From assembly GCA_000002445.1 (NCBI GenBank), contig CH464491.1:3936001-4000000 (forward strand): a stretch of 64,000 bases of DNA. Reading direction: 5' to 3'. Of the stretch, positions 1-64,000 are shown one piece after another. This stretch comes from Trypanosoma brucei. Its lineage: Eukaryota. The notes beneath the pieces are model-generated. The model ran no database searches and was not told the origin of the DNA. It saw only the letters and a program-made list of their open reading frames with translations. The position numbers were made by a program, and so were the translations under genes. Each line of letters begins with the position of its first letter. Within the stretch, counting starts at the first letter, position 1.

Positions 1-1172
1 TGCGTACTGCCGGTCGTGATCCGACATGCAGGTTAGATTTAGGACCTTTGCCACAAACTGCCTTGACTGGCAATCACCTACACGCTCTGTCCCATTTACT
101 GCCAAACTTTCAGCACCAATTCTTCCCCTTCGCTTAGCCACTGGAGCTACCGGATTGTTCTCGACGATAAATGCCTCCCCAAAGGCACCTCTTCCCGCCA
201 TCTTTTTCTTTATGTATAAAGCTGTAGAGCTACCGGGTTCTCCCAAAATATCCTCAAGCGAAAGCCGCTCAGGGTCAAATTTATTGTTGTATCCATCGGT
301 TTTAATTACTGGAATGGGAGGCGAATTACTCCTCTGCGCATCCGATCGCGTGTCGGAGGCGGTGGTGTGAGAACTTGACGACGCGGTCTTTGGAGTTGGT
401 AATTCCGTTGGTGCTCTCGTAGCTACTCTCACAACACCGTTTCCCATTAAATAACAACGAGAGGACGCCTTCACAGTATGTAATAGGACGACAAGTTGAT
501 GTGCGGCTTTAAAAAAAAAAAAACGTTACAGCTTTCGCCTTGATCTTAGATTTTTTCCTTTTGGTTTCTTTTATGAAATAGGATAAAAGGGGGAGAGAAA
601 ATCCAATGTCAATAACTCCAGTAAAAACAAAGTCGGGAAGCTGACGATGTGCTACAAAGCAACACTCACATACCAGGTTTTGTAAAAAGAAAAACACAAG
701 AAACAAAACTATAATCCTAGTAGTAAGAAAGGGCCACAGAAGAGTGTTACCACAAAAGACCGAGGGCACACGCTGCTCGAGGCAGGGAGAAAAAAAAAAG
801 AAAAAATGTAAGTGCCCCCCCAAGGCGCTGCCTCACAGAAACGAAAAGAGAGAAACCAATACGTAAAAAACAGTCCAGTGGGAAGAATACGCCCCACTGA
901 CACCTTTCTTCATTTTACTGGAGAACCAAGAGGAATTATGTAAAGGATCTGCACGATATGTATCGCACTTCCATACCATTTCCTCCCACCCAACCGGTAA
1001 CACGTTTAGTACCCGCCATCGAAAAGTAGAATTCATAGGAGTACCAAGAATTACGGCTCCGTTAGTAAGAACCACACAGTCATAACATCAATAATCAAAA
1101 ATTCAACACCAGATAAGAATAAACACACTACTCTTCACGTCATTTTAAGAAACACAACTGCACAACGCCATC

Positions 1173-1799
1173 TTACAAGTCACTATGCGGTGCCCCAGGG
1201 TTACGTTTCCTTGTAAATTGATTTTCCGCATGATCCCAGTTTACCACGTTCCAAAATGTTTGCACGTAAGCCGGACGGTCATTCTTGTAATCAATATAGT
1301 AAGCATGCTCCCAAACATCGCAGGCGAGAATCGGCTTGAGATCCGCTTCAGTCAGTGGGCAACCGGCGTCATGCGTTTGAAATACTTTCAGTTTTTTTGT
1401 GGTGGTGTCCTGCACAAGCCACGCCCAACCAGAGCCGAAGTGGCCCACCGCCGCATTAGTGAACTCCTCCTTGAATTTTGCGAAGCTGCCGAATGATGCC
1501 CTGATGGCCTCTGCGAGTTTACCACTTGGTTCCCCACCGCCGTTGGGAGACATGCTCTCCCAGTAGAAGTTATGGTTAAATATCTGCGCCGCAAGGTTGA
1601 AGATGGGGCCTTTTTCTGTTCGGATGATTTCCTCAACGCTCTTCGCAGCAAGCGCTGGATTAGATTTCGCGGCCGCATTCAATTTCGTCACATAACCCAT
1701 GTGATGCTTGTCGTAGTGAAACGTCACCTGTTCCTTCGATATACCCTTTGCGGCTAATCCATCGTACCCCCACGGAAGTGGTGGAATGCTGAAAGCCAT
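1173..1799 (-). CDS. SODB: Iron superoxide dismutase (Fe-SOD, SodB type)
   Basis: 208-aa ORF with a verified ATG start (cat at 1797-1799 on +). Fe/Mn-SOD signatures are visible in the translation: HYDKHH, FNNAAQxxNHxFYW, and the DVWEHAYY metal-binding motif. It ends ...PHSDL. Confidence 0.9.
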   Translation of the reverse strand: MAFSIPPLPWGYDGLAAKGISKEQVTFHYDKHHMGYVTKLNAAAKSNPALAAKSVEEIIRTEKGPIFNLAAQIFNHNFYWESMSPNGGGEPSGKLAEAIRASFGSFAKFKEEFTNAAVGHFGSGWAWLVQDTTTKKLKVFQTHDAGCPLTEADLKPILACDVWEHAYYIDYKNDRPAYVQTFWNVVNWDHAENQFTRKRNPGAPHSDL

Positions 1800-3446
1800 C
1801 GGTGTTACTTATGTTGAAAGTACCGAAAAATATAGAATAATAAGGGAAATTATTTTCTTTTCCTACTATTGGTTTCCCTTCTTATTGCTCTACAGTTCCT
1901 TTTTCTTTTTTTTAAAAAGATCAGTTTATGGTCTCTACTTATGAGTCCAGTTATACAAGAGTTCAAGGAGATGAACAGTAACGCATTTGGTACGATTTGA
2001 ATTAAGAACAATAGTTCAGCAGCCGACACGGAGGAAGTTAAGCAAACAGGGCGTGCAACAAAAATATATATGATTCCAGCAACTCGTCGAGTATAATCTT
2101 CAGATTACAGAAAAAAAGTGAAAAGTGAAAAGAAGCAAAATGAGAGCTTAGAGGGACGCGACAGCTCCCAACAAATATAAAAATGATTTCTGCTCCTTCG
2201 TTTAATCACTTAATCTTTCTCTCCACCCCGCTCTCATTTACCCTCCTTGCCCCCTCATATCACGCGGCATAACCACCTGTCGCAAGTGCTCACTTAAGTG
2301 ATTCATGCGGGTTTCTCATCCTTCCTTCTGCTTTCCTTTTATTGTTTTCTCATCTCAATCCATTACGACCATACGATTCTTTTTCCTCCCTCAGCACATC
2401 GCAACCTTCTATAACGATTCGTTTCTCACTCTTATTTCCCCTAAATAACACCAAGAGGATTACAAAAGCATGCACGAAACAAACATAAACACAAAAATCG
2501 TCAGTTAGTCATGCATGCGCAATAAGGCACGATGAGGTGCCGTAATATAAAAGGACATGTGATCGAATCAATGAAAACGATTGAATCTAGAGAATGGAGG
2601 AGAGATGAAACGAAAAAGGAACATCCACATTGTAAACACAAAACATACAAACAAATGAAACAGGAAGTAACAGAAAAAAACAACAATAAAACGAAAAAAA
2701 ACAAACGAACAAACCACTTTCGCATATTCCTCAATTCAATCAAAACATACAAAAAACACAAAAAACTAGGTAACATTACTTCCTTCCTTTCCCATCTCTT
2801 CTACCGACGCAGCGCGCTTCCATTACCTCATATAAAGTGTTTGGAACGCATAAGAGAAAAGAGTGGGAACTAACGCCCGCAATCTGATTGAGTAAAACAA
2901 AAAAAATGAAGCAATGAAGCAAACGAAAAGAACAAAAGAAAACATTTTCAGAGGCCCGCAAGTATGAAAGAAAAACAAACAAACAGAAGTCAAATGCGGT
3001 CACCTTCGTCGCTTATGCTTCACTAAGCACCTTTTAAGCGTAAAAGAAAAGGTATGAGAAAACAAAGTCAGCAGTGCGAAAAGAAAACAAGAAACCGGAT
3101 TCACAACAAACGTTACGAACAACCAAAACTCAACACGAACTCAGAAGCAGACAAAATTCTTCTTTTTTCACCTTACAAAAGCCACCGTTAAATATAGAGG
3201 GCAGCAAAAGGAGAGAAGGAGAATTCCGAAAATGGGGCAGAAATCGAAGAACAAAAAAAATCTTCTCTTTTCTAAAAAAAAACCAAAGAAAGGGGACAAG
3301 AACAAAACATGTGGAGCAGGAGGCGATCAATAAATAGACGGAGACGGAGGAACAAAGCACAGTATTGACGACAAAATTTAGTGCACTGTCATCTTTAACT
3401 GGCGACCAAAACACTACTTATAAAAGTATTACCTTCACCTTCTTGT

Positions 3447-4046
3447 TTATTCTTTGATGAAGCCAAGTACCTGCGACATGAGGTCGTCCTTTTTGGGGCT
3501 CTTCTTGTACTTTACAGCCTCCGAAATGGCCGACTCGAGGAGCTGCACCACATTGGTTCCATCAGCTGCCGATACGTAAAACAGCGAAAGGTTATGCTTC
3601 TCCACGAACGCGAACGCCTTGTTCACGACGGATGGATCTGTATCTATCTTATTACAGGCTACAATGCATGGAATGTGCTCACGGTAGTTTCGTAACTCAC
3701 CCAACCACTTCTCCAAATTCTTATACGTCGCCTTCCGGGTGACGTCGAAAACCAAAATGCACGCATGAGCCTCGTGGTAATACGCGGGATGCATAGTGGA
3801 GAAACGCTCCTGTCCCGCCGTGTCCCAAATGTCAACATCAATTGCCTCATCATCTTCAGTAACGAAGTCATAGTGGAATAGCGTCAATGCATATGTGGAC
3901 ATTTGCACAGGCACGTATCGTTGCATCAAAAACCGCTCTACCAACTTAGACTTCCCCACAGCACTGTCACCAAGAAGGATAACTTTCACAGGTTTCCGTT
4001 CGTCATCGGGTTTATTGTCAATTAGTTTCTTCACTTTTAAGGACAT
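3447..4046 (-). CDS. Rab-like small GTPase without C-terminal prenylation cysteines (possible RABL/IFT-type GTPase)
   Basis: P-loop GDSAVGKS, switch [13 protein letters not shown] (G4) and SAA (G5). There is no C-terminal CC/CXC, and it ends GFIKE. Start moved to the internal ATG at 4046 (MSLKVKK). The upstream part of the listed ORF runs through a poly-T/poly-A tract and is likely UTR. Confidence 0.7.
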   Translation of the reverse strand: MSLKVKKLIDNKPDDERKPVKVILLGDSAVGKSKLVERFLMQRYVPVQMSTYALTLFHYDFVTEDDEAIDVDIWDTAGQERFSTMHPAYYHEAHACILVFDVTRKATYKNLEKWLGELRNYREHIPCIVACNKIDTDPSVVNKAFAFVEKHNLSLFYVSAADGTNVVQLLESAISEAVKYKKSPKKDDLMSQVLGFIKE

Positions 4047-4919
4047 TACAAAAAAAAAAAATGGACAAGTACGCAAGCGAAGAATGAGCTAAACCTATGA
4101 CGAGAAGAAAAGGGAGGAATAAAAAAAGAGTAAGGAATTTCATTTGGCATGCAAGTGCAGCCGGTTGTCAGTTTGGCAAAGCTTGGTGGAAGTGCACAGT
4201 TACTTCCCTTCTCCCCCTGCGCTTAGCACACCCTCCTCCAAGTAAAAGCTTCGTTCTATTCCCAACGTAAGAACACTGGGTAACCCTATCGCTCAATTCA
4301 TTTAATACCGTTATAATCATTACTATTACGAAATTGAAAAATGATTGCGGTACGAGAGATGCAACCCACAACGGGTCTTGTGGGAAAATGAATAAAATAC
4401 GATGTGAAGACGCGGTTAAACCATCAAAGTCAGCGAGAAAAGGGGGGGGCAACATTCATTTAAACAATGAGATTTCAAGCCATAGCTCTCCGTTCCTTTT
4501 GTCCTCGCCCACCCCACAGGTATAACATCAAGAATGTGCTAAATTGACGGGGGAAACATTTCCCATACACACCTTTATAACAACAACATACACGGGCTCC
4601 ACTGCATTACAAGCCAAGACGTCGCGAACAGAAACTAACCGTACTACACGGTACACAGTTACCAACAAGAAACGTACTTGAGGTGCGGATGCGCGCAGTA
4701 CATGCACGAAGCAACGTGGTGAGGTAATTGTGGAGTCTTTTTGCCCACACATGCAAAGACACCTGCTCAGCGTAACTCAGCTTCACTCACGCAGTGAATT
4801 TCGCATAGCATCTCGAGGTTATCCCTCCCCTAATCGGCCACTACATGACAGAACATCACAAATCATGGAAAGTAGGAAAGAAGTCACTTTCATCACCATC
4901 TCGTTCCCTTGTCAACTTT

Positions 4920-6704
4920 CTAAATACCCTTCATTTGAAACTTCATCGGAGGTGCCAGAGCTGGGAGGGGCGCCTGCGACTCGTTCACACGTTTCCGCAT
5001 GGTGTTCAGCCCCTCACGCTTTTCCTTGTCTTCCAACCCCCTGTCTTCAATGCGGCTTTCCTTCGCGAGCACATCCTTTTCCACAACTGCAGCCTCCGTC
5101 GTAATCATCATTCCAGCCACTGAACACGCATTTACTACCGCTGATTTTACAACTTTCATTGGATCAATTATACCCTCGTTAAACATGTTCACGTACTCGC
5201 CTGTCTGCGCATTGTATCCGAACGTTGGGTCATTCCTTCTCATAATTTTACTCGCCACAACACTTCCTTCCACACCCGCATTACTCGCAATGTAACGACA
5301 GGGCAAGCGGACAGCCCTTTTCACTATATTAACGCCCGTGCGGATATCTGGAGGCAAACTGCGGTCCTTCGCCACGCTGTCAAGCCGCACTGATGCAACG
5401 AGCAAAGCTGTACCACCGCCAGCAAGAATTCCCTCCGCTACCGCTGCACGCGTGGCGTTAAGGGCATCAACAATACGATCTTTTTTCTCACTGATCTCAA
5501 CTTCGGAGGCACCGCCAACTTTAATTACTGCAACACCTCCAGACAACTTAGCAAGCCGCTCTACCAAGCGCTCGCGGTTGTACTCGTGATCTTCCGCTGC
5601 AATCATATCACGGATCATCTGAACGCGCTCTTCCACCGCGATGGCACTTCCACCACCCTCCATTAAAATGCATTCATCACGCGATATTGTAGCTTTCTTA
5701 CATGATCCAAGCAACCGCTCCGAAAAATCACTTTGGTCGAGACTTAACCCCAAATCCTCTGAAATCATCTGCGCACCGGTGAATACTGCAATATCCTGTA
5801 GTTGATTAATTCGCATATCACCGAACCCAGGAGCTTTCACTGAGCAGCCTGTTATTCTTCCTTGAATTTTGTTATAGAGGAATGTATGCATTGCTTCTCC
5901 CTCCAAATCCTCGGAAATAACAAGGAGTGGTCTCTTCTTTTGGATGGCATGGTTCAGTGCGGGAAGAATGTGGGCAACACTGGACAACTTACGGTTTGCA
6001 ACAAACACTAGTGCATTCTCCAATTCGCACTTCTGTGACTTGGTGTTCGTTACAAAATATGGTGATGTGAATCCCCGCTCGAAGGACATTCCCTCCACGA
6101 GTTCCAACTCCGTGTTCAACGAGCGGCCCTCCTGCGTAGTGATGACACCATCCTTACCAACCTGCTGCATGGCATCACCAATGAGCGCTCCAATTTCAAC
6201 GTCCATATTAGCCGATATCATTGCTATCTGCGTTACCTCCGATTTGGAGGTGACGGGCTTCGCCTGCTCAGCCAATGAAGCGAGTACCTCGCGGCAGGCC
6301 AAGTCAATCCCACGTTTCAAGTCCATTGGATTCGTACCCGTAGAAACACTACGGAACCCTTCTCGAAATATAGCTCCAGAGAGAATTGTTGCAGTGGTCG
6401 TTCCGTCACCAGCTGTATCATTTGTGAGGCCAGCCACCTGCCGCACGAGGTTGGCACCCAGATTTTCAAAGCTGTTCTCAAACTCAATGTGCTTCGCTAC
6501 TGTCACGCCATCCTTTGTTATCTTCGGACTAGCATATGGCATCTCCAATACGACATTACGTCCTTTCGGCCCCAATGTAACACCGACCGCCTTCACAAGA
6601 TTCTCCACACCAAGCAAAAGTAGCTTACGGGCCTCGATGCCGTAACGAATGTCCTTCGGCGTCGAGCCGTACTGCATGCAACAAGCGAAGGAGCGCCTCA
6701 GCAT
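4920..6704 (-). CDS. HSP60: Chaperonin HSP60/GroEL family, mitochondrial, divergent paralog
   Basis: 594 aa, ATG verified. It has GDGTTTATIL (ATP site), AVIKVGG and AEGILAGGG motifs and an N-terminal presequence-like MLRRSFA. There is no C-terminal GGM repeat, and the N- and C-termini are unusual. Looks like a divergent copy rather than the canonical HSP60. Confidence 0.88.
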   Translation of the reverse strand: MLRRSFACCMQYGSTPKDIRYGIEARKLLLLGVENLVKAVGVTLGPKGRNVVLEMPYASPKITKDGVTVAKHIEFENSFENLGANLVRQVAGLTNDTAGDGTTTATILSGAIFREGFRSVSTGTNPMDLKRGIDLACREVLASLAEQAKPVTSKSEVTQIAMISANMDVEIGALIGDAMQQVGKDGVITTQEGRSLNTELELVEGMSFERGFTSPYFVTNTKSQKCELENALVFVANRKLSSVAHILPALNHAIQKKRPLLVISEDLEGEAMHTFLYNKIQGRITGCSVKAPGFGDMRINQLQDIAVFTGAQMISEDLGLSLDQSDFSERLLGSCKKATISRDECILMEGGGSAIAVEERVQMIRDMIAAEDHEYNRERLVERLAKLSGGVAVIKVGGASEVEISEKKDRIVDALNATRAAVAEGILAGGGTALLVASVRLDSVAKDRSLPPDIRTGVNIVKRAVRLPCRYIASNAGVEGSVVASKIMRRNDPTFGYNAQTGEYVNMFNEGIIDPMKVVKSAVVNACSVAGMMITTEAAVVEKDVLAKESRIEDRGLEDKEKREGLNTMRKRVNESQAPLPALAPPMKFQMKGI

Positions 6705-7367
6705 GACGTCTCACAGATCCTGTCTTCTAAACTGTTATTTCTGCACTCTTTTCGATTTCACAGATTCTAGGTCATCAACGAGATAGCCAGAAGGAGAAAA
6801 AGATAATATGGGTATGCATATCCAAGCGCCATGCAAGAGAGCACATGTAAATGTACATTTTCCCCTATGCCTTCCTGACGCACCAATCCCTTACACATTT
6901 CTCTTCAGAAATGTAGACTGTGCATCAACATTGGGTAAAGTTCTCCTTTCAGCACCTCACAATGATCCACGTAATCTGAACGCACGAAGTGCATGACGGA
7001 AAGGGAAAGAAAAAGAAATGCCTCAAAACATCACGTCGCACTGTCCACAAAAAGGGACAACAGAGACAATTTCCCGCTGCAGCACGTTTTCCTCACGAAC
7101 CAAATTTGACATAAAGCGCTATAGTTCTTGTGGTGGTGTGTTTTTCGGTGGGAAGCTGAAAAGGGACTGACCGCACGAACGCATGACGGCATGCGTCGTC
7201 TGGCGCTTTTACCGCTCACATCTAAACAAGCACCCGTCGATACCTTCCTGCCATCACACATAAATTAAGGGGGAAAATGAAGGTTGCACTGAGGTTGGAT
7301 CAATCGCTCACACGCTCCCTCACGCACGGAACTCCAAGAGACACCGCTGGTGATAATCAGCCAGCCA

Positions 7368-8798
7368 CTAAACTGCGGTGACGGAACCCCTCGTACCTCC
7401 AAGTAACGTACTGACGTTAGCGTGCACACCGGAATGCCCAGCTATGTTGTTAGTGGCCGGAGGCACGGTATACAAACTAGAAGACAATGCTACATTAGCG
7501 CTTGGTGTTGATTCCGGCTCTTCCGGCGTGACTACAGGTTTGCACCCCTCGGAAGAAAACGCATGGCGCTCGCCACCTCCATGGTGGTGATGATGACCAT
7601 AGTCATGATTGTGTCCATGAGAGTGACCGTGGTCGTGCCCATGAGAGTGGTTATGACACTGATAGCTAGAACTTTCTCCGGGGTCAAAGTTGTCTTCTTC
7701 ATCAGGCTTTCTGACCTCCACAAAAACGTAAGCCGCAACACTTGCAAGTATTTTATGTGCTTCTTGAGTCACCGCCAAGGGGTCTGCCGATGTTAGCAAA
7801 ATCAATTGCACAAGGGCCATAAGCTCCCCTTCACTCACCTCCCAAAAGCAGGACGACTTTATCTGCATTACACCCGGAACCAACTGCACACTACGAATGG
7901 CACGCTCACACTTTGCCGCCACGTTGGGTTGGCACGTTGCGTTGTTAAGCAGAAGCCACGCCATTGATGTGGATTGATTCAAGGTGACAGCCAAAACGTA
8001 GAATGCCAACAACATCACTCCAATAGTTTCCCACATTGAAGACCCGCCAAGTCTCACTAAAAGCGAGACTAAGATGCACGTGAAAGCAGAAAAAGAGCGC
8101 AACACAATGCGAATAATGCGATACTGTTGGGAAAAGGCCCTGGAAAAGAGCAGCAGAGGCCTGCGCAGAACCTGCCGTATCGTAACGTGGATACTGGGGA
8201 GACCACGAGGCTCTCGTTGCGAAGACAGCGTTCCACTGATGCGGTCATGCGCGTCAATTTCTCCCCCAAACACAGTAATAAGCAGGGCATGTACCACTCC
8301 TGTGAGGAGAAGCAATTTAGGTGAGGGCTGTCGCGTGTGTGCTATGTCGTGAACTGATTCTAGCATTACGGTGAGTGATCCAAACAAAACAAATATAGAC
8401 GCACCGAACGAAATGAGCGTGTGAAGACGCTTTGCACCGAAGTAGTACCCCTGAATACCTTCGAGAGAAATCGCCCCGTTTTGCTGGTTACGGTGCTCTT
8501 GGCCGCCAAGTAGTAAACTATGCGGCTGAGGATTCGGCTGCGCCGTAATCTGCTCCTTGACTCGAAAGGAAGGCGCCTGCACAATGCGGCAGTAGTTCAG
8601 TGACACCACCCCTGAAGCAACAGCGGCACATGTGTTAAATGTGATGAAGGCGTTGACCTGAAGAATCCTGCAGCCACTAAACGTACCGATTAGCGTGTCT
8701 ACGACCCATAAAAAGAAGAAAACAGTGGCGACGCACCGCAGTTTGTGCATTTCCAGGTCATCGCCCTTCTTGAACAGACGAACAGCTTCTCCTATCAT
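7368..8798 (-). CDS. Polytopic membrane protein with His-rich C-terminal tail; possible cation-diffusion-facilitator-like metal transporter
   Basis: 476 aa, ATG verified. About 6-7 hydrophobic helices. Motifs ESVHDIAH and VVHALLITVFGGEIDAHD loosely resemble the CDF TM2/TM5 H-x3-D motifs. The tail CHNHSHGHDHGHSHGHNHDYGHHHHHGGGERH suggests metal binding. The family assignment is tentative. Confidence 0.4.
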   Translation of the reverse strand: MIGEAVRLFKKGDDLEMHKLRCVATVFFFLWVVDTLIGTFSGCRILQVNAFITFNTCAAVASGVVSLNYCRIVQAPSFRVKEQITAQPNPQPHSLLLGGQEHRNQQNGAISLEGIQGYYFGAKRLHTLISFGASIFVLFGSLTVMLESVHDIAHTRQPSPKLLLLTGVVHALLITVFGGEIDAHDRISGTLSSQREPRGLPSIHVTIRQVLRRPLLLFSRAFSQQYRIIRIVLRSFSAFTCILVSLLVRLGGSSMWETIGVMLLAFYVLAVTLNQSTSMAWLLLNNATCQPNVAAKCERAIRSVQLVPGVMQIKSSCFWEVSEGELMALVQLILLTSADPLAVTQEAHKILASVAAYVFVEVRKPDEEDNFDPGESSSYQCHNHSHGHDHGHSHGHNHDYGHHHHHGGGERHAFSSEGCKPVVTPEEPESTPSANVALSSSLYTVPPATNNIAGHSGVHANVSTLLGGTRGSVTAV

Positions 8799-9126
8799 AT
8801 TTGCTGCGACTAATCAGAAGTGTGGAAAAGCGAAACAAACAAGAGAAACTTGAACACAAGCGAACCGCGGTAAATCTTTTCACATATATAAAGGAATGCA
8901 TTATTAAGATGCATACGTGGTACACCTTCCCCCTTCCTCTCACTAAGAGGCTCATGAGAAAAGTAGAGAAAAAACGAAATGCACACTCGGTTTGAAAAGC
9001 AACATTTCTTTACCGAGATTGAGAAATGGAATAAATAATAACTGTATGTCTATCTCTATGATGGTTGTTGTTGCAGTTGTGTAGTTCCCGTTCGCAAGCA
9101 TATCCATCAAACTGCAGGGTGTTACT

Positions 9127-9525
9127 TCATCGACCACGCTTCACCTGACCCGTTGGCAGGAGTGGCACCAAATGTCCCATCCCACCAGCCTTCAGTGCGG
9201 TTTTTATGTCATTAGCGGAAAGCGTTACCCTTCGCCTCGACTCACGAGAGTGTTCGTCATCTGCAAGACATGAAAGGTACAGAAGCGATATTGTTGCGGC
9301 CTTCTGCATCGCTATGCGCGCGTCGCGAGCAACATGCATACCAGCGGGCACAGCGGCAGCAACGATGCGGTCCACTTGCCCGGCCGCCAAACTACGAGCT
9401 TTTACAGCGGAGTTTTGTGCAGTTGGAGAGGGAAGAGGAGCCGCATCAATATCTGCTATGGTGCCTTGAGTGTCGCTCGCCTTCACTAAGTCACCAGCTA
9501 AATCCATTCGTCCTTGTCCTTTCAT
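9127..9525 (-). CDS. Histone-fold protein (NF-YB/NC2-beta/Pol-epsilon small subunit-like)
   Basis: The listed ORF begins at a GTG (cac at 9595-9597), so I use the first in-frame ATG at 9525 (MKGQGRMDL...). The histone-fold pattern is visible: VDRIVAAAVPAGMHVARDARIAMQKAATISLLYLSCLADDEHSRESRRRVTLSANDIKTALKAGGMGHL. Confidence 0.5.
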   Translation of the reverse strand: MKGQGRMDLAGDLVKASDTQGTIADIDAAPLPSPTAQNSAVKARSLAAGQVDRIVAAAVPAGMHVARDARIAMQKAATISLLYLSCLADDEHSRESRRRVTLSANDIKTALKAGGMGHLVPLLPTGQVKRGR

Positions 9526-9734
9526 GAGTCCATGTAAAGCCGCAGTTGTAGAAAGAAGGAGGGCATATGAACTCGAAACATCATCAACAAAACGCACACA
9601 AGCGAATACGACAAAACAATGGCAAAGAGCAATTCAAAGATACGTACGCAAACATGGTGCTGCAACCGTACGAACAAAAAGTAAAGTAGTCACGAACAAG
9701 GTTTGATTAATGAAGGGAAGAAACAAGAAAGATT

Positions 9735-9830
9735 CAAGACTTCAGCTAATAACATAGTATAGTTATTCCATCACAAATTTGTCGGATTGAAGGGCTAACT
9801 TCAAGAATAACAATGATAACATCATATCTT
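9735..9830 (-). ncRNA. Candidate C/D box snoRNA (copy 1 of a tandem pair)
   Basis: The minus strand reads AUGAUGU (C-like box), then a conserved core, GUGAUGG (C'-like), a divergent ~20-nt segment, and CUGA (D box) about 80 nt downstream. It is related to the copy at 10052-10152. Intergenic location. No structure or target prediction was done. Confidence 0.3.
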
Positions 9831-10147
9831 ACTTGACAAAGTACATGGAGTATCATCTCCGCTACCTCTATCACACGGTGCAGCTACGCGGCAAGCACAC
9901 CCTGTTTACACAGGCACGTTGAACAGGGGCCAAGAGGGAGTGTTGGGCCACCGACAGAATGTAGGGGAAACAGTAGAATAAACGCAATAGCAGAGCTGGT
10001 CGAGAGGGTGAAGTATGTGAGCAAACCAGTTTCAAATACTTAAAGAAAGATACGGAAAGAATCTCAGAATCAAATATAAACGGTTATTCCATCACGAAAC
10101 TCTCGGATTGAAGGGCTAACTTCAAAAGATCACTAATATCATCACAC
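9763..10147. repeat. Intergenic tandem duplication (~320-bp period, two degenerate units sharing a ~60-bp conserved core)
   Basis: ttattccatcacaaatttgtcggattgaagggctaacttcaagaataacaatgataacatcat (9763-9825) compared with ttattccatcacgaaactctcggattgaagggctaacttcaaaagatcactaatatcatcac (10083-10145). Partial similarity continues downstream (atcacacggtgcagc / atcacacggcaccgc). Confidence 0.7.
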
Positions 10148-10152
10148 GGCAC
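10052..10152 (-). ncRNA. Candidate C/D box snoRNA (copy 2 of a tandem pair)
   Basis: The minus strand reads GUGAUGA (perfect C box, RUGAUGA), then ...UUGAAGUUAGCCCUUCAAUCCGAGA..., CGUGAUGG (C'-like), AAUAACCGUUUAUAUUUGAUU and CUGA (D box). The C-to-D distance is ~83 nt. It sits in an intergenic tandem duplication, which is how trypanosome snoRNA clusters are typically arranged. Confidence 0.35.
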
Positions 10153-10571
10153 CGCTTCTCTTTTTGTACACACTGGTAGCCCATTGCAGGGGTGAATCAA
10201 CATGCATCGGGGGAGGGGCTCCTACGGACGGCTATTCAAACATATGCTTTCCTTCCAACTAATAGATGGGAAATCAAAGGGGACCACACACATTTTTTTT
10301 CAAATGCACATACGTTTAGACAATGAAAGGAACGAAAAGTAAACAGGGTCATTCGAAGTAGCTTGCAATAACCAATAATATTTACTAATTGTCGCAACAG
10401 AAAGTGAGGCACGCGCACCATGGAACGAAAATCGAGCCATGTTTACACTACTCTCTATGCCCATCTATGGAAAACTTTTTGTGTGTGTTCTTCGAAAAAT
10501 AAACGAAGGGACCGTTACAATGTGTAAAACACTGACCGAATGAAAAAGGGTGCATGTGTATCTGATAATTA

Positions 10572-13500
10572 TTAAGATTTGTTATCATCTCCTGGACGAA
10601 GCGTCATTGAAAACTTTCGCTTACCCCTAATCAAAGGTATTATTGCACTGGTGTCCTCCACATCTGTACCGTCGATTTGAGTAATCCGCCAACCAACGAC
10701 ACTGTGCGGGTCCAATATGCCAATTTCACGGAGTGCTGCTGAAAACGGTGTGTTGTTCCCAGCAACTGACGCTCCTCCCATTACACCATCATTTTTAAAT
10801 ACGATACGTCGTATTGTCGAACGACTGCCATGCAGCGAAAATCCTAGAGGCGCCTCCGCATCATTCCGCATCAACGTCAAGTGAAACACCCTCTCGGCAG
10901 GTGCTTTGTGGTCGGCTGTGCCCTCACCATCGGAGGGTTCCGCTCCTATATCCTCGGGACTTGTGTTATCACCAGCTTCCACACTAGCTTCAGCCTCACC
11001 ACGCTCCCGCGCCGCATCCAAAGCGGCCATCCGCTTCCTCTTCTTCACGCTATATATAAGACTGTTACGAACCGCCAAATTTATCGTGGCCTCCAGTCTT
11101 GCTAGTGCGCGCCAATTTGCCTTCTCCTGGTCCGTGGAATTTGCGGGATTCAGCCCCTCCACTTCAGCTAATAAGTTACTGCACTTGCTGTGCAATAAAT
11201 GAGCCATGTCCCGTGACCACTGCCTTCTCATCCTCTTCCTTTCCTCCACAGCAGAGTCATTGAGGGGCATGCCAACCCCTTTTCGACGATCACCGCGGAG
11301 AAGGAAAATCCGGTAATGGCGCAGAACGTTAGTCACAACGTAAAGACGAAGGGATAAGTATCCCAGGGCCCGGGAAAAGTGACGAGGTTTGGCACCATGC
11401 GACCCCACGGAAAACAACGAGGGTGTTTCCGATGCCTCATCCCCCAAAGCCCCTTTAGTGTTGCGAAGCCCCTTCGTCAATTGTCGCTCATGCGATAGTA
11501 TGAAAAATATTTCCTGTAACTGATGCAGAGGCATCCACAAGAAAGAAGGGTGCATAACATGGGCATGGACAACACTCAAAACAGATTGCGCCTGCCGACG
11601 AAGTAGTCTGCCGTCCACTTTCTCTCCATTGTCACATCGCAAGCCGGTAAAGCAATGGAGGACCTTCTTGGCACGCAGATGTCGAAGCTGCTTCGCGGTA
11701 TTGTAATCCAAAGCGAATAACACCTCCCTCACGTACATTGATACGATTGTTGGGCTCACAACGCTGTCCGCAGAAATTCCAGAGGAAGACACAGGACGCA
11801 CGTGGCAACCGTATTGCAAAAATGACATGAAGAACGCTACCTCGGCAGCCTGCGAAAGCGGTACACCACACACACGTAGTGCCTCCGCAACCTGTCCCGA
11901 TTGTCTGTCATCACCACCACCGCCACTCTCCATCACATCACTCAACTGCTTCAGCAAGAGAAATACCTGCAGGCAACTCACAAGAACCTCACTACCAAGT
12001 GTGTCAAGATAATGCCGCCGCAGTAACGGGAAAAAGGAAGCGGATATATTTTTGAGGAAACAACAAGCAGGATGCTTGGTAAACGCCATCTTCGTCCTTG
12101 GATTACTCGGTGGTGGCCCCTGAAGATCCTGCGAAACGTATGACCTTACATATAGCTCAATGAGCGAGCTCACACCAACGCGGACTGTGGAAGCCGCAAC
12201 CAACACACGTTCCCAAGCAGATTCTGAAGGCGGCTGCGCTTGCGTGGCACCTTCCTTCTTCGTGGAAGGGTCAACCAGAACGATCCAGTTCTTTGCTGTT
12301 TTGCTGCAGGCAAGGAAATACAACTCAATTTCCATCTCCAGCAAGGTGCGGCACAACACGGCGCTGGAGTTCACCGCAGGAATTAAATCATAATCCCTGG
12401 CTTCGTTCCTCGTTGCCCACACCGCAGCCACACGGTTCAATAATTCAAGAACGAGGAATGCGCTATCTGGTTTTGACGATAAAAACTGCAGAAACTTATT
12501 GTCCGCATGCAACCCCTCCCTGCAACGCAGGTATCTCAGGTTCAAAGTTGAATGTACCGTCCGGTGTGTCATTAGTGAATCACTGGTTCGTCGCTCTAGC
12601 GGTGGTGCTATTTTGGCCCAAAGTTGCCGTAGGGTTGTGATGCAACGGCTCTCCAGTTGAAATGTGGCTCCTGGGGGAAACGACGTAAACGAAAACAGTA
12701 CACAAAGCATCATTGAGTAGAAAGCGTTAACACTCCCCGATAGATCTTTACACGCTGCCCCTCGTGTCGTCTCCAGTGTCCCGAGTGTTCGCTCAGCCAG
12801 CAATAACACACTGTGAAGTAGAGATGGTTGTGCCGAACCACCGGTGCCGCGTACTCCCTTTGAAACTGTTTCTTCCAACAATGCACTGGCGTCAGTCAGC
12901 AGACGCGATGAGCAACTCATAATGCTATGATCTAATGACGTTAAAGTTTCATCTTCCGCCCCGGCCACCTTCAGACAATTGGACAAATGCCATCGCAGTT
13001 CGACCGTCGCGGAGAGTCCAGAAGAAATTATTGCAGCGGAGCTCAAGCATTCAGTACACACGTCACTTGCATTCTCATTGTCACCCGTATTTTTATCCCC
13101 CACCGTGTTAGAAAAGTGATGATGCACTTCGGTGAGAGAGGCAAAGCATTCTGCATATGCTTTAAGAACCTTGCACCGCCACGCAAGGAGATGACCGACA
13201 TCTTCAGACTCCTTACCTGCAGAACGAGCTTTGAAACGTTTATTACACTCACGACGGAAGCCATTTAGTGACTGCTGAAGCGCACGCCCCAGAAGAGTGA
13301 GCACGGCGTGTTGCACACGGACTTCGGGAAGGTCATCAACCTTTTCAATGCGCGTATGTTTTTCCACCTGCAAGCCAAGACGATTAATGAGTTCATGCAG
13401 TGTGTCATCCTCCTCAGATATGGCGGGTACATCCCTCTCTCCACCACCGGGAACCTCAACAACTACCCCTTTGTGCGCCGCAGCCAACTGTTTTAGTACC

Positions 13501-13802
13501 TGGGAGAACATTTCTTCTTTCATACAAATCTCTGCAACACGGGACATTTGCTTTCGTCCGTGTTCCCTTTGCCTGGAAGATTCGATCGGTTTCTCGCCGG
13601 TAGTAATATCGTGCAAAAGATTATCCATGTTATCACTTTCAAAACCCAGTGAGTGAATTAATCGATCCTTGGTGAGTTTTTCATCGTCGCCCTCGTCATC
13701 GGTGTAATCTCTTCTGATGATCCGACTCCCGTGGATGTTTCGAGTCTGAATGGGTGCCAGCAACCGCAAAGGGAGGAAAAGCCCACTTAAGGCTCTTCTC
13801 AT
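10572..13802 (-). CDS. Large conserved hypothetical protein with mitochondrial-presequence-like N-terminus and C-terminal PDZ-like domain
   Basis: The listed ORF starts at TTG, so I use the ATG at 13802 (MRRALSGLFLPLRLLAPIQTRNIHGSRIIRR, an amphipathic basic N-terminus). The C-terminus LGFSLHGSRS...GVMGGASVAGNNTPFSAALREIGILDPHSVVGWRITQIDGTDV resembles a PDZ fold. ~1076 aa. Confidence 0.7.
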   Translation of the reverse strand: MRRALSGLFLPLRLLAPIQTRNIHGSRIIRRDYTDDEGDDEKLTKDRLIHSLGFESDNMDNLLHDITTGEKPIESSRQREHGRKQMSRVAEICMKEEMFSQVLKQLAAAHKGVVVEVPGGGERDVPAISEEDDTLHELINRLGLQVEKHTRIEKVDDLPEVRVQHAVLTLLGRALQQSLNGFRRECNKRFKARSAGKESEDVGHLLAWRCKVLKAYAECFASLTEVHHHFSNTVGDKNTGDNENASDVCTECLSSAAIISSGLSATVELRWHLSNCLKVAGAEDETLTSLDHSIMSCSSRLLTDASALLEETVSKGVRGTGGSAQPSLLHSVLLLAERTLGTLETTRGAACKDLSGSVNAFYSMMLCVLFSFTSFPPGATFQLESRCITTLRQLWAKIAPPLERRTSDSLMTHRTVHSTLNLRYLRCREGLHADNKFLQFLSSKPDSAFLVLELLNRVAAVWATRNEARDYDLIPAVNSSAVLCRTLLEMEIELYFLACSKTAKNWIVLVDPSTKKEGATQAQPPSESAWERVLVAASTVRVGVSSLIELYVRSYVSQDLQGPPPSNPRTKMAFTKHPACCFLKNISASFFPLLRRHYLDTLGSEVLVSCLQVFLLLKQLSDVMESGGGGDDRQSGQVAEALRVCGVPLSQAAEVAFFMSFLQYGCHVRPVSSSGISADSVVSPTIVSMYVREVLFALDYNTAKQLRHLRAKKVLHCFTGLRCDNGEKVDGRLLRRQAQSVLSVVHAHVMHPSFLWMPLHQLQEIFFILSHERQLTKGLRNTKGALGDEASETPSLFSVGSHGAKPRHFSRALGYLSLRLYVVTNVLRHYRIFLLRGDRRKGVGMPLNDSAVEERKRMRRQWSRDMAHLLHSKCSNLLAEVEGLNPANSTDQEKANWRALARLEATINLAVRNSLIYSVKKRKRMAALDAARERGEAEASVEAGDNTSPEDIGAEPSDGEGTADHKAPAERVFHLTLMRNDAEAPLGFSLHGSRSTIRRIVFKNDGVMGGASVAGNNTPFSAALREIGILDPHSVVGWRITQIDGTDVEDTSAIIPLIRGKRKFSMTLRPGDDNKS

Positions 13803-14345
13803 CCCCAATAATCAAGTTACCGGAAAAGAAAAAAAAAACTGTCTTGGGAATCAGGTTAAGAACAGAAAACGCGAAGACTGAGATTTCATCCACGGGGAGC
13901 AAGTACAATAAATAAAACCACGCACGGCTCTCTCATGTTGTTAAAAAATAAGGGGAGTGACAGTAGTCTTGCTAACATTTTTTTTTTTAGAAGGGACGAC
14001 GAAAATACCCCCGACAGGAATCACCCGCAGACCCTTCATGAGCTGTACTACGTGCCATCAACCCAGTAAACACCGCTGAGCCATTTGCGTAACCGAGAAA
14101 AATAATAGCAATAATAACGAGAATAAAAGTATTAATAGAAACGCTAATCGTCCCCGTACGGGCTTCAACATATCACATATGGTCCCATACCCATTGAATT
14201 ATATTTCCTTCAGTGCCATATTCAAAGTATCAACCCCCCCCTCTCTCTATTTCTTTCTTACATTAAATATCCCTTTCAATTTCTTTTATTTTCGTCGTCC
14301 TCTGTTTTTATCCTTCGCTACCGTTGCTACGCCCCGATTCGAAAC

Positions 14346-14660
14346 TTAAAATGAATAAGGTGCAAATCCGAAGAGAAAGCATATTCCAGTCAGCAAGGAA
14401 ACATACAACGGTGTGGGTTTCCGCGACTTCAAGTATCTGAATGCCATAACGGCAGAGAGCAGAAACGACATACACGCCTCGACACGGTTGGCCACCTTGT
14501 GATTGGAGTCACTCAAAAGGTAAATGAGGGAAACCGCTGAGATGAGTCCAGCGGAAACTCCGGCTGCTAAACTTGCGACACTATTCTTCTTGCTGTATCC
14601 CATGTAACCTCCCAAAGGGAGCAGTACGGCAAGAGTCCCTGAGGCAATTACGTTCGCCAT
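14346..14660 (-). CDS. TMEM14 family small membrane protein (UPF0136)
   Basis: 104 aa, ATG verified. Four hydrophobic segments. The motif LPLGGYMGYSKKNSVASLAAGVSAGL matches the TMEM14 signature (GGxxGYxKxGSxxSLxAGL). Confidence 0.8.
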   Translation of the reverse strand: MANVIASGTLAVLLPLGGYMGYSKKNSVASLAAGVSAGLISAVSLIYLLSDSNHKVANRVEACMSFLLSAVMAFRYLKSRKPTPLYVSLLTGICFLFGFAPYSF

Positions 14661-15021
14661 CTTAGATAAATTAAAGTATGGTTGGTGATAACTGCTCGAT
14701 ACACAAAAAAAAATGAGAGTGAAGGCGTGGATGTGTGCGTGTCCTCCTTACTATGACGTATCTCTCCGGTTTGTCACTAAGTTGTACAAGAGAGAAAAAT
14801 ACAGTGTGCATCGCCACACACAGTAAAAATAATATAGGCAAAAGCAACGGTAGAAGTTATCAAGACACCCTATGCGACCACATGGGAAGCAGTAAAAATA
14901 ATAGATGAATATTATTCACATATGGGAAATATCTATCTATGGCATTCAGCAGATCCGTCACACACCAGAAAACCTTCATGTCGTATCAGCACATGGCAAC
15001 CCCACCATACTGCCATCGCAA

Positions 15022-15873
15022 TTACCCAATTGTTGAATGTGAAGGGTTTGCTTTCACGGTGGAAATACCTTTTCTCCACGGCACGTTCACTCTACTACGG
15101 TAACGTTCTCTACGAAGGTAATCTCCGGTTAGATCCACTGGTTTTGTCGGATTTAAGCAAATGTCTTCGAGAGCCGAGTCGGATCCAAAACCGTCCAAAA
15201 CAGGCTGAGTTGGTGACTCTGCCGCAGATCCCGCTGGGAGCGTTTCATTGATTTTACTTAGTTGCTCCTTGTGAACAACAAGAAGTGGGCACGGACTCGT
15301 GTACAAGTTCCGCCACGCGTTTGGTACATCAACAGACTGTGTTGATGTCACGAAGTAGTTCAGCATACCTTTGGGAGCATACTGCGGGCTACCAACGCAC
15401 CACTGTGCATTATTTTCCGTCAAGGGTGGGACAGCGTGCTTAACATAGGGAGGATTTTGAGGTGCCTCCGTGGTCAATGTGCCCGCTGCAATTGGTTGAA
15501 TATTTCTCTCGTAATCCTCCACCTGACGGAAAAACACAGTCCAGTCCTCTTCTTCACTGGACCACATGATATGCACAACACAGAGACGAGCCGCTCCCGC
15601 GTCCGTGGACCTCACCTCTACCATCCGCGCACCGACGCGACGAGTAATGCCACCAATCTCAACAGCATCACTGCTTCCGATGATAGTTTCTTCATGAAGA
15701 GCTACAATGTAAAGGTGCTCTGTCTCAGGCGAACTGCGTACAACCATTTCAGTAGGCGTACTGTTCACTCGACAACGGGCGCCCCGTCTACAAAACCGTA
15801 CCTCTATGCATCGCTCCGTTGTTGCATCGTCTACCCAATCACAACCAAGCACTTCGACACGGAAACGAAGCAT
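15022..15873 (-). CDS. Conserved hypothetical protein
   Basis: 283-aa ORF on the coding strand of the transcription unit, ATG verified (MLRFRVEV). I see no recognisable domain. Confidence 0.55.
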   Translation of the reverse strand: MLRFRVEVLGCDWVDDATTERCIEVRFCRRGARCRVNSTPTEMVVRSSPETEHLYIVALHEETIIGSSDAVEIGGITRRVGARMVEVRSTDAGAARLCVVHIMWSSEEEDWTVFFRQVEDYERNIQPIAAGTLTTEAPQNPPYVKHAVPPLTENNAQWCVGSPQYAPKGMLNYFVTSTQSVDVPNAWRNLYTSPCPLLVVHKEQLSKINETLPAGSAAESPTQPVLDGFGSDSALEDICLNPTKPVDLTGDYLRRERYRSRVNVPWRKGISTVKANPSHSTIG

Positions 15874-16038
15874 TTTATAACTGGAAAAAAAAATATGCGG
15901 AAGGGGAAAAAAGAATAGAATTGTTGAAGGAAGCCCACTGTGAATAGGTGCAACTCACGTCCACAGGCAAAAGCAAAAAAAAAACTTTGGCACCAAAATG
16001 GGTGAGTACAAATGTGCATGCCGGTCAGCGACTCACCA

Positions 16039-16681
16039 TTACCAGGCATCGACGGAACCGGCAATCGTTGCAATCTGCAAACTGCGATGCCAGTCGTTAG
16101 GGGTACAATGGTAACATAATTCCTGCTCATTCCCTTGTGGTGCTATGGAGAATGTCATAATGAAGAGACGCCCGCTTGAATTCTTCTCCAATAAAAATGA
16201 GGTGTGGGGATTACAAAAGGAACAGTAGCGGTAGCACCCCATACTACAAGACCTTTTCTGCTGGTAAGACAAATTGTCCAACACCCACCAAACTCCATAA
16301 GTTGAGGGCATGGAGGAGCAAAAAAACCTCAAAAAAAAACAAACCTCACATCCTGGATCTGGTGTAGGCGAGTTGGTAATACGGTGAACTTACGGGACTA
16401 CAAATAGGACAGAAAAACGTGTCAATGGGAAGTGCGCTACATGCACAAACAGATTCCCCACCGATGGGTATTGAACGCCTTTGAACCGCTACTACATTTG
16501 AAAACTCCACAAGATCAATAGTAACTGGACAATATGCATGGTTAGGAGGTTGAGGAAGTGTCGCCCACAGGGAAGCACACTCAAAGGCACAAGGTTTGAG
16601 ACCGGAGGACGCAAGTGGTTCCCCTCCATGTCCAATTTTGTAGCAGAGTCTGCCCACAATACTGAGCACATTGTACTCCAA
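16039..16681 (-). pseudogene. Cysteine-rich (zinc-finger-like) reading frame split over two frames; possible frameshifted gene or pseudogene
   Basis: The 111-aa frame (16346-16681) starts at TTG and has no ATG until its last codon. It is Cys/His rich (CAFEC, HAYCP, CACS...FFCPICSPV). An adjacent 97-aa frame (16039-16332), also TTG-started, continues with CYRYCSFCNPH and CYHCTPNDWH. Together they look like one interrupted zinc-binding gene. Confidence 0.25.
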
Positions 16682-17715
16682 AGGTTCCGATAAAATAAAG
16701 TCACAACTTACACAAAGTGATCTGTGTGCCGTTCGTCAAGGGTAAACAGTTCTCTTCATTTTCGGTGCTGCACATGCCGTTGGTGGAAAGCCGTCAGAAA
16801 ACAAAAGAAGGGGAAATTGCCTCCACACAAAGAATCTTTCTCCACTCACATGGAACTCAAATCACTTTCTGGACTACGGTTGATCCATAAAGACGTTAAC
16901 TGCGGAGCCACAGTGCACTACTTTGGATACACACTGCATGGTTACCATTTATCAACTGAAAAGTCTTCCTTTACAAGAATACCTTCAGAAAAAAAAGTGA
17001 AATTAAGCGATAGGATGGCGGAAGGTGAAAATACCATAGGATCAGCTGTCAACAAAGACGCCACCTACTACACTATGTTCATACTGGTGGAAATTTCATC
17101 TACTTGTGAGGTAAAGAGACGCATTGAAGTAATACATCGATGTACAAGTTTGACAAAAAACTCAAAATACATCCGCTCCCCGCTTGCACTTTTCCCTTTC
17201 GTTATCGGTTCCCTAAAAAGCGGTAAACGTTGGATTGTTTTTGAAATACAACGAAGACACACACCATTTCCTTTGTTTCCTATAACTCATTATTTACATG
17301 TGCCAACTGCAGCAATCGGTTACAAAAATTCACTTGGTTAAGCTATACATAGTAGCTCGTAACATACAAAAAACATCAAAACGGTCCAATTGGACGACTA
17401 ACTACGACACACAAACGTGCTCTCCTTCAACCATATCAAAATGAAAACCCAGCGAAAAAAGATTCAGCAGCATCCCATGCTTCTCCAACGTCATAGTTTT
17501 GTGAGGTACACTAAAAAGAAAATCGTAGAAATTACACATCAGAATATATTTCGCTTTGTCCTTTCAATGAAACGAATGAACCCAGAACGTCGCACATCAG
17601 CATATGCAGCTGAATGGGACAAGAACGCCTTATCACAGAAAAGTCACAGATAAAGTCACATAGCATATAATGAGTAATTCTCACATACTTCCTACTTCCT
17701 CAACAATATTCCTTC

Positions 17716-20700
17716 TTACGCATCACCCTCACCAGTTGGTTGTTCGGTGGCATCTTCAGCCTGTTCTCCTGGTTGTTCAGTGGCATCTTCAGCTTGTTCA
17801 GCTGGTTGTTCAGTGGCATCTTCAACACCTTCAGCAGCAACTTGTTCGCCAGCATCTTCACTTGCAGGCTTCTTTGGAGAAGACCCAGTTGATGCCTCCT
17901 TGGGAATATCAGCCTCATCAAGTTCTTCATGCTCATCTGTTTGCTCAGCTGCAGTTTCTTGAGCAACCTCCTCGGCTGGTTGTTCAGTGGCATCTTCAGC
18001 TTGTTCAGCTGGTTGTTCAGTGGCATCTTCAACACCTTCAGCAGCAACTTGTTCGCCAGCATCTTCACTTGCAGGCTTCTTTGGAGAAGACCCAGTTGAT
18101 GCCTCTTTGGGAATATCAGCCTCATCAAGTTCTTCATGCTCATCTGTTTGCTCAGCTGCAGTTTCTTGAGCAACCTCCTCGGCTGGTTGTTCAGTGGCAT
18201 CCTCAGCCTGTTCAGCTGGTTGTTCAGTGGTATCTTCAGCTTGTTCTCCTGGTTGTTCGGTGGCATCTTCCGCCTCCTCAGCTGGTTGTTCAGTGGTATC
18301 TTCAGCTTGTTCAGTTGGTTGTTCAGTGGTATCTTCCGCCTCCTCAGCTGGTTGTTCAGTGGTATCTTCAGCTTGTTCAGCTGGTTGTTCAGTGGTATCT
18401 TCAACACCTTCAGCAGCAACTTGTTCGCCAGCATCTTCACTTGCAGGCTTCTTTGGAGAAGACCCAGTTGATGCCTCTTTGGGAATATCAGCCTCATCAA
18501 GTTCTTCATGCTCATCTGGTTGTTCAGTGGCATCCTCAGCCTGTTCAGCTGGTTGTTCAGTGGCATCTTCAGCTTGTTCAGTTGGTTGTTCAGTGGTATC
18601 TTCCGCCTCCTCAGCTGGTTGTTCAGTGGTATCTTCAGCTTGTTCAGCTGGTTGTTCAGTGGTATCTTCAGCTTGTTCTCCTGGTTGTTCAGTGGTATCT
18701 TCAGCCTGTTCAGCTGATTGTTCAGTGGCATCTTCAGCCTGTTCAGCTGGTTGTTCAGTGGCATCTTCAACACCTTCAGCAGCAACTTGTTCGCCGGCAT
18801 CTTCACTTGCAGGCTTCTTTGGAGAAGACCCAGTTGATGCCTCTTTGGGAATATCAGCCTCATCAAGTTCTTCATGCTCATCTGGTTGTTCAGTGGCATC
18901 CTCAGCCTGTTCAGCTGGTTGTTCAGTGGCATCTTCAGCTTGTTCAGTTGGTTGTTCAGTGGTATCTTCCGCCTCCTCAGCTGGTTGTTCAGTGGTATCT
19001 TCAGCTTGTTCAGCTGGTTGTTCAGTGGTATCTTCAGCTTGTTCTCCTGGTTGTTCAGTGGTATCTTCAGCCTGTTCAGCTGATTGTTCAGTGGCATCTT
19101 CAGCCTGTTCAGCTGGTTGTTCAGTGGCATCTTCAACACCTTCAGCAGCAACTTGTTCGCCGGCATCTTCACTTGCAGGCTTCTTTGGAGAAGACCCAGT
19201 TGATGCCTCCTTGGGAATATCAGCCTCATCAAGTTCTTCATGCTCATCTGTTTGCTCAGCTGCAGTTTCCTGAGCAACCTCCTCAGCTGGTTGTTCAGTG
19301 GTATCTTCAGCCTGTTCAGCTGATTGTTCAGTGGCATCTTCAACACCTTCAGCAGCAACTTGTTCGCCGGCATCTTCACTTGCAGGCTTCTTTGGAGAAG
19401 ACCCAGTTGATGCCTCTTTGGGAATATCAGCCTCATCAAGTTCTTCATGCTCAGCTGGTTGTTCAGTGGCATCCTCAGCCTGTTCAGCTGATTGTTCAGT
19501 GGCATCTTCAACACCTTCAGCAGCAACTTGTTCGCCAGCATCTTCACTTGCAGGCTTCTTTGGAGAAGACCCAGTTGATGCCTCTTTGGGAATATCAGCC
19601 TCATCAAGTTCTTCATGCTCATCTGTTTGCTCAGCTGCAGTTTCCTGAGCAACCTCCTCAGCTGGTTGTTCAGTGGCATCTTCAGCCTGTTCAGCTGGTT
19701 GTTCAGTGGCATCTTCAACACCTTCAGCAGCAACTTGTTCGCCGGCATCTTCACTTGCAGGCTTCTTTGGAGAAGACCCAGTTGATGCCTCCTTGGGAAT
19801 ATCAGCCTCATCAAGTTCTTCATGCTCAGCTGGTTGTTCAGTGGCATCCTCAGCCTGTTCAGCTGATTGTTCAGTGGCATCTTCAACACCTTCAGCAGCA
19901 ACTTGTTCGCCAGCATCTTCACTTGCAGGCTTCTTTGGAGAAGACCCAGTTGATGCCTCTTTGGGAATATCAGCCTCATCAAGTTCTTCATGCTCATCTG
20001 TTTGCTCAGCTGCAGTTTCCTGAGCAACCTCCTCAGCTGGTTGTTCAGTGGCATCTTCAGCCTGTTCAGCTGGTTGTTCAGTGGCATCTTCAACACCTTC
20101 AGCAGCAACTTGTTCGCCGGCATCTTCACTTGCAGGCTTCTTTGGAGAAGACCCAGTTGATGCCTCCTTGGGAATATCAGCCTCATCAAGCTCCTCATGC
20201 TCTTCAACCTCCTGTCTAGGTGTCACCGATCGTGACGACTCAGCCGACGACTCATGAACAGGCGGGTACTTGTTGGCCTCTCTTGCTTTAGCCTCCGCAG
20301 CCTCCCTTATCTTCTCTGGTAAGCACGTCAACATGCGCATCAGTGGAGTGCAGCTGGTTCCATGCCACGCTATCGTCGCGGTAAGCTTACCATATGGTCC
20401 ATATGATTCTCGTGTACACTCGAGAGTCTTCTCCCAAAGCTCCTTTTGCTCTTCCTCCTCAATGAAATACCGTTCTGCTGTCTCGCACCGACTCGTTGAA
20501 TACAACCGTACGCCGTACATATCAAACAACCAGCGGAGCATACATTTCCATTCCTCCAGCTCCTCCGCCTCAACGACAGCACGGGAGTCTAGGTGCTCTT
20601 CCTCGAAAGTTTTTTCTTTAACAGGGCCTTTGGTACGTTCAACGCACTGACGGCGGAAGAACTCAGGTGGAGCGTAGCGAAAGACGCCACGTCGGATGAC

Positions 20701-21234
20701 GACACGCTGGTCTGCCTCAGTTTGCTGTATGCGTTCACGGACCTCATTCTCATGATCAACGAGTTGACGTAGACACACCAGCAAAAACCACGAATGCGAA
20801 CATTCCTTTTCAACTTTCTCACGGAGGCGATGCTCGACACCACTGAGCCACGTTCGCAACTCTTCTTCCTCCTTTAACAGCGTGAAGTACTTCGCCCGTG
20901 GAAAGGCACGGATGAGTGGCTGCTGCCGCACCAATGGATTTTGTTGACGCTGCCTTATCAACTCTAGGTTGGTTTGCCTCATGCCCAGCGTAATTAAACG
21001 TGTGAGACTCGGCTCGAATTTTAGAGTCGGGTTACGCTCGATTTCTTTCCTCTCGGCAATCATCACACCTCGTTCATGCATAAGATCAGCGAGTGCGTGG
21101 CTTAACTGTTCTTCAATAGCCTTTCGCTCCCCTGTCTCCTCACGGCACAAACGCAGCAGTAACTCATGGTGAGTTGGAACGCGTGAAACAAGAGAGTTAT
21201 AGTAATCGGCAAAGTTCTTGTGGACAACGGCCAT
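17716..21234 (-). CDS. Acidic tandem-repeat protein (N-terminal ~330-aa unique domain followed by a ~800-aa E/D/Q/A/T/P-rich repeat array)
   Basis: 1172 aa, ATG verified at 21232-21234. The repeats are ~58-120 aa, e.g. DEHEELDEADIPKEASTGSSPKKPASEDAGEQVAAEGVEDATEQPAEQAEDATEQPAEEVAQETAAEQT, with a variable number of 8-aa (24-bp) sub-repeats AEDATEQP / AEDTTEQP. Confidence 0.85.
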   Translation of the reverse strand: MAVVHKNFADYYNSLVSRVPTHHELLLRLCREETGERKAIEEQLSHALADLMHERGVMIAERKEIERNPTLKFEPSLTRLITLGMRQTNLELIRQRQQNPLVRQQPLIRAFPRAKYFTLLKEEEELRTWLSGVEHRLREKVEKECSHSWFLLVCLRQLVDHENEVRERIQQTEADQRVVIRRGVFRYAPPEFFRRQCVERTKGPVKEKTFEEEHLDSRAVVEAEELEEWKCMLRWLFDMYGVRLYSTSRCETAERYFIEEEEQKELWEKTLECTRESYGPYGKLTATIAWHGTSCTPLMRMLTCLPEKIREAAEAKAREANKYPPVHESSAESSRSVTPRQEVEEHEELDEADIPKEASTGSSPKKPASEDAGEQVAAEGVEDATEQPAEQAEDATEQPAEEVAQETAAEQTDEHEELDEADIPKEASTGSSPKKPASEDAGEQVAAEGVEDATEQSAEQAEDATEQPAEHEELDEADIPKEASTGSSPKKPASEDAGEQVAAEGVEDATEQPAEQAEDATEQPAEEVAQETAAEQTDEHEELDEADIPKEASTGSSPKKPASEDAGEQVAAEGVEDATEQSAEQAEDATEQPAEHEELDEADIPKEASTGSSPKKPASEDAGEQVAAEGVEDATEQSAEQAEDTTEQPAEEVAQETAAEQTDEHEELDEADIPKEASTGSSPKKPASEDAGEQVAAEGVEDATEQPAEQAEDATEQSAEQAEDTTEQPGEQAEDTTEQPAEQAEDTTEQPAEEAEDTTEQPTEQAEDATEQPAEQAEDATEQPDEHEELDEADIPKEASTGSSPKKPASEDAGEQVAAEGVEDATEQPAEQAEDATEQSAEQAEDTTEQPGEQAEDTTEQPAEQAEDTTEQPAEEAEDTTEQPTEQAEDATEQPAEQAEDATEQPDEHEELDEADIPKEASTGSSPKKPASEDAGEQVAAEGVEDTTEQPAEQAEDTTEQPAEEAEDTTEQPTEQAEDTTEQPAEEAEDATEQPGEQAEDTTEQPAEQAEDATEQPAEEVAQETAAEQTDEHEELDEADIPKEASTGSSPKKPASEDAGEQVAAEGVEDATEQPAEQAEDATEQPAEEVAQETAAEQTDEHEELDEADIPKEASTGSSPKKPASEDAGEQVAAEGVEDATEQPAEQAEDATEQPGEQAEDATEQPTGEGDA
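17740..20215. repeat. Hierarchical tandem-repeat array inside a coding region (24-bp sub-repeat tggttgttcagtggcatcttcagc nested in ~174/210/366-bp macro-repeats, about 10 macro-units)
   Basis: Recurrent landmarks such as cctcatcaagttcttcatgctc occur at ~17910, 18122, 18488, 18854, 19216, 19426, 19600, 19804, 19978 and 20175. Macro-unit length differs by multiples of 24 bp. Confidence 0.9.
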
Positions 21235-22309
21235 GTCTCCGCTTTACTTGATGTAATACCGAATAATAAAAAAACTGCAGTGGGTAAGTAGAGAAGTGGT
21301 AGTCCGACAACGCCCTTTTTTTTTCTCCCTCTTTCTTTGGTTTCCTCAAGAATAAGTGTTCTTCGTGAGCGGCCCCCAACCCGTATTGCCACGTGCGTGG
21401 TATATGATCAATGCTTGTTTTTGCTTCGCCACTCTCTTCCTTTTTTTGAATGTTACTCTTTAGTCAATACAATAAGAAGATTTTTAAAATTTTTTCTGTC
21501 TCTGCTCTCTTTACACTCCTGGAAATAAAGTGTGTTTGAAGCAAGGGAGTCAACCGCAAGGCAGAATTATTGTTAACAAGTTACAGCATGCAGAATAAGT
21601 TTGGTGCAGCAGCGACGCGGATATAAAAATTAAGACGCGTTATTTTAAATGAAAACAGAAGTAAATTGATAAGGAGAAAAACAGTTGGCGTGAGCCTCCT
21701 TCGGGCAGCGGGGACGGTACAAAATATACAAGTAAATCATGAACGTTTGCACGAAAGGGAGAAGAAGCCATGCCACATGCACACCTTTAACTTATTTTCA
21801 CTCTTTCGCTGTTTCCCTTTCTTCCTTCCATGTTGAGAGAACATTCCCAGAAACTCGCTAGTTTTCATAAACTACAAATATATAAACAAACATATATATA
21901 TGTGTGTGTGTTACGTGTGCTTGCTCTCGACAAAATAAGACAAATCATTGTGTATCACTTTACACGTACGTATGTGCCTTAAACCCTCTCCCCACACCTC
22001 AAGGCACCGCAGCAAAATGCCGCAGAAGGTCAGGGAGGTAAGCGCATTTAAAAGGTAAATGGGACAAGCAACATCCTGCTCCAGTCGCAAAAAGATAGAA
22101 GTTTGACAATTAATACAGAACAAACGAAAACAAAACCAAGGTATAAAAAATGGATCCCAACACTTCCGAAATAAACTCCTTTTACCGTTCAGCCGCTGTG
22201 CTCTGCAGAGCATTGACGACCAAACCGTTACTGTGGTGAACAGTACTTCGACCTCCACCCCTTCTCCAAATGAACTTACCAGTCTGTGAAGAACCCGCAC
22301 GCACAACGC

Positions 22310-22331
22310 GGGGGGAGGGAGGGGGAGGGGG
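22310..22331 (+). other. G-quadruplex-capable G-run (GGGGGGAGGGAGGGGGAGGGGG) on the + strand
   Basis: Four or more G3+ tracts with 1-nt loops, intergenic between the acidic-repeat gene and the membrane-protein gene. It is C-rich on the transcribed strand. Confidence 0.6.
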
Positions 22332-22598
22332 AAATGCCCCTTCCTTTTGTTTATGTGTCCCTCATGTGGATCACAAAGAAACAAAAAAGAAAGAGGGACG
22401 ATTGGGGTACATACGTCTCCTGCCTTTATCAATATGCACCCAGTCGGAATCGTCTACAACTCATACACATTTCCGATACCTCCATTATGCGCCATTATGC
22501 GTCCCTATGCAGCATGTACGCACCCCCTCCGAATGCGGCTCACTGCATGCACTCGCGCATCCGACAGTAGTGGCGCACACTCAATTTAAATTCTCTCA

Positions 22599-24320
22599 TT
22601 AATTAAGGGGGTTTAAATGTCGCATACACCGCGGTTGCGCAGCGAAGCTAAGACTAGAGAGACGAAAGTTAAGTGGGTCCAGCGACAATTGCTCGACGTC
22701 CCAACCAACCGCTTGAAGAGACTTCCTCAATTCGCCTCCTCGCTTCAACCAAAGCGACTGTTCCCCGTTGCAGGAACGAAGGAAACGACGAAGTTCCGCT
22801 AAATCATCGGCATGTTGTAGCAGTGCAGTGTACGCAAGAAGGTACGCAGTCAGCAGATGCAATGAATCGCACTCCTGATGGACGAAAAGCACCAACCGCT
22901 TGCCCAACACTTCAGATGTAGGAACATTTTTCTTCTTTGAGAAAAACCACTTACTGATTCGTTGTGTCAGCTGTGGTTTTTCCCATCGATGCCAGCGGTC
23001 CAGAAGTGATAGGGGGGCAGAAGGCTCCCAAAGGGCAAAAAGAAACATTTCTGAGGAACACAAGTACACAACATCTTCATCGAGAGAAGAGTACCGAATG
23101 CGGATCTTTCCGATTGGTGGATTTACGTAGAGAAGCCCTATGCGGTCGTTACCATCGGATCTCCCTCTGTCTATCATCCGGAGTCCAATGGCATCACTTA
23201 CCTCCCGTGGCGATAATACACGTCCCCTCTGGTGACCCTCCTCTCGCATGTAGAAGCGAAGGATCACGGAGAGGGTAGTTTCATTCAATATGCGAAAGGC
23301 TATATTACACATGGACAAATGAGAAATCGCTAAATTTGCACCACAGCACATAAGCACCGTAGCAAGTTGGGCCGTCACCGATGGTACTAAAGATGTGTAT
23401 GCAATTCCCAGTGCCGTTGAGACGGTGTAGATAACCATTCCAAAAGAGTTGAACTTCTTCGTGAGTTCCGCCAGGTTGTTACTGATGGCGAAGTGTTGCA
23501 GAGCGGAGGCTCTCGTCACCAAAAACATAAGCGACGCCGACTGCCGCACACACGAGGTTAGGATTGCGGCTGCAAGCAGATGATTTGGTACTGTTGTCGG
23601 AATAATCATCTCAGCTATGACGGAGAGATTGTGCAGCGCTACAGAAAAAACAAACCAAAACTTCGGCCTGTTTTCGTACGATATGACGCGATTTGCCAAA
23701 TACGCAGCGGCTAGGGCGGGGGCAAGATCTTTCAGCATCCATAGTTGTGGTGAAGATGCAAGTAAAAATCCATTAAGAATCGACTGATATCCAATTGATG
23801 AAGCAAAACTCGATACAAAGCTGCTACACAGGGAAAGAAGAAAATACCGTCTAAACCCCTCTCCACACGAATCAGGATACCCTGCAGGCATCCCAAATAA
23901 GTGCAAACGCTGCAAAAGCGACTCATTGCGCCGTGATGCAAGCCTAACTTCGAGAGGATGTGCGACCACAGTCTCCCACGAATAATTTACGTTACATTGC
24001 GAAAAACCAAGCTCGGATGGCGTGAGTGAAACCTCCCTTTTCTGTTTGTTGGAGTGGTTATACGAAGTGACTACAGAGGCATGAGATGAGTATCCCCCTT
24101 TGGTACCATCCCTAGGGGAAATAACAATCCGTTGTGACTGCGGTTCACACGGAAATGAAGTGTCAGTTACGCAAGAGGCCACTGCTCGACTTCTGTTACT
24201 GCGTATACCCCCATTCAGCGGCGCCATATGACGTATCCGCAACAATGTTGGGCCCACATAATGGTTAGACGCGTGACGGCGCACCGTCCCACACAGACTG
24301 CAGGCAACCAAACGCATCAT
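22599..24320 (-). CDS. Conserved hypothetical polytopic membrane protein (possibly DUF647/RUS-like)
   Basis: The listed ORF starts at GTG. The minus strand upstream of 24320 shows a polypyrimidine tract plus AG (cacuuuuuuuuuccuugugcgcuuacacucacag) directly followed by ATGATG (MMRLVAC...), so I place the start at 24320. It has multiple hydrophobic helices. The family guess is weak. Confidence 0.65.
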   Translation of the reverse strand: MMRLVACSLCGTVRRHASNHYVGPTLLRIRHMAPLNGGIRSNRSRAVASCVTDTSFPCEPQSQRIVISPRDGTKGGYSSHASVVTSYNHSNKQKREVSLTPSELGFSQCNVNYSWETVVAHPLEVRLASRRNESLLQRLHLFGMPAGYPDSCGEGFRRYFLLSLCSSFVSSFASSIGYQSILNGFLLASSPQLWMLKDLAPALAAAYLANRVISYENRPKFWFVFSVALHNLSVIAEMIIPTTVPNHLLAAAILTSCVRQSASLMFLVTRASALQHFAISNNLAELTKKFNSFGMVIYTVSTALGIAYTSLVPSVTAQLATVLMCCGANLAISHLSMCNIAFRILNETTLSVILRFYMREEGHQRGRVLSPREVSDAIGLRMIDRGRSDGNDRIGLLYVNPPIGKIRIRYSSLDEDVVYLCSSEMFLFALWEPSAPLSLLDRWHRWEKPQLTQRISKWFFSKKKNVPTSEVLGKRLVLFVHQECDSLHLLTAYLLAYTALLQHADDLAELRRFLRSCNGEQSLWLKRGGELRKSLQAVGWDVEQLSLDPLNFRLSSLSFAAQPRCMRHLNPLN

Positions 24321-25831
24321 TAAACCTGTGAGTGTAAGCGCACAAGGAAAAAAAAGTGTGTATGTGTGTACACTGTGACGATACATGAGGGAGCAGTGTG
24401 TCTCCACGTAAAACACATAATAGTATTACGTTTGACAAATGAACAGGAGGGAAAAATAATGAGAAAGGCAGGCGAAGACATATGGCGTCGTAACCCTCCC
24501 TCCAAAAACCGAAACTCGCATCTTCTAATCACTACATCTGAACCCGCAACAACTCAGCCCGGACAAAATGTATCTTAAAAGCCTCCCTCCCTCCTTTTGT
24601 CTCCTATTTGCATGTATCATCGTTCCGTTACTTCTTTTCTTCCTTCGGAGGTCATTCATCATAAAAATGTGTCCCAACCTGTTTAAGTAACAAGTTCACG
24701 TTATTTTTATGTTTCTCCCCTTCCCCTCCCTCCGTCGCACACCAAGGTTTCTTCACACGAACATTCATGCTCATGTGAAAATACAATAACATCCTCCCCC
24801 AACAAAAAAAAAACAACAAAAAATACACCGCAGCAGCCACTAAAACAGTTGTATACATGTGTGCATGGCACACCATTGTACCTGCAATTGAAAGGGAAAA
24901 GGAGGAAGCTCATGAACGCGTCCGATTGAGGCCTTTAAGTGGGAAACGGAACGGTCCCCGTTTTCGTTCTGCAACTCTAATTAAAACAGCACAAACTGTC
25001 GCGGGTGTCATTGGTCGTGGCAAACACAACAAAAATTAAAAAAAACAGAACAAAAAAAACCGTTCGGACTCCAGACAAAAAAAAATGACAGTAGTATTGA
25101 ATAGAGTGAAGATACCCTTGTGGTTCCCTCTCCTATCTTTGACATAGCCGTCATGCCGAACGCAGTGGCGTTACATTTGTCAAACTGAACGGATTGTTTG
25201 GGATCAATAAACCGAATCAAAAATAACAGTGAGAAACTAATCGAGGTAAGCACAGAGCAGGAATACATCGGTGCGGGTGAGGTAAGTAAAGGCCCTGAAT
25301 GCGGCACGAGAAACGAAAAAGAAAAAGCCCAGCAGCAGCACTGCACAAAAAGCAACTGCCATAGACGAATTGGAGCATAACGCACATTGCAAAAATTGTA
25401 CAACGAAAATCATATAACAGAGAAAGAAAAAAAACATCGAACAAACATCATTCCCACCAAACCAAACTATTCTTTACACAGTTTTCTACCTTCCTACCCC
25501 GTCAGATTTTATTCTACTCTACATTTTGTGTTATTTGAACTCTCTCTCTCTCTCTCTCAAACACTCTTTTTCTTTTTTACTCTTTCGTCTATCCATCAAA
25601 TTTTCGTTTGTGATTCCGTATTTATGTATATTCCGCACAGACTTTTCTTATATTCTCCTTTTTCCCTTTTGTATCTTTTTCCTCACTCCTCTCCTGCTAC
25701 ACCAACACAACTTCCCCGTACCTCCCCGTCCTTGTCCCCCGTATGATCGAGTGCACAAACCCCTTCCGACCCGCCCCCCGAAAAAAAAAAGACAAAAAAA
25801 AAGGATAGCATAAGTAATTCACTGCGGGGCG

Positions 25832-28003
25832 CTAAAAATCTAGCCAGCTGGCACCTTCATCTTCTTTCGCGGGGGGATCTTCGGATTCACCTGCAACCTT
25901 CTCATTATCGTTCGGCGCGGCTCCATTATTTCCGGATGACCCTGAATCTCTATGTGTATCCGTTCCGCCACCTGTAGAAGCCACGATTTCAGACGAGCTC
26001 TTTTCCCCTGCTTCACCTGGCAAAGCGGTTTCACTGGTTTCCGAGTAATCATCAGCGTTTTTCCTGGAGGCCGAATACGATTTCGGGGCGTCCTCATCGT
26101 AGTCATCCCTTTGGCTCGCATACTCGTCAGACCCCTGTCCATCCGTCTGTTTGGAACTTTTGCTCTTCGCCGAATCACCGCCATCTCCCCCCGCCGACTC
26201 CCCTGTTGCTTTCACGCCTCCAGGTGCAACGTCATCGACCGAGCCGCGTTTTCGGGGCTGCGAGTTATTACGAGCCGCACTCTGAGGAGTTTCATCACTA
26301 AGCAACTGAGAAGTTGTGTTGCTCCTTCGAGCTTCGTCTACCCGCCGCTTGACTTCACCCAGCGGGTCATACACCTTTGCACCCGGTTTTCCGCCCCCGT
26401 TATCGGTATTAGAACTGCGTTGGTTACCTTCGTTTGACCCTATCCTTGGGGACGGATCCCCACCCCTCTGTTCGAGGTTCCGCGCCACATCACCCCGAGG
26501 AGTTGTAAAGCTCTTGTCCACAGGTTCACGTGTTGGTGAGTTAGCAGTCTTTTGCCGATCAGCCTTTGAGGTCAAACGGTATATTTCGTCCCTCAATTCT
26601 CTTATTTTTGCTACATAGTATGCACGAGATTCCTTGTCGTGCCGGCTTCCCACCCTTCCACCACTAGAGTCAGACATATCTCCCCGACTCTTGGCTTTGA
26701 GGCGAGAAAGCTGCTTGTGCAGTTCGCAAATAGTTTCTGCCTTCCATCGGTATTCCTCGAACAAAGTCCGTGTGCCTTCATCGAGATCGGTGGGGGGTTC
26801 CCATTCCTTGGCTTCACGTACCTGTTCCTCCAACCTTTCCACACGTTTCTGAGTATCCTTCCGCATCCTTATTGCCGAAACGGCGTCTCGACGCCGATGA
26901 TCAAGTATTCGCCGCGCAAGTACCGAGTTGGCACGTATTTCATCAGCTAGCTGCTTAAACACCTTTTTCGGATCCCCCGTTTCGGAGGTGTTTACCAACA
27001 ACTTTTCGTTACTCCGTATGGACAGCAACAATGCGCGGCGCTCTTTGCTAAGCTCTGCAATGTCATTCTTGCACTCTTGAATAAGTTTGACGTACACGTG
27101 CATTTGCTTAATGCAATAAACCTTCCTTTGCAGAAAGCATTGCCGTTCAAGAAGCTCATCTCTCTCCCTCAGTAATTCACGTCGGGTGCCCTCGCGACTC
27201 AACATCCGCTGGAAACTAGCAGCGGCGGGTCTTTGGTATTGTTTCCACATTGTCCTGTTTTGGGAGCGACATAAAGTAGTATTCCTTCCCTTTTGAAGAA
27301 TTGAACGTTGTGCTTCCAACTTCAAACGAAGTTGATCATTTAACAAAAGAAGGTCGTTAAGTTCCTCTTTGGTAGACACAGAGGTAACCTGCTGGTCAGC
27401 CATCGCGTAGGCCGCTCCACGGGTTTGCCCAGTCTCGGCAGAGGGTCGTGTGGTCGGTTTACTGTCGCTGCCTGCGTTAGAATCATCACCAGCGCTCCGT
27501 GCGTGTGGTACGACATGTTTTTTCACCTCTGGACGCTTCTTCGGGGGAGTGTCACTTGAAGCAGACGAACTACCCCCATCGTCAGAAGACTCGTGGTCGC
27601 TGGAATCGTCTTTTCTCCTTGAGCTAAGGTAAGTTCCAGTGCCATTTTTGCCACTTCGCCGCCGACCTTCACCGGATCTATTACTTCCAGATGAACCCGA
27701 CCCACTGCCCCTTCTACTACCAGAGGCACTCGACGCGCCGCTCTTGTCACTGCCTTCGGAAGCAGCCAACACGCTGCTCTTCCTTCTGCTTGTGGAGACA
27801 TCCGATTCCGTGTATTTTTTACCGCTGTCCGACTTGTCTGACCCACCGCTCCCTTTACTCGACCCTGATGATGCACTCGACGCACTTCGAGAGCCATTCT
27901 TGCTTTCATCATACTCATCTTCGTAATCATCACCGTTAGAGGATCCACTTCCAGACCTCTTCGAGGAGCTATCACTCTCACTCCCTGACTCTGATGAGCT
28001 CAT
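25832..28003 (-). CDS. Ser/Arg/Asp-rich low-complexity protein with central coiled-coil
   Basis: 723 aa, ATG verified (MSSSESGSESD). The termini are extremely S/G/D/R-rich. Heptad-like coiled-coil runs from ~aa 230 to 450 (LKLEAQRSILQK...VERLEEQVREAKEW). Confidence 0.8.
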   Translation of the reverse strand: MSSSESGSESDSSSKRSGSGSSNGDDYEDEYDESKNGSRSASSASSGSSKGSGGSDKSDSGKKYTESDVSTSRRKSSVLAASEGSDKSGASSASGSRRGSGSGSSGSNRSGEGRRRSGKNGTGTYLSSRRKDDSSDHESSDDGGSSSASSDTPPKKRPEVKKHVVPHARSAGDDSNAGSDSKPTTRPSAETGQTRGAAYAMADQQVTSVSTKEELNDLLLLNDQLRLKLEAQRSILQKGRNTTLCRSQNRTMWKQYQRPAAASFQRMLSREGTRRELLRERDELLERQCFLQRKVYCIKQMHVYVKLIQECKNDIAELSKERRALLLSIRSNEKLLVNTSETGDPKKVFKQLADEIRANSVLARRILDHRRRDAVSAIRMRKDTQKRVERLEEQVREAKEWEPPTDLDEGTRTLFEEYRWKAETICELHKQLSRLKAKSRGDMSDSSGGRVGSRHDKESRAYYVAKIRELRDEIYRLTSKADRQKTANSPTREPVDKSFTTPRGDVARNLEQRGGDPSPRIGSNEGNQRSSNTDNGGGKPGAKVYDPLGEVKRRVDEARRSNTTSQLLSDETPQSAARNNSQPRKRGSVDDVAPGGVKATGESAGGDGGDSAKSKSSKQTDGQGSDEYASQRDDYDEDAPKSYSASRKNADDYSETSETALPGEAGEKSSSEIVASTGGGTDTHRDSGSSGNNGAAPNDNEKVAGESEDPPAKEDEGASWLDF

Positions 28004-28600
28004 TATATTTCACCCACTCCGTAGTGCGTTGCTGTGCCGCAATAACCCTTGAACACCCTTTTTACAAAGGATATCGCTTCCTTCACTACTTCTACTTGGG
28101 TGGTGGCGTACAGTGTGTAAAGGAAGGTGAAAATAGTTTCATCAGAAACGTATATACAGATTAAACGAGAAAGGTGGTGACCTGCCGCTTCCAGACAAAG
28201 GGGAACAAGTGGCAGTGAGGGAAAAAAAGGTTACAGAGATTTTAAATAGGTGAACAATCAAGGACCGCTCTTCATTTCTACATTGAAGGTAATTGAAAAG
28301 GCAAGGACCACAAACTGAACAAGGCCCGTCATCCATACATCTATCCACCGCTCTCCCCCCTTCCCACACAAAAATCTTTAACATATTCTAACTCGTTTCT
28401 CCTCCAGGTTGGTTCCCACACACACGTGTACAGAGACGCCACAGAGGAGAGTTTCCTTCTAGAGGCGGCAACAACAGTTCCGAGCAATGTTGCTTCAACA
28501 AGGAAAAAAGAGGTAACGAGGGGAGCACTAACATGGAAGTGTGGGAACTCCCGATTCACAACCAATTCAAAAATCACAATTTACACACCGCCAACTCACT

Positions 28601-29560
28601 TTACTTGGCATCTAGAATACGGCTCAACTCGGATTTCTGTTCTAGCGTGAGAAATCCTGGAAATGTTGTGTCACACTCGACGATGAGGTCGCCACGCGGG
28701 TTAGAGGGCTCGTCATTACGTGGAAGTCCTTGGCCAACGACGCGACGGCTGTACTTTGGGTGCACGATTTCATCAATGAGAACCGCAACATCAGTGCCTT
28801 CCATCGTTTGTACGGTTAGGGTTACGCCACAGAGTGCCTCCCTAAGGGTAATGGGCACCCTCACGACAAGATCGTCACCTTCACGGCGGAAACGCTCATG
28901 TGGAAGTAATTCCAACACCACGACCACATCACCACGTGCCCGGCCCTCCTCCCAGTCGCCCTTACCGTCAACAACAAATTTATCTCCCGCATGTGCACCT
29001 TTCGGCACGCGGAGCTCAAAGAACTCCTCCACCACCGTTTCGTTGCCCTGGCGGACAAAACTGCACTTCCAAGACGCTCGCCGTACGGCACCGTAATACA
29101 CATCCTCTAGCGTAACGGGCAGCTGCACCTCGATGGATGGTGCCTTCACGAGACTCTTGGGGATCACAGCAGTACTACTGAAGAAGTTGTGTCTATTGTT
29201 GCGTAGTCCATTGATCTCCCCAATCACCTGAAACGGGTTGTCAACACCAAAGAAACTCCGAAACACAGCATAGGGATCTATCGCGTCAAGATCAATCCCA
29301 CCAGGAATGCCCTGCGCGCCCGTCCCACCATGCCGAACACCCTCCTCGCCATACAGGTCGTAGATGCCTCGTGCTTTGGGGTTTGAGAGCACGACATATG
29401 CCTGTGAAACGTGTTTGAATTGCTTTTCCAGTGCAGCTGGATCAGGGTGATCCGGATTGCATTGTGGATTCACCGCCATGGAGTGGCGACGGTACGCCTT
29501 AGCGATTGCATCGTCCTCCGCATCGTGTAAGATTCCGAGAACATCGTATAGATCGGCCAT
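28601..29560 (-). CDS. DnaJ/Hsp40 co-chaperone, type II-like (J domain plus DnaJ C-terminal domains, no zinc finger)
   Basis: 319 aa, ATG verified. The N-terminal J domain DLYDVLGI...AYRRHSMAVNPQCNPDHPDP contains the HPD tripeptide. The C-terminal DnaJ_C features are GDLIVECDTTFPGFLTLEQKSEL. Confidence 0.88.
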   Translation of the reverse strand: MADLYDVLGILHDAEDDAIAKAYRRHSMAVNPQCNPDHPDPAALEKQFKHVSQAYVVLSNPKARGIYDLYGEEGVRHGGTGAQGIPGGIDLDAIDPYAVFRSFFGVDNPFQVIGEINGLRNNRHNFFSSTAVIPKSLVKAPSIEVQLPVTLEDVYYGAVRRASWKCSFVRQGNETVVEEFFELRVPKGAHAGDKFVVDGKGDWEEGRARGDVVVVLELLPHERFRREGDDLVVRVPITLREALCGVTLTVQTMEGTDVAVLIDEIVHPKYSRRVVGQGLPRNDEPSNPRGDLIVECDTTFPGFLTLEQKSELSRILDAK

Positions 29561-30590
29561 AGATGCCCACGCTCACCAAAATATGCACGGCGCTTAAATG
29601 GAGTCCTCACTCGCTTAAAAGAGATGGAAAATCCCCCTTCTTCTTTCAACTGCTTTATGACTTCCTTTTTTATTCCCTTCTCCTACAAGGTCGACAGCAA
29701 CAAAGGTATTTGGGTAAATAAATAAAAAAGGTATGACACAGTGAAGCCGTAATTACGCCGTCCCCTTTCTCATATCTCCCTTGTTTCGCTCCCCTTTCCA
29801 CCTCCTCTCTTTGCTTTGTTCGGCAAGAAGGGAACAAATGGAAAAGGGGAGGGGATGAAATTACTCATCCGCTTCAGTAGGGGGAGGGAAGATGACGAAA
29901 GCGAAAATGACATACTCGACAGATAACATCACAAATTTTTTTTTAAGTTAACCACAATAAGGAGGGTAGCAAGGGTGCGTGGATCGGGACGCTTTCCCTC
30001 TCCATATAAAAAAGATTCGCGCCCAAATTACAGAAGAAGAGAAACAGATGGAGGCCTACACATTCCACGCAAACACACATACATTTCTTTTTTTCTCACT
30101 CCGCTGTTTCAAATTTAATCCCTGTCGAGTAACACATATATAGGCACCCTTAAAATCCGGCGAGCCGTACCCGAGGCACCAAATTCGTGAAGGTTTAGAA
30201 GTCGATCCACATAGTGACGGCTCTCGAACCTTAAACTACCAGACGCACCGAGGTAAGGGAACAAAACACACAAAGAGATAAATAAAGGTGAAAAATAGTA
30301 AAGGAGAAGCAATAAGAGGTGTAAAAACAAGAAAGAAGGACAGTGACGCCGAGAAAAGCAATTGCAAGCAACCGCTCATGGCGAAGTTCCCACATCTGCA
30401 CCGACTTCCTTACCCTGTCCTTCAAAACAACGGATAATAAGACGCAAAAAGTAAAACAAAAAAGAAAAAAAACGTCTCAACAGTGGGGTCCCAGCGTATA
30501 TTCACCTTCCTTATTTCACCCTTGTCATGCCACCAGCAATCACACCACAGTAAACCGTTTGAAAGCGGAAGGGACGCAACCGATAACAGA

Positions 30591-32297
30591 TCATTTTCGG
30601 GGTGTCACAAGATAAGAGTCCCTCGCCCGCGAACGCGTTTCAACGCGCACAGTGGAAGGGAAAACCTGACCGATTTTAGTGCCCGGTTTGACTGAAGTCA
30701 ATGCACCACTGGGACGTTGGGTGGCGGTGCGTTGTAGCTTCAGTGGCGACTCAGCTGCAGGTTTTGACCCGATCTTGATACCGGCTGCATAATTAGTGGT
30801 GCATGAGTCCATGTGGCGAACAGCCGACATGGTCCTGGTAAGCATTCCAGCTGTGTTTGACCTCGTTCGTGTAAGTGGCGTCTTTCGACCCGTTGTCACC
30901 GTCATGGCAGTGTTGCTCATCGCCCCACTGGATTTCCCCCCAAGTGAGGAGAGAAGCGCAGAAGTTGACCGCGTTGACATCTGCCTGCGGACGCCCATGT
31001 CAAAAGTTCTTCGCGGTCTTGTGGGAGTTTCCCACCTCCCCTCGTACTCTGTATGATACTGGTTTCTATCAACCGATGAATCGCAAGAAGCCATCCGCGG
31101 CGATGCACCAAGAGGAACTCTCGGTCTCACACGGGGCGGGTTCCACCTCATTGATGAATCGATGTACGGGCGGCGTGCTGGGTTAGTGGCATAACCGGTG
31201 GAGCACTGACTATTTCTTGTCAGAGACATATTAGCAACGCTCGTTCCGTTGCTAAGAGACTGCGAAAGTTGTTGTAGCGTACATTTGCATGAGTGTGTTG
31301 CAGCTAACCACTCGGGGGATAAGTGGTACAACGACTGTGGTAGAACAGACTTACCTTGTGCGGCACGTAGTAATACTGTATAAAATATCTCGTGGCGAGC
31401 GATCACCAATAGTTGGGGATAGAAGCAGTTCAGCACATCTGGCTGGTGAGACATGCTCAAGAACGCTGCGAGTACCCTCTTGATCGAAGAAACAAACTCG
31501 TCCCGCCAATCAGCTGTGAAGCGGTTTGACGAACGCAAAAAATCTTGGAGTTCCTTGTATGAAATGAGTATATTGCCGCGGCTGGTTAAGCGATGAATAC
31601 TCTGTAATGCTGCTCCCATCCTTGAAGCCTCCTTCCCTTGCATAGCTTTCGCAAACAAATACATCTCCTTTATATCACTGAGTGACGAATATTCAAAAGC
31701 CTCCACCAGCAACCGCTGAAGAGAAGCATCCACCACCTGCTTTTCTTCATCTGTTAACTCATTTGACGGGCCCAGAGACAAGGGAGATTTTACCTCCTCC
31801 CTTCGAATCGCCTCCGACACACCAGATAGCAAAGAAAGCATTTTATCACGTAAACCGTTCAATTGCTCCAACGTCATACCCTCCCATGTCGGGATTGCAT
31901 CCGTATCCGTGAAGAACGAAGAAAGCACTGGTTCAGGTGTCGTACATCCCGATTCGTCGAGGTGAGTCGGAACAGTTGTTTTTGAGTAGCGAAACGCATC
32001 TTTCGCTCCTGCAGCACACGGTGGGGGAGCCGCTAATGGCTCCGGGCAACCACTTTCGGAAGAGGCGTTGTCTTTTTCCGAGGCGCCTTCCACACCTGCA
32101 GAATCGGCGAAAGCTGATGGCACATCTGTGGGTTCGGGATGGTACGATTCCAAATTGGCACTCTTGTCAGAAGCCGCACCGAATGACTCACGGTCATGCG
32201 TGCGAGCCGCTTCAGCACCATTGAGCGATTTGGGGCTGCCGCCACCATCAGATAACTGACCAATGTTCGGCACCTCCTCGTCAAGGCGTTGGAACAT
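30591..32297 (-). CDS. Conserved hypothetical protein
   Basis: 568 aa, ATG verified (MFQRLDEEVP). The N-terminal half is an acidic/S-rich disordered region, and the C-terminal half is basic and Ser/Thr/Arg rich. I cannot assign a domain with confidence. Confidence 0.65.
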   Translation of the reverse strand: MFQRLDEEVPNIGQLSDGGGSPKSLNGAEAARTHDRESFGAASDKSANLESYHPEPTDVPSAFADSAGVEGASEKDNASSESGCPEPLAAPPPCAAGAKDAFRYSKTTVPTHLDESGCTTPEPVLSSFFTDTDAIPTWEGMTLEQLNGLRDKMLSLLSGVSEAIRREEVKSPLSLGPSNELTDEEKQVVDASLQRLLVEAFEYSSLSDIKEMYLFAKAMQGKEASRMGAALQSIHRLTSRGNILISYKELQDFLRSSNRFTADWRDEFVSSIKRVLAAFLSMSHQPDVLNCFYPQLLVIARHEIFYTVLLRAAQGKSVLPQSLYHLSPEWLAATHSCKCTLQQLSQSLSNGTSVANMSLTRNSQCSTGYATNPARRPYIDSSMRWNPPRVRPRVPLGASPRMASCDSSVDRNQYHTEYEGRWETPTRPRRTFDMGVRRQMSTRSTSALLSSLGGKSSGAMSNTAMTVTTGRKTPLTRTRSNTAGMLTRTMSAVRHMDSCTTNYAAGIKIGSKPAAESPLKLQRTATQRPSGALTSVKPGTKIGQVFPSTVRVETRSRARDSYLVTPRK

Positions 32298-32623
32298 GTA
32301 CCTCCTTTTTCCCCCTTTGTTTAAAAATTTTTAAAAAAAAAAATAAGTATGTGATTTTTCCTTTGTCGTTGAAATATTATCTTACGTGGAACGGAACGGA
32401 CGCCGACCTACAAGCAACTAAGAATAAAACTCAAAAAAAAACAATAAGTAAACGGGAGGAAGAGGAAGAGGAAACAGTGTACGAGCATTTTCTAGCATGT
32501 GCGTCCGTACAAAAAAAAAATCCATTGTTTATTCTCCATTGTAACAAATTCTACAGATGCTCGTACAATGGCGAGCGCGACGAGAAAAAAGAGGGTCTCA
32601 CACTGGCATCCACGAACACACAC

Positions 32624-32647
32624 ACACACATGCATATATATATATAT
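32624..32647. repeat. (TA)n microsatellite
   Basis: tatatatatatatatatatatata read directly from the sequence. Confidence 0.95.
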
Positions 32648-33045
32648 ATATATATATGCATAATGTTTAAAATCATGAAGAAGTATTACCATATGTAGGT
32701 TGGCATTCACTTCGTAGGACTCACCTCCCTTCCAACTTGGGATGATGATTGAGTAAATCAGAAGGTGAGCCGAGTGCTCCGCTGTAAGATACACGGAGAA
32801 GGAAGTGTTACTTCACAAAACACGAACCAACACAATGGGAGCCACACACACCAGCTCAGGGGTAAATCATTCTTCATACGCCTCCTCTCCCTCCTCTCCA
32901 CCGTAGTTATGCCCTCTTCCACGTGACTAACGAACACATACGCACACACACATACAAACAAAACTCTATGCACTCCAACCTCCATCCATTTTTATTTATT
33001 TATTTATTTATTACACTGGTTCCCCCTACCACTGCCTCGTGGGCA

Positions 33046-33861
33046 CTAGCGGTCCTTGTGACTATTCTCCTTTGTTGAAGGGTGTGTTGAACGAAGATCC
33101 GTCACCGCATTCCACACGTAATCTACCAACTCTTCCACTGTATTAAAATTATTCGTTGCGATGGGGTCGCCGCAAGAAAAATACGCATGACCCACGTCCA
33201 TAAGAAACGAGTGCTTCGGCCAACAATCATCCGTTCCACTAATCGCAATGGGTACAATAGTTGCACCTTCTTCCTTTGCCAATGTGAAGAACCCCGGCCT
33301 GAACGGTTTCAATCCATTCTCAGGAGTGTCATTTCGAGCACCCTCAGGAAAAACAGCAAGCATGCGACCACGATGAATCTTAGCGCGGGCTGCCTCCATC
33401 ATTGGCGCAACAGTTCCCTTCACCGTTTCCAATCCCGCTTTTTTGTTCTTAAATTGTACGCAAAGATCATCCCCATTAGCCATGGCCCAACCACCAAAAG
33501 GAACACGGAAGAGGTCATTTTTTGCAACCCATGCGGCGTCACGTGGGAGCAATACACGAACCATAAGAAAAGGATCAGCACCACTGAGATGATTCATCAC
33601 CACAAGAACTTTTTTTTCCTGTACATTCGGGAAAGGTCGCAAAATAGTGCTCTTCCAGAATGGATTTAACGCGTCTAAGGACAAAAAGTTGGCGATTCGA
33701 AAGATCAGTGCACAACAATCGGCGCGTTGCTCGCTTGTCCAAAAGGGATAAGTGAAAGTAATGACAACCAACTGCAGAAGCCATGCTCCTATCCAACCGA
33801 TCAACATCAGGAGGAATAAATAAACTGTTGCAAGGCAACGAACCGCGTAGTTGGCTCCCAT
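33046..33861 (-). CDS. 1-acyl-sn-glycerol-3-phosphate acyltransferase-like (PlsC/LPLAT family)
   Basis: 271 aa, ATG verified. It has the acyltransferase motif I NHLSGADPF (H-x4-D), motif III FPEGAR, an N-terminal membrane anchor, and the later IVPIAISG block. Confidence 0.85.
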   Translation of the reverse strand: MGANYAVRCLATVYLFLLMLIGWIGAWLLQLVVITFTYPFWTSEQRADCCALIFRIANFLSLDALNPFWKSTILRPFPNVQEKKVLVVMNHLSGADPFLMVRVLLPRDAAWVAKNDLFRVPFGGWAMANGDDLCVQFKNKKAGLETVKGTVAPMMEAARAKIHRGRMLAVFPEGARNDTPENGLKPFRPGFFTLAKEEGATIVPIAISGTDDCWPKHSFLMDVGHAYFSCGDPIATNNFNTVEELVDYVWNAVTDLRSTHPSTKENSHKDR

Positions 33862-35118
33862 AGCTTCTCTTTTTTTTTCTTTTTTTTCTTTTTTTTTGTT
33901 TTATGTGTGTTGCTATTACCGTTTCCGCTAGAGGTTGGTTGGAGTCGGTGCCACTGATCTTGGTCTTGATATTTATTTATTTATTTATTCGTTTTCTGTG
34001 CGATCACTTGTACCGCTTACTTTTTTTTTTTTTGATGTTGTTGTTTTTGTTTAAGTTTCTCCACGTGTATTTTAACCAGCACCTCACTGTAAGCACCGGT
34101 TGGAATGCCCCAAGCTAAAAAGTGTCAACTCCTCAAGCCTCGCTAGTGCGATAAATAAACTTATTTTTTTTTCTTTTCCTTTGTTTCTTCCGTATGTTTG
34201 TGTTGTGTCTTACCTTTAATGAACTGATTTGATTTTTTGTTTTCTTGTGAAGTTCATAAAATGGAAGAAAGTACGAAAGAAATATTCCGAGAGGGACAAA
34301 AAAAGCAGAATGAAATCACTTTTTTTTTTAAAAAAAAAAGAAAGAAAAAAAAAGGATATAAAAGCGCAGGGTTTTGGACAAAGGGTAAAAGCACCAAGAA
34401 AGGAAGGTAATATGGGGAGAAATAAATACATTTCATGACGCTGCAAAGTATGACTACTACATACACAAAAAAGTTTTCGAAAGGAAAAGAAAAAAACAAA
34501 TGGGGGTAATGACGAATTATTTCTTTTTTGTTTGTTCGTTTGTTTGTTTGTCTCATGACTGCTTCCTTTTTTGTTTTCTTCTTCTTTACTGTTGTTGTTG
34601 TCGTTTACAGCTCTGTCTTCTTTGATCAAAAATGAAAAAAAAAATAATAATAAGTGCTCATAAGCATCTGCTAGAGGTGTATAAGAAAAAACGTACAAAA
34701 TATATGTATATATATATATATATATTTAAATACTTTTTATATTTCGGAAACGCGATGCGCGCGTAAATAGAAGGAAAAAAAGTAAAAAAAAGACGAGGAG
34801 AGAACGGGAGGGAGAAAAAAAAAACAAGATCGAAACTAGAAAAAAGTAAGGCTGAAACGAAAGGATTTGACGCTGATTTGTTTCATATAAATCACGTACC
34901 TGTTTCTGATTTATAGTTGTGGGAATTCGTTTTGTGAGGCATAATTTGAAGAAGGTCAAAGCGAGCGGGTGAGTGAGTGGAGAGGTGTGTGTGTGTGTGA
35001 GGGGGGAGAAGAGATATATAAAAAAAGAAAAAAAGAAAAAAACACCCCCACACCTGGTTTGTATCACAACAACGTTAAGTTTTTTTTAAAAAAAAAGAAA
35101 AAAATGAAAAAGGGGGCA

Positions 35119-35160
35119 TATATATATATATATATACATACATACATACATACATACACA
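35119..35160. repeat. Compound microsatellite (TA)n followed by (CATA)n
   Basis: atatatatatatatatatac atacatacatacatacatac, inside the long gene-free interval. Confidence 0.9.
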
Positions 35161-37153
35161 TACACTTATATATTTATATATTTATATAAATATGAAGTTG
35201 TTTCATCACTTTCCCCACACATACACACACTCCTCTCCCCCTCCCCCCTCTTCCCATCATTCGTCATTGCTCCCTCAGCAACAGAGGGTCAATCGCTTTA
35301 AGAAAGAAAAACAAAACAAAACAAAAGCACCATCAAAAAAAAAACGAAGAAGCAAATTATGCAAGTCACAAGCGTTCGAAAAAAACAAACGTAAATATGA
35401 ACTTGCGTCTTACTTCTTGTCGCTGGCACCACCGTTACGTCTTCTTTCTTTTTTTTTCTTCCGTTTTTTTTCTTTCCTCTCTCTCATCGATTGTCGAATC
35501 ACCCGCCCCGGAAACGAGGAAAACATACACAACAACAACAATAATAATTATTATTATTATTATTAAATAATAGGGGGAAAAAAGAGGGAAAAAGCTAACA
35601 ACGAAAAACAAAACGCACGCACTCGCAAGACACATCTATGCAAGTGACAATGAAATTTCTATTAGAGATGAACTGAAAAACATCTATCCAATTGTTCAAT
35701 CACTCTTCTTCTTTTTCTTCTTCTTTTCCTTTCCTCTTATATGCAGACAAGTACATAACACATACGCGTACATAAATGTAAATACATTCATAGATCATAA
35801 CCGTTTGCTCATACGATCAGAAATATATATTTGTCTTCATGTTAGTATTTGTTTATTTACGTGTAAAGATATATATATATATATAACAGAAACAAGAAAA
35901 CAATAAGTAAATAGATATAAACCAAAATGGTCACAACCTCACTTACACCTTCTCATCCATTTATGCTTTCGCGATATTTTAGCAACGATGTTGTGATTTG
36001 TCATGTTTCATTTATCTCACGTTTTGCAGATATTCATTTATTTATATGTTATTTTGCATTTTGCTTCTCTCTTTTTTTTTCTTTTTCCTTTTTTATTTTT
36101 CTTTTTTCTCTTGCCTCCCCTTTTCTCTCCATTTTCTCTTATTATCTCTAAATTTCTTCAACATCCACAGGCATTTCTCCACCACCTCTCTTGTCTCCAC
36201 CCCTTCCTTACAATCAACTGACTGTGGAGTGCAGCAAACTTTAGAAGGGAAAAAAACAATAATAATAATAACACGCCACATCATTCCTCCTTTCAATTCT
36301 TTTTTCATCGTTTTCTCTTTCTTTTCTTTTCTTTTCTTTATCTCAGTCATTCATTTTATTTATACTTTAACATAGTTTTCTCTGATTATTTTTTATTTGG
36401 TATTATTTTGTATATTTACACATTTTATTCATATATCCACTGGCGGCCGACATTTATGTTGCTTTTGTTGAGATTCGAGACTGTTCTTTTTCCTTTGTAA
36501 TAATACAAATTTTGTGACAAAAAAATCAGTGTTACTGTTGTTGTTGTTCCTATTATTATTATAATATATATTATTATATATATACAAAACAATTGGTTTA
36601 CGAAACATATACACATATATTTTTAAAAAAAAGAAATAAAATATATGGTAGATGAAGAAAAAAAATTAACTAAAAAGAAGTGAATGACTGAGCGTATGAA
36701 GGATATGATGCCCAACGGAAGGAAAAATGGTAGAGGGAAATAAGGAAAAGGAATGAGGATACGAAGAGAACAAAAAAAATTCATAAGTCATACAATCCCT
36801 GAAATATATATATATATTTTTATTTATTTACACAACTTGCAATGCGTACCGATGAATAATAACAATAACAATATAATCGAAAAAGATTACCTACAGGTGG
36901 AAAATAACACCCCCCCCCCTCCCCCTTCACTCACCAGGACACCTCTGCTGATGAAACTGCTTGAGAGATTTTGTGATAAGTGTGAGCAAGCTCAAAAAAA
37001 AAAAAATGAACACAGTGAAAGAAAGGGATATGCAACTAATTTATTGGGGGAGGGGGGTTCCGGGAGACATGCCGTCACATCCACACAAAATGCATAGGAA
37101 ACGCTTCCACCCCACACCTCACACCCATCCCTTTGTGTATGCTGGCATTACAA

Positions 37154-38284
37154 TTACTCCTCCTGTTCTTCAAGTTCATATACGCCCACATCACACCCGT
37201 CAAGTACTCCTTCTTCTTCATCTTCATCTTCATCCTCATCATCATCTACGCATGGATTGGCCAATATTTCACGAATGCTTCGGCCGTACCCCTTTTTTTT
37301 TACGTTCTCGACGGCAAGTCGGTACTGTTTGAGCGCATCACCAGCCTTTTGTGGGTCTACAGCCGCCTGTGACTTTCCATTGAAGGTTATGGGAACATCC
37401 TGCATACATTTGGAGGGTGAAGGCGCTTGAACTATGCGGGCCGCAGGGCTGCTGGTGCGAGCGCAAAAAGTCACTGGACAACTCCTCGACCGAGTTTGTA
37501 ACGACCCATAGCTATTACGAGACACAATTACTTCCCTCACAGCAAAGTTACCACTCAAGTTGGCAACTCTTTCGAGTCCTTTGCATGGAAGATTGTGGCT
37601 GCTGGACACCCCCACCTTCTGATCGACTCTCAATGGCGTTGTGCGTAGCGAACACGGGCGTTGTTGAACATGAGTCCTAGTTGCAGCAACATGATCAGAG
37701 GTCCAGAGCGAAAGAACATCTATATCCTCATGATTTACGTGGGACGGGGGTTGAACGGGTATACATTCTGCGGAAACTCCATAATCCACCATTGTCCTAT
37801 CTGAAGCAGTGGAGGACGACACTACTGGATGGTTGGAGCCACGGCGGTCCATTTGCAAACCTCTCAAGCGTACATCCTTCCTCAGTAAACTACCAGCAAG
37901 TGAGGGAATACTTGGGGTAGCGGCAGCGCATCTCCCAACCGAAGATGATGTTGCCCCCGGAGGAGGATGATGCGCCGTCGTGGAGCCGCCATAAGATTCC
38001 GGACTTGCATCCAACCAACTGACGCTTGTTGCCTCTACTAGAAGGGGCATGGCTGCGGGTATAACTCGGTTCATTTCCCTCATCTCGGCATCGCTGAAGA
38101 AACTCCCGGCCAAAATCGGTGGCACCTCATCTGCAATCCCCCTCGGCGAACTCCAGTGGTCCATTCCGCTCGAGGTTTCATTAGTTCGGCACCGGTCACT
38201 ACCCCGTGGGCTGTGTGTTGGTGTGCTGCTCTCAGAATAACGGGCGTAACCGGGCCTGCCGACGTCGTTGGTACCATAAAACAT
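37154..38284 (-). CDS. Conserved hypothetical protein with acidic C-terminal tail
   Basis: The listed ORF starts at GTG, so I use the first ATG at 38284 (MFYGTNDVGRPGY...). It is Ser/Pro rich and ends DDDEDEDEDEEEGVLDGCDVGVYELEEQEE. Confidence 0.6.
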   Translation of the reverse strand: MFYGTNDVGRPGYARYSESSTPTHSPRGSDRCRTNETSSGMDHWSSPRGIADEVPPILAGSFFSDAEMREMNRVIPAAMPLLVEATSVSWLDASPESYGGSTTAHHPPPGATSSSVGRCAAATPSIPSLAGSLLRKDVRLRGLQMDRRGSNHPVVSSSTASDRTMVDYGVSAECIPVQPPSHVNHEDIDVLSLWTSDHVAATRTHVQQRPCSLRTTPLRVDQKVGVSSSHNLPCKGLERVANLSGNFAVREVIVSRNSYGSLQTRSRSCPVTFCARTSSPAARIVQAPSPSKCMQDVPITFNGKSQAAVDPQKAGDALKQYRLAVENVKKKGYGRSIREILANPCVDDDEDEDEDEEEGVLDGCDVGVYELEEQEE

Positions 38285-38843
38285 TTGTACTTGAACCTCA
38301 GGCACACAAACTCAGAACAATACCTACAACAAATGTAACGGTACCACAATGAACAAAAAGGGGGAAATGGGCGAAAGAGAGAGAGAAAGATAGAGATGAT
38401 CTTTCGAATAGGCTACAGCCAGCCTCAGATTCACGCGCGTGCTCACAAGTAAGCCACGATTGAATTAATGGGAAGCAGATTGCACTAATGAAAAAAAAAA
38501 AAACGCAAACCACACAGCACAAGAAACCTCGAAAACGCAATGGATCTTCTCGGGGAACTTTCATCTACCGGTGAGCAATCATCGAGTTACGAAACTCAAG
38601 TGAGAAACCAAACCGTAAATCTCGTACGTTACCCCTCCTCCTGCCAACACAAATACACCAAACTACCGTGTCACACTAATGGCTCAAGGGTAAGCCAACA
38701 ACATCGTTCAATTCACCGCACAGACGAAATTACCGAAACAGACCCGTTTCGCAGTAATTATATGTAAAGACGTCGAAAAGCTATCATGAAAACTTCATCA
38801 AACGGCTATTAGAGCCCTTTACCACTACCTGCGTGATCTCCTG

Positions 38844-39638
38844 TCATACTCCGTTACACTCGCTAACCACTTGCTCTTCTTCCTCACTAGTTTCTTCATC
38901 GACCTTCCCCAACTCTTCGTCTGTTTCTTCACCGCAATCATCAGACGAGCTGCTGTTTTCTTCAGTATTTACTTCCCACGCATGTCTATTTTTGAGTTTA
39001 CCCCTCTTCACGTTGAGTGGACCAACATCCGAGAGATCAACATTGTCAAAATCCATTTCCCTTTGCGCAGTACTTCTCCTCTTCTCTGCTTCCACGTGCT
39101 GCTCCTGAAACTCAAGCACCTCAGCCGCATTACGGCACCCCCGGTACCCTTCCAGAAGTTCCGCGTTGATATCAAAGAAACTTGCACCCCATGAGAAATA
39201 CGACATGACAGCTCTTGCATCATCCATACGATCAGCGATAGCTAACGCTGCAGCGAGTGCCTCTGCGCAGTTTAGTTCTTGCGGCCGACCATAATTCACG
39301 GGGTTGGCTGCCACTAGGAACGGAAGCAGGCGTGGGGCGCCCATCTTCATCTGACGCCATGGCACGGCATCCAACTGATTCCACGAGCAATCAACAACAG
39401 CCACTCCAAGCTGTGCAATCAAACCCGCGTCTGCTGGGCTCAATGTTTCTACAGCTGTTGGTGTAAGAACTACACCTCGGAAAGGCTCTCGCAACTTCAG
39501 CAACCGCAGCGCATTCCGGCGATGTAGCCGGCGGCCAGAACAGGCGTTGGGGTCGCACTGCTCAAAATCCCACATGGCAAGTGGTACACTACAACGGCTC
39601 CCTTCCGCATCACATCGCGGCCCTTTGGACTTCCCCAT
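38844..39638 (-). CDS. TSR3: Tsr3 family ribosome biogenesis protein (18S rRNA aminocarboxypropyltransferase-like, DUF367)
   Basis: 264 aa, ATG verified. It matches the Tsr3 pattern MGKSKGP...WDFEQCDPNACSGRRL...GVVLTP...AVVDCSWNQL...LPFLVAANPVNYGRPQELNCAEALAAAL. The C-terminus has an acidic tail. Confidence 0.82.
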   Translation of the reverse strand: MGKSKGPRCDAEGSRCSVPLAMWDFEQCDPNACSGRRLHRRNALRLLKLREPFRGVVLTPTAVETLSPADAGLIAQLGVAVVDCSWNQLDAVPWRQMKMGAPRLLPFLVAANPVNYGRPQELNCAEALAAALAIADRMDDARAVMSYFSWGASFFDINAELLEGYRGCRNAAEVLEFQEQHVEAEKRRSTAQREMDFDNVDLSDVGPLNVKRGKLKNRHAWEVNTEENSSSSDDCGEETDEELGKVDEETSEEEEQVVSECNGV

Positions 39639-40052
39639 ATGAGTAATGTCTGCTAGTGGTGGGAGTAGCCGTGGGATTTTTACCCTCTAACATGAAGAGG
39701 GGAAAAAGAACAATAACACACACACAAAAAAAAAAAGCAATAAGCGTAGTAAGAGAAGTGCATATATATATATTGCTTTGAATAAGTGGTTTTCATCACA
39801 AATTCTGTGCGTGTGCATGCATGCTTGTGCATAACGTAATCAGTGAATTTTGAAGAAAAATAAAAGTTTAACGGTGGTGAAGTGTTCAATACCGCATGTC
39901 AGACGAATCGCGGAGCCTGCAAGGGTGAAACTCATGAAGGTCCACCTGTTATCCTTTAAAATACTTTATTGTCGCAGCGGCACACAGGGTGGCAACTACT
40001 TTCGGGGCAACGTGCGCACGAGCAGAGATCCAATAGTGAAACAATGATTTCA

Positions 40053-40388
40053 TCAGTACTTCTTCCTCAAATGTTTGACCTTGCTTTGCTCAACTGAAGC
40101 TGCATCTGGCCTGGACCCCAACTTCGTGTTCGAGTCAGTGCTGACGGTTTTGGTGGATTCCTCGGCCCGTTTACCTTCAGACGCTGAAATGCCCACTTCT
40201 TTACGCTCCCGCTTCACATCACCTCCAGCGAGGTTATCAAGTGCCTCGCCGAAGAGTTCTCCCTCATTTCGCTCCCGGCGATCGCGTTTTGCCCTCTTGC
40301 GCTTTGCTAAGTACTCATCCCGTTCCCTTTCTAAACGTAGTAAATACTCGACTTGTTTCTGGCGCTTCACACGATGTTTCTTCGCCAT
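40053..40388 (-). CDS. Small basic lysine/arginine-rich protein (possible nucleolar/ribosome-biogenesis factor)
   Basis: 111 aa, ATG verified (MAKKHRVKRQKQVEYLLRLERERDEYLAKRKRAKRDRRER...). It is highly charged and coiled-coil-like. No specific family is recognised. Confidence 0.5.
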   Translation of the reverse strand: MAKKHRVKRQKQVEYLLRLERERDEYLAKRKRAKRDRRERNEGELFGEALDNLAGGDVKRERKEVGISASEGKRAEESTKTVSTDSNTKLGSRPDAASVEQSKVKHLRKKY

Positions 40389-40839
40389 ACCTGACTGTTT
40401 TAACCAGTCGAATCGTCTTCACCACAGGCTAACACGCACGAGTGGTACCTAAAAAAAAAACCAAAAAAAGATTTGGAAGACGGATAGGTACCACAAGAAT
40501 ACGGAGAGAACACTCACCTCGCGTACCGACAAATACACTAAAACATCATTTCACATCCGCCACAGTGGGTAAAGGAGTTCAAGATAGAAGGACACAGAGG
40601 TGAAAAAGCATCTACTAACAACATCACAACGAAGAGTCTGCACGGTAAACTCCATCATCTCGCTATACATTTATAAGGAATAAAATCACAGGAAAGCAGA
40701 AGAGCAGGGGAAATACGACGGCTAGTATCCTGCCTGGCCAACCGTTTTTCGCCAATAACTAACCCTTTCGTCAGCACTGACCACAACATAATGAACAATA
40801 CGCGTTGTATCCTTCCCATCATGATAAATAGAAATTTCC

Positions 40840-42888
40840 CTAGGCACGGAAGAACTCGTCATCCTGTTCGGGGTCTCTCGGTGCTGGGTTGTTTGGATCC
40901 ACCTCAGTGCGGCGGAGCGCGTTGGCTGGGGGTCTCGACCGCCACATTATGGGTTTGCCCCGATACTTCACCACTGTGGCCTGTGAACGCTCAAGAGCAC
41001 GTTGGTTGCGCTCCTCACGCTCCGCTAGCTGTTTAGCCAAGTGAAGTACACGAGCTGCATGTCGGCGCTCCTTATCACGAGTTTTCAAGACGGACATGAT
41101 CAGTGACTGCTCTACGCCATTCTTTGGGTCTGTGATGTACCGGTGGTACTCATCTACTTTATTTTCAATAATGGTAAGCATCTCCACTGGCCCCATGTTA
41201 GCACTTGTCTCACTTTCAGCTTGCGTGCCAGTTGGACCAGTGGCACCCGGTGCAACAGCCGATGCGGTCTGGCCTTTCTTCTTACCTTTAGCTGCATTCT
41301 TTTTATCGAGTGCTGGACCTCTATTTGCCACAACAGCAGAATGCTTCCGCTTTCCTGAAGGATGCACTGGGGAGTTCCCGCCATCAACACCATCTTGATG
41401 CCGCGAAGGGTTGGTAGGTCTTTGATTGATGCAGCGAAAAATATCACCTACCGTCTGTTCAATGCTTTTCTTTAGCACTTCTTGTGTCATGGCAACTTTC
41501 ACCGTCTTTGCATAACCCGCTACACCGCGTCCACCTGCACTATCGACCATCGACAGCCCGGCAGCGTCACTGCTTTCTAAATCTACCAGCCGTTCCTCCA
41601 ATTGGGCTAGACGATCTTGGGATTCCTTGATACGAGATACAAGTGAATCCATCTGGGTTTGCCTTTGCTTCACCATCGCATCCATTTCCTCCCGCTCGTG
41701 CAGGAACTCCATGGCAACACGTTCCAACTCCTCCTCCAACTCTTGACTGTTTTGAATAAGGAACAAATTTCCCTCTTCAACATTAATGAAGATGTCAAGA
41801 ATTTGCTCTGGCTCCGTAAAATACATGGGAATTTTATCGTGTGGGTAACTGTTGTGCAGCGCCTCACGAACCTCTTCAGCGGTGAGGGCGCTGATTTCAT
41901 TTCGAATGACTTCCACCTCCTCCGCCTGTCGTCGGTTCGCCTCCTCTTCGAACCTCCGGTGCAGTCCCTCCAACTGAGTCTCAAGGGGAATTAACTCCTC
42001 CTCCTCCTCGTCTTCTTTATTGCTATCATCCATATCATCAAATATAGCGTTGTTGTTCGAGTTTTTCTCAGCCTCTCTTGATGCACGCCGCGCTTCCGCT
42101 TCTTCGTACTGCTTCCTCAACTTTCTGGCCTGCCGGGCATACGCCGCTTCAGTCTCTTGCAATATTTTACCGTTGATTTCCTTGACGCGGAAGTTGGTCA
42201 GCACATCAAAAAAGAACTGAGGTGGCGTGAGGTTGTCCATAAATGTTTTATACTCCATACAGAGCTCCAGTTGCACCTCCGTTTTGCGCATATCTTGCTC
42301 TAAGTGATTTATTTGTGCCGAAAGCTTCTTAATATCAATGAGTCGTTTCTGTTTGGCCTTACTCTCACGTTCCGCCCGGCGCACGGCAGCGTCTTGTTCC
42401 AAGTTACTGTATTTGAGAAAGTTATTAAACTTCTCCTCCGTACTGGCAAGCTGCTCCTGTTGCTGGCGAAGTTTCTTGTCAACGCGGTCCATCTCCTCCT
42501 CAAGGTGCCGTATTTCCGACTCCTTATTTGCCAGGGCCAACCGCATCAGACCAACCTCTCTTTTTTTGGCAATAAATGTTCCTGTGTTGTGCATCTCCCT
42601 AATCTCCACCGTGTGCTGACCACTTTTATTGAGGTGCGATGGAGCAGAACCTGTAGTGGCATTCTCACGCTGCGTGAGCAGTTGCTTCACGGGGTTTTTT
42701 ACATTCGGCTGGCCGGTTAAGATGGCGAGATCTGCTGCCATTTTGGCATCGCCCTGTTTGATATCCTGCGCAACTGTAACCTCATGCTCATTAATCGTAC
42801 CGGGAAGGTCTCCGCCGCCGCCACCGCTGCTTCTTAAGGGTTCCTTAAAGGGATTACTCGCTAGAAGTGGAGACTTCTGGAAAGACAT
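40840..42888 (-). CDS. Coiled-coil protein (possibly a cilia/flagella-associated CFAP-like protein)
   Basis: The listed ORF reads through a (TA)n microsatellite to give YIYIYIYIYG. The start is re-assigned to the ATG at 42888 (MSFQKSPLL), about 682 aa. It contains long heptad regions and an acidic stretch DDMDDSNKEDEEEEE. Confidence 0.75.
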   Translation of the reverse strand: MSFQKSPLLASNPFKEPLRSSGGGGGDLPGTINEHEVTVAQDIKQGDAKMAADLAILTGQPNVKNPVKQLLTQRENATTGSAPSHLNKSGQHTVEIREMHNTGTFIAKKREVGLMRLALANKESEIRHLEEEMDRVDKKLRQQQEQLASTEEKFNNFLKYSNLEQDAAVRRAERESKAKQKRLIDIKKLSAQINHLEQDMRKTEVQLELCMEYKTFMDNLTPPQFFFDVLTNFRVKEINGKILQETEAAYARQARKLRKQYEEAEARRASREAEKNSNNNAIFDDMDDSNKEDEEEEELIPLETQLEGLHRRFEEEANRRQAEEVEVIRNEISALTAEEVREALHNSYPHDKIPMYFTEPEQILDIFINVEEGNLFLIQNSQELEEELERVAMEFLHEREEMDAMVKQRQTQMDSLVSRIKESQDRLAQLEERLVDLESSDAAGLSMVDSAGGRGVAGYAKTVKVAMTQEVLKKSIEQTVGDIFRCINQRPTNPSRHQDGVDGGNSPVHPSGKRKHSAVVANRGPALDKKNAAKGKKKGQTASAVAPGATGPTGTQAESETSANMGPVEMLTIIENKVDEYHRYITDPKNGVEQSLIMSVLKTRDKERRHAARVLHLAKQLAEREERNQRALERSQATVVKYRGKPIMWRSRPPANALRRTEVDPNNPAPRDPEQDDEFFRA

Positions 42889-42914
42889 GCGGTCGTAGGC
42901 CTTTCTACTCGTTC

Positions 42915-42943
42915 CATATATATATATATATATATATATATAT
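42915..42943. repeat. (TA)n microsatellite immediately upstream of the coiled-coil protein start codon
   Basis: atatatatatatatatatatatatatatat. It is responsible for the spurious YIYIYIYIY N-terminal extension in the ORF track. Confidence 0.95.
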
Positions 42944-44027
42944 TTCACAAAGGTGTGAGAAAAGGAATGATTATATAAATGGTAAGGCGCCAGTGCAAGA
43001 GTTTCCGTGTGCACATATATAAATACTTACCCAACAACACTTGCGTAAGAAATAATTGAAGATAATATCTTTAAAAGAAAACACTTCACGACGTTATCAG
43101 CACTGCACGGGTGAGCACACCACACACTCACATTTTGACAGCACGACAACAAAAAATGCAAGAATTCGTGCCGGCAATATATATAAAAAAAGAAGTTAAA
43201 CGGAGAAGTGGTGAAAAAATGGAAAAAAAAGGCAAATAATGTTTAATAGTGAAAAAGAGGCCCTCTAACGGTTGGCAGTAAGGGGATGAAAGGGAGAAAC
43301 GGGTAAACGGAAAAAAGGGAATGATAAAACTGACAGCACTGACAGTTCCCCTATCCCTTTGCACTAAAAACGAAGCTGTAGGGAGTAAATAGGAGCTTTA
43401 CACACAAAGACACAAACATACACACACACAAAGAAAAAAACAACTCCAGTGTAATTTCACCAAGTCGCAGCAGGAAACAGCGGTAACGCTCATTAGCCCT
43501 TCACTTACTTCAGGTGTTGTAAATCTTACAAGTATTTGGACGGTACAAACCGAGAGGTGGGTGAGCAAAAGAAAGAATAACAATAATAAATGAAATATCC
43601 CTCTCTTCCCACCACCTCCTACACATTATCTATCGTCTCTCTCCTTTGTGTCCCCCCCTTTTTTTCTCTCCTACTTGGTCATGGTATAAGTTCACTACTC
43701 CAAAACAGAAAAGAAAAGAGAAGAGAAAAAAAGCAGAAACAACATACACATACACATAATACTCCCCTCCTCCCTCCCTCATCTCATCTCATCTCATCTC
43801 CTCTCGTGGATTGTGTGGTTGCAGTGGAGTTACCTCCGGCACAATAATACCCGGTGGTTTGTCGCCCTGTCGTCTCACTTCATAATCCGCTGAATCAAAA
43901 AACTGCTTTTGTCCCGGTTGCTGAAGATTACGCAAGCGGGGGTCGCGTTTCTTTGGCATCTTCACACCAGGAGGAGGTGAAGCATTGTCAGACATCACCA
44001 CCTCAGGTAAACAAGAGCTGCTAAGGT

Positions 44028-44070
44028 GTATTCTAAATAATAATAATAGTAATAATAATAATAATAATAA
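44028..44070. repeat. (AAT)n microsatellite
   Basis: aataataatagtaataataataataataataa. Confidence 0.9.
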
Positions 44071-44863
44071 AAACGATCAATGGCAACAGCGGTAGAGGCA
44101 CCGGGAGCAATTGAAACGGTAGCAAAAATGATCTTTTTTGCTAAAGACAAAAAAATAAATAAATAAAAATAGAAAAAGCAAGACAAGTCGCAGACCTTTG
44201 GATTGATTGTGAACCTTCTGTTTCTATTACTGTGTGATCTAGTGCAAGACAACAGAGTTCAAATACCTTTTCAACTTGAGTCCTGTCACCGCTGCAGGGC
44301 AAAGGTGAAAATAAAAAAAAAGAAGAAACGGATGAAGCTGTGAAAGTGAAACAATGTGAATCAACTTACAACGTAAAGAGATAATTAATAGCAAGCAAGA
44401 CAGTGTGAGTGAAGGTGGGGACAACAAATATGCACGGATAACGACCAAATGTGTGAATACACGGTGAGAACATCCTACCAATAAAAAAAAATGACTAATG
44501 TCTAGAGAGAGAGATGCCGCATCATGTCCCCCTTCTCACCTGTCACACATCAAGGCATGATCCCGAGAACAGAACCACGCGACTTCACACCTCATCCGGC
44601 GAAAAATGCACAACACAAAACAAGAAACTTTAAAGATTGCTGGGAACAGTGGGTGACACAACGAAAAAAAAAAAGGAGGGCAGCGAAGAATGAGAGCGTG
44701 ATAGAATAGAGAACAAAAAAGGAAAGAGTACTGAAGGACATATTCCAGCGCATCTTATTTCCCTCCACTATTCCCTTTGGGTGAGGCAACATCGCGTCCT
44801 CCCTTGCAGCAATGCGTGGGGGCGCATGACAATATTTAAAGTGAGTGACTTCAATAGAACGGA

Positions 44864-45820
44864 CTACAAGTCGAAATTCATGAACACTGAATCCTTATCA
44901 GGTTGTTTGCGAACGTCTTCAGCAGCGTCAGAGCCACCTTCAGTGGTGTCACCATTCGATTTAGCATTAGGCTTCCGTAAGACTGTGAAACTCAGCGGGT
45001 CATCCTTTGAGTACTGAACGCCCTTCACAACCACCGATTCCGCTCCTTCCGCCCCTTTCATTTTGTCCTGTGACGTACCTTTTGAAATAGATGCCTGCCA
45101 CTTCTCGTACTTCTCCAACCGTCTTACTTCTGCCTCTATGCTCGGCTCCACCCCAACGCAAACAGCCGTTACGGCCTTCTCTACAGGAAAAGGCGGAGCC
45201 GTAATATTTCGCATCTCCAAATACCCACCGCACAGTCGCTGCTCCAATTCACTCAGCAACTCAACCTCTCTCACAAGGCTTGTCATGGCATCTTCTTCTT
45301 CATCCATAACACGCGTGCAGAACACGTGAACGGCCTTTGTCTTGACAGCTTTGAGTATTCGTGAGTCCTCTTTGCTGTAGTGCTGCGCTAGTGGGTATTC
45401 CGATTCTCCATTATCGTACACACGAATGCGCATGTCGGCACGGAAGTGCAAAGCATAGTCATCAAACAAACTATCGTTACATATCTTTTCCAGCACCTCA
45501 GCGCCTCGAAGCTCGCTTGTGGCGTAATCACGTCGTTTTAATTTATTATCTTTTCCAAGGCGGTGGCTCGAAAGAAAAGTGGCACCACCTCTTCCACCGT
45601 AGCGGATAGATTCATTCATGCGTCTACCCAAATGTCCCGCGAATGCGATGCACGCAGAGCAATCCAGAAAGGCGTAAGTAGGTTCATGGATGCGGAAAAG
45701 TGGATCACCAACAGTCGCCGCCTCGACCAAAGATATAGAGCCAATAATTGCAAGCAGCTGGAATATCTTGGAAATGATGGAATAATAAGATTGCGAAGTG
45801 TTACTCAGTCGTGCATACAT
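44864..45820 (-). CDS. Putative secretory-pathway protein with N-terminal signal peptide/anchor (possible saposin-like DUF3456/canopy-type)
   Basis: The listed ORF starts at GTG, so I use the first ATG at 45820 (MYARLSNTSQSYYSIISKIFQLLAIIGSISLVEAATVG). Conserved cysteines are visible (LDCSACIAF...VLEKICND). It ends with an acidic region. Confidence 0.55.
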   Translation of the reverse strand: MYARLSNTSQSYYSIISKIFQLLAIIGSISLVEAATVGDPLFRIHEPTYAFLDCSACIAFAGHLGRRMNESIRYGGRGGATFLSSHRLGKDNKLKRRDYATSELRGAEVLEKICNDSLFDDYALHFRADMRIRVYDNGESEYPLAQHYSKEDSRILKAVKTKAVHVFCTRVMDEEEDAMTSLVREVELLSELEQRLCGGYLEMRNITAPPFPVEKAVTAVCVGVEPSIEAEVRRLEKYEKWQASISKGTSQDKMKGAEGAESVVVKGVQYSKDDPLSFTVLRKPNAKSNGDTTEGGSDAAEDVRKQPDKDSVFMNFDL

Positions 45821-46372
45821 TGGTTGCCAACACTTGTCTCTAAACAAACACCCTCTCACACCCTCGGTCCCTCGTAAGGCACGGGTGCAATGTGAATCCT
45901 CCCTGCGTACCTTAAGTTTTTCCTCCTTATCTAGCGCCCCTCAAGCGTATGCAATATTCATGTGACGTTAAGTTCCGACAACAAGAGAAGAATGTACGAA
46001 AGAAGAGAATATATCGCAAGTAGGAGTTATACCTCAATAGATATCCGATCAAAAGGAGACGAGCATGCAAACTGCTGGGAAACACGACAAGTAAACAAAA
46101 CGAGTCGGTTGTAGAAACAGGTAAAGATCTACGAAATAAGCATACGAAACACCCTTCTCCATGTCAGCTCTATCATCCTTTCAGTGGGAGATATGCTTAC
46201 GTGTCGTGCGGGTCTTTCCTCGCCACCCCCCCCCCCTTCTCTCTTACCAACGCCTTTTAACAACAGTAGTACTCAATTCTAAATAGCGTCATAGTTTACA
46301 TAGACACAGCACCGACAGATGTTAGTGCGTTGCCTCCTCCTCCCTCCTTGTTTTTGCTCCGCATCGCGTTGC

Positions 46373-47278
46373 TCACAGCTTGTCCCCGTTGGTGGACGTC
46401 ATAACCGACACCTCATTCTCTGCAACAGGAGTGGTAGTTTCACCCCCCTTCTCAACATCTCCTTCTCCATTTTCGCTGTGGACAAATGTCCAGTAGTTTT
46501 CATCTTTCATTGGACCACAAGGGGTGCCGGGATTGTTGACGAACCTCCCACAGCACACCTCGTTCTCTGGACCAAAGTCATTGAAAAACACGGCTTTCGA
46601 GCTCGCTAGAGGGGTATTTGTGTGGTTATGGCGTATTACTAACACGGCGTCAGCCTTGATGGGGAGATCCCGCATATCCTCTCGGTGGTCCGGGTTTGCA
46701 AAGTCAGCCACCCACATTGCCTCAGCAGACGCACCATCAGGTGAGAAAAATACATCCTGGTGCTTTCCGGTCACTTTAGATGCGCTGAGAGGTCCTTTGG
46801 GCTCGGACAGAAGCGAAAGGGGGTTGTCGCACAGCTCTGGTACTGTCATAATAAAGAAGGGCTGTCCATAATGCACAATATCCTGCTCATCAGGAGGTGC
46901 AGGGATCATGTCAGTGGGACCAGTGGGGGCGGGCACAAGTACAAAACAGTTGCGCAAAGCAGGTCCAGCAGCAGGTGCGGTGGAGCAGGCAACGTGCCAA
47001 CCAGTTGGTCTTAGAGTACGATCCTCAAGGTCAAGTGAGAGAAACCCAAGCGTCGCCGCATTTTGAAGCATAAGAGGAGCATAGAAATGTAAATAACCAT
47101 CCTCATGAGGTTCGGCCATTGGGTATGCTGAGTTGTGGTGCTTTACCTTCGCAATGATACGCTGTGTCTCACGGGCAGCATCTACAACACCACGGTCACA
47201 ACTATCCAGGAGGCGCTTGCGATCCCGCATATACGCCTCCTCCTCAAACCAGTTGCCCAAAAGCGCTTTCCTCGGCAT
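46373..47278 (-). CDS. Conserved hypothetical protein
   Basis: 301 aa, ATG verified (MPRKALLGNW). No domain is recognised. Confidence 0.6.
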   Translation of the reverse strand: MPRKALLGNWFEEEAYMRDRKRLLDSCDRGVVDAARETQRIIAKVKHHNSAYPMAEPHEDGYLHFYAPLMLQNAATLGFLSLDLEDRTLRPTGWHVACSTAPAAGPALRNCFVLVPAPTGPTDMIPAPPDEQDIVHYGQPFFIMTVPELCDNPLSLLSEPKGPLSASKVTGKHQDVFFSPDGASAEAMWVADFANPDHREDMRDLPIKADAVLVIRHNHTNTPLASSKAVFFNDFGPENEVCCGRFVNNPGTPCGPMKDENYWTFVHSENGEGDVEKGGETTTPVAENEVSVMTSTNGDKL

Positions 47279-47915
47279 AATGGCGCCTTTGATTTAATTG
47301 CTTCCTTCCCTTTCCACGCACACAGTCAGGCGCACAGATGGTAAAAGTAACAATTATGCAGACGAAAAAAACAAAAAGAAAAAGATGAAATCACGCTTGT
47401 GCTTAGTTACAGCTCCTATCCCTTTATGTCCAATCCACTTCTCAATCCCTCGCAGGCAAGACACAGATGATATATATATATATATATATTCCCTTCTTCT
47501 TTATATTCACTGTTGCTCCTCACAGCGCTTATATATCCTCCCAGCCGCTACGTTTTCCGCACGCTCAATTAGACCGTTGCAACTTAAAGGGAATCTAATC
47601 AGTGAAATAATGCGAGACTCACCGCAAAACAAAAAAAATGGACGGAAGAAAAAAAAAAGAAAGGTAATACTAAAGATAACAATATCACCGAGCCTAATAT
47701 GTAAGAAAGAAAAAAACACCAGAGAGTAAAGCACACGTGTGCAACCACCAAAAAGGAAACAAAATCTCACATTTTTTTTCCGCAACAGGTACACACATTT
47801 TCCCACGTGCACCTTAAGTACGCTCACACATGAACACTGATGTCTTAACAACCGTCCCTGACGCTCCTACTCCCCTTTAATGGAAAGTTAAACATCTTTA
47901 TTCCATACACCTACA

Positions 47916-48602
47916 CTATACAACTCTTCTTTTGTTGAAAATACGCCGCAGGTACCACACATTACCTAAACTCATTGCTATGATGATGAGAATTTCCGCC
48001 ATGGCCCAAACGAATACACGAGTGTTTGCCACCTCGGTAACGGCGCGATGTTTGTGTTCGCGGCCTCTGATGTACTGCTGAACCTCAAGTACCTCTCGTA
48101 ACCCATGTTGAATATTCCTCACAGCCAATTCAATGGGATCCATTCCCAAATCGCTTTTCTTATCCTTTTTACCATCCTCACCCTCCAACCCCTCATCCCC
48201 CACTGTAATGGAAAATGCAACCACCTTCGCGCTGATGGTACTCATCTTATTCGAGAAACAAAAGCGGTGGCGGCCGGAACCCCTCGATTTGAATAACACA
48301 CGACCCTCAGTATCACGGCCTGATGACCAAATCATCGAGTTGTCGGGATTTTTGATGGTCGCCTCAATATCTTGAGATCCTCCTGAGGTCACCAAGTAAT
48401 GCAAGAACACCTTTACCCCAGCTTTATTAATATCCTCAAAGAAACACAATTCTTTCTTGGGCGGCACTTGGACGGAAATCGCATCATCGTCTGCGCGAAC
48501 TGTGGTGATGAAAGTGGAAAGTGTTACTAACAACAAACCCAACGGCAAAGATAAGCGAGCAATCGTACCACTCACACGCAGAGGCATCGCGCGCATGGTC
48601 AT
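47916..48602 (-). CDS. p24/emp24/gp25L (TMED) family cargo receptor
   Basis: The listed ORF starts at TTG, so I use the first ATG at 48602 (MTMRAMPLRVSGTIARLSLPLGLLLVTLSTFITTVRA, a signal peptide). It has a GOLD-domain-like region (FCFSN), then a coiled-coil, a single C-terminal TM and a short basic tail (WAMAEILIIIAMSLGNVWYLRRIFNKRRVV). Confidence 0.82.
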   Translation of the reverse strand: MTMRAMPLRVSGTIARLSLPLGLLLVTLSTFITTVRADDDAISVQVPPKKELCFFEDINKAGVKVFLHYLVTSGGSQDIEATIKNPDNSMIWSSGRDTEGRVLFKSRGSGRHRFCFSNKMSTISAKVVAFSITVGDEGLEGEDGKKDKKSDLGMDPIELAVRNIQHGLREVLEVQQYIRGREHKHRAVTEVANTRVFVWAMAEILIIIAMSLGNVWYLRRIFNKRRVV

Positions 48603-51251
48603 TAAGAGTACTGCCAACTTAATCAGATCTATTCCTTTTAGTCCGTATTTGCTGTGGATACCGCTGTCTCTGTTTCTTTTTTTTTTTCTCTCCCTTCCTC
48701 CAGCAATCAATGACTTTATTCACTGAGGTGTCGCCCCCTGCTACCGATATCTGCTGTTACCCCCTTTGTTCTTTTGTCTAGCGTCTGCGATCAGAATGCA
48801 ACTACTTCCGATGCAAATAAATCAGTCAGCACACCGTGTGTCACTAACGAAATGCGGGGGGAATATAAATATATATAAATATATATAAATATATACAGAA
48901 AGATATACGAAAAGAAAGAAAGCGTGCGGGGTTCTTTCCTCCACGGCACAAACCGTTTATAATTTTGTCCCTCGCAGCCTACTTACTGTATCAGCTATTT
49001 AACCCCTCCCCCTAAAAAAAACTTGTGCTCGCGTTACCTCTAAATTTAAAAAATAATCGACCAAATTTACGAGGTTCAGTAGCGAGTAAAGAATAAAACA
49101 AATAAAAAGGAAAGGTAGAGAGAGAGAGAGAAAAAAAAAAAAGAGGAGATGAACGTCGGTTTTAAACAAAGACTCAGGCGCAAGTGCAAAAAAAGTAAAA
49201 GAGAAAAAGGAGCAGGGCAATATCTGCTAAGGTGTACGCCTCCGTGTGAAAATGAAAGCACATCAAGTAAGATATTTTTCAGTGTTTTGGTTCTCTCACG
49301 AGTCCGTTAGCTCCCAAGTACGCAGCCTTACTTACTGAGCAATAATAACAATAATAATAATAATAACAATAGGAAAAGAAGAAGCGGAAGCGACACACGT
49401 AAAAAAAAAAAAAAAGAAGCAGACATGGGCATATTTCATTTGACCTTCCGTAAGGTGACATTTACCTTTTGCTTGAACGCATTGTGTTACGTAGTACGTG
49501 TGCGAGGAATCTTCTAAGTACCTGCTGGCACCCGTGGCAAGCAGTTATGATTTAAAATAAAAAAAAGAAGGAAAGAAAGAAAGAAAAGAAAGGAAAAAGT
49601 CTGAAAAGAGTGAGGTCCGCACTCGAAACAACAGGGAAAAAAAGTAGCAGAGTCATTTGTGAGCAAAGCCACACAGCGAAGAAAAACAAAACACAGAAAA
49701 ATCGAAATAACAAGAAAATGTGTATAGTCTTCCGATTCGAATGCACAGATACGAAAAAAAAAAAACAGCAGCGCTCCAAAAGAAAAAAAAAGTGAATGGA
49801 TTTATTGATACTTTTTTTTTTCTTGTATCATCCCTCTTCCATCAACAACTTCTTTTCTTTTCCCCACTTAACCACAATTTCTTCATATAAGCCTGCCCAT
49901 GTGTATCACACTCTTCTCTTTTTTTTTTCTTTTTATTTCAGAAGTGCACAACATAAAGAACCGCCGTCGGTAGCCCACGTGCGGGTGATAATATTTTCCA
50001 TTACTCCACCACAAGGATGGAAGAAAAAGAGAAAATAAAAAAGGAAAAGATGAAAAGGGAAAGAAAACACAAAATTGAAGTTTCCCCCTCCACACACACA
50101 CATTTTTCTCTCCCTCTTCTGCAGACCTTTCATTCTCACTTTCACAATGTGGTAGCGGCTTTCATGAAGTTATAACCGCACCGATATTGTCATTTACGCC
50201 ATATTGTTTGACTCGCATTGCTGACGCCAACATTTCTTTCCCTTTTCTCTCGTACTTCCATTCATTCATCCATACTTTCCACCTCGGCACCATCCACAGG
50301 TAAAGGGAAAAAAAAAGAAGTAAAAGAAAAGACACACAAACACACAGATACCACAACGCATTTGCAGTGCGTAGAAAGGATAGGAAGAAAGTGAGAAAAA
50401 AACAAATATATATATATATAACAATACACTGCTCTCGTCAGCAAAAAGAAAAACAGCAACAGAACTAAGTGACGTACAAGGCTACCTTCGCACGCTGAGC
50501 AACTGGGGAAAAATATGTGGGGACATTCCTCTCTTATTTCTCTTCCGTTCCCGTTTATCGGCTACAACCCGACTTCCGCTCCCCCACACGTCAAATAAAC
50601 TTTCCTCACTTTCGTTTCACACAACTTATATTTCATCTCTTTTCCATTCACATTTTCTCCTCTCTTCTCCTCTCCCCTATTCATTCTCTACTCGCCCAGC
50701 CACGCATAGAAGCAGGAAAAGACAGGAAAATGAAGAGAACGGTAAATAGCACCAAAAAGTAAACAAAAATTTGTATGATATATAAATATATAACACGACC
50801 CAGAAGCATACGGCACTCGCGCCGGCATATACACACATCTCCTTTCCTTCAACACAAGCTCAGGTGAGTGAATTGACAACAAATAAAATTATTCAACTAC
50901 TGAGTGACTTTTTGTTTTACTTCCACTCATAAAGACCGTTTGGTCCCGCCCGCCCATACTCGCACATTTCAATGGAATTCGACCATAGAAAAGGTACTCA
51001 TAAAACCACACCGCCTTCGCGCAACAAAAAAAAAAGAAAAGAAAAGTGTAGACGCGAGGTAATTTTGCCTTCCCTTTCATTTCCATCCTTCGACTCCCAC
51101 TTATCCCACTGTTCCCTTCACCCCTAAACAAATGAACACACAAAAACACACTCTCACACATTTCTTCTTTTTCATGCATCTACTTCCCATTTTCCCCACG
51201 CCTTCCTTGGATTTCTTCCGCTTTATTGCTTACAATCCACCCTATTCTCGC

Positions 51252-52010
<759 letters not shown>

Positions 52011-52282
52011 TTACCAACTAAATTCCAGTGTGATGCACCCGCTTTTGCTGTCACTGTTCTGCACGAATAAATTCTACACGACTCGTTCTCCCTATATGTA
52101 GGCGGTCGACGTAAGTGCCTTGCTATCAAGTGTAGTAGTCAACTTCGCAATTGGAACCTGTGTAGTTCTATTAGACGAAAAAAAAAATACGTGTATACAA
52201 TCTAAGATAGTGAAAACGGAAATAAATAAAGCAGAAGGGGATACGTATAATTCGCAACCGAAAGGGTTGCAGCTGAGCATAG

Positions 52283-52308
52283 CCCCCCCCCCCCCGAAAA
52301 AAAAAAAA
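52283..52308. repeat. Adjacent homopolymers C13 then A12
   Basis: agccccccccccccc g aaaaaaaaaaaa, intergenic. A second C11 run lies at 46226-46236. Confidence 0.9.
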
Positions 52309-52545
52309 TCCCGGGAAGCAGAGGCCAAGCCGAAGCCCCCAGTTTATTTGTAGTAGGCTGGCCTACCAATCACGGAAGTGAGACTAACAATTGGCATGCA
52401 AGCATCAAAAAGAGCCTTGGAGTGGAGACTGCAACATCTACTGTTGTTGTTAGCCACTTTTACACACCATGTGCTCGCGTGTTGATGTTGTTTGCACTGA
52501 CCATATACCCAGTGTACATTGAACCATAACAAAATACATCTGATA

Positions 52546-54411
52546 TCATGACAAAGACACCCTCCCTTCAAGAAAAGAGATGAGTTTTCTGACACTTGCC
52601 AACAAGGCATCCGCCTCCCCCGAGCCTTCGCTCATTAAGGTTCCTGTGCCTCTTTCAGGAGTTCCTCCAGCAGTATTCACGGCACCGCCCGGTCCCGCCG
52701 AGCATTCACCGATGCTTGTGTTCCCCCCTTCAGAACCGCTCAACTCTGCCCATGGGCTTCCCTCTCCAACACCTCTTTCATGCAAACTTCCCCTTGGGCT
52801 GCTCTCACTCGTGCTCCCCTCCTCCGTAGTTGCATTCCCCCGTGGGGCATTGCTATCGGATGTTGGGGTACCCTCTAAACGCACCTCCTCGGATTCCTCT
52901 CTACCTCCGCCAGTAGACCCACCTTCATTTGTGGGACGCCGGCGAAGTCGTACAATCCCACGAAGTAATCCCCGCAACAGCACAGTAAGACGCGTATCTG
53001 CCGTGTTCGTATCACTCAAATCGGTACTTCCACCCGCATGTATGTCTCCTCGAGACATATGAGCACTGTCCACAGGCCCCACCGATGACTCAACTCGCGA
53101 CGCTAGGCGAGAACGAGAAATGGAAGCCTGGAAAATACTTTCGGTTAAGGGCGGACTGTCAGCCACCGAATGCGCACCAGATCGACGCCAATTGCGGCAT
53201 TGCTTCGCCTTCAAGAGGTAGGGGTTGCACCAAAACTGCGCGACTCGCATTTCAACAGAATCAACACGGGGGTTTATCTCCTCGTGAGAAGACGGCAGAG
53301 ACGACGACACGGATCCCATTGTTAAGGGGGTATGTGGCCGCATCGTGTGCAAGTTCATTTGGTACGTGCTGCTTCCTCTCCTCAAACCACTTGTGGTCCG
53401 CAGTAACGGATCAGTTGAGTGTAGAGACGCCTGAGGGGCACGCAGTGACGCCGCTTTAGATGTTAAGGGCGATGCGCTCTCTGTCTCCAGGGATATCGGG
53501 AAACCTCCTGTACATGCCGGGTGCTGTCTCTCGTAGAGAAAGGAAGACCAAAGGCGGCACTGCGCTTCATACGAAGCAAGTCGTGTCCTTAAGGCCTGTA
53601 GTTGGTCCTCAGCAACCTTCTGTCGCTTCTCCTGCGCAGTGAGCACCTCCTTCTGTTCAATCAACTGCTCTCGTGCATTTCCCAGTTCATACGCTGTAGC
53701 CTTGTTTAGGCACTTCTCACATGCCTCATACTGCTTGAGATGGCTCAGGGCAGCAGCGTGGCACCGGGAGAGGTGCTGCGAATGCACCGAAATTACTTTC
53801 ATTTCGTCTACTATAGGCGATCCCGCCTTGCGAGCCAACATGGACAGTTTGAGCATTACACTGTCAGTCGCGTCAAGAATCTTAAAAGCGCTTTGAGATA
53901 CAATTTCCAGCACAAATGTCAGAGATGTCGATGAGAACTTAATTGGTGGTTGCGGCGTCTCCAATACTGACTCTTTCAGTTGAAAATGTGGTTTGGTGTT
54001 CAACTCGGCTGCCTTTCTCTGCTCAGCTCGCATCACAGTAAGAGTTCTAAGCTTCTGAATCGTTTCGTGTTCGAGCGCACTTTCCAGTGAAACAGAAAAG
54101 GGTCCAGCACCCAGGGACATAACGGGATCATCAGAAATGACCACCTTCTCCCCACCATTAGCTCCCGAGGTTTCCACCAGTGTGTTTAGGTCTTCTAGCA
54201 ACATTGTTGTCATACTACTCTCGTAAACAGCTTCAGATAGGTTGTTTATCCTCTTGACCATCGACTTGGAAATATTCGAAGCTGTCTCCATCCGCCGCCG
54301 CCGGGTGCGGAACATGCTCAGTAGTGTACTATCATCTATCTGAACTACACTATCTGTTCCGCATCTTGCGGTACGTGGCTTTTGGTTCTTGGGTAACGGT
54401 GGAAGGTGCAT
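52546..54411 (-). CDS. Conserved hypothetical protein (central coiled-coil, S/T/G-rich C-terminus)
   Basis: 621 aa, ATG verified (MHLPPLPKNQ). No domain is recognised. Confidence 0.65.
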   Translation of the reverse strand: MHLPPLPKNQKPRTARCGTDSVVQIDDSTLLSMFRTRRRRMETASNISKSMVKRINNLSEAVYESSMTTMLLEDLNTLVETSGANGGEKVVISDDPVMSLGAGPFSVSLESALEHETIQKLRTLTVMRAEQRKAAELNTKPHFQLKESVLETPQPPIKFSSTSLTFVLEIVSQSAFKILDATDSVMLKLSMLARKAGSPIVDEMKVISVHSQHLSRCHAAALSHLKQYEACEKCLNKATAYELGNAREQLIEQKEVLTAQEKRQKVAEDQLQALRTRLASYEAQCRLWSSFLYERQHPACTGGFPISLETESASPLTSKAASLRAPQASLHSTDPLLRTTSGLRRGSSTYQMNLHTMRPHTPLTMGSVSSSLPSSHEEINPRVDSVEMRVAQFWCNPYLLKAKQCRNWRRSGAHSVADSPPLTESIFQASISRSRLASRVESSVGPVDSAHMSRGDIHAGGSTDLSDTNTADTRLTVLLRGLLRGIVRLRRRPTNEGGSTGGGREESEEVRLEGTPTSDSNAPRGNATTEEGSTSESSPRGSLHERGVGEGSPWAELSGSEGGNTSIGECSAGPGGAVNTAGGTPERGTGTLMSEGSGEADALLASVRKLISFLEGRVSLS

Positions 54412-55667
54412 ACTATCGCGGTCGCTAATTTCTCGCCGGCTTCCCTATGGAATTCCTGCCGTAGTAACGCAAATTGTATTCGTCCGCTCCCACACACACC
54501 TACCACTGTAAATTTCAGGTGAATATGCAACGCCTACGCACGCCTTTGCTCAAAAGGGAAGAAAAGAAAAAATGCGCACCAGCAATGTGGCAGTACAGTA
54601 GCGGTTAGACGCGTGGAACTACGAAGTCATTGGGCACAAAAAGTATGGCAGTAATTCACAACCGATAGAAATAACGAACGAAACGGCTGGAGGAAACTCC
54701 GTAAAATAAAAAACCGCTAAACACTTTAACAGAAAGTCCTGTAGCACTCCACCAATGGTATAATTAAAAGGATTGAAACATAAAAGCATTGTCAACGGCG
54801 GACCGACAACAACACACTTTTGCTGCACGGCCGCAGCACACCCCAATACGCGGGGGAAAAAAAAAGGAAGTATCCATGGCAACGGATGTCAGAGCATCTG
54901 CGGTGAAGCCATTAAATATTGTTGTTACTTGCTTCCCTAATCAGTGCAGCCTCCTTCAGCTGCCTCTCCTTTGCATCGTCAACGATTGTTCGGAGGTTTT
55001 GGGTTGAGTAACGGTTCCATAACGTCATTGCAGTAATTATGATCGCACTGCCGGCATATATCTTCCCAGGGGTCATACGCATGCTCATTCTGTCAAAACT
55101 AACAAATTTCTTGTGACCCTCGAACAGCACGATCACAGCGGATACACTGCGAGTCACCTATCGTCTTCCTTTTTGACTGGAGGTGGGCCAAAATTAAAGA
55201 AGAAAACAGCATATAAAACATTCACGTGGCAGAGCATGCCTTCCGAGAATTTAAGTGAGTGTGCTTACATCCGAAAAAGCAGCATGACATGAGCTGCAGG
55301 AACGAAATCGTGACAGGCATACATATTTTAACAATGTTGACGAAGTGAATAAACAGAAAGTGGGATTTTACTAGCCACGGCAACTGCGACCCAAGTGACA
55401 CCGCGTATGAAAAACGAGCACCGTTCACTCGTTCCATGAAAAACTGAACAGCATCACAGAGAAATCCGCTGGTAGTAAACGGGGTTCCACCTGTGAAGAA
55501 ATACACGGCGGCCCGCCGCTACAAAGCGCACCAGACTCTAGAATAATTCCACCATAAGTTGCCACACTGCGGACGCATTGCCACGATCACCAAGCCGCTG
55601 TCGCTTTTCCTCGATGCGCGAGGCGGCTCACAATGAAAAAAAGAAAAAGCCTCCAAACAACCAAGCC

Positions 55668-56150
55668 TCATATCAGCATCGATAATAACACAGATAACAG
55701 CAAGAACACAAACAAACGAAAGGGGTAAAACGTAGTATCGCCATTAATCTCTGGAGAGAAGCGTGACCCACAAGCTACCCAGATCTGCAGGCGCATAACC
55801 GGTGCTTCCCATAACAAAAAAAAAAGTTGAGCCACAACGGGGTACTCATACCACGCAAAAACCAAGATCAGTGCGGTAAACCGAAAACGATCTTGAAGTA
55901 AGAAGAACCCCAGGTGCTGCTCCCCTTCCACAACAATTGTGAAGCCTCCGCTGATGAGGGCTAATGGTTTGCTGGCCAAAAACACATGTGTTACATGAAT
56001 TGTGCCACGAGCCTGATGGTGTGTATCACGTATATAATCCAAGTAACTTGCTACGCGTGCACACAGAATACTCGATATAGAAGAAAACAGGGAAAAAGCG
56101 GGATTACCATGGCATGTAAATCCTGCAGAAAATTGCTTCGTCGCTTGCAT
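55668..56150 (-). CDS. Small hydrophobic membrane protein, hypothetical
   Basis: The listed ORF starts at GTG and crosses a poly-T/A tract. The first plausible ATG is at 56150 (MQATKQFSAGF...), giving ~160 aa with 3-4 hydrophobic segments. Confidence 0.45.
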   Translation of the reverse strand: MQATKQFSAGFTCHGNPAFSLFSSISSILCARVASYLDYIRDTHHQARGTIHVTHVFLASKPLALISGGFTIVVEGEQHLGFFLLQDRFRFTALILVFAWYEYPVVAQLFFLLWEAPVMRLQIWVACGSRFSPEINGDTTFYPFRLFVFLLLSVLLSMLI

Positions 56151-56464
56151 TTTTGAATATTTGCAGCACCACTGACCCTCTCCACCAGAGGAGTTGATTT
56201 TACGTTTTTTCTTCGTTAAAAAAAAAAAAGTGTCGTAGTACATAAAGATACCACTACCATTAGAGACGTGACACCGCACGCAGCGGAATGGGAGCGCGTC
56301 GCCGGATACAACGGTCGTGACGAACCCCCTGCCAGAATGGAGAAACCGTCACTCATCGGTGTTCCCGCCTGCCCACCACACACACACACAGAAAAAAAAA
56401 AGAGCCACCTCTGAGAAAATGCTTCGGTTCTTTATAACCAACAGGCTCTCCCATTTTTGTTGGG

Positions 56465-57271
56465 TCAGGTACTCAACTCACATAACCGCTTTCGTATGTT
56501 GGTGGAACTCACTCTACTCTCCTCATCATCGCAGACTCCTACATAAGGAACCAACACACACTCTAGCGGCTTAAGACCCACCGACAGTCGTGCTGTGTTG
56601 ATGGAAGGCAAAGCGCCAACAGTTTCCGGTGAAACCACAAGTGCCTCCAACGAGGGATCACTATCGGCCCCACCAGCGCGGTCTGCAATGCCGGCCACCT
56701 CAAGGCCAAGGTCTGGCCGTAGCAAATGGGCAAACTTTGTAACAGCTGCGCAGCGTACTTCAAACGGCTCGATGAGGTCGGCATGAATCTTTGTAGTTAG
56801 CATCGTGGACACCGTTACACCAATCCGAAGGACCTGCGTGGCGTGCAGCAAAGCAGTAGTAAGCAACAGTTTGTGACCTCCGTGCAGACGATCGAAAGTC
56901 CCACCGACTGCAACACCTTTGTACACCGGATTGAAGCCGCAATTAGGTGTCATTAATGAGGCCGTAAAGAGTGGTAACTTGTGTCCCTCCCGGCTATTTG
57001 TATTGCGATTAGGCGTCTCATAGTACTCTAAAGGCGCCAGTGGGACAACAGTGACAGATGTCCTTGGATTATGTCGTACAGCCACATCGTATAATACCTT
57101 TATGTGCTGGAGCGCCGTATCCCGATGGCCGTCATCTACTCGCAAGTGGACCTGCAGCGGGTTGTGAGGCTCTCCAGCTGGTTTTGTGCCACAGAGCGCG
57201 GTAAGGTGGGAAAACAACACGGTGCAATTCCTTTCCAGACCTGCGGAGGTGCCTAACAGAAGCGGATCCAT
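56465..57271 (-). CDS. Phosphopantetheine adenylyltransferase (PPAT/CoaD-like nucleotidyltransferase) with an N-terminal extension
   Basis: The listed ORF starts at GTG, and the first ATG is at 57271 (MDPLLL...). The cytidylyltransferase (H/T)xGH motif is present in GGTFDRLHGGHKLLL. The PPAT-type ISSTxIR motif is VSSTNIRKRL near the C-terminus. A later ATG at ~56953 (MTPNCGF...) would give a canonical domain-only protein. Confidence 0.75.
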   Translation of the reverse strand: MDPLLLGTSAGLERNCTVLFSHLTALCGTKPAGEPHNPLQVHLRVDDGHRDTALQHIKVLYDVAVRHNPRTSVTVVPLAPLEYYETPNRNTNSREGHKLPLFTASLMTPNCGFNPVYKGVAVGGTFDRLHGGHKLLLTTALLHATQVLRIGVTVSTMLTTKIHADLIEPFEVRCAAVTKFAHLLRPDLGLEVAGIADRAGGADSDPSLEALVVSPETVGALPSINTARLSVGLKPLECVLVPYVGVCDDEESRVSSTNIRKRLCELST

Positions 57272-57532
57272 CTGAATTTGTGGTAAACCTAAACGTAACA
57301 ACTTGCCGTTATGGCCAATTTCACGCTGGTGATGGACAATTACGAATGTGAGAGGGGAAGGAAGCAGGAAAGAGTCTACGTGGACGCAAGGGAAAACGTG
57401 TAGCAATACACGCACACGCTTTCATTCTCAACTGACCCCCACAAGATGGTTACAACACAAAAAAAAAAGACACTGAATGGTTGTTCGCTTCGACTCAGCA
57501 CGCTTTTCATGAGACACGCCGAGAGTCCTCAA

Positions 57533-58630
57533 TCAAGGCACCGTAAGGTCCTCCCAGTACGGATTGTCATGATCACTGGACACACCCTCTGGATCGCTCA
57601 GCCAACGCGAGTCACAGCGAAACACTCGGAAGTGATGGTTCAGTTCTTGAATAGCGTGAATTGAGACAGTGGAACCCAAACCACCGTGCACAGGGTTGGG
57701 GAAACAGTAGAAAACACGCCTCACCCTGCTGTGAACAAGGGCCATGGAGCACATTACGCAAGGCTCATGACTAACAAACATGTCCATACCATTGGCGAGG
57801 TACGACGCGTCGCCTTCAACCTCTCGGTCTTTACACTGCTTGCGAGTGACTTCCTTTAACACGAATGTTACAGGATGATCCAGCACCACTCGATTGGATT
57901 TGCGGCACCCGGAATTGGAAACATAACCAAGACACGCTGCACTATTCCCCCGTTTAAGTGCGTGCTCCTCACCACTAGAAACAAGCACGCGGTAACCATC
58001 AGAGGGATCAACTAATACCGCCGCAATCCCAAGGGTTTCGTCCGTGCGAAGCCGCTTTGCTAACGGCATAACCACCGTACGAAAAATGCGCTGGATGCTC
58101 CCCATCTCGCACTCCGACAACTGTGTCGGTGCACGTGGCTTTGGTGTGGCGAAAGGCCAAATCTGACACCATTTGGTCCATTCCTCGGCGGAACTGCGCG
58201 GTGCCCTATCCGGAACCCACACCCTGTGCACGGCAACAGTAGTATCCGCTGCTGACTCAAGTTCTTTCAACGCACTGCTGTCTACGGGACCGCCAACGCT
58301 CAAAAGGAGCTCCAGTATGTGGCTATTTTCTGCCGCTGGGGTACCTAAAGCGGCACTGTTTCTCTCACAGCCGTCAGAGATCGTACTAGTGGCAACGGAG
58401 CTGTCACGTTTATCGCAAATAACACCCCCAGCAAAGCCATCCATGGGAGCAGTGGCAACTCGGGTCGCCGAAGAACGGCGGATACGCTTCAGATGGCAAG
58501 CATGTGGCTTGAGGGGGAGTAATTTGTTGGCAATACTCAGGAACATGGTGCACAAGCGTTCCTGCTGCACGTACGTGGCCAAAGCACTTACAAGTTTGGG
58601 GGGTTCCTCCGGTACCACCACCTCCTCCAT
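57533..58630 (-). CDS. ADAT3: tRNA-specific adenosine deaminase subunit, ADAT3/Tad3-like (CDA-fold deaminase lacking the catalytic Glu)
   Basis: 365 aa, ATG verified. The zinc-binding motifs are DHPV (H-x-V instead of HAE) and SHEPCVMCSMALVHSRVRRVFY (PCxxC). Confidence 0.7.
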   Translation of the reverse strand: MEEVVVPEEPPKLVSALATYVQQERLCTMFLSIANKLLPLKPHACHLKRIRRSSATRVATAPMDGFAGGVICDKRDSSVATSTISDGCERNSAALGTPAAENSHILELLLSVGGPVDSSALKELESAADTTVAVHRVWVPDRAPRSSAEEWTKWCQIWPFATPKPRAPTQLSECEMGSIQRIFRTVVMPLAKRLRTDETLGIAAVLVDPSDGYRVLVSSGEEHALKRGNSAACLGYVSNSGCRKSNRVVLDHPVTFVLKEVTRKQCKDREVEGDASYLANGMDMFVSHEPCVMCSMALVHSRVRRVFYCFPNPVHGGLGSTVSIHAIQELNHHFRVFRCDSRWLSDPEGVSSDHDNPYWEDLTVP

Positions 58631-59030
58631 CTCTGAGGAACTTAGTCACGAACAGTGATGAAAACAGCAAAACGCATGGTGAAAAACGGCACACATGATA
58701 GAGATCACCAATAAGGATAACAATTGCACAGCCTCATTACCGTGTATACCTCCAGAAATAGAAGGGAGACTCCCTGCTGCTCAAGGGACCTGAAGAGCCA
58801 CAACTGAGTTCTCAGCAACCGTTACTTGCACAACAGGTCGTTAAACTACCCCTTACATACACTCCCATCACCCGTACACCGCCCTCCGTTGTATGAACCG
58901 CCCAAAACGACAACCGAACCGTAGCCTTTCCGTCCGCAAGGAAAGGTGATGAAGGAATGAATCGTACCTACAGAACCGATAGAAAGAGAGTGATATATTC
59001 CTTTCAACCAATTAATCCACACTCTCACAA

Positions 59031-59855
59031 CTACTTGGCAGATTGCTGGTCATGTGAGACACGAATCACCCTCAGATGCTCCCCCGTGTAGCGCTCCGCC
59101 GTTACAGTAACATTCACGGGATAACACCTATCATTAGGGAACGTACCTCGAATCACCTCCATCAACTCCTCAACATCATTTTCGCGTATGGCGACAATAT
59201 AGCAAACTCCACGGCTAGATAGAAAAGATGGAAGTTTCGAAATAAAGCGATCAACCACCACGCGGCCCCGAGGTCCCCCACACCATGCCGCCGTTATGAG
59301 ATCCTTCCCAGCTTCCGCGCTCTGAAGTTCCTCCATTGTCGTTGGGACGTACGGAGGATTGAAGAGTATCACATCGAATGTGAACTCCTCCTTTTCCTCC
59401 TTTGTGTATTCTGTAATGTCACTCGCTTCATGTTCAAAAGGACTGAACAAATCACCTCGGTGAAGGTGAAGTGGCAAGATTGTGTCTCCTCCAATAATGC
59501 GTTTTTGCGTATTGTGCCAAGTAATACTCGTTGCCTCGAGAGCAACTGGGTTCACATCAACAGCGTGAAACTCTGCTGTTGACTTCTCAGCACTGCCACT
59601 ACCTAAGTTACCACCCTCCGTAGCTCCCAAGAGAAGGAGCATCAAATGCGAAATGACAGTGCCCGACCCGCAGCCAATTTCTACACAGCGCCGAGGTTGC
59701 AGCGCGCGGAGAAGATGAGCATCCTTGTCAAGCGCCTCCAGCAACAGAAATGTGTCCGCCTCCGGTTCGTAGACGTTAGTCCGAAAGCGCTCCTCCGTGA
59801 TGCAGTGGAGGTAGTCTGGGGTAACTGCCATGAGCGGGAACCACTGCTGTGTCAT
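59031..59855 (-). CDS. Mtq2/HemK2 (N6AMT1)-like protein methyltransferase (eRF1 glutamine methyltransferase family)
   Basis: 274 aa, ATG verified. It has the SAM-binding VEIGCGSG motif, the NPPY motif in FDVILFNPPYVP, and an N-terminal YEPEADTFLLLEAL characteristic of Mtq2. Confidence 0.82.
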   Translation of the reverse strand: MTQQWFPLMAVTPDYLHCITEERFRTNVYEPEADTFLLLEALDKDAHLLRALQPRRCVEIGCGSGTVISHLMLLLLGATEGGNLGSGSAEKSTAEFHAVDVNPVALEATSITWHNTQKRIIGGDTILPLHLHRGDLFSPFEHEASDITEYTKEEKEEFTFDVILFNPPYVPTTMEELQSAEAGKDLITAAWCGGPRGRVVVDRFISKLPSFLSSRGVCYIVAIRENDVEELMEVIRGTFPNDRCYPVNVTVTAERYTGEHLRVIRVSHDQQSAK

Positions 59856-60131
59856 ATAACAATAGAGAAATCATAAAAAATAGCAGTAAACAAGAAGTGC
59901 TCATGAGGCGGGAAAACAGTTCACCGGGCACACCCTCATACATTTTTTTTTCCGATCGAGCGCCGGGGTCAACAAGATATTTGAAAAAAAGAAAAACGCA
60001 ACAATAAGTTTGCCCTCATTCCGCCAGCGCGTAGGCATACAAAAGAGACCAGGTAATAGCAGCACGCTCCAAAAACACACGATCATCCTTTGCCTTAGCA
60101 CAACCCGGTGTAATGTCATGCACAAAAGTGC

Positions 60132-61175
60132 CTACACCATATCAAGTCCCACACATGTAAGGGGAGGAATGCGAATGCGCTTTAATTCATCCAAAAGCAA
60201 CAACTCACTACGTTCGTTCAACTGCATGACCGAAGTTTCCGAAAATGCCTGTACAATATCATGCCTACTGATTCCTGTCAAACCGTCAAAGACAGTAACC
60301 TCCCCGACATCGCCAACATCATCACAGGTATCGCTAACACATTCAACAAAACTTTCCACGCATTGTTTCCTGCGGCCCCGCACATGAAGTTCGCCGATGT
60401 GGAGGTACGCTCCCAGTTTCTCTAAAAAAGTGTCGGACACGCATGGCCCCTTCTTTACATCGTTTCCAATCACCAACGTGCGCCGCAACACTAAACTGTC
60501 CACCTTATTGACACCACCCTCACCGCCAGCGGGGCACTCGGAGATTTTCGTAAGATTAGAGACGAACAAATTGCGCAACAGTACCCACGGTGAATGAGGA
60601 AGGTACGCGATGAGCAACGCATGCGGGTGACCAGGAATATATGCACCGTACAGATTGCACTCTTCCATCACCACTCCCAATTTATCGCAGCACTTCGTGT
60701 GCACTTCAGTAGCCACAGGGTCAAAGAAACAAGCCCTGACGGTGGGCGTAGAAGGTTGCAGACCATCCCCATTGTTAGAAGGGACTGATGATAACTTCGA
60801 TCTGATCAGATGTCGGACGAAGGACTCGCACTCCGATTGTAAAACAATAAATAGAGCCATCTGTAGAAACCCTGCACGTGACTCCTCATACGTAAACGGT
60901 CCAATACCTAAAGCAACGAGTTTGATTCCGGTGAGACCATTGGAATGCGCATTCAGAAAATGTCGTAGTGGGGAGATGACATCCCTCCGCACGAACGCCA
61001 ACCCCCGGAGGAACCGCGCAGCCTTGCGAAGATGCTTCACCTCTGCTGCGGTACTTCGGGACGGGATTGTTGTAACTAATGAGGAGACGCCTTTGCCACC
61101 ACCCGCTGATTTCGCGGCATTGGCTTCTCGACGTCTGCGTGAGGGTTGCTGCCGCTGCTGCACAACGGTCCACAT
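60132..61175 (-). CDS. SRR1-domain-like protein
   Basis: The listed ORF starts at TTG, so I use the first ATG at 61175 (MWTVVQQRQQ...). The SRR1-like blocks are IKLVALGIGPF, CFFDPVAT and LLIAYLPHSPWVLLRNL. Confidence 0.55.
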   Translation of the reverse strand: MWTVVQQRQQPSRRRREANAAKSAGGGKGVSSLVTTIPSRSTAAEVKHLRKAARFLRGLAFVRRDVISPLRHFLNAHSNGLTGIKLVALGIGPFTYEESRAGFLQMALFIVLQSECESFVRHLIRSKLSSVPSNNGDGLQPSTPTVRACFFDPVATEVHTKCCDKLGVVMEECNLYGAYIPGHPHALLIAYLPHSPWVLLRNLFVSNLTKISECPAGGEGGVNKVDSLVLRRTLVIGNDVKKGPCVSDTFLEKLGAYLHIGELHVRGRRKQCVESFVECVSDTCDDVGDVGEVTVFDGLTGISRHDIVQAFSETSVMQLNERSELLLLDELKRIRIPPLTCVGLDMV

Positions 61176-61577
61176 GAGGCAAACACCACAGACACAGAGT
61201 GCCAGCGTGCAACTTATAATGCATAGTAAATAAAAAAGAGGAAAGGCCAAGAGAAAGGAGAACACCTGACAACAAAAAAAAACGGAAGGAACAATCACGT
61301 TGCAGGGGACATAACGTACTTCCCTCGTTGACCACCTCCGGCGGTCCCTGTAGTGAAGTGCCAACAAGCAAAGGAGTTAAATGACTAATAACGGAAAAGT
61401 GAACAAGGAGCTACATGAGGGGAGAAGCATAAGCGATCTTGCAAATGCAACCCACGTCCGCCTCTACGCGCTTTTACCACTAACTCTCCAGCATTTCCTC
61501 GGAGAAAAGTTTTTTTTTTTAAGGCACAGAAAACTGGTTCTAAGTGAAGAAATAAAACAAGTAACAGTGACACCAAC

Positions 61578-63806
61578 TCAACTATCAGCCGCTTCCGTGA
61601 TTAGACGCAGCCGTTCAACGGCCATTGCGAGCAAGGCAAATGTAGGAATGAATGCACGAAGGTGCGCGCCACGTTCCAATTCAAAAGTTAGAATATCCGA
61701 AATTTTATCAAAGTCTTCTACTGTCTGCGCTACTGGGATTGCCGTCCCAAAACTTTCCAAACCTTCGTAACGCCGTTTAATTATATCATTCACGGAATTC
61801 TGTAAGGCAATAACAGCTTCCTTATGCTCACGAAGGGAACACTCTGAAAGTTGGCACTTTTCCTGCCGGAGTTTGCCGGAAGCTCCCCGGCATTTTAGCT
61901 CTTTTTCCATTTTCCCAAGTTGATCAAGCAGAGACTTGCATCCGCCTGTGAGCGAAGTGGCAACAGCCTCGACGGTATCGCATGGTCCAGTAGCGAAGTT
62001 CATTGCGACAGGGTTGCCATCACAGGCAGCATTGCTACACCCACTTCTCCGTTGGACTTCCCGAAGCTTCAGTTCAAGTGATGCATTCCTCTGACGGAGC
62101 TCCTCAAGTGCCCACGAGAGTGCCGAGTTGTTGTCGCGGTCGCGGGTTAAATTAAGGTCGCTTCCCCTCACCTTTTTTTCAGGACTGCGCACAGCGTCTT
62201 TTATTGGGATCGATTCACCTGTTCCTTCAACTGGTGCACTAAAAAGGGGATTATTCCCTTCCCCACACTGCAGCCGTTCCCGTAGCCGCTGATTAGCTTT
62301 GACAGCCTCATTCAACTTGCTATGCCATTCCTGGGTTGCACGCCGAAGCGCACCTTGACCCTCTTCCAGTTTCCCAACTCTAAGAACTAAACTGGATACC
62401 ACCTGCCTCACACGGTCCATACCCTCCTCTCCATTCGACGATCCCTCTGCAGTGGGAATTTTCATATCTTCCCGGTTAACTTGCACTGAGTGATTGGGGG
62501 GTTTGCACATGGCCGGAATCTGCCTTTTATCCACCTTCTCCCCTGGGGTGAGGACATCACCCATCAAATTCGTGTCGTCGCATAAAACTTCCCCTTTTGG
62601 CATCGGCTTTTTGGATGAACCGACATTGATTTCTGTTTCTCGCACTTCGGGTGAGGCAGCCGCACTAATCTTCCCTTTCATTGTAGCGTCACGCGACCCG
62701 GCACATGAACCGCGCGCAGTAGATGACTTGTCCGAAGGTTTGTGAAGGCAACTCGCATAGCTGCCATTTTCTATCCCTCTAGGTATCTGCGTGCACCTCT
62801 GACCACTCTCCCTTCGCTCCAGCTGTCGCGCCCCTCTCACGGAATCATCCGCCCCACAGGGCCCAAAACTGGAGGCAGAAAGCAAAACCTGACTACTGGA
62901 AAGCGAAGGTCCGCCAGAAGCACCCACCTGTTTTCGTCGCAGCCTTCCCTCTGCGGTGGTGTAGTATATTACCGACATAAACCGAATAAGCCGCAAACTT
63001 CCACGGGGAGCGGGCTGTGGATCAGGAATAGCTACGAGGTGGGTCACAGCGGCAGGTGGAATGAAATCACGCATTGCGGAAGTGAAGAACTTGCAAGACT
63101 GAAAAGTTTGGCTTTTACCCACACCACCGCTGCGCAGCAACAAAGACAACTGGAGCAAAGCCCCAGAGTCGCACCCCATTTCGGCAACCACAAGTGAACC
63201 ACCACCTTCGAGTTCAATCCGAAGCAGTAAAACCGATTCCCGCTGCAACGTTCCTCGAATCAGATGCACATGCCGCTCGTGGATGAGCTGCACGAACGCG
63301 CCCCACTCTGAGGATAATCCCCCACAATTCACGTCGAAGCGCTGCACCTCCTCCCACCAATGTATATCCTGCTGCTTCAATAAGTCCCGAGCCTTCGTCC
63401 CCTTCACCCTGAACGATATCGCGGATACCAGTACTTGCGATGGGTGCTGAGCACCCGTAAAAACTGCTGACAGCAACCGTGTAAAGAGATCCATCGCAAC
63501 TTCCAGCTTCTCTCCCGCTGCCTTTACAGCCCCTTTTATAATTTTGCTGCCGCAACCTCCCTCGTCATCGTCTTCAGGCAACACAACCACCAGGGCAGCA
63601 TTTCCGCCGTCCCGAAGCCTTGCGAGTAGGGGATCAACCACGTGTCCCACTGCGTCGTGGGCCGGGCTCAACACGTGCGAAAAGAAATGGGGACCTGAGC
63701 ACTGGTCGTGCCGTACCACCAAACCATCTTCAAATACGCCATCGAAGAAGTCCGTACAGCGAGCCTCGTGAGGAATAATGCAAAAAGTGCGTAAGGTCGG
63801 GTCCAT
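61578..63806 (-). CDS. Kinesin-like protein with degenerate motor-domain motifs (putative pseudo-kinesin) plus C-terminal coiled-coil
   Basis: 742 aa, ATG verified. The N-terminal ~300 aa follow the kinesin motor layout: LRTFCIIP, then FFDGVF, then VVDPLLARLRDGGNAALVVVLPEDDDEGGCGSK (in the P-loop position, not GQTGSGKT), then VSAISFRVKGTKARDLL, then LLLRIELEGGGSLVVAEMGCDSG (in the DLAGSE position). The C-terminal half is coiled-coil. Confidence 0.6.
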   Translation of the reverse strand: MDPTLRTFCIIPHEARCTDFFDGVFEDGLVVRHDQCSGPHFFSHVLSPAHDAVGHVVDPLLARLRDGGNAALVVVLPEDDDEGGCGSKIIKGAVKAAGEKLEVAMDLFTRLLSAVFTGAQHPSQVLVSAISFRVKGTKARDLLKQQDIHWWEEVQRFDVNCGGLSSEWGAFVQLIHERHVHLIRGTLQRESVLLLRIELEGGGSLVVAEMGCDSGALLQLSLLLRSGGVGKSQTFQSCKFFTSAMRDFIPPAAVTHLVAIPDPQPAPRGSLRLIRFMSVIYYTTAEGRLRRKQVGASGGPSLSSSQVLLSASSFGPCGADDSVRGARQLERRESGQRCTQIPRGIENGSYASCLHKPSDKSSTARGSCAGSRDATMKGKISAAASPEVRETEINVGSSKKPMPKGEVLCDDTNLMGDVLTPGEKVDKRQIPAMCKPPNHSVQVNREDMKIPTAEGSSNGEEGMDRVRQVVSSLVLRVGKLEEGQGALRRATQEWHSKLNEAVKANQRLRERLQCGEGNNPLFSAPVEGTGESIPIKDAVRSPEKKVRGSDLNLTRDRDNNSALSWALEELRQRNASLELKLREVQRRSGCSNAACDGNPVAMNFATGPCDTVEAVATSLTGGCKSLLDQLGKMEKELKCRGASGKLRQEKCQLSECSLREHKEAVIALQNSVNDIIKRRYEGLESFGTAIPVAQTVEDFDKISDILTFELERGAHLRAFIPTFALLAMAVERLRLITEAADS

Positions 63807-64000
63807 ACCTCCAACATGCAGTCACACGAAGAAGGAATAAACAAGTGAAGCACAAATAAATGGGTTAGAAACAACTGATGAATCAAAAGGAAAAGGCAGG
63901 ATGAAAAGGGGGGGGAAACACTGCGGAGTCACGTCTATGTCAACGCCTTCAACGAGCTGTAGTGATATTGAAACTGTGAGTGCACTTTACGTGCTTTCCA

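What the first reader, a model, noticed from the sequence alone, without database searches (positions are those of the whole stretch)
9730..10160. Intergenic tandem duplication carrying C/C'/D box-like motifs: candidate C/D snoRNA gene pair
Two ~320-bp-spaced units share a conserved core (GAAGUUAGCCCUUCAAUCCGA on the minus strand). Each is flanked upstream by RUGAUGA-like boxes (GUGAUGA in copy 2, AUGAUGU in copy 1) and has CUGA about 80 nt downstream. An internal GUGAUGG C'-like box is also present. The ~20 nt just upstream of the D box differs between copies, as expected for paralogous guides with different targets. Trypanosome snoRNAs are typically organised as tandemly reiterated intergenic clusters within polycistronic units, so the context fits. 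If real, these would guide 2'-O-methylation on rRNA or snRNA.
Basis: partly seen in the sequence, partly recalled or inferred. Interest (0 to 1): 0.55.

Follow-up and report, generated by a model that had tools for sequence, protein, structure and literature searches.

The report
Known trypanosome snoRNA gene cluster
The repeat is two gene copies of a Trypanosoma brucei box C/D snoRNA, with an H/ACA-like snoRNA gene between them, that guide two already mapped ribosomal RNA modifications; it is real but ordinary and almost certainly the published cluster TB11Cs4'.

Summary
Two about 85-nt units lie 321 bp apart on the minus strand. They share an exact 21-nt core and carry C, D', C' and D boxes.

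The window is T. brucei chromosome 11, and all neighbouring genes are on the same strand. The core is conserved at the syntenic site in T. grayi and T. vivax.

The 12 nt next to the D' box are perfectly complementary to large-subunit rRNA (UUGAAGGGCUAA). The +5 rule places the methylation on LSU-beta A646. A646 is a mapped, NOP1-dependent Am that the literature assigns to snoRNA TB11Cs4'C1.

Its pocket fits exactly one site in a full rDNA unit. That site is LSU-beta U1074, the published pseudouridine target of TB11Cs4'H1.

One sub-claim is not: the divergent segments upstream of the D boxes show no consistent rRNA target and are not conserved. The two units are best read as copies of one guide, not paralogues with different targets.

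Identity with TB11Cs4' rests on chromosome, cluster composition and both targets. The rRNA used was a proxy from metagenomes, not T. brucei itself. Novelty: already known. Interest: low.

The parts
10060..10150 (-). C/D snoRNA gene, copy 2 (upstream in the direction of transcription). Ends are approximate.
   Evidence: Boxes were read, and the alignment with orthologues is. The weak Rfam C/D-like hit at 10059-10138 (snoR117, 17 bits against a gathering score of 42, E 1.9) shows only a generic C/D shape.
10139..10145 (-). Copy 2 C box, GUGAUGA
   Evidence: AUGAUGA occupies the aligned position in T. grayi and T. vivax.
10107..10123 (-). Copy 2 conserved 17-nt segment GAAGUUAGCCCUUCAAU. Positions -2 to -13 from D' form the guide.
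   Evidence: It has an exact 12-bp Watson-Crick complement, UUGAAGGGCUAA, in LSU rRNA of contigs L081 and L084. None of 300 shuffled guides reached 12 bp.
10103..10106 (-). Copy 2 D' box, CCGA (degenerate CUGA)
   Evidence: It is CCGA in T. grayi and CGGA in T. vivax.
10089..10095 (-). Copy 2 C' box, GUGAUGG
10064..10067 (-). Copy 2 D box, CUGA
   Evidence: CUGA is conserved in all full-length orthologues.
9853..9922 (-). H/ACA-like (AGA-box, single-hairpin) snoRNA gene between the two C/D copies. Ends are approximate.
   Evidence: It is conserved in T. grayi and T. vivax. The hairpin is predicted in all three species. The RNAalifold consensus has 22 pairs, 5 of them with compensatory changes.
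9906..9911 (-). H/ACA 5' pocket strand, GUGUAA
   Evidence: It is invariant in the three species. It pairs with UUACAC, which lies 3' of U1074-G1075 in LSU rRNA.
9868..9872 (-). H/ACA 3' pocket strand, GAUAG
   Evidence: GAUA pairs with UAUC, which lies 5' of U1074. The first G is 14 nt upstream of the AGA box.
9856..9858 (-). AGA box
   Evidence: AGA is conserved at the aligned position in T. brucei, T. grayi and T. vivax.
9738..9830 (-). C/D snoRNA gene, copy 1 (downstream). Ends are approximate.
   Evidence: A possible 4-bp terminal stem, AAGA/UCUU, flanks the C and D boxes (read from the sequence).
9819..9825 (-). Copy 1 C box, AUGAUGU (6 of 7 to RUGAUGA)
9786..9802 (-). Copy 1 conserved 17-nt guide segment, identical to that of copy 2
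9782..9785 (-). Copy 1 D' box, CCGA
9768..9774 (-). Copy 1 C' box, GUGAUGG
9742..9745 (-). Copy 1 D box, CUGA

Best explanation
The locus is a small mixed snoRNA cluster on T. brucei chromosome 11. Its order in the direction of transcription is C/D copy 2, then an H/ACA-like RNA, then C/D copy 1. It sits in the intergenic region of a minus-strand polycistronic unit, upstream of an NF-Y-like histone-fold gene.

By inference from established trypanosomatid biology, the RNAs are cut out of the Pol II polycistronic precursor and assembled into snoRNPs.

Both C/D copies carry the same guide next to the D' box. It pairs over 12 bp with LSU-beta rRNA positions 643-654 (UUGAAGGGCUAA). This sequence lies in domain V, just 5' of the GAAAGAAGACCC stretch at the entrance of the peptide tunnel. 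Fibrillarin/NOP1 then methylates the ribose of A646, the nucleotide paired to guide position 5 from D'.

The H/ACA-like RNA holds LSU-beta U1074 at the top of its pocket. It pairs with UAUC on the 5' side and with UUACAC after one spacer nucleotide on the 3' side. U1074 lies 14 nt from the AGA box, so CBF5 converts it to pseudouridine.

The cluster is almost certainly the published TB11Cs4' (TB11Cs4'C1 plus TB11Cs4'H1).

Shown here: the anatomy, the conservation, the complementarity, and the coincidence with mapped modification sites. Inferred: processing, snoRNP assembly, and that both C/D copies are expressed.
For: Organism and context:
- The flanking protein is 99% identical to a T. b. gambiense protein.
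- That gene lies on record FN554974.1, a 4.53-Mb chromosome; the assignment of this accession to chromosome 11 is from my own knowledge, not a tool result.
- The intergenic region is about 99% identical to T. b. gambiense.
- All ORFs are on the minus strand.

Conservation:
- The exact 21-nt core sits between the same two genes in T. grayi.
- In T. vivax the core has one mismatch, which lies in D'.
- The boxes and the D' guide are conserved while the spacers vary.

C/D target:
- There is a unique 12-bp Watson-Crick duplex with LSU rRNA in two independent rDNA contigs.
- None of 300 shuffled guides reached 12 bp.
- I registered the 15 published LSU-beta Nm sites on those contigs without using the guide. 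One offset gave 15 of 15 matches, and the next best gave 10-11.
- That offset places LSUb_646 on exactly the position-5 adenosine.
- The registration extends to 34 of 34 published modified sites between 377 and 728.

Literature on Am646:
- LSU3_646 is Am, assigned to TB11Cs4'C1, and is visible in cryo-EM structures 8OVA and 8OVE (PMC10662448, Supplementary Data 10).
- Its RiboMeth score falls from 0.67 to 0.15 when NOP1 is silenced (PMC9283944, Table 2).

H/ACA:
- The hairpin is conserved and has compensatory changes.
- A bipartite scan of the whole 8.9-kb rDNA contig gave a single hit.
- That hit is LSU3_1074 (registration 33 of 34).
- LSU3_1074 is the published pseudouridine target of TB11Cs4'H1.
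- TB11Cs4'H1 is expressed at RPKM 463-12299 and was first described by Michaeli et al. 2012.
Against: - The published snoRNA sequences could not be read. Liang 2005, Michaeli 2012 Fig. S4 and Rajan 2020 are not held. Identity with TB11Cs4' therefore rests on chromosome, cluster composition and both targets, not on sequence comparison.
- The rRNA used is not T. brucei rRNA. L081 is a kinetoplastid-like metagenomic contig. L084 is a second metagenomic rDNA unit that carries a group I intron. T. brucei identity at positions 643-654 and 1070-1081 is inferred from perfect registration of the published sites and from the conservation of this core region.
- No expression data were examined here for the C/D copies individually.
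- Copy 1 has an imperfect C box (AUGAUGU), and copy 2 has no obvious terminal stem.
- Only 12 of the 17 conserved guide nucleotides pair with rRNA. The conserved 5' GAAG is unexplained.
- No Rfam family matches.
Confidence: 0.93

Rival explanations
1. These are genuine snoRNA genes, but only one C/D copy is functional. The other is a decaying duplicate. Copy 1 is the likelier candidate because its C box is AUGAUGU.
For: - Copy 1's C box departs from RUGAUGA at the last position.
- The copies have diverged freely outside the C-to-C' part.
- T. vivax carries a clearly degenerate second copy at L002 about 3290-3402.
- T. grayi carries a truncated second H/ACA.
- Decay of repeat units therefore does occur at this locus.
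Against: - Both T. brucei copies keep the 21-nt guide plus D', the C' box and the D box intact.
- Copy 1, not copy 2, has a plausible terminal stem.
- Both copies are retained, nearly unchanged, in T. b. gambiense, although that divergence is too small to be informative.
Confidence: 0.2
2. One reading: the two units are paralogues whose divergent D-box guides direct methylation at two further, different targets.
For: - The 20-24 nt upstream of the D boxes differ between the copies.
- Many trypanosomatid C/D snoRNAs are double guides (established knowledge; for example, several snoRNAs have two or more sites).
Against: - The D-proximal segments are not conserved among T. brucei, T. grayi and T. 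vivax.
- Their best matches to two rDNA units are G-U-rich runs of 9-12 bp at different, non-corresponding places.
- The published modification tables assign only LSU3_646 to TB11Cs4'C1.
- Caveat: trypanosome-specific rRNA expansion segments and non-rRNA targets could not be scanned.
Confidence: 0.08
3. A real snoRNA cluster that targets the same two sites but is distinct from the published TB11Cs4'. That is, a redundant cluster that has not been catalogued.
For: Identity with TB11Cs4' was not checked by sequence or by coordinates.
Against: - The published tables list a single guide for Am646 and a single guide for pseudouridine 1074. Both come from one chromosome-11 cluster with exactly the C1 plus H1 composition seen here.
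- The T. brucei snoRNA repertoire has been surveyed repeatedly by RNA-seq.
Confidence: 0.04
4. A chance box-like motif in a generic intergenic repeat; no RNA gene.
For: There is no Rfam hit at gathering threshold. The boxes are short motifs.
Against: - There are only two copies in 64 kb, with 0 expected by chance.
- The repeat is conserved at the syntenic site across three Trypanosoma lineages, with the conservation concentrated on the boxes and the guide.
- The guide points exactly at a mapped Nm.
- The 72 metagenome matches to the 17-mer are unrelated prokaryotic contexts at about the chance rate.
Confidence: 0.01

Closest known systems
T. brucei snoRNA cluster TB11Cs4' (C/D snoRNA TB11Cs4'C1 and H/ACA-like TB11Cs4'H1; H1 is credited to Michaeli et al. 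2012, NAR)
   Same: - It is on chromosome 11.
- It is made up of one C/D species plus one H/ACA species.
- The predicted C/D target is LSU-beta Am646, and the predicted H/ACA target is LSU-beta pseudouridine 1074. These are the sites published for C1 and H1.
   Different: No difference was found. The published sequences and coordinates could not be compared directly. Whether the published description counts two C1 copies is unknown to me.
Trypanosomatid reiterated mixed snoRNA clusters in general (Liang et al. 2005, RNA 11:619; Michaeli et al. 2012, PMC3273796)
   Same: - It is intergenic and on the same strand as the neighbouring protein genes.
- C/D and single-hairpin AGA-box H/ACA-like genes are interleaved at spacings of about 100-300 bp.
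- The cluster is repeated (for the general description; for this locus).
   Different: In T. brucei the repeat here is imperfect. Only the C/D gene is duplicated and the H/ACA is single. In T. grayi the whole C/D plus H/ACA unit is repeated, but its second H/ACA is truncated.
Rfam RF01423 snoR117 (plant C/D snoRNA)
   Same: The generic C/D layout aligns: C box, internal boxes and D box over 80 nt.
   Different: The score is 17.1 bits against a gathering score of 42, with E = 1.9. There is no guide similarity. It is not a member.

Membership tests
Box C/D methylation-guide snoRNA | C box (RUGAUGA) near the 5' end and D box (CUGA) near the 3' end, about 70-100 nt apart | tested here: met
   Copy 2 has GUGAUGA and CUGA 82 nt apart. 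Copy 1 has AUGAUGU (6 of 7) and CUGA 84 nt apart. Both boxes are conserved in T. grayi and T. vivax.
Box C/D methylation-guide snoRNA | Internal D' and C' boxes | tested here: met
   D' is CCGA (CGGA in T. vivax). C' is GUGAUGG, 7 nt downstream. Both are degenerate, as is usual, and both are positionally conserved.
Box C/D methylation-guide snoRNA | At least 10 nt of complementarity to the target immediately upstream of D or D', with the modified nucleotide opposite position 5 | tested here: met
   There are 12 Watson-Crick bp at positions -2 to -13 from D', and none of 300 shuffles matched this. Position 5 corresponds to LSU-beta A646, a mapped Am. The test used proxy rDNA contigs, not T. brucei rRNA.
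Box C/D methylation-guide snoRNA | Terminal stem bringing the C and D boxes together | tested here: inconclusive
   Copy 1 has a possible 4-bp AAGA/UCUU stem. Copy 2 has none that is obvious (sequence). Many trypanosomatid C/D snoRNAs lack a clear stem (my own knowledge).
Box C/D methylation-guide snoRNA | Stable small RNA bound by fibrillarin/NOP1, NOP56, NOP58 and SNU13 | not testable with these tools
   Only indirect evidence exists. Am646 drops from 0.67 to 0.15 on NOP1 silencing (PMC9283944, Table 2).
Trypanosomatid H/ACA-like (single-hairpin, AGA-box) pseudouridylation guide | A single hairpin of about 65-75 nt with an internal pocket, closed by a lower and an upper stem | tested here: met
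   The same hairpin is predicted in three species. The consensus has 22 pairs, 5 with compensatory changes, while the pocket strands are invariant. The MFE fold z-scores are weak (-1.4 to -2.3), so the support comes from covariation and not from energy.
Trypanosomatid H/ACA-like (single-hairpin, AGA-box) pseudouridylation guide | AGA box 3 nt from the 3' end | tested here: inconclusive
   AGA is conserved just after the lower stem in all three species. The 3' end of the RNA was not determined.
Trypanosomatid H/ACA-like (single-hairpin, AGA-box) pseudouridylation guide | Bipartite complementarity flanking an unpaired U-N, with the target U 14-16 nt from the box | tested here: met
   There are 4 + 6 bp (UAUC | U G | UUACAC). 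This is the only such site in the 8.9-kb rDNA contig. It lies 14 nt from AGA. The site is LSU3_1074, a mapped pseudouridine.
Published cluster TB11Cs4' | Located on T. brucei chromosome 11 | tested here: met
   The syntenic T. b. gambiense locus is on FN554974.1, a 4.53-Mb chromosome record. The assignment of that accession to chromosome 11 is from my own knowledge.
Published cluster TB11Cs4' | Contains a C/D guide for LSU3 Am646 and an H/ACA guide for LSU3 pseudouridine 1074 | tested here: met
Published cluster TB11Cs4' | Sequence or coordinate identity with the published genes | not testable with these tools
   Sequence strings were not found in the library text or in the held supplements. 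Liang 2005 and Rajan 2020 are not held.

The most novel reading that the evidence does not exclude
The most novel reading my evidence leaves open has two parts.

First, the two C/D copies may be diverging functionally. Their unconserved D-proximal segments might have acquired copy-specific, non-rRNA or trypanosome-specific targets.

Second, the four conserved guide nucleotides that cannot pair with rRNA (5' GAAG) may have a role of their own. They can pair with CUUC inside the guide (GAAG-UUAGCC-CUUC). This could form an intramolecular clamp, or an accessory contact, that modulates access to A646. A646 is only about 67% methylated in procyclic forms.
Probability: 0.06. Interest if true: 0.35.

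Novelty: already known. Interest (0 to 1): 0.08.

Why it matters
It matters little beyond correct annotation. The result confirms that a reader working from sequence alone picked out a genuine snoRNA locus. It also corrects which segment is the guide.

The modifications concerned are Am646, next to the tunnel-entrance region of domain V, and pseudouridine 1074. Both are already mapped and assigned in T. brucei.

The only small open points are two. It is not known whether both C/D copies are expressed. It is not known why four guide nucleotides that do not pair with rRNA are conserved.

Tried and rejected
- **Rfam.** There were no hits at gathering threshold in the whole window. Permissive hits to snoR117 and SNORD15 were at chance level.
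- **Literature search for the sequence.** Searches for the core and H/ACA strings in the full-text library and in the supplements of five papers found nothing. The key papers that hold the sequences are not held.
- **Metagenome scan with the full 17-nt target.** It gave 72 matches in unrelated, mostly prokaryotic contexts, roughly what I estimate chance would give. One set lay in what looks like a bacterial RNase P RNA (recognised by eye, not tested). None was in rRNA. This is explained afterwards: only 12 of the 17 nt pair with rRNA.
- **Leishmania and Leptomonas.** The loci around the NF-Y-like gene (L006, L007) and an unidentified trypanosomatid contig (L004) have a different upstream neighbour. 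They hold no copy of the core or of the H/ACA, even allowing 5 mismatches. The cluster is not at this position outside Trypanosoma.
- **Getting rRNA.** A bait made from six-frame translations of a remembered trypanosome SSU sequence retrieved real rDNA contigs. T. brucei rRNA itself was therefore never examined.
- **D-box guides.** No consistent target was found.
- **A second H/ACA copy upstream of copy 2.** There is none. An apparent similarity in the first pairwise alignment was not significant.
- **A hairpin in the core.** I considered that the core's self-complementarity (UUGAAG...CUUCAA) marks a hairpin element and not a guide. I rejected this as the main reading. The outer pairs are not conserved in T. 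grayi or T. vivax, and the segment matches rRNA exactly.

Full report
**1.
The repeat finder reports a 43-nt direct repeat, 91% identical, at 9762-9804 and 10083-10125, with 321-bp spacing.

Reading the minus strand gives the same order of elements in both units.
- Copy 2: C box GUGAUGA at 10139-10145, the 17-nt conserved segment at 10107-10123, D' CCGA at 10103-10106, C' GUGAUGG at 10089-10095, and D CUGA at 10064-10067.
- Copy 1: C box AUGAUGU at 9819-9825, the conserved segment at 9786-9802, D' at 9782-9785, C' at 9768-9774, and D at 9742-9745.

From the C box to the D box is 82 nt in copy 2 and 84 nt in copy 1. The stretch between C' and D differs between the copies.

**2. Context.**
All sizeable ORFs from 4.9 to 13.8 kb are on the minus strand:
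- a chaperonin HSP60-type gene (4920-6704);
- a histidine-rich membrane protein (7368-8798) whose orthologue carries a weak cation-efflux domain;
- a small histone-fold NF-Y-like gene (9127-9597);
- a 1078-aa gene (10572-13808).

The small protein is 99% identical to a T. brucei gambiense protein. That gene lies on FN554974.1, a 4.53-Mb chromosome record. I take this record to be chromosome 11 from my own knowledge of the accession series. The intergenic region is about 99% identical between the window and T. b. gambiense.

The two units therefore lie, in sense orientation, in the 975-bp spacer between two genes of a polycistronic unit. This is the usual home of trypanosomatid snoRNA genes (general description in PMC3273796).

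**3. Comparative evidence.**
The same two flanking genes are adjacent in T. grayi (L001) and T. vivax (L002). The core is present in the homologous spacer of both:
- T. grayi has it exactly. It appears three times, but one occurrence straddles an assembly gap, so two is the safe count.
- T. vivax has it with a single change, inside D'.

In the alignment of the units, the conserved columns are the C box, the 17-nt segment with D', the C' box and the D box. The spacers and the segment upstream of D differ freely. This is the pattern expected of a C/D snoRNA whose only constrained guide is the D' guide.

T. vivax also carries a decayed second copy. In Leishmania mexicana, Leptomonas pyrrhocoris and an unidentified trypanosomatid contig, the upstream neighbour is a different gene and the elements are absent.

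**4.
Between the C/D copies there is a second block conserved in all three species. It folds into the same single hairpin in each. The RNAalifold consensus has 22 pairs, five of which are kept through changes on both sides. The two strands of the internal loop, GUGUAA (9906-9911) and GAUAG (9868-9872), are invariant. An AGA follows the lower stem at 9856-9858.

This is the anatomy of a trypanosomatid H/ACA-like RNA of about 70 nt (9853-9922). The folding energy alone is unremarkable (z -1.4 to -2.3), so the case rests on covariation and on the target match in section 6. T. brucei has no second copy of this gene upstream of C/D copy 2.

**5. The rRNA test for the C/D guide.**
No trypanosome rRNA is in the window. 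A metagenome scan for the perfect 17-nt target gave only chance-like matches in prokaryotic contexts.

I then baited the protein index with six-frame translations of a remembered trypanosome SSU sequence. The memory served only as bait. This retrieved two real rDNA contigs:
- L081 has a 2.1-kb SSU that looks kinetoplastid-like, plus most of the LSU.
- L084 is a complete unit with a group I intron, so it is not a trypanosomatid (Rfam).

In both contigs the guide finds one 12-bp Watson-Crick duplex with LSU rRNA, at UUGAAGGGCUAA. The context is GGGAACGGAC-UUGAAGGGCUAA-GCGGGGAAAGAAGACCCUGUUGAG, in domain V. None of 300 shuffled guides reached 12 bp. The duplex spans guide positions -2 to -13 from D'. 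Position 5 therefore faces the first A of UUG[A]AGGG.

**6. Link to mapped modifications.**
PMC9283944, Table 2, lists T. brucei Nm sites with their nucleotides. I slid the 15 LSU-beta sites between 520 and 728 along each contig, without reference to the guide. One offset gave 15 of 15 matches, and the next best gave 10-11. At that offset, LSUb_646 is exactly the predicted adenosine. With all 34 published Nm and pseudouridine sites between 377 and 728, the match is 34 of 34 on both contigs.

The published data for that site are as follows.
- Supplementary Data 10 of PMC10662448 lists LSU3_646 as Am, guided by TB11Cs4'C1 and visible in the cryo-EM maps. It also lists LSU3_1074 as a pseudouridine guided by TB11Cs4'H1.
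- Am646 falls from 0.67 to 0.15 on NOP1 silencing.

I registered the 3' part of LSU-beta on L084 in the same way (33 of 34). I then scanned the whole contig for a U flanked by sequences able to pair with the two pocket strands. The scan gave a single hit, UAUC-U-G-UUACAC, and it is LSU3_1074. The pocket nucleotide that pairs next to the target U is 14 nt from the AGA box, which is the canonical distance.

TB11Cs4'H1 is an expressed small RNA (RPKM 463-12299) first reported by Michaeli et al. 2012.

So two independent guides in this one chromosome-11 spacer point at the two sites published for the two members of one chromosome-11 cluster. I take the locus to be TB11Cs4'.

**7. What is not supported.**
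Three things weigh against this.
- These segments are not conserved between copies or species.
- Their best matches on the two rDNA units are G-U-rich, weak, and at non-corresponding places.
- The published tables give TB11Cs4'C1 a single site.

Trypanosome-specific expansion segments and non-rRNA targets could not be scanned, so the idea is weakened but not excluded.

**8. Caveats.**
- The rRNA was a proxy. T. brucei rRNA itself was never read, and the attempt to fetch it failed.
- The name TB11Cs4' is inferred, not checked by sequence.
- Expression of each C/D copy was not examined.
- Copy 1 has an imperfect C box.
- The 5' GAAG of the conserved segment does not pair with the (universal) GCGG that follows the target. 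Its conservation is unexplained. It can pair with CUUC inside the guide.

**9. Verdict.**
This is a real, correctly spotted snoRNA locus. Two copies of one C/D methylation guide flank an H/ACA-like pseudouridylation guide. The kind of element, the targets and, almost certainly, these very genes are already in the literature. Novelty is nil and interest is low.

Noticed in passing
window 9853-9922 (minus strand): A conserved H/ACA-like (AGA-box) snoRNA gene lies between the two C/D copies. The finding did not mention it. Its pocket fits LSU-beta U1074.
   Followed up: yes
window 9799-9802 and 10120-10123 (minus strand GAAG): The four 5' nucleotides of the conserved 17-nt segment cannot pair with the rRNA that follows the target (GCGG). 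They are nevertheless invariant in T. brucei, T. grayi and T. vivax. They can pair with CUUC inside the guide.
   Followed up: partly
L002 (T. vivax) about 3290-3402: A degenerate second copy of the C/D unit lies upstream of the H/ACA gene. Its C box is GUGGUGA, its guide carries several substitutions, and it has no D box in the aligned stretch. It is probably a pseudogene.
   Followed up: partly
L001 (T. grayi) 3435-3940: The whole C/D plus H/ACA unit is repeated with a period of about 245 bp. An N at 3519 marks a collapsed or gapped repeat in the assembly. The second H/ACA copy diverges after its 5' half, so it is truncated.
   Followed up: partly
window 17733-20202: There is a large nested tandem array: a 33-nt unit (11 codons) inside repeats of 207 and 366-375 nt, up to about 29 copies of the short unit. 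It coincides with a strong AT-skew excursion (-0.35 at 18-20 kb). It is probably a repetitive coding region on the minus strand.
   Followed up: no
window 34001-36000: G+C drops to 0.33, against about 0.45-0.50 elsewhere in the window.
   Followed up: no
window 10489-10601 (minus strand): A weak SNORD15-like match (14.6 bits against a gathering score of 75, E = 2) overlaps the 3' end of the 1078-aa ORF. I treated it as chance.
   Followed up: no
L034, L041 and L052 (metagenome contigs): The 17-mer ATTGAAGGGCTAACTTC occurs by coincidence at the 5' end of what looks like a bacterial RNase P RNA (followed by GAGCAATCGGAGAGGAAAGTCCGGAC). This is unrelated to the finding.
   Followed up: no
L084 4116-4524: The ENA metagenome rDNA unit used as an rRNA proxy carries a group I intron in its LSU gene (Rfam, 92.9 bits). 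It is therefore not from a trypanosomatid, yet its sequence around LSU-beta 500-740 is 237 of 241 identical to the kinetoplastid-like contig L081.
   Followed up: partly

What the first reader, a model, noticed from the sequence alone, without database searches (positions are those of the whole stretch)
17716..21234. Highly acidic protein gene built from a two-level tandem-repeat array
About 2.5 kb of this 3.5 kb CDS is a hierarchical repeat. A 24-bp unit encoding AEDATEQP/AEDTTEQP is present in variable copy number (2 to ~9) inside macro-repeats of ~174-366 bp. Each macro-repeat carries a conserved DEHEELDEADIPKEASTGSSPKKPASEDAGEQVAAEGVED block. The encoded domain is about 40% Glu/Asp/Gln, which predicts intrinsic disorder. 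It follows a unique ~330-aa N-terminal domain. The architecture (globular N-domain plus long antigen-like acidic repeats) resembles the repetitive cytoskeletal or flagellar antigens of trypanosomes, but I cannot assign it to a named family from sequence alone. Copy number here is probably unstable and may be under-represented by assembly collapse.
Basis: seen in the sequence. Interest (0 to 1): 0.6.

Follow-up and report, generated by a model that had tools for sequence, protein, structure and literature searches.

The report
Known trypanosome flagellar rod protein Tb5.20
This is the already-characterised Trypanosoma brucei paraflagellar-rod protein Tb5.20/ROD1 (Tb927.11.15100): a conserved helical N-terminal module followed by a long, very acidic, fast-evolving repeat tail, so the finding is real but not new.

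Summary
The ORF at 17716-21234 (minus strand, 1172 aa) is real, and about 2.5 kb of it is a hierarchical tandem array. There are ten macro-units of 168-372 bp, and each starts with the block HEELDEADIPKEASTGSSPKKPASEDAGEQVAAEGV.

The window is T. brucei brucei TREU927 chromosome 11. Published tagging primers and an sgRNA for Tb927.11.15100 map exactly onto this start codon. That gene (old ID Tb11.01.6740) is Tb5.20/"Rod1", cloned in 1994. In the literature it is a stable marker of the distal (outer) paraflagellar-rod domain, depends on PFR2, and was already reported to carry an 11-aa motif 53 times.

What I add:
- The conserved N-domain (about 310 aa) is an orphan module of three long helices. 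It is not globular and has no Pfam PFR or EF-hand domain.
- The family is small (40 representatives), and every named member is a trypanosomatid.
- Within Trypanosoma the tail is always strongly acidic and repetitive, but the repeat units are unrelated between lineages.
- T. b. gambiense has a 938-aa version with the modules rearranged.
- An acidic-protein gel-shift equation predicts about 186 kDa, matching the published 180/200-kDa doublet. This argues against gross assembly collapse.

Novelty: already known. Interest: low.

The parts
17716..21234 (-). Complete CDS of Tb927.11.15100 (Tb11.01.6740), the PFR protein Tb5.20/Rod1. It encodes 1172 aa, 127.9 kDa, pI 4.05. The stop codon is at 17716-17718.
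   Evidence: ORF listing. Neighbours match TREU927 chr11 proteins exactly. Published gene-specific oligos map here. Composition.
20305..21234 (-). Conserved N-terminal domain (aa 1-~310). It is all-helical, with three long helices at aa 22-67, 113-187 and 210-291, and carries the motif CMLRWLFDMYGV, invariant among the four Trypanosoma sequences aligned. I infer it is the module that anchors the protein in the PFR.
   Evidence: 44-49% identity to the T. rangeli, T. theileri and T. cruzi marinkellei orthologues. 40 family representatives in 1.84 billion proteins. AF2 pLDDT 80, pTM 0.26. No Pfam, PDB-sequence or Foldseek-PDB hit.
20200..20304 (-). Non-conserved linker (aa 311-345) between the N-domain and the repeat array.
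   Evidence: Alignment conservation is lost after about residue 305-310.
17719..20199 (-). Acidic repeat array (aa 346-1172): 10 macro-units built from modules C1, C2, u (11 aa / 33 bp) and T. It is 34.3% D+E with net charge about -31 per 100 aa, and is predicted disordered.
19450..20199 (-). Macro-units 1-4: two near-identical 375-bp super-units (207+168 bp) that differ at 2 nt.
19243..19449 (-). Macro-unit 5 (207 bp).
18139..19242 (-). Macro-units 6-8 (366, 366 and 372 bp), holding the long runs of 33-bp units (up to 9 per macro-unit). Units 6 and 7 differ at 1 nt. The 413-bp exact duplicate lies here.
   Evidence: (period 33, 28.7 copies over 18182-19135).
17719..18138 (-). Macro-units 9-10 (207 and 213 bp) and the unique C-terminal end ...TEQPTGEGDA.
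   Evidence: The C-terminus is shared with the DAL972 orthologue.
21205..21291 (-). Start codon and 5' flank. This is the exact target of the published Tb927.11.15100 N-terminal tagging primers (21205-21234 and 21262-21291) and sgRNA (21242-21261).

Best explanation
The feature is the gene for Tb5.20/Rod1 (Tb927.11.15100), a known structural protein of the distal (outer) domain of the Trypanosoma brucei paraflagellar rod (PFR).

Shown in the literature:
- The protein localises to the distal PFR domain.
- It needs PFR2 for incorporation, and PFC21 for normal distribution along the flagellum.
- It is added after inner-domain proteins and shows no FRAP recovery, so it is a stably built-in component.
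- RNAi fragments for it are strongly depleted in bloodstream forms.

Shown here:
- The only part conserved across kinetoplastids is an N-terminal module of about 310 aa made of three long alpha-helices.
- The 827-aa tail is a polyanionic, low-hydrophobicity modular repeat. It changes rapidly by unequal recombination among near-identical DNA copies.
- In other Trypanosoma lineages the tail is replaced by unrelated but equally acidic repeats.

Inferred mechanism: the helical N-module docks the protein into the PFR lattice, probably through coiled-coil-type helix packing with lattice proteins. The disordered acidic tail projects from the outer face as a hydrated, negatively charged brush or spacer, and possibly a low-affinity cation (Ca2+) sink. 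Its function would depend on bulk charge and length rather than on sequence, which would leave repeat identity and copy number free to drift.
For: Identity:
- Four neighbouring proteins are exact matches to TREU927 chr11 entries EAN80450, 80455, 80459 and 80461.
- The published Tb927.11.15100 primers and sgRNA map at 21205-21291 with 0 mismatches.
- Tb927.11.15100 is named 'Paraflagellar rod Tb5.20' and 'Rod1'. Tb5.20 = Tb11.01.6740.
- Portman 2009 reported an 11-aa motif 53 times in Tb5.20. I count 48 ED[AT]xEQx cores plus 5 AQETAAEQ variants, which is 53.

Role, from the literature:
- Distal-domain immunogold labelling and a 180/200-kDa doublet.
- Member of the PFR2-dependent cohort.
- Outer-domain marker, late assembly, no FRAP recovery, mislocalised in the PFC21 knockout.
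- RIT-seq representation about 0.00 at days 3 and 6 in bloodstream forms.

Anatomy:
- N-domain conservation and family size.
- Three long helices, pLDDT 80 and pTM 0.26.
- Tail composition and disorder.
- Near-identical DNA copies.
- Module reshuffling between TREU927 and DAL972 while the N-domain differs by 1 aa.
- Acidic but unrelated repeats in T. congolense, T. theileri and T. melophagium, with mildly acidic non-repetitive tails in Leishmaniinae.
- The predicted gel mass of about 186 kDa fits the doublet.
Against: - As late as 2010 it was stated that it was 'still unknown' whether the 5.20 cDNA encodes the ROD1 monoclonal's antigen. Later papers simply equate the two.
- The anchoring role of the N-domain and the brush or cation-sink role of the tail are inferences. 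No truncation, binding or structural data were found.
- Leishmaniinae and deeper relatives manage with weakly acidic or neutral, non-repetitive tails. A highly acidic repeat is therefore not required for the family's core function and could be largely neutral.
- The low pTM means the tertiary arrangement of the helices is unknown.
- The RIT-seq fitness signal could be inflated, because repeat-derived RNAi fragments are many and may cross-hit other 11-mer-bearing genes (PFC9, TbI2).
Confidence: 0.9

Rival explanations
1. The acidic repeat tail has no cellular function. It is a neutrally expanding low-complexity appendage, produced by slippage and unequal crossing-over, on a protein whose function lies entirely in the N-terminal helical module.
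For: - Repeat sequence, unit length and copy number are not conserved between species or even subspecies.
- Leishmaniinae and deeper relatives lack repeats.
- Many short family members have no tail at all.
- Near-identical DNA copies indicate very recent turnover.
Against: - All six Trypanosoma tails examined, from T. brucei (two subspecies), T. congolense, T. theileri, T. melophagium and T. rangeli (T. c. marinkellei's was not measured), are 26-34% D+E with net charge -18 to -30 per 100 aa, despite unrelated units. This suggests a constraint on composition.
- All four variable sites in the 114-bp constant block across its 10 copies are synonymous.
- The reading frame is kept through 2.5 kb in two subspecies.
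Confidence: 0.25
2. The repeats exist mainly as an immunodominant B-cell antigen, a 'smokescreen' released from lysed parasites, as proposed for other trypanosomatid tandem-repeat proteins.
For: - Tb5.20 was cloned by antibody screening of an expression library.
- The sister PFR repeat proteins I2 and I17 are recognised by sera of infected cattle and are diagnostically useful.
- From general knowledge, tandem-repeat proteins are over-represented among trypanosomatid serological antigens.
Against: - The antiserum used to clone 5.20 was raised against extracted cytoskeletons, not produced by infection.
- The protein is intraflagellar and stably incorporated.
- No evidence was found that infection sera recognise it.
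- Immune selection does not explain why acidity in particular is conserved.
Confidence: 0.1
3. The array as assembled is substantially an assembly artefact (collapsed or mis-joined). Its true period, order or copy number would differ greatly from what is in the window.
For: - Exact repeats of up to 413 bp, and super-units of 366-375 bp that differ by 1-2 nt, are hard to order with Sanger-era reads.
- Other assemblies break at this gene.
- DAL972 shows a different arrangement, which could partly reflect assembly differences.
Against: - The reading frame is intact across the whole array.
- The same modules and the same unique C-terminus appear in an independent assembly.
- The 11-aa motif count matches an independent 2009 analysis, although that analysis used the same genome release.
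- The predicted apparent mass of about 186 kDa falls within the observed 180/200-kDa doublet. The antibody work was mostly done in strain 427, not TREU927.
Confidence: 0.1

Closest known systems
Tb5.20 / ROD1 antigen of T. brucei (Tb927.11.15100, formerly Tb11.01.6740; Woodward, Carden & Gull 1994; Woods et al. 1989)
   Same: It is the same gene. Locus, start codon, 11-aa motif count and predicted gel mobility all agree.
   Different: Nothing differs at the level of identity. Two earlier MEME-level claims, a PFR domain (PF05149) and an EF-hand motif in Tb5.20, are not reproduced with current Pfam even at E<=10.
Orthologues in other Trypanosoma species (T. congolense CCD16783.1, T. theileri, T. 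melophagium KAH9578682.1, T. rangeli, T. cruzi marinkellei)
   Same: They have the same N-terminal helical domain (44-65% identity) at residue 1 and a strongly acidic repetitive C-terminal tail. T. melophagium and T. theileri also have a two-level array.
   Different: The repeat units are unrelated in sequence and period. T. congolense has AAEEP pentamers. T. theileri and T. melophagium have SEKEE[QH]K heptamers between SEPTQESLPAEQPQEEYPQELEEEEHK blocks. T. brucei has the 11-mer.
PFR repeat proteins TbI2 (Tb927.3.5310) and PFC9 (Tb11.01.6510)
   Same: They are reported to share the 11-aa 'meme2' motif with Tb5.20 (19 and 10 copies), and they are PFR components.
   Different: They are different genes outside this window, and I did not compare them here. 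I2 antibody labels the whole PFR rather than the distal domain.
Major PFR proteins PFR1/PFR2 (Pfam PF05149)
   Same: They share the same organelle, are helix-rich, and Tb5.20 incorporation depends on PFR2.
   Different: No PF05149 match. PFR1 and PFR2 have no acidic repeat tail. Tb5.20 is a minor, outer-domain component.
Polyanionic disordered 'brush' or cation-buffer proteins (neurofilament side-arms, calsequestrin-type acidic tails); a functional analogy from general knowledge only
   Same: A structured anchoring module plus a long, highly charged, low-hydrophobicity disordered extension, whose composition rather than sequence is conserved.
   Different: There is no homology, and no binding or mechanical data for Tb5.20. 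This is an analogy, not a membership claim.

Membership tests
Tb5.20/ROD1 (Tb927.11.15100): identity | Located on T. b. brucei TREU927 chr11 between the EAN80455 and EAN80459 genes | tested here: met
   Exact protein matches of four neighbours to TREU927 chr11 entries, in the expected order.
Tb5.20/ROD1 (Tb927.11.15100): identity | Published gene-specific oligonucleotides for Tb927.11.15100 match the start of the CDS | tested here: met
   Ntag_check_R matches 21205-21234 (reverse complement of ATG GCC GTT GTC CAC..., encoding MAVVHKNFAD). The forward primer matches 21262-21291 and the sgRNA 21242-21261, all with 0 mismatches.
Tb5.20/ROD1 (Tb927.11.15100): identity | 11-aa motif repeated about 53 times (Portman et al. 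2009) | tested here: met
   Period 11 aa / 33 bp. 38 strict cores. 48 relaxed cores plus 5 AQETAAEQ variants give 53.
Tb5.20/ROD1 (Tb927.11.15100): identity | Apparent mass of 180/200 kDa on SDS-PAGE | tested here: met
   The model is 127.9 kDa with 29.35% D+E. The equation y = 276.5x - 31.33 gives about 186 kDa. This is a computed consistency check, not an experiment.
Tb5.20/ROD1 (Tb927.11.15100): identity | Localises to the distal/outer PFR domain and depends on PFR2 | not testable with these tools
   Literature only.
PFR1/PFR2 family (Pfam PF05149, paraflagellar rod protein) | Significant match to the PF05149 profile | tested here: not met
   No hit at E<=1 on the full protein or at E<=10 on the N-domain and tail separately. 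The 2009 claim rested on a MEME motif.
EF-hand calcium-binding proteins (PF00036 / PF13499) | Match to an EF-hand profile | tested here: not met
   No EF-hand family reported at E<=10.
Trypanosomatid tandem-repeat B-cell antigens | Long, high-identity in-frame tandem repeats in an abundant protein | tested here: met
   TRF score 2995 and 2.5 kb in frame. 142 rpkm, about 7 mRNAs per cell.
Trypanosomatid tandem-repeat B-cell antigens | Recognised by sera from infected hosts | not testable with these tools
   5.20 was cloned with antisera raised against extracted cytoskeletons. No infection-serum data were found.

The most novel reading that the evidence does not exclude
The Trypanosoma lineages have independently re-invented long, often two-level, polyanionic repeat tails on the same conserved PFR-anchoring helical module: 11-mers in T. 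brucei, AAEEP pentamers in T. congolense, SEKEEQK heptamers in T. theileri and T. melophagium. This would imply selection for a charged, disordered 'brush' or cation sink on the outer face of the paraflagellar rod, with sequence and copy number free to vary. The classical 180/200-kDa ROD1 doublet would then simply be two alleles that differ by about one large macro-unit.
Probability: 0.35. Interest if true: 0.35.

Novelty: already known. Interest (0 to 1): 0.15.

Why it matters
As a discovery it does not matter much. The gene was cloned in 1994, sits in every PFR proteome, and is used routinely as the outer-domain PFR marker.

The modest value of this re-examination is practical:
- It corrects the repeat period to 33 bp.
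- It shows that the only conserved part is an orphan three-helix module with no PFR or EF-hand domain, which is the obvious candidate for the PFR-targeting signal.
- It documents that the acidic tail is compositionally conserved but replaced in sequence between Trypanosoma lineages, and reshuffled between T. brucei subspecies.
- It reconciles the 128-kDa gene model with the 180/200-kDa bands.

These points bear on the design of tagging, RNAi and antibody experiments. Repeat-derived RNAi fragments and epitopes are strain-specific and may cross-react. The points also bear on how this locus should be read in short-read assemblies.

Tried and rejected
- **Full-text search for the repeat peptides** (AEDATEQP, DEADIPKEAS and others): no paper.
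- **Exact look-up of the protein:** not in the collection. T. brucei-group orthologues were also absent from both homology searches, so identity had to be established through neighbours and published primers.
- **The look-up of encoding contigs with three neighbours** (25832-28003, 15022-15873, 22599-24386): nothing. The DnaJ protein and the DAL972 neighbour P0015 worked.
- **AF2 with a 4-sequence alignment:** pLDDT 44, unusable. It improved with 26 sequences.
- **Is constant block C1 a degenerate 33-bp unit?** Rejected. Its identity to the consensus is 9-15 of 33, against a background of 9.0 +/- 2.8 with a maximum of 18.
- **Internal repeats within the N-domain by self-BLAST:** none.
- **24-bp period:** rejected.
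- **Other long ORFs across the array** (plus strand, and the alternative minus-strand frame): rejected as stop-free artefacts of periodic sequence. Only the acidic frame is contiguous with the conserved N-domain and with the published start codon.
- **Cell-cycle and UTR motif scan of the flanks:** only single TTGTACC hits, not pursued.
- **Leishmania orthologue ID search for knockout data:** only the 2010 review.
Full report
**1. Observation**

The ORF listing returns an ATG-to-stop ORF at exactly 17716-21234 on the minus strand, 1172 aa. Every ORF of at least 250 aa outside the repeat array also lies on the minus strand, as expected for a kinetoplastid polycistronic unit.

Tandem Repeats Finder reports nested periods of 33, 168, 207, 366 and 375 bp over 17733-20202, with scores up to 2995. 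This is the only strong tandem array in the 64-kb window.

I anchored the protein on HEELDEADIPKEAS. This gives a 345-aa non-repetitive N-terminus followed by 10 macro-units of 69, 56, 69, 56, 69, 122, 122, 124, 69 and 71 aa, or 207, 168, 207, 168, 207, 366, 366, 372, 207 and 213 bp.

The short unit is an 11-mer with consensus AEQAEDATEQP, encoded by GCTGAACAGGCTGAAGATGCCACTGAACAACCA. Three results establish this:
- Autocorrelation of the repeat region peaks at lags 11, 22 and 33 (0.35, 0.28, 0.28).
- Autocorrelation at lag 8 is at background (0.12).
- All 28 within-array spacings of the ED[AT]TEQ[PS] core are 11.

The rest of the description holds.

The repeat region is 34.3% D+E and 44.3% D+E+Q, with only 5.4% hydrophobic or aromatic residues and pI 4.05. 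It lies far on the disordered side of the charge-hydropathy boundary.

The copies are nearly identical at the DNA level:
- The 114-bp constant block varies at only four sites among its 10 copies, all synonymous.
- Units 6 and 7 differ at 1 of 366 nt.
- Super-units (1+2) and (3+4) differ at 2 of 375 nt.
- The longest exact duplicate is 413 bp.

The array is best described as four modules:
- C1: HEELDEADIPKEASTGSSPKKPAS.
- C2: EDAGEQVAAEGV.
- u: the 11-mer.
- T: AEEVAQETAAEQTDE.

C1 is not a degenerate copy of the 33-bp unit.

**2. Identity**

Exact-sequence look-up of neighbouring ORFs shows that the window is T. brucei brucei TREU927 chromosome 11. The matches are the Hsp60-like EAN80450, the hypothetical EAN80455, the DnaJ EAN80459 and the acyltransferase EAN80461, all on a 5.26-Mb contig. 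By accession order the target should be EAN80456.

A literature search on candidate systematic IDs found Tb927.11.15100. An eLife 2023 reagent table lists its N-terminal tagging oligos. All three map with zero mismatches:
- Check_R at 21205-21234. This is the reverse complement of the first 30 nt of this CDS, which encode MAVVHKNFAD.
- The forward primer at 21262-21291.
- The sgRNA at 21242-21261.

Tb927.11.15100 is called 'Paraflagellar rod Tb5.20' and 'Rod1'. Tb5.20 is Tb11.01.6740 in the older nomenclature.

**3. What is already known (literature)**

- The ROD1 monoclonal (Woods et al. 1989) labels the distal PFR domain and detects bands of 180 and 200 kDa.
- Clone 5.20 (Woodward et al. 1994) was isolated with antisera against extracted cytoskeletons, and antibodies to it gave the same pattern.
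- In 2010 it was still formally unknown whether 5.20 encodes the ROD1 epitope. Later work equates the two.
- Tb5.20 belongs to the PFR2-dependent cohort (iTRAQ log2 ratio -1.94). It was reported to contain an 11-aa motif ('meme2') 53 times, shared with PFC9 and TbI2.
- My relaxed count is 48 ED[AT]xEQx cores plus 5 AQETAAEQ variants, which also gives 53.
- Endogenously tagged Rod1 is used as the outer-domain marker. It appears in the new flagellum after inner-domain proteins, shows no FRAP recovery, and is disrupted in PFC21 knockouts.
- RIT-seq values quoted in the CTR9 paper are about 0.00 at days 3 and 6 in bloodstream forms, and mRNA abundance is 142 rpkm.

**4. New analysis: the N-domain**

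The N-terminal 345 aa found only three homologues in the word-indexed search, from T. rangeli, T. theileri and T. cruzi marinkellei, at 44-47% identity. Conservation ends near residue 305-310, and the motif CMLRWLFDMYGV is invariant among these four sequences.

A profile search of 1.84 billion representatives found only 40 family members, 22 of them at E<=1e-30. In the 18 strongest hits the domain starts within the first ten residues. The named ones are all trypanosomatids: T. melophagium, T. congolense, Leishmania species and Novymonas. The rest come from unnamed SRA or metagenome assemblies.

Several searches found nothing:
- Pfam finds no domain in the N-terminus even at E<=10, and only a sub-threshold 'Mucin-like' match in the tail. 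The earlier MEME-level claims of a PFR domain and an EF-hand are therefore not reproduced.
- The PDB has no relative by sequence profile.
- Foldseek against the PDB gave 0 hits.

AlphaFold2 with four sequences was unusable, with pLDDT 44. With a 26-sequence alignment it gave mean pLDDT 80 but pTM 0.26. The model has long helices at 22-67, 113-187 and 210-291, a disordered loop at 89-111, and no confident packing. The domain is therefore better described as a rod-like or coiled-coil-type helical module than as globular.

**5. New analysis: tail evolution and the assembly question**

Using the DnaJ neighbour and then the DAL972 neighbour as anchors, I recovered the syntenic T. b. gambiense DAL972 locus. 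Its orthologue (L005:5347-8163) is 938 aa and contains no Ns. Its N-domain differs from TREU927 at a single residue (I169M).

The DAL972 array has 8 macro-units of 56, 56, 79, 170, 81, 46, 46 and 59 aa. The modules are combined differently: C2 recurs internally without C1, and C1 is followed directly by u. That pattern indicates unequal recombination among short homologous segments, not only gain or loss of copies.

Short-read assemblies fail at this gene. The T. equiperdum contig ends 26 codons into the array. The T. congolense orthologue is a partial protein on a 2.9-kb contig.

Tail composition across the family (with repeat sequences):

| Lineage | D+E | Net charge per 100 aa | Repeats |
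|---|---|---|---|
| Trypanosoma (six tails measured) | 26-34% | -18 to -30 | Repetitive, with unrelated units |
| Leishmaniinae | 17-20% | about -7 to -11 | Non-repetitive |
| Several deeper, unnamed relatives | about 9-13% | neutral | Non-repetitive, or no tail |

The Trypanosoma repeat units are:
- the 11-mer in T. brucei;
- AAEEP pentamers in T. congolense;
- 1-4 copies of SEKEE[QH]K between constant SEPTQESLPAEQPQEEYPQELEEEEHK blocks in T. melophagium and T. theileri, which is an independent two-level array.

On collapse, I used the published equation for acidic proteins, y = 276.5x - 31.33. With x = 0.2935 it predicts a gel shift of +58 kDa, so the 127.9-kDa model should run at about 186 kDa. 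This is within the 180/200-kDa doublet. Gross collapse is therefore unlikely. The doublet could be two alleles that differ by roughly one 122-aa macro-unit. That last point is an inference, and the antibody work was done largely in a different strain.

**6. Mechanism**

Shown in the literature: the protein is a stable, late-assembled, PFR2-dependent structural component of the outer PFR domain.

Shown here: it consists of a conserved helical N-module plus a compositionally conserved but sequence-labile polyanionic disordered tail.

Inferred: the N-module docks into the lattice. The tail forms a hydrated, negatively charged brush or spacer, or a low-affinity cation sink, on the outer face. Its function would depend on charge and length.

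Rival readings are scored in the report sections:
- The tail is neutral baggage.
- The tail exists mainly as an immunodominant decoy.
- The array is an assembly artefact.

**7. Verdict**

Novelty: already known. Interest: low (0.15).

The residual open points are worth only modest follow-up:
- What the orphan N-domain binds.
- Whether the acidic tail has a composition-dependent function.
- Whether the ROD1 doublet is allelic.

Noticed in passing
window 28601-29560 (-): This DnaJ/DnaJ_C protein is an exact match to EAN80459. The literature lists Tb927.11.15130 as the only flagellum-localising DnaJ protein in T. brucei and as the RSP16 (radial spoke) orthologue.
   Followed up: partly
window 40840-43014 (-), 46373-47278 (-), 56465-57415 (-): More flagellum-related genes sit in the same polycistron: a DUF4200 protein, a CFAP161-like protein and a cytidylyltransferase-like protein. 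The last may be the phosphopantetheine adenylyltransferase Tb927.11.15270 listed in the PFR proteome, but I inferred that ID from gene order only.
   Followed up: no
window 17670-20219 (+), 17700-20207 (-), 18194-19273 (+): Long stop-free ORFs (849, 835 and 359 aa) run through the array in other frames and on the other strand. They are artefacts of the periodic sequence, not genes, but they could mislead ORF-based annotation.
   Followed up: yes
L002:18312-19426 (T. equiperdum CZPT02001308.1); P0019 (T. congolense CCD16783.1): The T. equiperdum contig terminates 26 codons into the repeat array. The T. congolense orthologue is a partial protein on a 2.9-kb contig. This gene is a recurrent assembly breakpoint.
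   Followed up: yes
P0018 (T. melophagium), P0002 (T. theileri): These orthologues carry an independent two-level acidic array: 1-4 copies of SEKEE[QH]K between constant SEPTQESLPAEQPQEEYPQELEEEEHK blocks. It is unrelated in sequence to the T. brucei modules.
   Followed up: partly
literature: PMC2443814, table in the section 'Iron starvation': A 2008 microarray paper labels Tb11.01.6740 as 'Amphiphysin'. This conflicts with its identity as PFR protein Tb5.20 and is probably an array-annotation error.
   Followed up: no
P0036-P0055 (metagenome/SRA-derived family members): About 20 shorter relatives of the N-domain (290-400 aa) have an N-terminal extension (MLVPTPP...-like) and essentially no tail. 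They come from unnamed environmental assemblies. They may be orthologues from free-living euglenozoans or a paralogous subfamily.
   Followed up: partly
window 34001-36000: GC content dips sharply to 0.33, against 0.41-0.53 elsewhere in the window, in the stretch between the acyltransferase gene and the next ORF.
   Followed up: no
window ~21722 (upstream intergenic) and ~16109 (downstream intergenic), minus strand: A single TTGTACC heptamer (a PUF9-type cell-cycle motif, from general knowledge) occurs in each flank of the gene. About 0.2 would be expected by chance in 3.2 kb. The gene was selected for tagging in a cell-cycle transcriptomics study.
   Followed up: no

What the first reader, a model, noticed from the sequence alone, without database searches (positions are those of the whole stretch)
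61578..63806. Kinesin-fold protein with degenerate nucleotide-binding motifs (candidate pseudo-motor)
The N-terminal ~300 aa are collinear with a kinesin motor domain (RTFCIIP, FFDGVF, ...DLL, then the switch regions). The P-loop position reads PEDDDEGGCGSK instead of GQTGSGKT. The switch II position reads AEMGCDSG instead of DLAGSE. An acidic insertion sits where the ATP phosphates bind. This predicts loss of ATPase activity while the microtubule-binding scaffold is retained, followed by a long coiled-coil. Such dead kinesins can act as regulators or structural cytoskeletal components.
Basis: partly seen in the sequence, partly recalled or inferred. Interest (0 to 1): 0.6.

Follow-up and report, generated by a model that had tools for sequence, protein, structure and literature searches.

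The report
Dead kinesin-fold protein of trypanosomes
This Trypanosoma brucei gene encodes a protein whose first ~290 residues have the shape of a kinesin motor but have lost every ATP-binding motif, making it one more non-motor "pseudo-kinesin" of a kind already known in this parasite and in yeast.

The parts
61578..63806 (-). Whole ORF: 742 aa plus stop. T. brucei chr 11 'hypothetical protein, conserved' (XP_829589.1 / Q381Q4), probably Tb927.11.15310.
   Evidence: Gene ID inferred from the neighbours Rab2B (Tb927.11.15240) and ADAT3 (Tb927.11.15280).
62925..63806 (-). Kinesin-motor-like domain, aa 1-294 (beta1 to alpha6).
63537..63581 (-). Former P-loop site, aa 76-90 (LPEDDDEGGCGSKII). L76-G83 aligns to KIF5B G85QTSSGKT92, with Lys91 opposite Glu82 and Thr92 opposite Gly83.
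   Evidence: Low pLDDT. Least conserved element of the domain, 0.23 against a mean of 0.46. No G-x4-GK[ST] anywhere.
63237..63257 (-). Former switch I site, aa 184-190 (RGTLQRE), aligned to KIF5B E199-H-SSRSH205.
   Evidence: No SSRSH-like motif in any family member.
63165..63185 (-). Former switch II site, aa 208-214 (AEMGCDS), aligned to KIF5B V230-DLAGSE236. The gamma-phosphate sensor Gly234 is opposite Cys212 and Glu236 is opposite Ser214. L11 is largely deleted.
   Evidence: The family consensus is VDxGSxx.
63063..63167 (-). Counterpart of alpha4-L12-alpha5, the tubulin-binding face in kinesins, aa 214-248. The family motif (R/K)TxPP(R/H)xPL reads QTFQSCKFF in T. brucei.
   Evidence: L12 has low pLDDT.
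62451..62924 (-). Predicted disordered linker, aa 295-452. No neck-linker or neck coiled-coil lies next to the head.
   Evidence: pLDDT 30-50. Not conserved in A3.
62256..62450 (-). Long single helix, aa 453-517. Candidate dimerisation coiled-coil.
   Evidence: pLDDT 80-91. Heptad a/d hydrophobic fraction 0.61. Weak coiled-coil-type Pfam hits at the equivalent place in the orthologue P0002.
62046..62138 (-). Second helix, aa 557-587, carrying the conserved EELRxRNxxLExE motif. Candidate coiled-coil.
   Evidence: a/d hydrophobic fraction 0.75.
61581..61976 (-). Conserved family-specific C-terminal helical domain, aa 611-742. Motifs: GCxSLxxQL, EHxxAV, ATAxD...LxFExERxxHLRAFxPTFAQLAVAxEH.
   Evidence: High pLDDT helices at 611-642, 655-677 and 696-739. 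Invariant G, E and R. No Pfam or PDB relatives.

Best explanation
The gene encodes a kinetoplastid-specific pseudo-kinesin. Its N-terminal 290 residues are a true but extremely diverged homologue of the kinesin motor domain. [quoted passage not shown] It also lacks a neck-linker or neck coil next to the head. This much is shown or follows directly from sequence and structure prediction. The following is inferred by analogy with Vik1/Cik1-Kar3, KIN-B-KIN-A and TbPH1-KifX2A. The protein probably works as a non-enzymatic cytoskeletal subunit. The central helices (453-517 and 557-587) would pair it with a partner, either itself or more likely a catalytically active kinesin. The conserved C-terminal helical domain would bind a kinetoplastid-specific partner or cargo. 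The dead head would serve as a static binding module for tubulin or another protein.
Against: There is no experimental datum for this protein. No paper mentions it and no localisation could be retrieved. PF00225 does not detect it. A partner kinesin is purely hypothetical. The helices are short for a kinesin stalk, and coiled-coil formation was judged only from a crude heptad count. Tubulin binding is doubtful: L11 is truncated and L12 has diverged in T. brucei. The isolated KIN-B head does not bind the spindle.
Confidence: 0.75

Rival explanations
1. It is a stand-alone, rigor-like microtubule-associated protein. A homodimer of dead heads would bind microtubules statically, as proposed for kinesin-11/KIF26 or NOD-like non-motile kinesins, and cross-link or mark a microtubule subset without any kinesin partner.
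For: The family conserves part of L12, the main tubulin-contacting loop, as (R/K)TxPP(R/H)xPL, and alpha4 as LxxLTLxL. Helices suitable for dimerisation are present.
Against: L11 is mostly deleted, and T. brucei has lost the PP(R/H) motif. The alpha4-L12-alpha5 segment has no marked positive charge. The analogous KIN-B head does not bind the spindle.
Confidence: 0.25
2. The kinesin fold has been repurposed as a protein-protein or small-ligand binding module unrelated to tubulin. The new functional site would be formed by the family's most conserved surface motifs (IPHxAR after beta1, FSxVL-SPAHD before alpha1).
For: These N-terminal motifs are the best conserved elements (mean identity 0.64-0.74), while the old catalytic loops are the worst. 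They correspond to the kinesin RxRP/FDxVF region that borders the nucleotide pocket.
Against: Some of these positions are also core-packing positions in ordinary kinesins, so conservation may reflect fold stability only.
Confidence: 0.2
3. It is a still-active, highly unorthodox ATPase or motor that binds nucleotide with non-canonical residues.
For: T. brucei has a Gly-rich GGCGSK string near the site. Most relatives keep the switch II Asp (VDxGS).
Against: GGCGSK does not fit G-x4-GK[ST] and is absent from all orthologues. The loop varies from about 8 to about 70 residues and is low-complexity. The switch I Ser/Arg and switch II Gly/Glu are all replaced. There is no neck-linker.
Confidence: 0.03
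4. It is a decaying gene or a chance resemblance: not a functional protein, or not a kinesin relative at all.
For: There is no Pfam hit. T. brucei's copy is shorter (742 aa against 800-1030) and more diverged than its orthologues.
Confidence: 0.02

Closest known systems
Vik1 / Cik1 motor-homology domain (partners of the yeast kinesin-14 Kar3; PDB 2O0A, 4GKQ)
   Different: The Vik1 domain is C-terminal and directly abuts the coiled-coil, whereas here the head is N-terminal and separated from the helices by about 160 disordered residues. There is no sequence relationship beyond the fold (8-12% identity). The lineages differ (fungi versus kinetoplastids). A partner kinesin is known for Vik1 and unknown here.
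T. brucei KIN-B (Tb927.7.5040), the inactive kinesin of the chromosomal passenger complex
   Same: Same organism. [quoted passage not shown]
   Different: It is a different gene, on chromosome 7 rather than 11, and did not appear among the 25 profile hits. KIN-B has been recognised as a kinesin in the literature since 2006-2008, whereas this family escapes PF00225. KIN-B has no equivalent of the conserved C-terminal domain described here, and its partners (KIN-A, CPC) are known.
TbPH1 (Tb927.3.2490), kinesin-like partner of KifX2A at the microtubule quartet
   Same: A kinetoplastid kinesin-like protein with a probably dead N-terminal head, a coiled-coil and a C-terminal non-motor domain. It acts as a partner of an active kinesin (bioRxiv 10.1101/2021.09.29.462327).
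   Different: TbPH1 retains a recognisable Walker A with only two substitutions and has a PH domain. Here the whole P-loop is gone and the C-terminal domain is an unrelated helical module.
Canonical kinesin motor domain (Pfam PF00225; e.g. KIF5B 1MKJ, Eg5 1II6, KIF2C)
   Same: Same fold and the same order of all secondary-structure elements from beta1 to alpha6. Residual sequence motifs remain: FxxVL, GxN-beta3, (E/N)RH in alpha3, hhVD at the end of beta7, TYxP in L12, hhhxxxP in beta8 and TxxxLxF in alpha6.

Membership tests
Kinesin superfamily (motor-domain fold) | Three-layer alpha/beta/alpha kinesin motor fold with elements beta1 to alpha6 in canonical order | tested here: met
   [not shown]
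Kinesin superfamily (motor-domain fold) | Match to Pfam PF00225 (Kinesin) above the gathering threshold | tested here: not met
   No PF00225 hit at E<=10 for the window protein, three full-length orthologues or 20 N-terminal domains.
Kinesin superfamily (catalytically competent motor) | P-loop / Walker A GxxxxGK[S/T] | tested here: not met
   No match anywhere in the protein or in any family member. The aligned site reads LPEDDDEG.
Kinesin superfamily (catalytically competent motor) | Switch I NxxSSRSH | tested here: not met
   The aligned site reads TLQRE, and no SSRSH-like string occurs in the family.
Kinesin superfamily (catalytically competent motor) | Switch II DxxGxE | tested here: not met
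   The aligned site reads EMGCDS in T. brucei, and the family consensus is VDxGSxx. The Gly234 and Glu236 equivalents are lost.
Kinesin superfamily (catalytically competent motor) | Microtubule-binding elements L11-alpha4-L12-alpha5 | tested here: inconclusive
   Alpha4, L12 and alpha5 are present and partly conserved, but L11 is about 15 residues shorter and T. brucei's L12 has diverged.
Kinesin superfamily (catalytically competent motor) | Microtubule-stimulated ATPase activity / motility | not testable with these tools
   Needs recombinant protein assays.
Pseudo-kinesins / motor-homology-domain proteins (Vik1, Cik1, KIN-B, TbPH1) | Kinesin fold without a functional nucleotide site | tested here: met
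Pseudo-kinesins / motor-homology-domain proteins (Vik1, Cik1, KIN-B, TbPH1) | Coiled-coil heterodimerisation with a catalytically active kinesin | not testable with these tools
   Helices 453-517 and 557-587 are predicted, but no partner can be identified computationally here.
Pseudo-kinesins / motor-homology-domain proteins (Vik1, Cik1, KIN-B, TbPH1) | Sequence orthology to a named member (KIN-B, TbPH1, Vik1) | tested here: not met
   A profile search of 1.84 billion representatives returned only 25 proteins. All inspected share this family's own N-terminal domain and, where full length, its C-terminal motifs, and the only T. brucei-group protein is this one. Identity to Vik1 is 8-12%.

The most novel reading that the evidence does not exclude
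This is an ancient, kinetoplastid-wide pseudo-kinesin family that standard kinesin HMMs cannot see. Its head has been converted from an ATPase into a binding module with a new conserved surface (IPHxAR / FSxVL-SPAHD). With its unique C-terminal helical domain, it would form an obligate regulatory subunit of an as yet unpaired 'orphan' trypanosome kinesin. It would thereby control a lineage-specific cytoskeletal process such as subpellicular array, flagellum attachment zone or cytokinesis dynamics.
Probability: 0.25. Interest if true: 0.6.

Novelty: new member of a known kind. Interest (0 to 1): 0.4.

Why it matters
Trypanosomes have one of the largest kinesin repertoires known: 47 confident kinesins plus a similar number of divergent kinesin-related proteins. 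Why they have so many is unexplained. In the two cases studied so far, KIN-B and TbPH1, a dead kinesin is the partner that gives an active kinesin its localisation or specificity. Showing that this 'hypothetical protein' is a third, more extreme pseudo-kinesin conserved across kinetoplastids gives it a testable function and a clear experiment: find its partner and its location. It also illustrates that structure-based searches recover kinesin relatives that Pfam misses, so kinesin-fold counts in divergent eukaryotes are underestimates. The gene is parasite-specific, but nothing here makes it a drug target.

Tried and rejected
(1) Pfam on the protein, its orthologues and 20 N-terminal domains gave no kinesin hit.
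(2) phmmer and the 3-sequence profile against PDB sequences found nothing. Kinesins (kinesin-5, E=0.024) surfaced only with the 20-sequence profile.
(3) Two of the three word-index homologue searches, with the N-terminal profile and with the N-terminal sequence, returned nothing, not even the query itself. The exhaustive representative search supplied the family instead.
(4) hhalign against the single KIF5B sequence was not significant (E=0.25). Adding Eg5 and using global mode gave E=2.4e-4.
(5) The afdb50 fold library was unavailable.
(6) Literature look-ups for Q381Q4, Tb927.11.15310/15250, neighbouring IDs, old-style IDs and catalogues of structure-detected kinesins found nothing on this gene. 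The TrypTag supplements held as text lack the per-gene table.
(7) The C-terminal domain profile had no Pfam or PDB relatives. The SPICE, DUF6468 and Tako8 hits are sub-threshold noise.
(9) I considered identity with KIN-B or TbPH1 and rejected it: different chromosomes, different domain content, and neither appears among the profile hits.

Full report
OBSERVATION. The window contains an uninterrupted ORF at 61578-63806 on the minus strand, 742 codons plus stop. It lies in a run of same-strand genes typical of a trypanosomatid polycistronic unit. The protein is 99% identical to 'hypothetical protein, conserved' of T. brucei gambiense. It clusters at 90% identity with the 742-aa proteins of T. 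b. brucei TREU927 (XP_829589.1, UniProt Q381Q4, chromosome 11) and T. equiperdum. The downstream neighbours are an SRR1-domain protein, a methyltransferase, ADAT3, a cytidylyltransferase-like protein and a Rab. The ADAT3 neighbour matches PDB 8AW3 at E=2e-250. ADAT3 is Tb927.11.15280 (PMC9643335) and Rab2B is Tb927.11.15240. Assuming the window's Rab is Rab2B, IDs rise with the window coordinate, so this gene is most probably Tb927.11.15310. That ID is an inference from gene order.

IS IT A KINESIN? Sequence HMMs say no. Pfam reports no PF00225 match at E<=10 for the protein, for three full-length orthologues or for any of 20 N-terminal domains. phmmer against all PDB sequences finds nothing. 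An exhaustive profile search of 1.84 billion representative proteins with the N-terminal domain finds only 25 proteins. Those I inspected share this family's own N-terminal domain, and the full-length ones also share its C-terminal motifs. None is an ordinary kinesin. The named members are Trypanosoma, Leptomonas and Angomonas, and the rest are environmental contigs. UniRef already names the T. conorhini, L. seymouri and A. deanei orthologues 'Kinesin motor domain-containing protein'. The T. brucei entries remain 'uncharacterized'.

THE CATALYTIC SITES. The alignments and the model's secondary structure agree on the register, as follows.
- P-loop: KIF5B G85QTSSGKT92 aligns to L76PEDDDEG83. The catalytic Lys91 sits opposite Glu82, and the Mg-ligand Thr92 sits opposite Gly83.
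- Switch I: S201SRSH205 aligns to T186LQRE190.
- Switch II: D231LAGSE236 aligns to E209MGCDS214. The gamma-phosphate sensor Gly234 sits opposite Cys212, and Glu236 sits opposite Ser214.

Regular-expression scans find no Walker A, SSRSH or DxxGxE motif anywhere in this protein or in any of about 30 family sequences. The P-loop site is the least conserved element of the domain, with mean column identity 0.23 against 0.46 overall. Its length varies from a few residues to about 70 low-complexity residues. The acidic PEDDDE string is therefore a feature of the T. brucei / T. conorhini lineage and not a conserved device. The nucleotide pocket was abandoned before the sampled kinetoplastids diverged. 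Its FFDGVF = FDxVF equivalence was not, because the true counterpart is FFSHVL at 41-46.

OTHER MOTOR ELEMENTS. L11 is about 15 residues shorter than in KIF5B. Alpha4, L12 and alpha5 are present, and the family keeps LxxLTLxL and (R/K)TxPP(R/H)xPL, which recall kinesin SLSALGNVI and TYVPYRDSK. T. brucei itself reads QTFQSCKFF at that point. Alpha6 runs on as a helix to about residue 294 and is followed by about 160 residues of predicted disorder. There is therefore no neck-linker or neck coil next to the head. Whether the head still binds tubulin cannot be decided here.

THE REST OF THE PROTEIN. The full-length model (using alignment A3) shows five regions.
- 1-294: the kinesin-like head.
- 296-455: disordered.
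- 453-517: a helix with pLDDT 80-91.
- 557-587: a helix carrying the conserved EELRxRNxxLE motif.
- 611-739: a confident helical domain.

The last region coincides with the family's strongest C-terminal conservation: GCxSLxxQL, EHxxAV and ATAxD...LxFExERxxHLRAFxPTFAQLAVAxEH, with invariant G, E and R. This domain has no Pfam or PDB sequence relatives. A crude heptad count is compatible with coiled-coil formation by the two central helices. Orthologues have longer helical regions with weak coiled-coil-type Pfam hits. 'Followed by a long coiled-coil' is thus only partly right, and the conserved C-terminal module is an additional feature.

MECHANISM. Three things are shown: the kinesin fold, the absence of all nucleotide-binding motifs, and family-wide conservation of the head and the C-terminal domain. 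From these I infer that the protein cannot act as an ATP-driven motor. By analogy it would act as a non-enzymatic subunit, with the central helices mediating dimerisation, the C-terminal domain binding a lineage-specific partner, and the dead head acting as a static binding module. The analogies are Vik1/Cik1 with Kar3 (known to me; cited in the TbPH1 preprint), KIN-B with KIN-A (PMC10987093) and TbPH1 with KifX2A. The choice between a heterodimer with an active kinesin, a homodimeric static MAP and a tubulin-independent scaffold remains open. I could find no localisation, interaction or phenotype data.

VERDICT. The core interpretation, a kinesin-fold pseudo-motor, is supported. The microtubule-binding and 'long coiled-coil' sub-claims are unproven or only partly right. 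Interest is moderate, at 0.4.

Noticed in passing
window 17716-21234 (-), repeats 17733-20202: A 1172-aa ORF with no Pfam hit is built from 33-bp (11-aa) units nested in higher-order repeats of about 207, 366 and 375 bp at 91-98% identity. This creates long overlapping ORFs on both strands (849 aa on +, 835 aa on -) and a strong local AT skew of -0.35. It is probably a repetitive trypanosome structural or surface protein.
   Followed up: partly
window 34001-36000: GC content falls to 0.33, against about 0.47 elsewhere, in a stretch with no ORF of 250 aa or more. It may be an AT-rich intergenic or repeat region inside the polycistronic unit.
   Followed up: no
window 1-64000: All ORFs of 250 aa or more that look like genes lie on the minus strand, indicating one polycistronic transcription unit of T. 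brucei chromosome 11. Identified neighbours are a TCP-1 chaperonin subunit (4920-6704), a UVB-sensitivity/DUF domain protein (22599-24416), a DnaJ (28601-29560), a DUF4200 protein (40840-43014), a DUF3456 protein (44864-45859), a CFAP161-like protein (46373-47278), an emp24/p24 protein (47916-48710), a Rab taken to be Rab2B (51252-52007), a cytidylyltransferase-like protein (56465-57415), ADAT3 (57533-58630), a small-domain methyltransferase (59031-59855) and an SRR1-domain protein (60132-61367).
   Followed up: partly
[not shown]
   Followed up: no
orthologue P0002 (T. conorhini), precomputed annotation: P0002 carries the Pfam accession PF28159.1, which is absent from the local Pfam copy. I could not determine what that family describes or which part of the protein it covers.
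   Followed up: no
P0029 (2134 aa, environmental or Logan contig), residues ~1450-1688: One distant family member has the pseudo-kinesin domain embedded far inside a 2134-aa predicted protein that has multi-pass membrane-like N-terminal regions. This is probably a gene-model fusion, though it could be a different architecture.
   Followed up: no
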